Shown piece by piece: positions 1 through 25,177 of a stretch of 25,177 nt of DNA (its first letter is position 1; every line of letters starts with the position of its first letter). The translations under genes were made by a program, and so were the position numbers. The notes beneath the pieces were generated by a model. That model saw only the letters and a program-made list of their open reading frames with translations, ran no database searches and was not told the DNA's origin. Source of the DNA: Rhizaria sp. SCN 62-66 (lineage: Eukaryota); NCBI GenBank assembly GCA_001724265.1, contig MEDY01000164.1, forward strand, positions 124,001 through 149,177, in the 5' to 3' direction.

Positions 1-91
1 AAATAAAACTAAGAGAATGAAGTTACATCTAAAAGGATAAGGACTCCATCGAAGTCATATAAGTATTCTCTCACTTGAAGTTAAGACGCAC

Positions 92-559
92 CTGGGAGGC
101 GCCGCAGGTGACGATGACGTCGTCGGCAGTGTACTTAGTCGCCTCGGACGACTCATACGCGGCAACGGCAGCGCGCGTGGAGGGCAGGCCGAGCGAGTTG
201 GTGTATCCGTTGGCGTTGCCGGCCGCAGCGGCGTCGGCGACGGCGGCGGTGACCTCGGGGGCGGGGGGAAGGTTGCCGAAGACCGAGGGGTCGCCCAGGG
301 CCAGGTCGATCAGAGCGTTCTTGTGGTTCTCGGGGCGCTTGATCTGTGTATAGCAACGCAATAAGCGGGGTGTGTAAGAGAGAAGTGGAGCAGAGAGTGA
401 GATGGGGTGATGAAGTGAAAAGACGGGGTTACAGAAGCGAGATTCATGTGGGCCATAATTGGTGAGAGACAGAAGACGGACCTTGTCGACGACGGCGCGG
501 ATGGGGTTGAGGGTGTTAACCGACATCTGGGACGGGGTGATATTCCACTCGGAAGACAT
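92..559 (-). CDS. TAT: Tyrosine aminotransferase-like (class I PLP aminotransferase), 5' part; gene continues beyond the left edge
   Basis: Exon 1 559-482 (MSSEWNITPSQMSVNTLNPIRAVVDK), GT-AG intron 481-344, exon 2 343-92, next donor GTGCGT at 91. Motifs NPIR, LGDPSVFGNL, NGY...G...R.AVA and DVIVTCGASQ are typical of the TAT/nicotianamine aminotransferase N-terminus. Confidence 0.9.
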
Positions 560-1308
560 ATTTACAACGCTACGTGAGCAGATGGCATGGCAGCGAGAGA
601 AAGAGATGGAGTGAGCAAGAGAAGGGGCGACGTGAGAATGACGTAAAGGCGAAGGGAAAGAGGCGAGTTCGCTATCATAACAAACCATATGATGCTTATA
701 TTGTTGATATATTCGCTAAAACCTCAAATGTTATGCTATACTTAACAGATTTTATCCAATAAAAGGTCTATAGCATGTGGGAGATAAAAAGCGAAGAGGT
801 TTCGGGAACCCACATGACCCTAATATCCGGACGGCGAAAAAGGCTCGTGCGACATAAACTAAACGTCAACGCCGCCATCATTACTAATACAGGCAGAAAA
901 GTTGCGGTGATATGCATACGTCATTATAAAATCCTAGAATAAGGATCTACTGTCGAGATGCATCTATTTCACGAACGCGCCAGATGCTTACCGAAGAGCA
1001 GGCCCAGTCCTGCCGGCCGAAAAATGGGTGGACCCGAAATGTATTTTCTCGGCCAAAGGAAGCGATATCTCGAGGTGTGAAGCGCGATATCCCATCGTTC
1101 AAACAGTGCCCACGCATCCCACTCTTCTTTTTTTCTATTATCTCACTCCCACTATTATCTTTTTCCCTCTTGACCCGCTCGTGTAGCCCGTTCAAGTCAC
1201 TGCCCCTTGCTGTGACTCAGAGCGACTCCTCTCAGACTCTCCAGTCCCATTCCAACCCAGTCGTCATCTCCTGTCCTCGCACCGCGCGCGCTCACCCAGC
1301 CGCCCCCG
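560..1308. promoter_or_regulatory. Divergent (bidirectional) promoter and 5' UTR region between TAT and PFKFB
   Basis: 749 nt between head-to-head ATGs (559 on -, 1309 on +). AT-richer centre with pyrimidine-rich, leader-like sequence on each sense strand. Confidence 0.65.
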
Positions 1309-4300
1309 ATGTCCGGTGCGCCTCCCCGCGCCTCCGCGTCCACCGACGGGCGCGACGCCGCCGCCTCCCCCGCGTCCCCCATCTCTCCTGTATCTTCCCT
1401 CGTCTCGTCGTCGTCCGCGTCGTCCTCGCTCGTCGCGTCGTCGTCCGCAGCCTCGGACCTCACGGCGGGTGTGCTCGTTGCCCCCGTCCCGCTCCCGCTG
1501 CACCACCTGCATCCGCACTTCAACCCCCACAGCAACAGCAACAACAACGCTCATAACAGCATCAGCAGCAGCAGCAGTTCGAGTGCGAGTGCCAGTGCCA
1601 ATGCCAATGCCAGCGCCAATGTCAGCGTCGGCGGCGGTGGCGGCACCAAGCCGCGCTTCGCGAAGCCCGCGCTCTCCGGCCGCAGCAACTCCCCCTCGAC
1701 GGAGCTCGAGATCGGTTTATCGCCCTCGATCGCGCCGCACAACGCCTCCTCAGCGGCGGCCACCGCGGGCGCCATGTCACCGCACTTCATCGCGTCGCCG
1801 CACACGCTAACGGCGGCTGCGGCGTCGCCCGGCTCGGCAGCCGCGGCGGCGGGCTTTCCCGCGCTGTCTCTGTCGACGCTCTCGCTCGCCACCCAGCAGC
1901 AGCAACAGCAGCAGCACCTTCCGCCGCACGGCCACCATCGAAGCTCCCCCCGCGTCGTCGCGCAAGGCCACAGCGCAACCCCGAACTTCAACACGGCCGC
2001 CAGTGCCGTTGCGAACGCTGCCGGAGTCCCGCTGCCGCTGCCGCGCCCGCTGCCGCTGTCTGCGGCGTCCTCGGCGTCCTCCTCCGCCCTGGCGTCCGCG
2101 GCGGTGTCGGCGGCGGTGTCGCCGTGCGTTAACCATTATAGCCACAGTCACGTGGGCGCGCAGAGCCACGCGCACGGCAACAGCAGCGCCCTGTCCGGCG
2201 CTCTCTTCCCCTCCTCGAGCACTCTCGCCAGCAACAATGCCAACAACACGAACAGTGCGAGTCATCAGAGTGGCCATGGTAACACTGGCACTGGTGGGTC
2301 CCGCGCCCCCGCGCTGTTGCGGTCGTCGACAACGAGCAGTGCGACGGCCCTTGCGTCTCCGTCTCCGTCGTCGTCATCTGCGTCGTTCTCGTCCTCCGAG
2401 CTCGTCGCTTCAGCCAACAACAACAACAGCAACACTACTCAGGCTGGAGGCAACTGCGCTCATTGCACTACAAGCGCTGCGCCCGGCGCCAAGGCCAGCG
2501 CGCATGCAAGCGCGAGCGCGAGCGCCAACGCGAGTCCCAACGCCAGCGCGAGAACCAGCGCCCCGGGCGTCGGCGGCGTCGGCGGCCCCGCGGCCGCGGC
2601 CGTGGTGCCGCTCTGCCCGGCCGCCGCGTCGGCCGCGATGTCGCACGAGCCGTTCGTGGATTTGCTGCTGCCGGCCACGCCGTCGCCGTCGCACTCGCGG
2701 CTTTCGCATCACTCCTACGCCTCGCTCAACAATACCAACGCTGCCACTAACGCCCCGAGTGCGAGTGCGGGCGGTAACGCATGCCGCGCGACGACCCTGA
2801 CTAGCGCTATCGCGACGAACGCCTGCGATCAGCACCAGCAGCACCAGCAGCAGCACGGCGCTAGCGGCGTCTCCGGCGGCGTCGCTACTGCGGCGACGGG
2901 CGACGACGCGCTGTGCGCCAACTCCGCTGCCTCGGCAGTGCCCTGCTCGCCCCACCCGCGCCCCCTCGCTCGCACTCACGGCGCCGCACCGGGCATCTGC
3001 GCCGGCCCCTTCGGCCTCCAGCAGCAGCTGCAGCAGCAGGGCGGCGGCGTTACTGGCGGCAACAGCTCGGGCCGCCGCAGCGCGATTGGCCCGGCGCTCG
3101 TGCTCGGCCGCCCGGGCTCTGGCGCCCCGTCCCACAACAACCACCACCATCACTCCGCGACGGCTCACGGTTACTCTGCCGCCGCCGCTGCCGGCTCTGC
3201 AGCTGCGGGCCCTGGCGCTGACACCGTCTCGTCCTCGTCGCCCTCCCCGGCCACGGCCCACAGTAGCGGCGTCTGCGCCGGCGCCAACGGCTCCCCGTCC
3301 CCCGGGCTTGTGGACCTTGTCCCCGGCACCGTGCTGTCCTCCGCGGGCACCGCCAAGACGCACTCGCCGTCTTTCGCGCCGCACACGCCCACGCGCAACG
3401 AAGGATACCAGCTCCAGATTGCCGCCGCAGTCGCCGCGGCCACCGCGGCGGCGGCCTCGGCGGCGGCCAGCGGGGCCGGGGACGCCGAGGCGGCTGCGGC
3501 GGCCGCGGCGGCGGCGGCGGAGGCGTCGCCGAACCTCTTCTCGCTCGCCCACAGTTACCCGAGCGGAGGCGGGCACTGCGCCAGTCCAAGCCCGAGCTCG
3601 GCCTCCGCTGCCGCCGCCGCTGCCGCCGCCATCGCCGCCGCCGCCGTCGCCCAAACGCACACGCACGCGCACGCACACGCGCACAACGGCCACGGCCACA
3701 TCAGCAGCAACAGCAACAGCGCGGGCGGCGTCTCGCTGCTGCCGCTGCAGCAGGCTCACGGTCACTCGGCCGCCTCCGCTGCCCACGGTCACGGCCAGCG
3801 GCCGGCGACCGCGGGGGCCGCCCCGCCCGCCGCCGTGGCAGCCGCCGCCGTGGCCGCGGCCGCTGCGGTTGCCGCGGCGGCCGCGAGCGGGACCGAGCTC
3901 GGCCGGAGTCACAGCCACGGTCACCACGTTCAGACGAGGCACCACCTCGCGTCCAACGCGGCCTCCCCGGCGCACGGTCACTCGGGGGCGACGGCGGCCG
4001 CGCACGGCCACGTTCACTGTGGTCACTGCCAGACTGAGGCGCAGGCGCAGGCGCAGAAGCAGGAGCTGCCGCTGCCGCAGCCGCCCGGTAAGGTGAAGAT
4101 CGCCGCCACCGCGGGTGCTAGGCCCGCCGACCACAGCGACGACAGCGACGACGACGACGACGACGATGTTGACAACGCGCACGCGCATGCCGGCAACGGC
4201 GGGAACGCTGCGGCCTGCCGGTGCGGCGAAGCTGACGCCGGCGCCAGCGCTGATGTTGACGCAGACGCGGACGTGGACGTGGATGTGGTGGGGGACGGGC

Positions 4301-7300
4301 ACGGTGGGCTGTCTGGCACGGGCACGCGCAGCCACCGCGCAGCGTCCATGCAATTGCCGCCGCGCCCGCGCGCCCACGGACACGCGAACTGCGGCGCTCA
4401 CGGTCACGGTCATGGTTACTGCCTGGCGCATGCGGCCACTGGCGCTGAGGCAGAGGCTCAGGCTCAGGCGCAGCTGCTGAGCGCGAACAACATCCCAGCC
4501 GCTGCGGCTGCGTCTACTGGTGCTGCTGAGCCTGCTGTGACGACTTGCTCTGGCTCTGGCGCCGGTTCCGGGAGTGCAGCCGCGGCGATCGACGCTGGCT
4601 TGAACATGTTTGTGTCGCCGCAGACCTCGCCCTCGGCCCAGCGCAACCCCAACCAACAGCAACAACAACAGCAGCAGATGCAGGTGTCTCGGTCGCCGTC
4701 GGCTCAGCACTCGCCCTCCGCCAACGCTGACGCCGCCGCCGTCGCCGCCGCTGCTGGCGCTGATTCCGGTGCAAACGCAAGCGCGAGCGGCGTCATCGTG
4801 AGCGACGTCACAGGTGTCCGCAAGCCCCCGCTGCAGGTGGCGTACGGCGACGGACCCAGCAGTCTGCTCGGCTCGGCCTCCGCCTTCACCTCAGCCGGCG
4901 TGAACGTAAGTACCCCCTTAGACAGCATGGAGACGCGCGTGGACTCGATCGTGCCCCGCGCGCTTACGCCCGCTGAGGCTGCGCTTTTGACCGAGGCTGC
5001 CGCCGCCGCTGACTCTATCTCCACAGTCCCCGCCAACGCCTCCAACGTTCGCGCTCCTTCGAACATTGCCCCTGAGTCCATTCCAGCGCCTTCTACCGCG
5101 CCTGCGCCTGCGCCTGCTTCGGAGCCCGCCGAGGCGGCGACCGTGCGTGTGTCCGCCGCGGTGGCCGAGGCCCGCGACCCCGTCTCGGCGCCGCACGCGC
5201 TCGACGCCGCCGCGCTCATCTCCGTCTCGGGCTGCGTGGGGCCGGCACGGCTGGATCCTGCGGTGCCGCTGTGCCGGCGCAGCGCGAACCTGGCGTCGCT
5301 GAGTGAGTTCCACACCACGTCGACGTCGGTGTGGGCCGCGAACGAGGACTGGGTGCCTCCCGACTACGCGCTGCCGGGCAAGGTCCGCAATAGCAGCAAC
5401 AACAACCTCAACAATCTCAACAACGTCGCCAATTACCACAACAGCGGCGTGGCGAGCGTCAACACGGCGGCGACGGCGGCGATTGTGGGCGAGAACGGAG
5501 GGCTCGTGACTCCCTTAGGCTCGCCAACAACTGGCGACACCGCTAACTCTAGCAGTAGCAGCAGTCGCATTAACGGCTTGACTGTCATGTCGCCGCAAGC
5601 CACCGCCGCTGCCACTGCCGCCGCTGGCGCTGGCGCTGGCGCTGGCGCGGGTGTTGCGACGCCGTCTGTGAGCGACGTTGCCGCTTACGTGCCTCGCAAC
5701 GACGACGAATTCGATTCCAACTCCAACGCAAAGGCGGTCAACGCGACAAACGCGACCACGTTCTGCCACTCGTGCCATAGTCACCTTCCCAACAGCGGCA
5801 GCGGCAGCGGCGGCGCTTTGTTCGCGGCCGAGCTTCACGCCAGCGCCGACTACATGCAGAACCCGCTTCGCCTGCCTACGATGTCCCCCAAGCCCTCGAC
5901 GGCGACGCTCGCGCCTGGGCTCAACGCCAACAGCATCCTCGGCCCCGGGTACAACCCGCTGGGACAGAGCGTGCAGGGCCGCGAGGGCCGCTCGCGCGCT
6001 GCAAGCACCCACAGCAGCACCCAGAGCCGCCCGCGCACGCCCGCCGCCGCCGCTGCCCACGGTCACTCTGTCAACGCCGGTGAACAAGTGACTGTGCAGG
6101 ACCCCGCCGAGCTGGCCGCCGCCACGGCCGCCGCCGCCGCCGCCGCCGCCGCGGCCGCCGTGGACCCCGTGCTGGCGGCTTCTCTCGCGGCGGCGCAGGC
6201 GCTGGGACTGCCAGCAAGCGCGGCCGACGCGCCCCCGCCGCCGCGGCCGCACGTGCTTGTGATCGCCATGGTCGGTCTGCCTGCGCGCGGCAAGTCGTAC
6301 ATCGCGACGAAGCTGTGGCGCTATCTGCGCTGGCTCCGGTACGACTGCGCGCTCTTCTCCGTCTCGCGCTACCGCCGGGAGGAGCTGGGCTCGGGGCTCC
6401 CGCTGCTGGGCAAGCCCGAGGAGGCGGCCGTGGTGCGCGCAAAGGTGACGAAGCGCGCGCTGGATGGGATGGCGAGCTTCTTCGCGCAGGGCGGCAAGAT
6501 CGGCATTTTCGACGCGAGCAACGTCAACGCACACCGGCGCGATGGCGTGCGCGCGTACCTCAACGCGCTGGGGTTGTCGTACTCGCTGCTGTGGGTCGAG
6601 AGCGTGTGCACCGATGAGGCGCTCATTGAGGCCAACATCATCGACACCAAGCTCTTCTCGCCAGACTACGCGGGGGTCAACGACGCGGAGGCCGTGGCCG
6701 ACTTCAAGGCCCGGATCGCGGAGTACGCACAGCATTACCAGCCGGTCGAGGAGGCCGAGCTGTGGCCCGAGGTCGAGGCCTGCGTGCGCCTGATTGACAC
6801 GGGCCTCCACGTCGAGTGCATCGCCATCAAGGGCTACCTGCTGACCAAGATCGTCTTCTACCTCATGAACCTGCAGGTCTCCAAGTCGCCGATCTTCTTC
6901 TCCCGCCACGGCGAGTCGCGCGCCAACGTCAATAACCAGGTCGGCACGGACGCGCCGCTGTCTGCGGCCGGAGAGGAGTACGCCCGCCGCCTCGCGCCGT
7001 GGCTCATGGCGCAGTCGGAGCTCGCATCTACGGCCACCGAGGCGAAACCGCTCAACATCTACTGCTCGACGCTGCAGCGCACCATCACGACGGCGCAGAC
7101 GGTGTATGATCTGCTGTCGCGCTTCTACCCGTGCCGCGTAGTGCGCTGGCGCGCGCTGGCCGAGATCAGCGCGGGCATCTATGACGGCATGACCTACGAG
7201 GAGATCGCCGAGGCTGACCCCGAGGGCTTCGAAGAACGCAACCGCGACAAGCTCAACTACAAGTACCCGCAGGGCGAGAGTTACAAGGACGTAATCGACC

Positions 7301-7536
7301 GCGTGGAGCGCGTCATCTTCGAGCTGGAGCGCACCGAGGCGCCCGTGATCGTGATCGCGCACCAGGCCGTGATCCGCTGTCTCTATGGCTACTTCATGGA
7401 CTTCGACATCCTGGAGATCCCGCATCTTGAGGTACCGCTGCACAAAGTGATCAAGCTGCTGCCCAGCGCGTACGGCACCCGCGAGGAGGTGATCGACATC
7501 ATGCCGGAGACGCGCGGCAAGAAGAGCAAGCATTAA
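1309..7536 (+). CDS. PFKFB: 6-phosphofructo-2-kinase/fructose-2,6-bisphosphatase with very long low-complexity N-terminal extension (2075 aa, single exon)
   Basis: Uninterrupted ORF. Kinase domain from ~6250 (VIAMVGLPARGKSY, YRR, IFDASN, VES.C.D, SPDY, DF..RI..Y...Y). Histidine-phosphatase domain follows (RHGES, STLQRT, LAEISAG.YDGMTYEEI, YKYPQGESY.D, AHQAVIRC). Confidence 0.95.
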   Translation: MSGAPPRASASTDGRDAAASPASPISPVSSLVSSSSASSSLVASSSAASDLTAGVLVAPVPLPLHHLHPHFNPHSNSNNNAHNSISSSSSSSASASANANASANVSVGGGGGTKPRFAKPALSGRSNSPSTELEIGLSPSIAPHNASSAAATAGAMSPHFIASPHTLTAAAASPGSAAAAAGFPALSLSTLSLATQQQQQQQHLPPHGHHRSSPRVVAQGHSATPNFNTAASAVANAAGVPLPLPRPLPLSAASSASSSALASAAVSAAVSPCVNHYSHSHVGAQSHAHGNSSALSGALFPSSSTLASNNANNTNSASHQSGHGNTGTGGSRAPALLRSSTTSSATALASPSPSSSSASFSSSELVASANNNNSNTTQAGGNCAHCTTSAAPGAKASAHASASASANASPNASARTSAPGVGGVGGPAAAAVVPLCPAAASAAMSHEPFVDLLLPATPSPSHSRLSHHSYASLNNTNAATNAPSASAGGNACRATTLTSAIATNACDQHQQHQQQHGASGVSGGVATAATGDDALCANSAASAVPCSPHPRPLARTHGAAPGICAGPFGLQQQLQQQGGGVTGGNSSGRRSAIGPALVLGRPGSGAPSHNNHHHHSATAHGYSAAAAAGSAAAGPGADTVSSSSPSPATAHSSGVCAGANGSPSPGLVDLVPGTVLSSAGTAKTHSPSFAPHTPTRNEGYQLQIAAAVAAATAAAASAAASGAGDAEAAAAAAAAAAEASPNLFSLAHSYPSGGGHCASPSPSSASAAAAAAAAIAAAAVAQTHTHAHAHAHNGHGHISSNSNSAGGVSLLPLQQAHGHSAASAAHGHGQRPATAGAAPPAAVAAAAVAAAAAVAAAAASGTELGRSHSHGHHVQTRHHLASNAASPAHGHSGATAAAHGHVHCGHCQTEAQAQAQKQELPLPQPPGKVKIAATAGARPADHSDDSDDDDDDDVDNAHAHAGNGGNAAACRCGEADAGASADVDADADVDVDVVGDGHGGLSGTGTRSHRAASMQLPPRPRAHGHANCGAHGHGHGYCLAHAATGAEAEAQAQAQLLSANNIPAAAAASTGAAEPAVTTCSGSGAGSGSAAAAIDAGLNMFVSPQTSPSAQRNPNQQQQQQQQMQVSRSPSAQHSPSANADAAAVAAAAGADSGANASASGVIVSDVTGVRKPPLQVAYGDGPSSLLGSASAFTSAGVNVSTPLDSMETRVDSIVPRALTPAEAALLTEAAAAADSISTVPANASNVRAPSNIAPESIPAPSTAPAPAPASEPAEAATVRVSAAVAEARDPVSAPHALDAAALISVSGCVGPARLDPAVPLCRRSANLASLSEFHTTSTSVWAANEDWVPPDYALPGKVRNSSNNNLNNLNNVANYHNSGVASVNTAATAAIVGENGGLVTPLGSPTTGDTANSSSSSSRINGLTVMSPQATAAATAAAGAGAGAGAGVATPSVSDVAAYVPRNDDEFDSNSNAKAVNATNATTFCHSCHSHLPNSGSGSGGALFAAELHASADYMQNPLRLPTMSPKPSTATLAPGLNANSILGPGYNPLGQSVQGREGRSRAASTHSSTQSRPRTPAAAAAHGHSVNAGEQVTVQDPAELAAATAAAAAAAAAAAVDPVLAASLAAAQALGLPASAADAPPPPRPHVLVIAMVGLPARGKSYIATKLWRYLRWLRYDCALFSVSRYRREELGSGLPLLGKPEEAAVVRAKVTKRALDGMASFFAQGGKIGIFDASNVNAHRRDGVRAYLNALGLSYSLLWVESVCTDEALIEANIIDTKLFSPDYAGVNDAEAVADFKARIAEYAQHYQPVEEAELWPEVEACVRLIDTGLHVECIAIKGYLLTKIVFYLMNLQVSKSPIFFSRHGESRANVNNQVGTDAPLSAAGEEYARRLAPWLMAQSELASTATEAKPLNIYCSTLQRTITTAQTVYDLLSRFYPCRVVRWRALAEISAGIYDGMTYEEIAEADPEGFEERNRDKLNYKYPQGESYKDVIDRVERVIFELERTEAPVIVIAHQAVIRCLYGYFMDFDILEIPHLEVPLHKVIKLLPSAYGTREEVIDIMPETRGKKSKH

Positions 7537-8311
7537 AGCTGTCATCGATAATGGTATAATCGGAACAACATCAGTCAAAACAGGAACAAGTGAAACAAGA
7601 TATGTGTCATAATGACGTCTGTTTTGATATATGAAGGATATATATGCTAGAATACATAATATTAACACTTTTTAATTCCCCCATTCGATGATGTGAATCA
7701 CTGCGTACGTGAGCAAGCAACGAGTCAAATGCAGTCTGAGTGAATTGGCTATCTTGAGATTCTGTAAAGTTTAAACATGTTTATTTTTAGCATATTACTT
7801 ATATTGTAAAACAAACATACATCATCGTTGTCGCTAAACCAAACTACACCACTCCAGCAGCAAGAACCAGCACACTGCAGCACCGAAGCACCACTGTTGG
7901 TTAGTGCGTTGTTGCCACAGGTGAATGTTGAGCTATCACCGTTGGATATGGCGTAAGTTAGTTGTGGTATGTACATAGATCAAGGGGAATCAAGCACAGC
8001 GCCAGCTAAATCGCAACGCTAGTGCAGTCTCGCTCCTATTTGTTGTTGTTGGTATTCTTGTTAGCTTAGTATCGTCAGGGGTCACGGCACCGTCACCGCT
8101 GGCACTGCTGAATGTTGCTGTTGCTCATTATTATTGCTCACCTACTACAGTTACAAAACACACACGCACACAGCAACACCAGCCGCAGCAGTAGCAGCTT
8201 CAGCAGCGCATAGCACCGCGCATCACAGCATTATCACATCATCCTCGTCATCGTTCTCGCCGCCGCCAGCACTCCGCATGTGTGGCGACCGTCCGCGGCG
8301 TGGCGAGTGAC

Positions 8312-8958
8312 TTAGACGTGCTTGTCGATGAAGGCGCGCATGATGATGCCGTGGCCGTCCTTCTCGACGAGCTTGGCGTGCCAGATGAGGAGCGACTCGC
8401 AGACCTTCTTGTCGCCGCCCTCCATGCACTTAAAAACGTACTTCATCACCGTCGCGCGCTCGTCCTCGGAGAGCTCGCCCAGCACGTTGTCGATCGCGCC
8501 CTTGTCGAGCTGCGCGAAGATGGCCGTGATGGCCGCGACGCCGACCTGCTTGACCTCGGCGGACTTGGAAGTGCTGGGGAGCTTGCCGACGGCGAGCTTC
8601 ATGGCCTGCGCCGCCTGGTTGCGCATGATGAGCTGGTTCACCTCGGCCTCGAGCGCCTTCATCTGGGTGAGAGCCTAAAGATATGCGGGGCGCGCGCGGA
8701 AGAAAGAAATAAAAGAATGTGGGAGGTGTGATGTGAAGGTCAAGGTGGTCGAGAGAGAGAGCCAGCAGCAGAGTGAGAGCTGAGAGAGCAAGGGGGGAGG
8801 AGGGTGGCTGATGATAACAAGGAATCTTCTGGGAAAAGGAGCGGAAAGAGGGGATGGAACTAGGAGATTGGAGTATGGGAAGAGTAGGAGAGAAAAACAC
8901 GCACCTCCTCGTCAGAGACGCCAGTGCCCTTAATATCGACCTCCTCTTCGTCAGCCAT
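8312..8958 (-). CDS. ARPC5: Actin-related protein 2/3 complex subunit 5 (p16-Arc), 138 aa
   Basis: Exon 1 8958-8905 (MADEEEVDIKGTGVSDEE), intron 8904-8675 (GTGCGT...TTTAG), exon 2 8674-8312 ending TAA. The C-terminus MKYVFKCME...SLLIWHAKLVEKDGHGIIMRAFIDKHV matches the p16-Arc pattern MKYIYKG...LL.WH.K.....G.G.I.R. Confidence 0.9.
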
Positions 8959-9715
8959 GCTGCCTGCACGCGTCACGAAAGGTGGGGGGGAACGTATCCC
9001 AGTGTCAAAGAGGCAAAACGAAAAAGAGAAAGTGCGAGAAGTGAGAAGCGGTTCAGGCCGTGGAGATTAAATCACAAAACAAAGACAACGTGGAGAATAC
9101 CAAAACGAACTCTGAATCTATAACGCTCGTTCCCCAATCGCACACCAGAGGAACACAAATCAACCACTCGACCAAGCGGCTTGATTTTAGGAGGCGGTGG
9201 CTGGCGCCCGACTGGCCAGACTGGTGACTGTGAGCAGGCTTGAAGTCGTTGGAGAGGCTAAAAAACATGTCTCGTGCAGTCTACTGGCTCCGATAAACGC
9301 GATATTAAGCTTTGTCTAGGTATTGCTTGGCTTTTTCAGCCTTATATTCCTTTTAACAACTGCACTCTAGCGACTTATGGCCTTCAAACAGCACGCGCGG
9401 AGACGACTGCACACTCACCTCATATCGGCTTTTTGGTCTTTGCCAGGCAATATCTCCCCTTCAATGGCTGCTGTTTGAGTTTTTATGGCGCGATCAGTTT
9501 TTTCACTGTTATTTAATATGTGCATCTTGCGGTATTTTTCTTGCAATGTCACTTATCCCTGCCAACATCTGACTAATGCACACCTCACCTCACCGCTTGC
9601 TGTCCTCTGTCTTCGCCTCCCTGCTAGCTGTCTTAAGCCTTTTCTAGTCGTTCTATAACATCAACACCACAACCTAGGCGTTAGTCCTCTTAGTACTGAT
9701 CTTTGTGTGCTACAA
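8959..9715. promoter_or_regulatory. Divergent promoter and 5' UTR region between ARPC5 and the kinesin gene
   Basis: 757 nt between head-to-head ATGs (8958 on -, 9716 on +). Contains tandem GACTGG motifs at 9210-9224. Confidence 0.6.
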
Positions 9716-12700
9716 ATGAGCGCGTCAGGCTCCGTCATGGTTGCCGTCCGCGTCCGTCCCTTCAACACTCGGTACGTTACTTGACCACTCACCACGAATC
9801 ACGAAACATTCAACAACACGCGACAAAGTTTCACGATAGCTCCTCTTAGCTTTACGCTCACTTCTATCATATGTGTTTGTCTGTGTTTACTATAATTATT
9901 TTTGCTGTCTTAACAGTGAGATCGAGATGGGGGCGAAGCTCTGTGTGCAGATGAACGGCCCGACAACGACCTTAATCAACCCCGAATCCGGCGAAGATAA
10001 GAAGTTTTCCTTCGACTATTCCTACTGGTCGCACGACGGCTTTGACACGAACGAGAACGGCGAGATGGTTGCGCGCGAAGGGACTAACTATGCGACGCAG
10101 CGCATGGTGTTCGACAACCTGGGCCGCGACGTGCTCAACTCGGCCTTCGAGGGCTACAACTCGTGTCTGTTTGCCTATGGACAGACAGGCTCCGGCAAGA
10201 GCTACTCCATGGTCGGCTACGGCAACAACAAGGGCATCATCCCGATTGTCTGCGAGGAGATGTTCAAGTCGATCGAGGCCAACACAGACCCGACGATCAA
10301 GTACCAAGTCGTGGTGTCAATGCTCGAGATCTACAATGAGTGCGTCAAGGACTTGCTGAACCCCAAGGTGAACCCGCCGGGCGGACTCAAGATCCGCTCC
10401 AAGCCGGGTATCGGCGTGTACGTCGACGACCTCACGCCCGTGCCCGTGGCGAGTTACGCCGCGATCGAGGCGCAGATGGAGGCAGGCACACTCAACCGCA
10501 CGGTCGCGTCGACCAAGATGAACGCCACGTCGTCGCGCGCGCACACCGTGTTCACGATCATCTTCACCAAGCACCGCTCGGACATGGGGCTGACTTCGGA
10601 GACGCAGTCGCGCATGAACCTCGTCGACCTCGCAGGGTCCGAGCGCGCGGAGTCCACAGGGGCGACCGGAGATCGGTACGGCAAACTTAGCGATTTACTG
10701 GAACAACAAGTAGTGGCACAGATTGTCGCTGCTTTGAGATATTTTTAAGTCATGTCTTCATATATTTGTCTGGGATGCAAATTGTGCTCATATAACTCAC
10801 TTTATATCTCTTTTTGACTATAATTTGTTCTATTTGTTTCCGCTGCTTTCCGCTCCTTGTCTTAGGTTGAAGGAAGGTTGCGCGATTAACGCTTCGTTGT
10901 CTGCGCTGGGTAACGTCATCTCGGCGCTGGCCGACATCTCCTCCGGCAAGGCCAAGAAGGGCGCCTTCGTTCCCTACCGTAACTCCGCGCTCACACGCCT
11001 GCTGCAAGACGCGCTGGGTGGCAACTCGCGCACTATCATGATCTGCGCGCTGTCGCCGGCCGACGTCAACTTTGACGAGACACTGTCGACGCTGCGGTAC
11101 GCGGACCGCGCGAAGCAGATCAAGAACAAGATCTTCAAGATGGAGAACCCGACGGACGCGCTCATCGCCAAGCTTAAGGCCGACAACGCACGCCTTACGG
11201 CCATGCTCGAGGGCCGCATCCCGCCCTCGCTGAGCGACGGCGCGGGCGAGGACCCGGCCGCGACCAAGCAGCTGGGCGACCTGCAGCAGCGCCTCAAGGA
11301 GGTCGAGGAAGAGAAGATCGCGAATGAGAAGCTGCTGCGCGAGATGCAGCGCTCGTGGGAGGACAAGCTGCGCGACGCCGAGGCCGCGGCAGCCGCGGCG
11401 GCCGAGGCGGCCGCGGCGGGCGGCACGGGCGGCGCCGTGTCGCTGCGCACGGCCAAGGCGACCACGCGGCCCTTCATGGTGAACCTGCATGAAGACCCGC
11501 AGATGACGGAGAAAGTTGTCTACGTGTTCAATGAGGGCGCGACGCGCGTCGGCCGCGCGGACGCAGCCGCGCCGCAGGACGTCGTGCTGTCGGGCCTCAA
11601 CATCAGGGCCGAGCACGCGCTCGTCAACTATGACTCCAACACCAAAGGTATGATCACATTACTGCAAATAACTATCTTGTGTTTCACATATACTCTTGTA
11701 TTCATGCTGAATTTGACAGATATTGGTAAAGTTATATTATTTTATATTGTTCCATAATTTTATCTCACCGTACTTCTATCTTGTGTGTATTTAACGTCAT
11801 TTAGCGCTGACCGTTGCGGTAATCGACCCCGAGACGAAGCTCTTCATCAACGGCACTGCCCTGCGCACCCCGGGCGTGGCACGCCCCTTGGCGCACGGCG
11901 ACCGCCTGCTGCTGGGCAACAACTTCGTGTTCCGCGTCGAGTTCCCCCCGCCGGCCGCGGACTCTGACGCGCCGCCTGTGCTGGTGGATCCCGCGTTCCA
12001 GGGCGCCGGAGCATGGGCTGCGGCCATGGCCGAGTTCCAGGCCGCGCAGGGCCGCGGCGGCGCTGGAGCGGGTGGGGACGGCGACGGCGCCGAGGACGCC
12101 GAGGTGGCGAAGCTGCGGAAGCAACTGGAGGAACTGCAGCGCGAGCGCGATGAAAGCAAGGGTGCCGCGGCGACGGCAGCGGCCGCTGGCGAGATCAAAG
12201 AGATTCAGGAGGCGCTCAAGTGGAAGCGCCGGTCGAAGAAGCTCAAGCAGGACGTAGACGCCATGTCGCCGATGATTCATGAGGCCAACTCGCTAGCTGA
12301 TGAGCTGGGCAAAGAACTTGTGTTTGAGGTCAAGATCGAGGTCGTCCGCAAGGGCCCCCTTAAGGTACGCAATGAAAGCAAAAATATGTCGATCTCATTC
12401 ATATGACTCTTGAGAAAGAAAACTTATCTATATTTAACTATGTTGTGAATAATGGTTTTTAAGGTGAATTACTTTATCTAAGCTTGATTTTTAATCGCTA
12501 ACACTCATCCTTACTCACGCTTTTTTCACTCTCTTTGTAGGCGAACGTGTGCATGCGTCGCCCGTCTAATCGCGAAGTGTGGGTGTGGGACATCGAGACG
12601 TTCGAGTCGCGCCTGTTCCTGATGCGCGAGCTCTTCAACCGCGTGCTGGAGCACGGCCCGCAGACGATTCCGCGCGAGTTGGACCCGTTCTGGGAGCCGA

Positions 12701-14071
12701 CGCAGCCCACGGTCCTGGGCCAGTCGTTCGTGTACCTCAAGGCGCTGGCGCAGCTTGTCGAGGTTGACGGCACGTTCCGCGTCGTCGACGCGCGCGGGCT
12801 GGCGCAGGGCGAGCTCAAGGCCGAGATCGTGCCGCTGGGCTCGCGCGGCGAGGAGCTGCCATACTTGCGGTCTTCTTCTGAACTGCTCGGTATGGCCGTG
12901 ACGTTCGAAGTTAAGACGCCCTTCGTGACCAACGTGCCCGCGACTCACGTCACGGACTTGCAGATGTCGTTCCAGTTCCAGGACAAGGAGTTTTGCTTCC
13001 CTGCCGCCAGTGTTGCGCTCGCGGGCGCAGGCGCCACGGCCACGTTCAACTACACGCAGCGACTCCCTGTCACCGTGGACCAGGTATGTTGAACTTTTAA
13101 TTGAACTTATCGTACATATATCGTCTCATACTAGATCTAACTTATCTTGTATCGTACTAATATCTACTCATTCTACTTGTGTCACTTGTTTTATGTCTCT
13201 GTTGTAGCCTTTCCTGACGTACCTGCTGACGGAGGCGATCACGTTCGTGGTCAAGGGCAAGCCCGCGCGCAGCGACGAGCTGCCCACGGACATGCTCCGC
13301 ATCGCGCTCAAGCGCAGGGCGAAGATCAACTCCGCGCCCACGCTCACTCTCGCACACAGCGCCAACGCCGCCGCCGCCGCCGCGATCGCGTCCGCTGCGC
13401 CCGTCGCCGCCCCCGCGCCCGTCGCGGTCCCTGTTGCCGTCATTACCGCTGCTTTGAGCAACGCCGCCTTGTCCCCCTCGAGCTCGGGCTCCAGCTCCAG
13501 CGCGGGCGCGGGTGCGGTGCCGAGCGCGGGTCTGTGCAGCCAGTGCCAGGAGACTGCGGCGACGCTGTGGTGCACCGAGTGCGCGCGCCGGCTCTGCGCG
13601 ACGTGCTTCCCCGTGCTGCACAAGGCCGCGCGCAGGCGGGATCACTCCGCGCTGCCCCTCGACATCGCCATCGAGTCCCTCTCTACCGCCTCTGGCGCGG
13701 CCTCGGGCTCGGCCTCTGGCGGCAAAGCTGGCGGCAGCGTGCTGTGCAGTAAGTGCGGGGAAAACGCGGCGACGGTGCAGTGCGGCGAGTGCGGCCCGGG
13801 CACGGTGTACTGCGATAATTGCAACGGCATGATGCACAAGGCGCCCAGTCGCCGCGACCACGCGCGCACGCTGCTCCAGTCCCAACCTCAGCCCCAGCAG
13901 CAGCGGCAAACTGCCAATGCAGGCGCCGGGGCCATGTGCGGGCTGTGCAAGGACAACCCGGCGGTGGTGACGTGCGCCGAGTGCGAGGGCGCGGCCTACT
14001 GCGAAACGTGCAACGCGCTGCGGCATAAGGCGCCTAGCCGCCGCGACCACGTGCGTGCGCCGATCGCGTGA
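9716..14071 (+). CDS. Kinesin-3 family motor (KIF28/KLP-6-like) with FHA domain, coiled coils and three C-terminal B-box-type zinc fingers, ~1187 aa
   Basis: Six exons joined in frame by GT-AG introns: 9716-9771, 9917-10675, 10866-11647, 11805-12364, 12541-13083, 13208-14071 (3564 nt). Motor motifs [76 protein letters not shown]-like region VNLHEDPQM...VGR...[14 protein letters not shown]. Kinesin-3 tail motif DPFWEP. Confidence 0.92.
13535..14050 (+). repeat. Three tandem B-box-like zinc-finger repeats in the last kinesin exon
   Basis: Units at 13535-13645, 13745-13861 and 13937-14050, each CxxC-x8-CxxC-x4-6-CxxC-x4-H-KAxxRRD-H. Confidence 0.85.
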
Positions 14072-15092
14072 GAAACGGGCGAACGCTGGATCAATAGGAG
14101 AAATATGTTAAATAATGTGTATATAATGATGAATTGTAGTGATGCGCGAAAGCGGGCGTGGAAACCTGCGGTTATATAGAGTCTTTAGCTTGGGGCGGTT
14201 ACTGCCTGAGAACGACAAATTCGCAATAAAGCACGTTATATTCTTTCTTTTAGGTACAAAACATGCTCATACTCTGAAATAAAATGCTGATAGTGTGCAT
14301 GTAAAATTGTATTGCTTGATATGCAATATATAGATGTATATCAACGCAATTTAGCGTGCAAAAATGCTGCACGCGGTCGAAATCTTTATTATATTTAAAG
14401 AATATAAAATCATCGATCTGCGTAAAATTTTATCAGAAATCTTTGCTGTCCACATCTTAAACAACTTTCCAAACTTCTACTGGCAAATCTCTGTTAGGCT
14501 ATGAGTAACAGAACGCAGACAGCGATGTATTTATTTGAAAATGGCAAGTTAAAACGGACATATTGACTCAAAGAAGACAATTGGGAAACGAACTACAGAG
14601 TTGTTGGAGCTGAGACGGACATTTGAAGGAAAAGTGTTGTAGCCGGCGATAGACTCAGAAATAAGTAACAAAACAAGCCAAAAGAAATAGTTCAAGATAA
14701 GATTTGTCACAAAAGTTACTCAATCATGAATAATATGACCATAAAAAAGCGATATGCATGCTCGAAAACGGAAAATGTCCCCTTCGAGTGACCGTGAGCG
14801 CAACTGGCAAGAGGGTAAGGGGCAGAGCTGTTGGTGCACTCGCGGCCCTCTTTGGAAGCAGTTCTGAGTCCTTTAGACACGTTCCGGCCGACTATTTTCA
14901 TTATGACTGTGCACTTGCACTTAGTTTCTTTATCTTCATTGAACGCAACTGGGAGTTGTGGGGACTGTGGAGCTCCGTTAGTGTTCTTAGCCGAGCAACT
15001 GGTTGCTTCAAAACGACGTCTCTTGGCTATTCTGTTTAGTTGCTTTTGCCGACCAAGAGCGCGCATGCTCGTTCTGTTTTTGTTTGTGCCAT

Positions 15093-15134
15093 TATATATC
15101 AACTTATTTCTGCACATACGACTTTTGCTCATTC
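15093..15134 (+). promoter_or_regulatory. Candidate core promoter (TATA-like and initiator-like) for the uORF-bZIP transcript
   Basis: TATATAT at 15093-15099 and GCTCATTC at 15127-15134, followed by pyrimidine-rich leader-like sequence. Motif resemblance only. Confidence 0.3.
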
Positions 15135-15317
15135 TAATCCATCTTGTTCTGTCGCCGTATTGCACAGAAAGAGCCACTCTTTCTTCGCCTCCACAAGCCT
15201 TCCCACTTCCCCCGCTTCCCGGTTCCCAGCTCTGTATCGACACCCTGTTCGACGCAGAGCGCACAGAACCCCACACCTTTCCGCCCCGCGTCGCGCCGCT
15301 CTCGCCGCGTCTCGTTC

Positions 15318-15542
15318 ATGCGCAAGAGTCACTGCCGCATCTCAATCCCTCTGCTTTTGATCGCCACCCTGCACTTCATCGTTTACTTCTCCGCCGTTAC
15401 CCAGACCAACGCCTGCACCTTCCTTATCCGCGAGTCCGCGAACACCAAGCACCTCTCGTACCACGCCATCAACCCGTACGCCGCTCAGTTCGGCCACGCT
15501 CGCTACCACCACTTCTCGTCGCTCTTTCTCGCACTTCGCTAG
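15318..15542 (+). CDS. 74-aa small ORF, probable peptide-encoding uORF in the bZIP 5' leader (or an independent microprotein gene)
   Basis: ATG...TAG encoding MRKSHCRISIPLLLIATLHFIVYFSAVTQTNACTFLIRESANTKHLSYHAINPYAAQFGHARYHHFSSLFLALR. By hand count 62/74 codons end in G/C; all Arg are CGC, Ile ATC, His CAC, Tyr TAC, Asn AAC. It carries the only ATG between ~15070 and the bZIP ATG at 16078. Confidence 0.7.
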   Translation: MRKSHCRISIPLLLIATLHFIVYFSAVTQTNACTFLIRESANTKHLSYHAINPYAAQFGHARYHHFSSLFLALR

Positions 15543-16077
15543 CTCTAGGCCCGAGGGCGGCTAAGCCACCTCGCCCGCGCGCAGCGCTCTCCCGGACTCC
15601 AACAGCTCGCGACTTCGGCCCTTAAGCGAACACTCGCGCTTTCTCGACACAAACAAGCGCTTTCTTCCGCGACAGGACTTACTTCAGGCTCAGGCGCAGG
15701 TTTCGGCTCCACCGGCACAGGCTTCAGTTCAGGTTCCTCGGACTCAGACTCGGACGCTAACAACAGTAACTTTATCGCTTACACCGCTGCTGCAAACACT
15801 CTTGCTCTCTCTGCGTAAGACTCGTTCCTGTTATTTAGTTTCCCCCAAAGTCTTTGTTCCCACAGTTACCTTCTTGTTTCCTGTTTTCTTCTCCTCAACC
15901 ACCACTCGGTTAAGTGTAAACTCCACGATCAAAAGCAGAGGTTGATACATCCAGTTTGTTCAAACCTTCGCACAAACACCACACCGGTTCTTTTCTTTTC
16001 CCCCGTTTCTTTACTTTCATCGTCTTTTACTTCGTTCGTCGCTTGCACGTTTGCAACACAACAAACACACCACCACG

Positions 16078-18444
16078 ATGGATTTTTTCTCTCCTTTCTC
16101 CTCTGCTGCCGACTCTGTCGCTGCCTCTGCCCACGGCCACGGCCACTTGCACTCCACGACTGGCGTGCTGCCCGTCGGCCACCTCGCCCGCAGCCGCAGC
16201 CACAGCACGGCCGATAACGACAACATCGCCAACCTCAGCACGGGCGACGACAACGCCCTGTCGCTCCTCGCCTTCCCCCCTCTCCAGCTCCAGCCGCTCA
16301 ACCCGCACCACGCCCACGGCCACGACAGCATTCTCGGTCTCGACCATGCTCTCGGCGGCGGCTTGACTTCCAACAACACCAACACCAGCGCCAACAACGC
16401 TAACAGCAACAGCAACAGCAACAGCAACAACAGCGAAGCTGCTTCTGCTCGCTTTGCTAACAACAACATTATGTCACACAACAACGATATCAATGCTAAC
16501 ACCAACAACAACATCAACAACAACTCTACAACTCACGACAACGCATACGGCCACTATCACGCTTCCGTCTCCGCTTCCGCTTCTGCGTCCTCTGTCGCCG
16601 CCGCGCCCGCCGCCGCCGCGTTCCCGCACGCCGCGCTCGCGCTTAACTCCATGGCCAACGCCGCCGCCGCCGCCGCCGCGGCTGCCGCCGCCGTTTCCGC
16701 GTGCTCTGCGCCTGCGACGTCGGTTGTGACGGCGCCCGCGCGCTCCGGCCGCGGCTCCCGCGCCTCGCCCTCCGCCCTGCCCGCCTCGGCCTCGGCCTCC
16801 CACTCGGCCTCGGCCGCCCCCGCCTCTGCGACCTGCGCATCTGTGGTGGTGACGGCAACGGGCCGCCAGGTGCGCCGCGCCGCGCCTACCGACGCCAGCG
16901 ACGGCTACGCCTCCAGCGCCGGCAACGGCAGTGGCAACGGCAACGGCTACGGCAGCAACGGCTCTGCGTCGTCGGTGCAGCACCAGTCGAAGCGCACGCG
17001 CGTCGCCAAGCAGCCCGCGGCCGGCGGCAAGTCCACTGCCTCGGCTTCAATGGCCAACGGCCGCCGCGGCGGTCGCCAGCAGCAACAGCAGCAACAGCAG
17101 CAGCAGCAGCGCGGCAGCGCGAGCTCTGACTCTGATTCGGAGACCGACGGCCTGGCTTCCGTCTACAGCCACGGCCACAGCGGTGGTCGCGGCTACGGCG
17201 CGTACTCAGCTCACGGACACACCTCGTTGCACTACCACGGAAGCCACGGCCACAGCGGCGGCGGCAGCGGCAGCGGCAGCGCGCTCGACGACGATACCCA
17301 CAGCCTGACCGACGGCCGCGACTCGCCCAGCTTCGGGCTCGACGCGGCCGCGGCGGCGCTGCTCGACGGAGACTGCGACGGCGACGGCGGCGACGGCGAC
17401 ACCTTCGACCTGCGCGCGGCCGCCGTCGCGGGCGGCATCGACCCCGCGCTGCTGTCGGCCGAGCAGATCCGGCTCCTGGTTGAGGAGAACTCCCTCAAGA
17501 AGCAGCGTCTCGCGCGCAAGGCCGCCCTCGCGCGCGCGTCGCGGCAGAAGAAGAAGAGCAAGCTCGACGAGCTCGAGGACGAGAACGCGCGGCTCCGCGA
17601 AGAGCTCGCCGCCGCGCGCACCGCGCTGCTGCGCGCTGCCGCGGGGCCGCCCGTCGCCCACCCCGCCTCGGCCGCCGCCGCCGCCGCCGCCGCGCACGCG
17701 CACGCGCACGCGCAGTCCCAGCTTTACCAGCGCCAGCAGCAGCAGTTGCAGCAGCAGCAACAGCACTCGTGGCTGGCGCCCGGGTCCGCCTCGTCGAGCG
17801 CGCCGTCCTCCGTCCCCGGCTCGCCGCTCTCCGTCTCCTCCGGCTCCGGCTCTGTCTCGAACGCTGGCTCGAACGCCAGCGTGAACGCGAATGTGGCGCC
17901 GATGCTGCCCGCGGCCGCCGCCTCGGTCATTGCCGCCGTCGCCAGCGCCAACGCCGTCTCTGGCAGCGCTGCCGGCAGAGTGACCGGAGTGCCGAGCCCG
18001 CTCTCGCTCTCCCGCGCCGGCTCCGACCACGGCGACAACGGCAATGGAAACGGCAACGGCAACGGCAGCAGCAGCAGCACCGCGATCACTACCGCCACCG
18101 CCACCGCCTCCGACGCCGTGGCGCCTGCGCCCGCGACTGCCGCCACCGCCGCTGCCGCCGCTGCCGCCGGCGTCTTCGCTCCCGCGGTGGCTGCGAGTGC
18201 GGCCGACGCCGAGGCTCTGCGCGCGACGCTGGTCCAGATCGCGTCGCTGATGGCGCCCGTCCTGTCGCACCTGCTGCCCGCCGCCGCCGCCGCGTTCCCG
18301 GCTGCCGCCGCCGCCGCCGCCGCCGCTGCCGCCTCGGCCGCCGCGGCGAACGGCAAGGCCGTCGCCGCCCCGCCGTCGCCCGCTGCCACCGCCGCCGTCA
18401 TCATTGCTGCTGCGGCTGGCTCTGACGCGAGCGGGTCGCAGTAA
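16078..18444 (+). CDS. bZIP transcription factor with atypical basic region, embedded in low-complexity sequence (788 aa, single exon)
   Basis: First in-frame ATG 16078, TAA 18442-18444. Basic region and zipper at ~17497-17630: KKQRLARKAALARASRQKKKSKLDELEDENARLREELAAAR (K-x7-R-x9-L-x6-L). Confidence 0.85.
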   Translation: MDFFSPFSSAADSVAASAHGHGHLHSTTGVLPVGHLARSRSHSTADNDNIANLSTGDDNALSLLAFPPLQLQPLNPHHAHGHDSILGLDHALGGGLTSNNTNTSANNANSNSNSNSNNSEAASARFANNNIMSHNNDINANTNNNINNNSTTHDNAYGHYHASVSASASASSVAAAPAAAAFPHAALALNSMANAAAAAAAAAAAVSACSAPATSVVTAPARSGRGSRASPSALPASASASHSASAAPASATCASVVVTATGRQVRRAAPTDASDGYASSAGNGSGNGNGYGSNGSASSVQHQSKRTRVAKQPAAGGKSTASASMANGRRGGRQQQQQQQQQQQRGSASSDSDSETDGLASVYSHGHSGGRGYGAYSAHGHTSLHYHGSHGHSGGGSGSGSALDDDTHSLTDGRDSPSFGLDAAAAALLDGDCDGDGGDGDTFDLRAAAVAGGIDPALLSAEQIRLLVEENSLKKQRLARKAALARASRQKKKSKLDELEDENARLREELAAARTALLRAAAGPPVAHPASAAAAAAAAHAHAHAQSQLYQRQQQQLQQQQQHSWLAPGSASSSAPSSVPGSPLSVSSGSGSVSNAGSNASVNANVAPMLPAAAASVIAAVASANAVSGSAAGRVTGVPSPLSLSRAGSDHGDNGNGNGNGNGSSSSTAITTATATASDAVAPAPATAATAAAAAAAGVFAPAVAASAADAEALRATLVQIASLMAPVLSHLLPAAAAAFPAAAAAAAAAAASAAAANGKAVAAPPSPAATAAVIIAAAAGSDASGSQ

Positions 18445-18490
18445 GCAGCCAGCAGGAGGCGCAGCCGAGCCAGTGCGAGGTCGCAATGCT

Positions 18491-18910
18491 TTGGCCTCGG
18501 TCATGTGTCCGTACTCTGTCGTGTGCATTTGCGAGACTGTGTTGTGTGTTTTCGTGTAAGTTTTTTCGTGTGTGTGTTTCTGGGTGTCCCTGAGGGCGAG
18601 TGTGAGTGTGCGATGAAGTGACCGTGTTGAGAAGACATTATATTAGACTGTCCAGTCCCCGAGTGTGCGAGTTGTGATATAGGGGCCGCCGCACCGTCAG
18701 CACTGCCGCTGACGCTCCCGCTGTCACTGCAATAACTTGCGACACTTGGGACTCGGAGTCTATGTTGGTCTTCTCAAACTCGTAACTCCTGTCGCGCTAT
18801 TCATTCTCTCGCTCTTGTTTGCACTCTCAACGATAAACACATCCGTCACACAACACCACACTCCAATCTCACAGCCACTTGAACCAACTGCACAGGCACA
18901 AGAGAGCCAA
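18491..18910 (+). ncRNA. Long nested RNA hairpin directly 3' of the bZIP stop (structured 3' UTR element or small-RNA precursor)
   Basis: About 15 colinearly nested helices. Examples: GTGTTGTGTG 18539-48/CACACAACAC 18847-56; TTGAGAAGAC 18627-36/GTCTTCTCAA 18768-77; 18654-75/18732-53; apical CGTCAGC 18695-701/GCTGACG 18708-14. Imperfect positions within helices are G.U on the + strand. Confidence 0.65.
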
Positions 18911-19000
18911 TTCGTCGGAGTAAACGAGCGCTTCGTCGTGAAGTTTATCCAACTAGAGTTTCGATGTTAGGTCATGTTTTAATGTTTAGTTATATCAGTG

Positions 19001-19303
19001 TTTTGTTTTGATATTATATGTTAGCTTATTAGTGTATGGTGATGGTGAGGGCTGCGGTAGTGGCAAAAACGATGGCGACAGCGTAATGTTGTTGTTGTTG
19101 ATGTTGGTATTGCAGGTAGCCCCAGTGAGAGGGGGGAGGCGAGCACAAAAACAAACAAAATTAGTATGTTTTTCGTATCACAAGACAGCAAAATACCACG
19201 TACGGATTGGCAACAACAATACCAACAAAAAAAGAAGAAAATAGTCAGCCCCGTTCAGCGTGAAGAAAAATGAGAAAAAATCATCCAAAAACCAAAGACA
19301 AAA
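19001..19303 (+). other. Second fold-back segment in the putative bZIP 3' UTR
   Basis: Perfect 11-bp inverted repeat TGTTGGTATTG 19102-12/CAATACCAACA 19217-27, nested in GGGCTG 19049-54/CAGCCC 19246-51 and TTTTGTTTTG 19001-10/CAAAGACAAAA 19293-303. Confidence 0.4.
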
Positions 19304-19421
19304 GACAACATATGAAAAGTAACGACAACAATAAGAAAATAACACACATTGTCAACTGTTGCGCGTATTTGTCGCACGTGTGACCCCACTTGTACGGTCT
19401 ATGATTGATCTAAAAGTGGTG

Positions 19422-19468
19422 TTCCTGAGTGTCTGTGTGCGCCTACTATGCCACACCTCGCTCAGGAG
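19422..19468 (+). other. Compact stem-loop in the putative bZIP 3' UTR
   Basis: TTCCTGAGTG 19422-31 pairs with CGCTCAGGAG 19459-68 (two U.G pairs); inner GTGTG 19435-39/CACAC 19452-56. Confidence 0.45.
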
Positions 19469-19690
19469 AGGAAGAAGAAGGAAGAGAGCGACTGCCAACA
19501 AGCCACACTCCACAGCACACCACCACACTGCCCCGCCCTGCACTGCGCTTCCTCAAAGCCAGTGTCAGCTGCCGCGCGTGTCTGTTCGTGTCCTTGCGTG
19601 AGCTTCTTGGAGCAAAGCATCATTCCATAGTTTATCCGTTTCGTAGTCCCAAATGTAGTTTATCAGTAAATATTTCTTTATTATCAACAA

Positions 19691-19696
19691 AATAAA
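19691..19696 (+). terminator. Candidate polyadenylation signal for the bZIP mRNA
   Basis: First AATAAA I find after the bZIP stop, in an AT-rich patch. Comparable AATAAA follow the kinesin (14225-30) and CEP83-like (24318-23) stops. Confidence 0.35.
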
Positions 19697-20034
19697 GCTC
19701 GCTGTTCCCCAAAAAACCAAGTCATTTTTTCATACGCGCTTGTTATGTTGCTTTATAACTCGATTTTGCACAGTTGTGAGAGGCTGCTGTCGCTTGCTTG
19801 TCACTCGGCCTGGCAGGCAGACTGGCCTCCAACGGCTAGCAGCAAGGGGCGTTGACTTTAAATTTGCGTTTAAAATTCTAGACGATCAATCTGTTGATGT
19901 GGAGAGTTATTGATCGATATGAATATTCTTGTTAATTTATTTGCGTGTTTTGCTTCTTATTTTCCTTCTAGACTTTAGGACACAACTCTTTTCGCTTCGG
20001 CAGTCGACCCCCTTTCCTCTCGGCCGCTGCTCTG

Positions 20035-23000
20035 ATGGCGCACCGGCCCTCGGACCACACCGAGGATTACCAATTCGAGTTTGAGTTCGAAGACAACTCC
20101 CAGCACAGCTCCAGCCGCCAGCGCAGCCCCCACAACGCCGCTGCTGCCGCTCCCGCCCCTGCTATCCCTTCTTCCAGTTCGCTACCCGCAGCCGCATCCG
20201 TTTCCAGCGTCCCGCCCTCGGCCGAGCCTGCGCCCGCGTCCGTGCCCGTTCAGCAGTCCTCCTCCGCGGACGAGCTTGAGTTCGAGGACTTCAACACCTC
20301 CGAGCTGAATGTCCTGAACCCCGCTAAGGTCACCGTCCACGCCCCGTCGTTGCCCCAGCTCGCCCCCGCGAACTCTCAACACCACAACGACAGCGCGCAG
20401 CCCGGCGCGTCCCGGAGCCACTCGCAGCACGGCAACGGCAACGGCTCCGCGCATGCCGCGGATCCCGCTGGAAACACGCCCCCGCTTGGCCGGTCACCAC
20501 GCGCCACAGTCTCATCCGCCTCCCTGACCCCCGAGATCTCGCCCCGCCGCGCCAGCGCCAGCGCCGCCGCCAGCGCCGCCTCGCCCGCCGCTGCCGCCGC
20601 GAACAACGACAGCGGCGCCGCAGCCGTGGTGACGGACGCGACCGCGACGGACGCAAGCAACGCCGGCCTCTCCTCGCTCACCGCGTTTGCGGCCCTGGCA
20701 GCGCCGCCGTCGTCGTCGTCGGGGGGCTCCAGCGGGCTGTCGCTGCCGCCGCTGCCGGAGACGGACCTCATCACCACCAGCTCCACGCGCGCCGCCCGCG
20801 CACAGGGCCCCGGGCCCCACGGCGCGGGGGCGCGCTACACTGGCGGCGGCGGCGCAATTGACGAGGAGGTTGCGGGCGTGTCGTTCGTGTCGTCAACCTC
20901 GAGCTCTTCGTCCGCCGCGCTGTCTGCGCCCACGGCGGCGCTGGCGCCGGTGTCGGCTCCGGCGAGCGTGAACAACAACGCTGTTGCAATCGCTGGTATG
21001 CAACCGCTACAACAACCGCAGCCGCAATCTCAGCAACAGCAGCAACAGCAGCTACAACAGCAGGCCGCTCCTGTTGCCAGCACCAGCAGCAGCAGCAGTC
21101 GCAACGACTTCGCCAACGATGCTAACAGCTTGCCGGCCTCCCGCGGCCGCGATCGCGAGCGTGATCGTGACCGCGCCAGCGATCGCAGTGACCGTGAGCA
21201 GCCGTTTGGCTCCGCCAGCGGCCAGCCAGTCACCCAGGGCCAGGGCCCGGGCATCGGCGGCAGTAGCAGTCTCGGCCACGGTCATGGCCGTGCGCGCGAG
21301 CGCCCCACCCGCGGCGGCAGCAGCGTCGACGTCGACAGCGACTACCAGCAGAGCCCGGTCCAAGCGCACACACAGCTGCAACAGTCTCAACTGCCCTCGC
21401 CACCGCAGCCGCCCGGCCGCAGCCGCAGCCGCGGCGGCCGCAGCAGCAGCAGCAGCAGCGGCGGCGGCGGCGGCAGCAGCGGTGCCGGCCGCGGCGACGC
21501 GTCAGGCGCTCTGACCGCCGCCGTGGGCGTAGGATCGCACCTGCAGGGCGACGTGGGGATCCTGGCGCGCGAGTGTGAGCGGCTGCGGCGCGAGCTCGAC
21601 CGCACCACCAGGCTCAAGGAGGCCGCGGAGGACGACCTGAGGGTCGTCAAGCAGGAACTCGTACGTCAACAACGTTAACAATCGATAGATCAATGATGAA
21701 AAACAATGAGCTTCGAGGAATTTAACTTCTCATTTTGATTTTACACCGCAAATGTATCAAATCAGTTATTTTGGTGATGTTCACTAACTGTACTTTCTTC
21801 TGCGTATTCATCTGTTTTGTTTGTGATCGTTTTGCTTGTAGGAGGCGGCCAAGGCGACCTCGGTGGCGATGTTCGACGACTGGTCCGTGATGCTGGGCCA
21901 GGCGCGGCAGCGCCAACGCGACCTGGAGGCCGCGCCCGTGTCGCCGCAGGTCGTGGAAGACATGCGGCTGAGTCTCATGGAGGAGCTCGAGACGGCCTAC
22001 CAGCACCGGTTCGCCAAGCTCATGGAGGTACGCTCAGTTGCACTTATGGGTTGTTAACGCAACACTTCTCGACAAGAAGCTCACATAGGTCTAAATAAGA
22101 ATTGATTATTGCTCCCTCAGAATTCATCTTGGATCGTATCTTACTTTTTCGTATTTCTGTAACCTATGCCTCTCCCGCGTAGGAAATGAACCGGTTTCGG
22201 ACGCTATACTCCGAGGAGTACGACGCGCACGAGCTGGCGCGCCACGCCGCGTCCCTGGCCGAGAGCCAGCACGCCGCCGCGCTGCGCGACCTCAAGCGCG
22301 CGCACGCCGCGATCCTTGCGCGCAACACCACGCAGCTTGAGGAGCTGCAGAGCGCCGTACGTCTTTCAGCAAAACCGAACTACCGAACAAGCATATCGTT
22401 AAGATGACTTGAAAATAATTGTTCTTGCATTTCTATCTGAAACTCGGAGAACACAACAGATAAGCTTACTTGAGTCCCTTCATCTTATGTTTTTTTTGAA
22501 ACGCATTCTAACTGGTTACACATGTGTAGCTTGAGGCGGCACGCGTGAGTGATCCTGCGCCGGCGCTGCAACAGGCGTTGCGCGAGGTCCGCGCTAAGCT
22601 TTCGGCCTCGGAGCTTCGCTCTGAGCAACTCAGGCACGTCCTTATATCACTAGCTGTTTCAAGATTTCTGTAATCATTGCGTAGAAACACAACATATTTC
22701 TCAATCAACACTCTCAATCAAATGTGTCATTATTTCTCATTACGTCTTTGCTATCTTATCCCTGTACTTTGACATCCGCTCGCACAGCAAGCAACTCTCG
22801 TCCGCCGAGGTGGCGCACGAGGGGGTCAAGGCGGCCTTCCACCGCGACCTCTCGGACGCCCGCGCCTCTCTAGCGCACGAGCAGGCCCGCGCAGCCGCCG
22901 CGGCCGCCAAGGCCGTGCGTCTCTCCTCCGAGCTGGACGCCGCGCAGGCGCTGGCGGCGCGGTGCGAGGACGAGCTGTCGCGAATGCGCTGTGAACACGC

Positions 23001-24171
23001 CCGCGCGCGCGCTGAGGCGCTCAAGGCGACGCAGGACGCCGAGGCCGCCGCCAAGGCCGCAGTGGCGCGCGCCGCCGCGCTCGAGGCGGCGACCGAGGAG
23101 CGCCGCGCGGCGACGGCCTCGCGCGTCGAGACGCTCAGCGCGGACCTCATCCGCGCCAGCGCAGCGCGCGACGCGGCCGAGGAGCGTGCGGCGGCGCTGC
23201 TGCGGGAGCACGCGCTTGCGCTGCAGGCCGCCGAGGAGCGCGGCGTGCGCTCGGCGCTCGCGGAGCAGGCCAAGGCAGCGGCCGCGGCGGGCGAGCTTTC
23301 CGAGCTGCGGCTCCGCGTTGCCGCGCAGGCGCAGGCAGCCGACGCCGAGGCCGCGCGGGCTGCGGCGCGCACGGCCGAACTCGAGGCCGCGCTGCGTGCC
23401 GGAGAGGCCGCGCGCGCAAGCGCGGAGCGGGAGGCCGCGGCGCTGCGCGAGCGCGTGCGCGCGGCGGAGCGCGACGCGTCGGGCGCGGGCGAGGCGGCGC
23501 AGCGGCTCGAGGTCGCGCTGGCCGAGGAGCGCAACGACCCCAAGAGCACGACGAGTGTGCGCGGGGAGCTCGATCGCGTCGTCGCGCGTGCCGAGGCCGC
23601 CGAGCGCGCGGCTGGCGAGGCGCGCGAGAAGGAGAGCATGGCCGCGGCGGCGCTGGCGAGCCTCAAGGCGGCCGCGCGCGGGCAGCAGCGCGAGATGGCC
23701 GGGGAGATCGCGCGGCTCGAAACTGCGCTGGCGGCGGCGCAGACGGCCGCGGCAGAGGCGGGCTCGCAGGCGGGCGCGCGCGCCGACGCGCTGGCGCTGG
23801 GGAAAGAGAAGTACAAGGCGATGGCCGCGGCGGCAGACCAGCGCGCGGGGCAGCTAGACGCGCAGCTGCGGTCCCTCGCGGGGGCGTACAAGACGCAGCA
23901 GCAGCAGCGCGCCGCGCTCGACGCGGAGCTCGCCAGCGCGCGCGTGCGGCTGCAGCACGCGCTCAAGCAGCAGCAGCAGGGCAACCCCGCCGTAGCGGTC
24001 TCCGCTGACGGAGCCGGGAATGCGGAGGAAGAGGACGGCGCTGCCGGCGCTGGCGCTGGCGCAGGTGCTTTGACTGGCGCTGGCGCTGCTGGGTGCAGGA
24101 GTGTTGGCGAGACGAGTGCCGAGCAGCTGCTGCGTCGGAGCGAGGCGAAGCTGCGCTGGGGAATCCCTTGA
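20035..24171 (+). CDS. CEP83: CEP83/CCDC41-like centriolar distal-appendage coiled-coil protein with long disordered N-terminus, ~1157 aa
   Basis: Exons 20035-21660, 21842-22027, 22183-22356, 22530-22633, 22788-24171 join in frame (3474 nt; last intron GC-AG). SPQVVEDMRLSLMEELETAYQHRFAKLMEEMNRFRTLY resembles, from memory, the CEP83 segment [38 protein letters not shown]. The remainder is Ala/Glu/Arg-rich coiled coil. Confidence 0.7.
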
Positions 24172-24521
24172 GCATGCATGCAGGAGACCCGTTTGCTCAT
24201 ATCTCAGTTTATAGTGAGTTATGTGTGAGGTTTTGGCCAACTTGAAGTGTGATTCGTGGCGGAGATTGGCCTGCTGGCGACGATGACCAGCGACTGTGAG
24301 GATAATATGTTCATTGTAATAAATAAAAAACTTGAATTCACGACATACTCCGAAATATGATCCTTTTAGTTTAATTTTAGTTGTTTTTGCGATACTTTTG
24401 TTGGTTTTCTGACCGAGTGATCGAAGTTAAGCCGCCGACCGGTCCAGTCCCAGTCTGATGGCGAGAGGTGAGATGGAAAACTTTGCTGTTTCGATACGGT
24501 CGTTACAAACACATTTCCACA

Positions 24522-25177
24522 ATGTCCGCTCTTGCGCTCAACGTACGTGTTATTTTATATCTACTACAATTATTCGTAATTCGTGTACCGTCGTTTATCT
24601 CTCCCTGTAAACCCTCGCGCATTCGTCTCTGTCCCACGGCTTCTGCGGTGTGCCTAGCTTCTTCCTCACTTTGCTGTTTTCACACACGCCACACCCTTTT
24701 TTTCCAACTGCTTTTGTGCTGTATAGGCTGATGACGTTAAGCTTATGCTTACCGCCCAGGTCCACATCGGTACCAAGAACATGTCCGATGCCATGACCCC
24801 CTACATCTGGCGCCGCAAGCGCGACGGCATCTGCCTCATCAACCTCGGCAAGACCTGGGAGAAGATCGTCCTTGCTGCCCGCGTCATCGTGGCCATCGAG
24901 AACCCCGAGGACGTCCTTGTCGTCTCCGGCCGTGCTCACGGCCAGCGCTCCATCTTCAAGTTCGCTCAGTACACTGGCGCTTCCTACATCTCTGCCCGCT
25001 TCTCCGCTGGTACTCTCACTAACCAGTCGCAGGCCCGCCGCTTCGTCGAGCCCCGCGTCCTGATGGTCACCGACCCCCTCGTCGACCACCAGCCCATCAA
25101 GGAGTCTTCCTACGTCAACATCCCCATCATCGCCCTCTGCGACGCTGATGCCCCCCTCCGCTGCGTCGACATCGCCA
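24522..25177 (+). CDS. RPSA: 40S ribosomal protein SA (uS2), 5' part; runs off the right edge
   Basis: Exon 1 24522-24542 (MSALALN), intron 24543-24726 (GTACGT...ATAG), exon 2 from 24727: [18 protein letters not shown]...[31 protein letters not shown]...GTLTNQ...[30 protein letters not shown]. Not in the supplied ORF track. Confidence 0.97.

Follow-up and report, generated by a model that had tools for sequence, protein, structure and literature searches.

Organization of the locus

The window analysed here, a DNA stretch of 25,177 nt, contains two real coding units arranged head-to-tail on the + strand and 535 nt apart: a small 74-codon ORF and a 788-codon ORF predicted to encode a bZIP-family protein. 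The features of the region are as follows.

15093–15099, + strand: TATA-like heptamer TATATAT (motif match)
15104–15379, + strand: folded segment around the small-ORF start (dG −63.6, z = −3.69)
15318–15542, + strand: small ORF, 74 codons (coding bias, hydropathy, homolog P0003)
15543–16077, + strand: spacer between the two ORFs, 535 nt, C-rich, G-poor and weakly structured
15603–15680, + strand: block similar to the P0003 tail, in the small-ORF frame and 3′ of its stop (14/26 identical)
16078–18444, + strand: bZIP ORF, 788 codons, uninterrupted and intron-free (GC3 0.87, codon score 0.77)
17449–17631, + strand: conserved bZIP-like domain, residues 458–518 (family alignment and profile)
18585–18823, + strand: long imperfect hairpin, 239 nt, 141 nt past the bZIP stop (dG −104.6, z = −4.59)
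19046–19124, + strand: smaller hairpin with a (TGT)n-rich 5′ arm and an ACA-rich 3′ arm (predicted fold)
19691–19696, + strand: first AATAAA after the bZIP stop, 344 nt before the ATG of the next gene at 20035

The small ORF and its relative

The small ORF is a real coding sequence, with a GC3 of 0.84 (0.50 and 0.42 for the two alternative frames). Its codon log-odds score of 0.95 bit/codon (0.77 for the bZIP ORF) ranked first among the 25 ATG-initiated ORFs that reach 40 codons or more within intervals presumed non-coding. The predicted peptide consists of a basic N-terminus, a single hydrophobic segment at residues 8–26 with a mean Kyte-Doolittle hydropathy of 2.0, and a His/Tyr-rich tail, and matched no Pfam family; the sequence points to a small product with one membrane-anchor-like or signal-anchor-like helix. 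The codon-optimised hydrophobic peptide proposed by a first-pass annotation was thus borne out. The ORF terminates at TAG (15540–15542; terminal sequence TAG-CTC-TAG), the only gene end of this kind in the window, the remaining ones being TAA or TGA, and the coding signal is lost at this codon (score 0.74 before, −0.56 and 0.02 after; GC3 0.83 before, 0.57 and 0.53 after). The segment folded around the start was matched by none of 200 shuffles, and its predicted stem pairs ~15120–15132 with bases at and just past the small-ORF AUG; a function for this modelled fold we infer only.

One relative, P0003, shares 62% identity with the small ORF (44/71 columns), including the start Met and all 19 of the residues 8–26. 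P0003 is a 146-aa ORF annotated as a hypothetical protein of its own, so the stop position differs between the two (74 vs 146 codons). Conservation of the peptide is N-terminal and centres on the membrane anchor, whereas known arrest-peptide uORFs are conserved close to the stop; this weakens the suggested analogy to arrest peptides. Past its stop, the small-ORF frame stays open between 15549 and 15815 and is closed by TAA at 15816. The block resembling the P0003 tail in this stretch (E = 4e-4 for the pair) carries the direct repeats GCGCTTTCT and CGCGAC, each present twice, and showed no coding signal (score −0.26, GC3 0.55).

A divergent bZIP family

The product of the 788-codon ORF, an identical 788-aa copy of which is present in the ESM Atlas, is of low complexity, with runs of Ala, Ser, Asn, Gln and Gly, except for one conserved bZIP-like domain. 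The ORF falls within a conserved family, comprising 41 divergent bZIP-like proteins, that has Lys in place of the canonical Asn. The domain begins with an LL.E..LKK lead-in followed by the basic region RLARKAALARASRQKKK, in which Lys481 occupies the canonical Asn position and Arg489 is retained, and by a short zipper with Leu499, Leu506 and Ala513 at d positions and Asn503, Leu510 and Leu517 at a positions; residues L39, K42, A43, A46, R47, R50 and K53 (domain numbering) are invariant across the family. With Pfam bZIP_2, the query itself scored 9.9–10.7 bits, below the cut-off of 22.3, so its bZIP assignment derives entirely from the family, the profile of which matched the TGA7 bZIP among solved structures at E = 2.6e-4. 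These sequence comparisons indicate that the gene, which lacks introns, encodes a divergent bZIP-family protein; the earlier description as an intronless bZIP with a non-canonical basic region is retained for the uninterrupted ORF and the Lys-for-Asn family, with the reservation of the subthreshold query.

The best solved-structure matches were the plant TGA bZIPs (TGA7, 8gyz; TGA3, 7tac), whose basic regions align without gaps at modest E-values (that of the family profile, and 0.85 with the single sequence), and which differ from the present protein in that here Asn is changed to Lys, the following Arg to Ala, and one Ala to Leu. Many family members also weakly matched the region past the TGA7 bZIP (domain E = 0.56); the bZIP protein of the window gave no match to the second TGA7 domain. 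A study of P. sojae bZIPs described the oomycete non-canonical classes C-R, R-R, V-R and N-K (PMC4046829). The present family resembles them in the replacement of the invariant Asn and the retention of the Arg eight residues on, but carries a K-R pair inside a fixed RLARKA(E/A)LARxSR motif not found among these named classes. Since the Asn-replaced variant is conserved across many proteins, it is presumably functional.

Leader, spacer and flanking sequences

At ~15100 the C content rises from 0.21 to 0.40, and the sequence downstream of TATATAT is C-rich and G-poor. The heptamer, taken earlier for a putative core promoter, is present but not distinctive, since the two strands of the window together contain 11 TATAWAW sites, all located in AT-rich non-coding DNA. 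The + strand from 15093 to 16077 (985 nt) contains exactly one ATG, at 15318, where mononucleotide composition predicts 8.7; among the six triplets of this composition, ATG is the least frequent (1, compared to TGA 2, TAG 3, GAT 3, GTA 7 and AGT 10). Dinucleotide-preserving shuffles (n = 2000) gave a mean of 2.26 ATGs and P(≤1) = 0.31, so that the single upstream AUG claimed for the leader stands as a count but is not beyond chance, its scarcity being largely explained by dinucleotide composition. The 535-nt spacer contains no ATG in any frame (chance P = 0.57), which leaves an AUG-free stretch of 757 nt (15321–16077), and no AATAAA or ATTAAA, only a TGTAA at 15915. Its GC skew runs from −0.19 through −0.34 to −0.50, and it folds poorly (z = +2.09 and +0.41), with 197 of 200 shuffles folding better. 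The start context of the small ORF appears weak (T at −3, C at +4) and that of the bZIP ORF strong (A at −3, G at +4).

The 200 nt past the small-ORF stop have a GC content of 0.63 and a GC skew of −0.19, compared to 0.36–0.56 and +0.06 to +0.30 in the five real 3′ flanks (PFK2, kinesin, bZIP, coiled-coil gene and ARPC5; the ORF547 "flank" was left out as intron). Upstream of start codons, the skew was −0.01 to −0.59 in 6 of 7 regions, the ARPC5 and kinesin "starts" being probably not true ones. AATAAA is found 147–207 nt past the stops of the kinesin and coiled-coil genes. PFK2, ORF547, the small ORF and the bZIP ORF each have their own T/C-rich tract 40–190 nt before the ATG, that of the bZIP ORF at ~15.99–16.04 kb, and the GC skew shows a dip, to −0.19, flanked by troughs near −0.44 and −0.50. 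Elsewhere in the window, tandem genes are separated by no more than about 350–570 nt, and the RPSA first exon necessarily lies <573 nt from the preceding stop.

The region downstream of the bZIP ORF

The first AATAAA, at 19691, lies 1246 nt downstream of the bZIP stop and is preceded by weaker poly(A)-type variants (TGTAA at 18555, GATAAA at 18832 and AGTAAA at 18919). Since AATAAA is likewise missing near 2 of 5 other gene ends, the lack of this hexamer is not diagnostic of a long UTR, which weakens the 1.25-kb 3′ UTR proposed for the bZIP mRNA from this absence alone. Downstream of the bZIP stop, the first 996 nt folded with z = −2.68 (20 shuffles). The 239-nt hairpin, the strongest among 116 windows scanned and without a second copy within the window, has 91 pairs (44 GC, 33 AU and 14 GU) and an apex near 18701–18708; its z-score is −4.59 on the + strand and −1.88 on the − strand, and this difference, together with the 14 G-U pairs of the predicted fold, suggests selection at the RNA level. 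The region around the smaller hairpin (19030–19260) has z = −2.05, and windows overlapping the hairpin reached −3.71 and −3.38 (20 shuffles). Of the three windows with the lowest z-scores among the 16 scanned in the 3′ region, one, 18862–19137, gave only −2.71 once 200 shuffles were used. The self-complementarity attributed earlier to the whole 1.25 kb thus resides mostly in one hairpin plus a smaller one, while the distance to the first AATAAA was confirmed. No Rfam family was matched and no convincing IRE1-type stem-loop pair was found (5 loops vs 2.3 ± 1.4 by chance), which leaves the analogy to IRE1/HAC1-type stem-loops unsupported; complementarity between the leader and the 3′ region showed no excess.

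One transcript or two

We slightly favour, at a probability of roughly 40%, a single transcript from which both ORFs would be read. For this reading count the coding bias of the small ORF that ends at its TAG, the conservation in P0003, the 3′ flank that differs from all five real ones in skew and GC, the spacer devoid of AATAAA and ATTAAA and folding worse than its shuffles, the AUG-free stretch with its weak-then-strong start contexts, the bZIP family membership of the downstream ORF, and a fit to the design rules of leaky-scanning bicistronic loci as described in PMC11291117. Against it, the absence of AUG is not significant in dinucleotide shuffles of leader or spacer, the flank comparison has n = 5, and a leader of 950 nt and an inter-ORF gap of 535 nt are long for uORF or bicistronic systems such as those of PMC11291117; moreover, the composition, AUG and low-structure arguments are not independent, all stemming from one C-rich, G-poor sequence. 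Two ordinary separate genes, adjacent without regulatory meaning and the first a stand-alone membrane-protein gene, are almost equally probable. The small gene would then have its promoter near 15.1 kb and a poly(A) site at ~15.85–15.96 kb, where GC falls to 0.43, and the bZIP mRNA a short leader starting within its pyrimidine tract. Full codon bias and conservation are normal for a small gene, P0003 is annotated as a separate protein, and both ORFs occur as separate predicted proteins in the collections searched. In addition, the pyrimidine tract of the bZIP ORF, as far from its ATG as those of PFK2 and ORF547, fits a promoter of its own, the skew dip is as two transcription units would give, the tandem spacing and the RPSA exon show how close genes of the window can be, composition accounts for the AUG scarcity, and the conserved repeat-bearing block, 400–470 nt before the bZIP ATG, could be a promoter element. 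The unusual 3′ flank of the small ORF, the spacer free of poly(A) signals and the AUG-free 757 nt with the order of start contexts stand against separate genes, none of them decisively.

The first-pass annotation went further, to one mRNA from ~15.1 to ~19.7 kb, in which the nascent uORF peptide would gate bZIP translation in cis, by arrest or ER docking, and a 1.25-kb structured 3′ UTR would control localisation, stability or small-RNA output. For this, both ORFs and the hairpins behind them must share one mRNA, and we regard the full model as unlikely: everything in favour of a shared transcript applies to it, as do the strong +-biased hairpin with its G-U pairs, the low-z windows and the lack of AATAAA before 19691, but the conserved anchor is not stop-adjacent and the stop itself is shifted, neither an Rfam family, a convincing IRE1-type pair nor excess leader-to-3′ complementarity was found, one low-z window rose with more shuffles, AATAAA is missing near other gene ends too, and an end at 19691 would leave just 344 nt to the next ATG. 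Still less probable is a small ORF that is the truncated remnant of a ~146–166-codon ancestral gene, or whose TAG is read through or reassigned to give a product reaching TAA 15816. The P0003 similarity continuing in frame past both TAGs, the open frame behind them and the unique use of TAG as terminator agree with this possibility; the coding signal, however, vanishes exactly at TAG, an open frame of 89 codons is unremarkable in C-rich, stop-poor DNA (3 TAG and 2 TGA in 985 nt), and no confident coding region of the window has an in-frame TAG, as expected of regions all found as standard-code ORFs.

Comparison with known systems and a possible mechanism

Upstream ORFs control several bZIP mRNAs, including GCN4, ATF4, the plant S1-group bZIPs with their conserved-peptide uORF, and the fungal hac1/hacA leaders. 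The present locus shares with them a bZIP ORF preceded by another ORF of the same orientation and a peptide conserved in at least one other species, but has a single 74-codon ORF with full codon bias rather than several short ones, a 535-nt spacer, conservation that is N-terminal and hydrophobic rather than C-terminal or stop-proximal, and putative co-transcription. In XBP1u, the hydrophobic region HR2 lies within the bZIP ORF, with an arrest peptide and an IRE1-spliced intron (PMC10501990); here a hydrophobic nascent segment on what is possibly a bZIP mRNA could likewise recruit the translating mRNA to the ER via SRP, but belongs to a separate upstream ORF, and an IRE1-type site was not found. 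In the green-algal leaky-scanning loci described in PMC11291117, ORF1 has a weak and ORF2 a strong context with no AUG before ORF2, ORF1 often encodes a very small membrane protein (OST4 or TOM22, for example), and many inter-ORF regions are <100 nt. The small membrane-type ORF before a larger one, the weak-to-stronger contexts and the lack of AUG between them are common to both, whereas the lineage is another and the inter-ORF distance here is much longer.

Under the favoured single transcript, the mRNA would start near 15.1 kb with the small ORF as its 5′-proximal cistron and would most likely end within a few hundred nt of the bZIP stop, probably short of 19691, with the 239-nt hairpin in or just beyond the 3′ UTR. 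Ribosomes skipping the weak small-ORF start would meet no AUG along the weakly structured 757-nt leader before the strong bZIP AUG. Translation of the small ORF would therefore set bZIP output through leaky scanning, the mode known from uORF-controlled or bicistronic mRNAs, and the peptide probably has, in addition, a function of its own as a membrane micro-protein.

Gene content around the small ORF and the bZIP ORF

The window consists of eukaryotic DNA with spliceosomal introns in its genes, and its coding regions showed a very high third-position GC content (0.85–0.95), the non-coding DNA being more AT-rich. The following features were recognized.

− strand: aminotransferase fragment
1309–7536, + strand: PFK2/FBPase-2 gene, a single 2075-codon ORF
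8312–8662, − strand: ARPC5 (P16-Arc)
9927–14071, + strand: kinesin-3-like gene, spliced
15318–15542, + strand: small ORF of 74 codons, possible uORF
16078–18444, + strand: bZIP ORF of 788 codons, intron-free
18585–18823: imperfect hairpin downstream of the bZIP ORF
20035–24171, + strand: coiled-coil gene, probably spliced
From 24745, + strand: RPSA

The two catalytic domains of the PFK2/FBPase-2 protein were confined to residues about 1650–2056, with ~1650 low-complexity residues ahead of them. The ARPC5 profile match began at position 34, indicating that the ORF lacks an upstream exon, and a 116-codon + strand ORF mirroring ARPC5 (8328–8678) was discarded as an artefact. The kinesin-3-like gene encodes an unusual combination of a motor, a Kinesin_assoc region, KIF1B and three C-terminal ANCHR-like B-box zinc fingers, and has AT-rich introns, for example at 10676–10866 (GTACGG...TTAG) and about 11728–11803. 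In the coiled-coil region, the apparent stop (21676–21678) of the 547-codon ORF that starts at 20035 fell on a GGTAAC donor-like site, with coding resuming after ...ttgcttgtag near 21839; this ORF, the small, high-scoring ORFs 21869–22054 and 22186–22404, and the coiled-coil ORF 22984–24171 are probably one spliced gene. The same stretch also has a − strand ORF of 486 codons that looked like an antisense artefact. The RPSA ORF opened mid-protein at 24745, which places its first exon, its promoter and the AATAAA signals of the preceding gene (24318, 24322) within the 573 nt at 24172–24744; visual inspection placed a short exon with an ATG, and GTACGT after it, near 24520, upstream of this ORF.

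A small ORF with strong coding signal encodes a peptide with a conserved hydrophobic stretch

The 74-codon small ORF was scored with a codon log-odds model trained on 1888 codons from seven confident coding segments of the window. It reached 0.95 bit per codon versus −0.87 and −1.02 in the other frames (the bZIP ORF reached 0.77), had a GC3 of 0.84, and ranked first among 25 ATG-initiated ORFs (≥40 codons) from intervals presumed to be non-coding; those in second and third place probably belong to the coiled-coil gene as exons. The predicted peptide consists of a basic N-terminus, one hydrophobic stretch (residues 8–26, mean hydropathy 2.0) and a His/Tyr-rich tail. The description of a codon-optimised hydrophobic peptide in the first-pass annotation was borne out by the codon score, the GC3 and the hydrophobic residues 8–26.

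No Pfam family matched the peptide; in the ESM Atlas it had no feature match, and its structure matches were generic single helices. Among proteins close to it in length, a word-index search recovered the peptide itself only (1 candidate), and among the 12 longer candidates a single relative emerged, a 146-aa JGI “hypothetical protein” designated P0003; conservation between species was seen in one relative only across the one near-length and 12 longer candidates. The two proteins share the start Met and 44 of 71 residues, with the identity distributed unevenly: 35/44 (80%) over residues 1–44, including all 19 residues of the hydrophobic stretch, and about 33% (9/27 columns) afterwards. Similarity to P0003 returned in the same frame beyond two TAG codons (14/26 identical, E=4e-4 for the pair), indicating that the position of the stop, after 74 versus 146 codons, is not conserved. 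The block at 15603–15680 is conserved with the tail of the P0003 ORF though non-coding in the window, and carries direct repeats, with two copies each of GCGCTTTCT and CGCGAC; it could act in the promoter of the bZIP gene or, if the leader is shared, as an RNA element within it.

That the small ORF is a truncated or read-through form of a longer ORF, as the returning similarity might suggest, is very improbable: the coding signal stopped exactly at its stop codon, the next 89 in-frame codons scoring −0.26 with a GC3 of 0.55, and TAG reassignment or readthrough was rejected on this loss. A splice joining the small ORF to the bZIP ORF, or one removing its stops, was rejected as well; no GT would keep the conserved C-terminus intact, and the only option was a 31-nt interval, compared with introns of about 75–190 nt in the window. 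A fusion protein would, moreover, place the bZIP in the lumen by virtue of its N-terminal anchor, and the peptide was found as a fused segment in none of the 41 relatives of the bZIP protein described below.

The bZIP ORF belongs to a family with a conserved Lys-for-Asn substitution

The bZIP ORF runs uninterrupted for 788 codons in a single coding phase throughout, and a protein identical letter for letter is present in the ESM Atlas, where the cluster closest to it in features is one of bZIPs (score 0.91, 170 shared features). Taken as a single sequence, the whole protein matched no Pfam family at E≤0.01, its candidate domain scored 9.9 and 10.7 bits on bZIP_2 (PF07716), under the cut-off of 22.3, and the best solved-structure match was TGA3 at E=0.85. 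A word search of proteins of 433–1379 aa returned nothing at E≤0.01 among 8000 candidates and missed even the query itself. An exhaustive HMMER scan with the 101-residue domain across 1.84 billion representatives yielded 42 proteins at E≤1e-3 (best 1.3e-10, 61% identity), eight of which matched bZIP_1 (PF00170) or bZIP_2 at E<0.01, with one, P0022, reaching the cut-off exactly. All but one shared the motif LL.E..LK+.RLARKA(E/A)LARxSR++KK...LE.E; the exception, P0015, was a repetitive false match and was left out of the alignment, which thus comprised the query and 41 relatives.

Seven domain positions were invariant in this alignment (L39, K42, A43, A46, R47, R50 and K53). Its profile matched the plant bZIP TGA7 at E=2.6e-4 (E=0.016 for the bZIP stretch), with RLARKAeLARlSRkrKK aligning gap-free to the TGA7 basic region, and gave weak matches to CREB (0.13), c-Jun (0.25) and GCN4 (0.77–0.86). 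The similarity of the family to solved or curated bZIPs at the profile level, as judged from sequence, is modest. The canonical bZIP basic region carries the signature Asn-x7-Arg. In the register given by the alignments, the query has Lys481 in the Asn position and retains Arg489, both residues being invariant in 42/42 sequences, and the residue following Lys481 is Ala where the canonical one is Arg. Leu heptads are in register, with Leu499 at +10 and Leu506 at +17 from Arg489 and Ala513 in the third d position; the a positions are occupied by Asn503, Leu510 and Leu517, after which the predicted helix breaks at Gly-Pro-Pro. The zipper is short, about three heptads, and L60 and L67 are nearly invariant in the alignment.

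The sequence comparison indicated that the Lys-for-Asn variant is conserved in the family and is no accident of a single gene. The atypical bZIP with a non-canonical basic region proposed in the first-pass annotation was accordingly supported at the level of the family, although the query itself stays below the Pfam threshold. Classes of bZIP with a substituted Asn are already known from oomycetes, namely C-R, R-R, V-R and N-K, and the K-R motif of the window's bZIP is not among the classes named in the available portion of that study (PMC4046829). Together with diatom taxa among the nearest Atlas clusters and the JGI origin of P0003, these oomycete bZIPs hint, and no more than hint, at a stramenopile as the source of the DNA.

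Beyond the domain, the protein shares only low-complexity sequence with its closest relatives (P0004, P0005), BLASTP aligning the bZIP region only. Many family members have a second conserved region at the C-terminus (consensus ...F..W...Q.D.FY.D..GLW..LF...), which aligns weakly to the part following the bZIP in TGA7 (domain E=0.56). The family profile did not detect this second domain in the window's protein, P0001, and the closest relatives appear to be without it too. A second conserved C-terminal helix, which the window's protein would share with P0004, P0005 and P0020, three of the relatives, was suspected by eye, and neither BLASTP nor the family profile gave it support.

A strand-biased hairpin follows the bZIP stop codon

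The hairpin at 18585–18823 starts 141 nt after the bZIP stop and contains 91 pairs (44 GC, 33 AU, 14 GU; dG −104.6), with arms that share only 10-mers. On the + strand it reached z=−4.59, none of 200 shuffles being as stable, versus −1.88 on the − strand, where folding was limited to 18585–18860. It was the lowest z among 116 + strand windows of 276 nt scanned at 1–10350, 14000–16069, 18310–19965, 21600–22841 and 24100–24789. Two further windows of the 3′ region gave z=−3.71 and −3.38 with 20 shuffles, the first of these falling to −2.71 with 200 shuffles; the minimum outside the 3′ region was −3.36, at 15104–15379. The 996 nt past the stop as a whole gave z=−2.68 (20 shuffles). The “highly self-complementary” 1.25 kb of the first-pass annotation was overstated; one strong, + strand-biased hairpin within it is real. 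The hairpin gave no sign of being a known miRNA or siRNA precursor, or a MITE with repeated copies and terminal inverted repeats: it matched no Rfam family and was present once in the 25-kb window. A length of 1.25 kb for the putative 3′ UTR was deduced solely from the position of the first AATAAA (19691); such a hexamer lies 147–207 nt past the stop in the kinesin and coiled-coil genes, but PFK2 and ARPC5 have none nearby.

One transcript or two genes

We tentatively favour, at a probability of roughly 0.4, a reading of the sequence in which the small ORF and the bZIP ORF would share one transcript. The 200 nt after the small-ORF stop had a GC content of 0.63 and a skew of −0.19, as opposed to 0.36–0.56 and +0.06 to +0.30 at five genuine 3′ flanks (PFK2, kinesin, bZIP, coiled-coil gene and ARPC5), the flank of the 547-codon ORF having been dropped from the comparison because it is an intron; the regions upstream of start codons were C-rich (two of the “start” entries are probably not true starts). 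The 535-nt spacer (15543–16077) contained neither AATAAA nor ATTAAA and folded worse than 197 of 200 shuffles, unlike the start region 15104–15379, which folded unusually well (z=−3.69 on re-run, −3.36 in the scan) with a predicted stem in which 15120–15132 pairs with the bases around the small-ORF AUG. The two start codons are separated by 757 nt free of AUG, and their contexts appear to go from weak at the small ORF (gttcATGc; T at −3, C at +4) to stronger at the bZIP ORF (cacgATGg; A at −3, G at +4).

The first-pass annotation was right that the leader has a single upstream AUG, the sole + strand ATG within 15093–16077 being that of the small ORF at 15318, but this scarcity is suggestive and not statistically distinctive: 8.7 ATGs were expected from mononucleotide composition versus 2.26 in dinucleotide-preserving shuffles (P(≤1)=0.31), and the spacer alone had none against a shuffle mean of 0.53 (P=0.57), giving the AUG-free stretch a chance probability of 0.31–0.57. 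Of the six triplets that combine one A, one T and one G, ATG occurred least often (ATG 1, TGA 2, TAG 3, GAT 3, GTA 7, AGT 10). Several of the arguments for a shared mRNA have, however, a common cause in the C-rich, G-poor composition, and both the leader (950 nt) and the gap between the ORFs (535 nt) are long. The arrangement otherwise agrees with the rules given in the accessible part of PMC11291117 for bicistronic genes of green algae that are read by leaky scanning; OST4 and TOM22 are examples of the tiny membrane proteins that their first ORFs encode. Weak-then-stronger contexts without an intervening AUG are common to those genes and to our locus, whereas the short distance between ORFs (many under 100 nt, some over 100 bp, in the same part of PMC11291117) is not shared by the 535-nt gap.

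Two separate genes are almost as probable as the shared transcript, if somewhat short of even odds. A T/C-rich tract precedes the bZIP ATG by 40–90 nt, tracts of this kind are also present at PFK2, the 547-codon ORF and the small ORF itself, and the GC skew formed two troughs with a dip between them. The first exon of RPSA lies less than 573 nt after the preceding stop, so that tandem genes here can be tightly packed; the annotation treats the ORF of the relative P0003 as an independent gene, and the conserved repeat-bearing block sits where a bZIP promoter element could. The fuller version of the shared mRNA, in which uORF, bZIP and a structured ~1.25-kb 3′ UTR form one regulated message, is unlikely. 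The observation of the first-pass annotation was partly confirmed, in that its parts exist and some are weaker than described; its reading of them as one control system is a candidate one. Each part, whether the orphan micro-protein ORF, the divergent family bZIP or the 3′ hairpin, is of a known kind.

Possible modes of control by the small ORF

In uORFs that act through arrest peptides, conservation is concentrated at the C-terminal, stop-proximal part. Such a mechanism fits the small ORF poorly, since its conserved part is the N-terminal anchor (80% identity in residues 1–44, about 33% later) and its stop position differs in P0003. IRE1-type sites consist of two stem-loops, each with a 7-nt CNGNNGN loop, on either side of an intron whose removal changes the frame. 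A scan of 15093–19700 for such loops found five single stem-loops versus 2.3 ± 1.4 in block shuffles and no convincing pair, and Rfam returned nothing over 15000–20100 at E≤1 except one sub-threshold miRNA model; neither supported a HAC1/XBP1-like unconventional intron. Pairing between the leader and the 3′ region showed no excess in a crude test by global duplex energy (−402.8 vs −412.7 ± 10.9 for 40 block-shuffled tails).

If the mRNA is shared, leaky scanning fits best because of the weak upstream context, the lack of an intervening AUG and the open leader; ribosomes would then scan past the AUG of the small ORF to that of the bZIP. A far more speculative reading by analogy, which we regard as a long shot, is that the small ORF could be a cis-acting targeting cistron. 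Its fully conserved signal-anchor helix recalls the ER docking of the XBP1u-HR2 type, as described in the accessible part of PMC10501990. The helix would be bound by SRP and the translocon before the ribosome leaves the bZIP mRNA, and the mRNA would thereby be docked at the ER. The balance between leaky scanning and uORF occupancy would couple bZIP synthesis to, and make it a report of, the translocation capacity of the ER. Such a system would differ from XBP1u-HR2 in using a separate upstream ORF, no IRE1 splicing and a lineage-specific bZIP of the K-R class.

Significance of the locus

The bZIP ORF represents a conserved bZIP-like family with 41 relatives and a fixed basic region, RLARKA(E/A)LARxSR, in which Lys replaces the Asn that contacts DNA in canonical bZIPs. 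No such locus was described in the literature on stramenopile uORF-bZIP and thraustochytrid bZIP, covered partly by titles only. Should the small ORF and the bZIP ORF be separate genes, the neighbourhood would be an ordinary one that includes a single orphan micro-protein gene. Should they prove to be linked, the locus would represent a new form of control by a uORF or a bicistronic mRNA, in which a long, codon-optimised, conserved membrane-anchor peptide is placed upstream of a transcription factor, a design that to our knowledge is not among the classic uORF-bZIP cases, and a shared mRNA would extend leaky-scanning bicistrons beyond green algae.

Follow-up and report, generated by a model that had tools for sequence, protein, structure and literature searches.

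Directly upstream of the gene for a putative DNA-binding regulator, an uncultured eukaryote from activated sludge carries a 74-codon open reading frame (ORF1) which, judged by its codon usage and conservation, behaves as a real coding sequence and looks like the gene for a small membrane-type peptide. It lies within a stretch of 25,177 nucleotides of DNA, referred to as the window, which was analysed as a whole. Our best reading, which we hold with about even confidence, is that ORF1 is the first ORF of a bicistronic or uORF-containing mRNA, the main ORF of which would be reached by leaky scanning, and that it encodes a trans-acting microprotein, limiting translation of the regulator.

15318..15542, plus strand: ORF1 (uORF), 74 codons from the ATG to the first TAG, recognised by its GC3 contrast, its identity with contig L001 and its homologues P0002 and P0003

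The reading frame ends with a TAG at 15540-15542, and G or C occupies the third position in 62 of its 74 sense codons (C 48, G 14, T 10, A 2), with the synonymous choices Arg CGC 5/5, Ile ATC 6/6, His CAC 7/7, Tyr TAC 4/4, Asn AAC 3/3 and Phe TTC 5/6. The total of 62 and the counts per amino acid had been given in an earlier note on this DNA and were reproduced, and its claim that the bias fades after the TAG also held. The values of GC1, GC2 and GC3 amount to 0.50, 0.42 and 0.84, whereas the 168 nt on the 5' side (0.59/0.62/0.68 in the same three phases) and the 258 nt 3' of the stop (0.58/0.64/0.57) show no contrast of this kind. In sliding windows, the periodicity sets in at about 15300 and ends at about codon 70, where the excess of GC3 over GC1+2 likewise fades in windows of 12 codons. 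The third positions of ORF1 exceed the non-coding DNA around it in GC by a wide margin, which would be difficult to account for unless selection acted on the reading frame. The window contains, counting both strands, 51 ORFs that start with ATG and span 50-130 codons, and ORF1 ranks fourth of these for GC3 minus GC1+2; the three that outrank it, namely the p16-Arc exon, the frame antisense to that exon and another one antisense to the kinesin exon, all overlap known coding exons. Furthermore, the codon log-likelihood of the ORF1 frame exceeds that of both other frames in the window as well as at a related metagenomic locus (L002, see below), whose codons 1-71 exhibit the same contrast as the window (0.42/0.34/0.80).

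The earlier note had regarded the codon usage of ORF1 as optimised in the manner of the highly expressed RPSA gene. The same preferences recur, however, in all four other coding regions of the window that were tested, with a GC3 ranging from 0.84 to 0.96 (uS2/RPSA 0.85, the downstream ORF 0.87, PFK2 0.84, p16-Arc 0.96). Because the bias is shared by all tested coding regions, it marks ORF1 as coding and not as highly expressed. A search of the PDB with the uS2 fragment of the window returned 83 matches at E <= 1e-30, the best of which score almost equally and do not place the organism. The ORF1 sequence is also no assembly accident, since all 1325 nt of L001, a metagenome contig of independent origin, agree with window positions 14547-15871 with 0 mismatches, and 7 recorded contigs encode precisely the 74-aa product.

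The relatives of the peptide are few. An exhaustive phmmer search against 1.84 billion representatives, conducted with no length restriction at E <= 0.001, gave three matches: the query itself, P0002 (155 aa, E 2.8e-18) and P0003 (146 aa, E 7.2e-17). P0002 is recorded from one contig of 5.5 kb. A profile search returned P0002 and P0003 again and no further homologues, and a word-based homologue search with the 74-aa peptide returned the query alone. Searching Pfam with all three peptides at E <= 10 produced no lead and no similarity to any Pfam family, a profile search of the PDB with the peptide family produced no lead, and the ESM Atlas yielded no usable feature match for the family, with structural TM scores of 0.40 or below and a model of P0003 at a pLDDT of 0.46. 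Scans for further loci confirmed 0 of 25 pattern matches in genome contigs and 0 of 115 in viral contigs. By these searches, the peptide is an orphan family with three known members in a narrow lineage.

A scan of metagenomes for the ORF1 locus retrieved L001 and the contig L002 (2492 nt), in which the ORF of P0003 occupies positions 148-588, on the same strand as an orthologue of the downstream gene, which begins at 720, 131 nt past the P0003 stop. The homology search that the earlier note had proposed was thus productive: the related ORF sits 5' of the orthologous gene in conserved position and orientation, and its dN/dS is below 1 over codons 1-48. Two elements within ORF1 are of relevance for this comparison.

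15318..15461, plus strand: conserved core, codons 1-48, with a motif ending in RESANTK, recognised by invariant columns, nucleotide identity and omega
15339..15395, plus strand: hydrophobic segment, residues 8-26, located by Kyte-Doolittle hydropathy

Across the three homologues 37 columns are invariant, and 33 of these fall inside residues 1-48. Nucleotide identity between the window and L002 is 78% over codons 1-48 versus 30% over the 60 nt upstream of the ATG, and conservation begins at the ORF1 ATG itself. The differences within codons 1-48 are distributed over the three codon positions as 10/8/14, corresponding to a dN of 0.19, a dS of 0.54 and an omega of 0.36 (Nei-Gojobori; Fisher P 0.017). 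Conservation is absent from residues 49-74, over which 20 codons could be aligned, though not with certainty; the codon bias is kept there both in the window and in L002. The layout of the core is that of a basic N-terminus followed by one hydrophobic helix and then the polar motif: residues 1-7 bear a net charge of +3 in all three homologues, and the Kyte-Doolittle mean of the 19 residues 8-26 is 2.01 in the window and 2.01-2.31 across all three, in agreement with the basic start and hydrophobic stretch described previously. Residues 8-26 are therefore predicted, from this composition, to be of the signal-anchor or signal-peptide type.

Two further features were considered and dropped. A non-AUG extension upstream of ORF1 is contradicted by an in-frame TAG in L002, 16 codons before the ATG, and by upstream sequence that is not conserved. 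The absence of internal Met from the three peptides is not significant, as Met makes up 0.9% of the proteins of the window (35 of 3937 residues) and 0.65-1.4 residues would be expected per peptide.

The family members differ in length, and the difference can be traced to the end of ORF1 in the window.

15540..15548, plus strand: double in-frame stop TAG CTC TAG, with stops at codons 75 and 77
15549..15818, plus strand: remnant tail in the same frame, homologous to the tails of the 146- and 155-aa relatives

Where the window has the double stop, the frames of P0002 and P0003 run on. Beyond it, the frame of the window stays open for 89 codons up to a TAA at 15816-15818, and this remnant has short motifs in common with the tail of L002, at 31% amino-acid identity over 72 aligned codons; of the 75 tail residues of P0003, 29 are invariant between it and P0002. 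The simplest reading of these alignments is that an ancestral ORF of about 150 codons, with a tail under loose constraint and rich in Ser, Ala and Asp, was cut to 74 aa in the window lineage by the double TAG. The remnant tail is without GC3 contrast (0.60/0.65/0.55 by phase), and the same applies to the tail of the L002 ORF (0.72/0.63/0.61), unlike its N-terminal part, the contrast in L002 being lost from roughly the codon position of the double stop onwards.

A tail without bias in L002 is odd if the entire 146-codon frame is translated equally. Read-through or reassignment of TAG is unsupported, as the four other ORF ends that were checked are TAA or TGA and the long ORFs are open in the standard code; among the read-through motifs known to us, we know of none that follows either TAG.

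A conserved N-terminal module combined with a variable C-terminus and stop is the pattern to be expected if a small membrane or secreted protein is functional. It also bears on another reading, in which ORF1 is a conserved-peptide uORF (CPuORF) acting in cis: the nascent peptide would control translation of the regulator, either by engagement of SRP and the ER or by stalling, and the released peptide would be functionless. We consider this improbable. Its appeal derives from the conservation of the peptide in the leader of orthologous regulator genes, with a dN/dS below 1, which resembles the situation of plant CPuORFs such as those upstream of S1-group bZIP genes (PMC2075485, PMC4960570). Plant CPuORFs are reported to associate preferentially with transcription-factor genes (PMC2075485), and ORF1 would fit the recognised class IIa, defined by conservation of the N-terminal or middle part alone (PMC9305500), as opposed to class I stalling CPuORFs, whose C-terminus is conserved. 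ORF1 differs from the plant examples in its 74-155 codons, its hydrophobic helix and its variable stop and C-terminus, and owing to this last feature class I termination stalling does not apply to it. Characterised stalling uORFs generally measure about 6 to about 40 codons, and the members of the present family are far longer. With stops after 74, 146 and 155 aa, ribosomes are unlikely to stall upon termination at one set position. The earlier note had suggested either a conserved-peptide uORF, acting as a ribosome-stalling, metabolite or membrane-insertion sensor, or an unannotated microprotein on a bicistronic mRNA, the latter being the reading that we prefer; the conserved peptide was borne out by the omega of 0.36, and the stall near the TAG was not, given that the conserved part comprises residues 1-48 and neither residues 49-74 nor the site of the stop is retained.

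Hairpins of the IRE1 type, whose loop follows the consensus CNGNNGN, were sought at the locus with a 7-nt loop and a stem of at least 5 bp. Single hairpins occur once in window positions 15100-18700 and three times in L002, and none is paired into twins or homologously placed, which provides a further argument against control in cis.

The gene that follows ORF1 encodes a large protein in which one short region stands out.

16078..18444, plus strand: 788-aa ORF, low-complexity, with one conserved basic/coiled-coil bZIP-like block; orthologue in L002
17434..17577, plus strand: conserved basic-region block of the downstream protein, nearly identical between the window and L002

Strong conservation at the locus is limited to this block of about 48 residues and to the ORF1 core: of the 541 residues of the downstream protein that align, 203 are identical between the window and L002, and outside the block conservation is poor. 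By eye, it consists of a basic stretch followed by hydrophobic residues at heptad spacing. The canonical bZIP motif contains an invariant Asn, and in our own alignment, the register of which is tentative, this position is occupied by Lys. A Pfam search with the whole protein gave nothing at E <= 0.01, and the block itself reaches bZIP_1 at E 0.14 and bZIP_2 at E 0.89, with scores of 12.8 bits against a cut-off of 27.6 for bZIP_1 (L002 block) and 10.1 bits against a cut-off of 22.3 for bZIP_2 (window block). A two-sequence profile of the block finds CREB chains in the PDB at E 0.7, and a homologue search with the block, uninformative in itself, scored none among the 8000 candidates listed. The designation of the downstream gene as a bZIP gene, as made in the earlier note, is not justified by these tests, and the protein may be termed 'bZIP-like' at most.

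The arrangement of the two ORFs was then considered together with the DNA that surrounds and separates them.

15100..15317, plus strand: C/T-rich, G-poor tract, the presumed start of the transcribed leader, marked by a switch in GC skew from AT-rich intergenic DNA
15819..16077, plus strand: G-poor, pyrimidine-rich, ATG-free spacer with a G fraction of 0.13

The GC skew changes from +0.10 (14900-15049) to -0.47 (15100-15249) and is negative through 16349, and the G fraction of the spacer compares with 0.22-0.23 in the two intergenic tracts measured. No ATG is found between 15065 and 15318, and none in whichever frame from the ORF1 start to 16078. In the window as well as in L002, the C/T-rich tract has its first ATG at the start of ORF1, and the next one in all frames is the main ATG. 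The main ATG, at 16078, is situated 535 nt beyond the ORF1 stop and out of frame with ORF1 (760 mod 3 = 1), a geometry that had been described correctly beforehand. From ATG to ATG the gap measures 760 nt in the window and 572 nt in L002, which is the third longest on the plus strand of the window and the longest in L002, respectively. In the window and in L002 alike, positions -3 and +4 are T and C around the ORF1 ATG, and A and G around the main ATG; these contexts are weak and strong, respectively, by the general eukaryotic rule of a purine at -3 and G at +4, which may not be the organism's own consensus.

Depletion of ATG as proof of scanning was dropped, since the ATG-free interiors of 757 nt (window) and 569 nt (L002) each have a P of about 0.33 under a first-order Markov null and are not significant. 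Windows of 757 nt that are free of ATG account for about 3% on the plus strand and 0% on the minus strand.

The length of the spacer in L002, the composition after the ORF1 stop, the ATG geometry and the start contexts indirectly favour one transcription unit for both ORFs. Alternatively, ORF1 could be an independent small gene with its own promoter and poly(A) site, with the regulator transcribed separately and their adjacency being ordinary synteny, which we regard as rather unlikely. The 400 nt 5' of ORF1 do resemble an ordinary gene leader, with a GC of 0.47/0.41/0.50/0.68 in bins of 100 nt as compared to 0.44/0.52/0.48/0.66 for PFK2; the spacer of the window is 535 nt long, its last 260 nt being relatively AT-rich at 0.43-0.45 GC; and conservation of the N-terminal module, and not of the stop region, fits a functional protein. 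However, just 131 nt separate the ORF1 stop from the next ATG in L002, as opposed to 1247 and 1590 nt between stop and next ATG for the same-strand tandem genes of the window, and the path to the main ATG is free of ATG at both loci. Moreover, past the stops at 14071 and 18444 the GC is 0.29-0.47, the skew becomes positive within 100-200 nt and the flanks are GT- or AT-rich, whereas no GT- or AT-rich 3' flank follows ORF1: past 15542 the GC stays at 0.58-0.64, and the negative skew is unbroken to beyond the main ATG.

Several aspects of the locus run counter to a shared mRNA. The 535 nt of the window are long for the spacer of a bicistronic locus, and their AT-rich last 260 nt could hold a separate promoter. 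L002 is the one relative locus with DNA, and the conserved adjacency could be plain synteny.

Four public runs from activated sludge and wastewater contain DNA of the window, in the form of contigs that give no transcript starts, ends or strand. In a poly(A) metatranscriptome (X1), contigs match the downstream ORF and the flank 3' of it exactly, and no listed piece covers 15318-15542, which at a contig depth of 3-6 says nothing either way. A run that is labelled as cDNA and flagged as probably DNA (X2) has exact contigs at 15259-15486, 15735-15885 and 15975-16214, and in a run whose kind is not stated (X4) a contig bridges 15531-16367. No credible splice joint was found within 15100-16100 in the contigs of these runs. 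This bears on the view that ORF1 is a 5' or alternative first exon spliced to the downstream ORF, or else an untranslated element conserved at the level of DNA or RNA, which we deem highly improbable. The organism does have introns, as in the kinesin gene (GTATGT...TAG, AT-rich), and the extended frame ends with GCGTAA at both loci, continuing as GTAAG in the window, which resembles a splice donor, and as GTAAC in L002. Yet there is no conserved GT where the codon-biased part ends, the contigs 15735-15885 and 15531-16367 as well as L001 are colinear across the candidate donor, and the length-unrestricted HMMER search retrieved no fused or longer homologue. The sole joint reported within 15100-16100, 15755>16785, was rejected as a low-complexity artefact, being present in one contig with a 21-nt side and GC..GC ends. 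The GTAAG at 15816 was likewise discarded as the donor of a 5'UTR intron, with the contigs colinear there and the GTAAC of L002 lacking a plausible acceptor spacing. As for an untranslated element, the frame-specific GC3 contrast and the omega over the core argue for translation.

In the preferred bicistronic reading, we infer a shared transcript and leaky scanning, along with insertion of the peptide into a membrane and whatever function it has. Some ribosomes would initiate at the poorly placed first ATG and produce the membrane peptide, and others would scan across 760 ATG-free nucleotides to the second ATG in its good context, such that translation of ORF1 would cap the output of the regulator. 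Reinitiation after an ORF of 74-146 codons is expected to be inefficient, and leaky scanning would thus be the most economical path to the second ORF.

While conserved-peptide uORFs, bicistronic loci and membrane microproteins encoded by uORFs are already known, the orphan peptide family is new. The closest counterparts of the proposed arrangement are the bicistronic loci of green algae (Chlamydomonas, Auxenochlorella), translated by leaky scanning, among them the endogenous loci for TOM22 and OST4, for which a short ORF1, a weak Kozak-like sequence of ORF1, ATG depletion before ORF2 and a short spacer are given as hallmarks and were tested by mutation (PMC11291117). Like these loci, as reported, the window and L002 combine contexts that the general rule would class as poor for the first ATG and good for the second with an ATG-free interval; the ORF1 length of 225 nt in the window and 441 nt in L002 compares with a median of 291 nt in Auxenochlorella, and the 131-nt spacer of L002 with reported green-algal medians of 183 and 40 nt (PMC11291117). 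In contrast, the activated-sludge eukaryote is not shown to be a green alga, the spacer of the window extends over 535 nt, the product of ORF1 belongs to no known family, and its polycistrony is proposed from composition and spacing. The long intronless ORFs and AT-rich intergenic DNA of the window also look unlike those of green algae. TOM22 and OST4 are small membrane proteins.

A further comparison is offered by the upstream product of SLC35A4 in animals (STREMI), reportedly a single-pass membrane microprotein with protein-level evidence, encoded by a uORF of about 100 codons. ORF1, known from its sequence, is an upstream ORF of similar size before a larger protein ORF; there is no homology, and what follows ORF1 is the gene for a putative DNA-binding regulator and not for a transporter.

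In XBP1u and bZIP60u, a hydrophobic region brings the ribosome-mRNA complex to the ER, with a stall described about 50 aa past its start (PMC11077094). ORF1 also contains a hydrophobic segment, and if both ORFs share a transcript, this segment would be translated from the message of a bZIP-like factor. From the end of the helix to the ORF1 stop there are 48 residues, and the segment would therefore be out of the exit tunnel at termination; from the start of the helix there are 67, as compared to the reported figure of about 50 aa (PMC11077094). The likeness allows for the idea that ORF1 is an ER-tethering device, whose signal-anchor helix recruits the ribosome-mRNA complex via SRP and renders scanning or reinitiation towards the regulator ORF dependent on the status of the translocon or the ER, an idea to which we attach a very low probability. 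The logic of XBP1u/bZIP60u would then be executed by a separate upstream ORF, and the forms of 146-155 aa would be differently tuned variants. In XBP1u and bZIP60u, by comparison, the segment is described as in-frame with the factor and removed by IRE1 splicing, whereas ORF1 is a separate ORF at a locus devoid of paired IRE1-type hairpins, and the bZIP membership of its downstream gene is putative. A narrow search of the literature retrieved no upstream ORF that tethers the mRNA of a regulator to the ER and no protist case of the ORF1 kind.

If both ORFs share an mRNA, the locus would represent a clear case of a long upstream ORF under peptide-level selection that is coupled to a regulator gene, from a eukaryote that is uncultured and does not belong to the plants, algae, fungi or animals in which such loci were studied, adding an orphan family of membrane microproteins with three known members. 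The 74-aa form with its double stop and the forms of 146-155 aa constitute a natural comparison, which could show how the length of ORF1 and the distance from its stop to the main ATG tune translation of the second ORF. With respect to annotation, the frame-specific GC3 contrast reliably flags a small gene of this kind in this genome, which prokaryote-style gene callers register merely as a nameless ORF.

In the window, the reading frame of the small ORF (15318-15542, plus strand) is closed not by one but by two in-frame stops, behind which it stays open for a further 89 codons, to 15818:

15540-15818, plus strand, small-ORF frame: double in-frame stop TAG CTC TAG followed by an open tail

The relatives of 146 and 155 aa carry tails homologous to this 89-codon stretch. 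At L002, the metagenome locus encoding the 146-aa relative, the codon bias (GC3 excess over GC1/GC2) disappears near the codon that matches the stops of the window, although the frame there remains open. The extended frame terminates in GCGTAA in both species (window 15813-15820; L002 583-590), and the sequence at this end reads GTAAG in the window versus GTAAC in L002. Judged by its sequence, the GTAAG of the window resembles a splice donor, but no splicing is shown at this site, because the contigs run colinear across it.

The poly(A) metatranscriptome run X1 includes a contig of 209 nt that matches window 14644-14852 exactly, upstream of the small ORF, and falls within the AT-rich region that separates the small ORF from a kinesin-type gene. 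The contig could derive from an extended 3'UTR, from an RNA that lacks annotation, or from residual DNA in the library.

The following features were recorded elsewhere in the window:

74-715, minus strand: class I/II aminotransferase fragment (E 4.7e-07)
1309-7536, plus strand: 2075-aa ORF without introns
8315-8674, minus strand: ARP2/3 p16-Arc (E 2.8e-22)
within 9927-14071, plus strand: kinesin motor (Pfam E 2.7e-63)
12553-13089, plus strand: KIF1B domain, part of the kinesin-type gene
~13093-13215, plus strand: AT-rich intron, GTATGT...TAG, inside the kinesin-type gene
13292-14068, plus strand: three B-box/ANCHR-like zinc fingers, C-terminus of the kinesin-type gene
22654-24203, both strands: two overlapping open frames, GC 0.77-0.82
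24727-25176, plus strand: ribosomal protein uS2/RPSA (E 4.5e-21; top PDB match E 7e-56)

The stretch 9927-14071 appears to be a single intron-containing gene, and its combination of kinesin motor, KIF1B domain and three zinc fingers is unusual. Within 22654-24203, both strands are candidate coding strands: the plus-strand frame (505 codons) is Ala/Glu/Arg-rich and coiled-coil-like, with no match in Pfam, and the minus-strand frame comprises 487 codons over the same very GC-rich DNA. The aminotransferase fragment, p16-Arc and uS2/RPSA are ordinary neighbours. In the 2075-aa ORF, 6-phosphofructo-2-kinase/fructose-2,6-bisphosphatase is confined to the final ~430 residues (Pfam 6PF2K, E 1.7e-51; His_Phos_1, E 3.2e-37), and the N-terminal ~1600 residues consist of Ala/Ser/His/Gln-rich low-complexity sequence.
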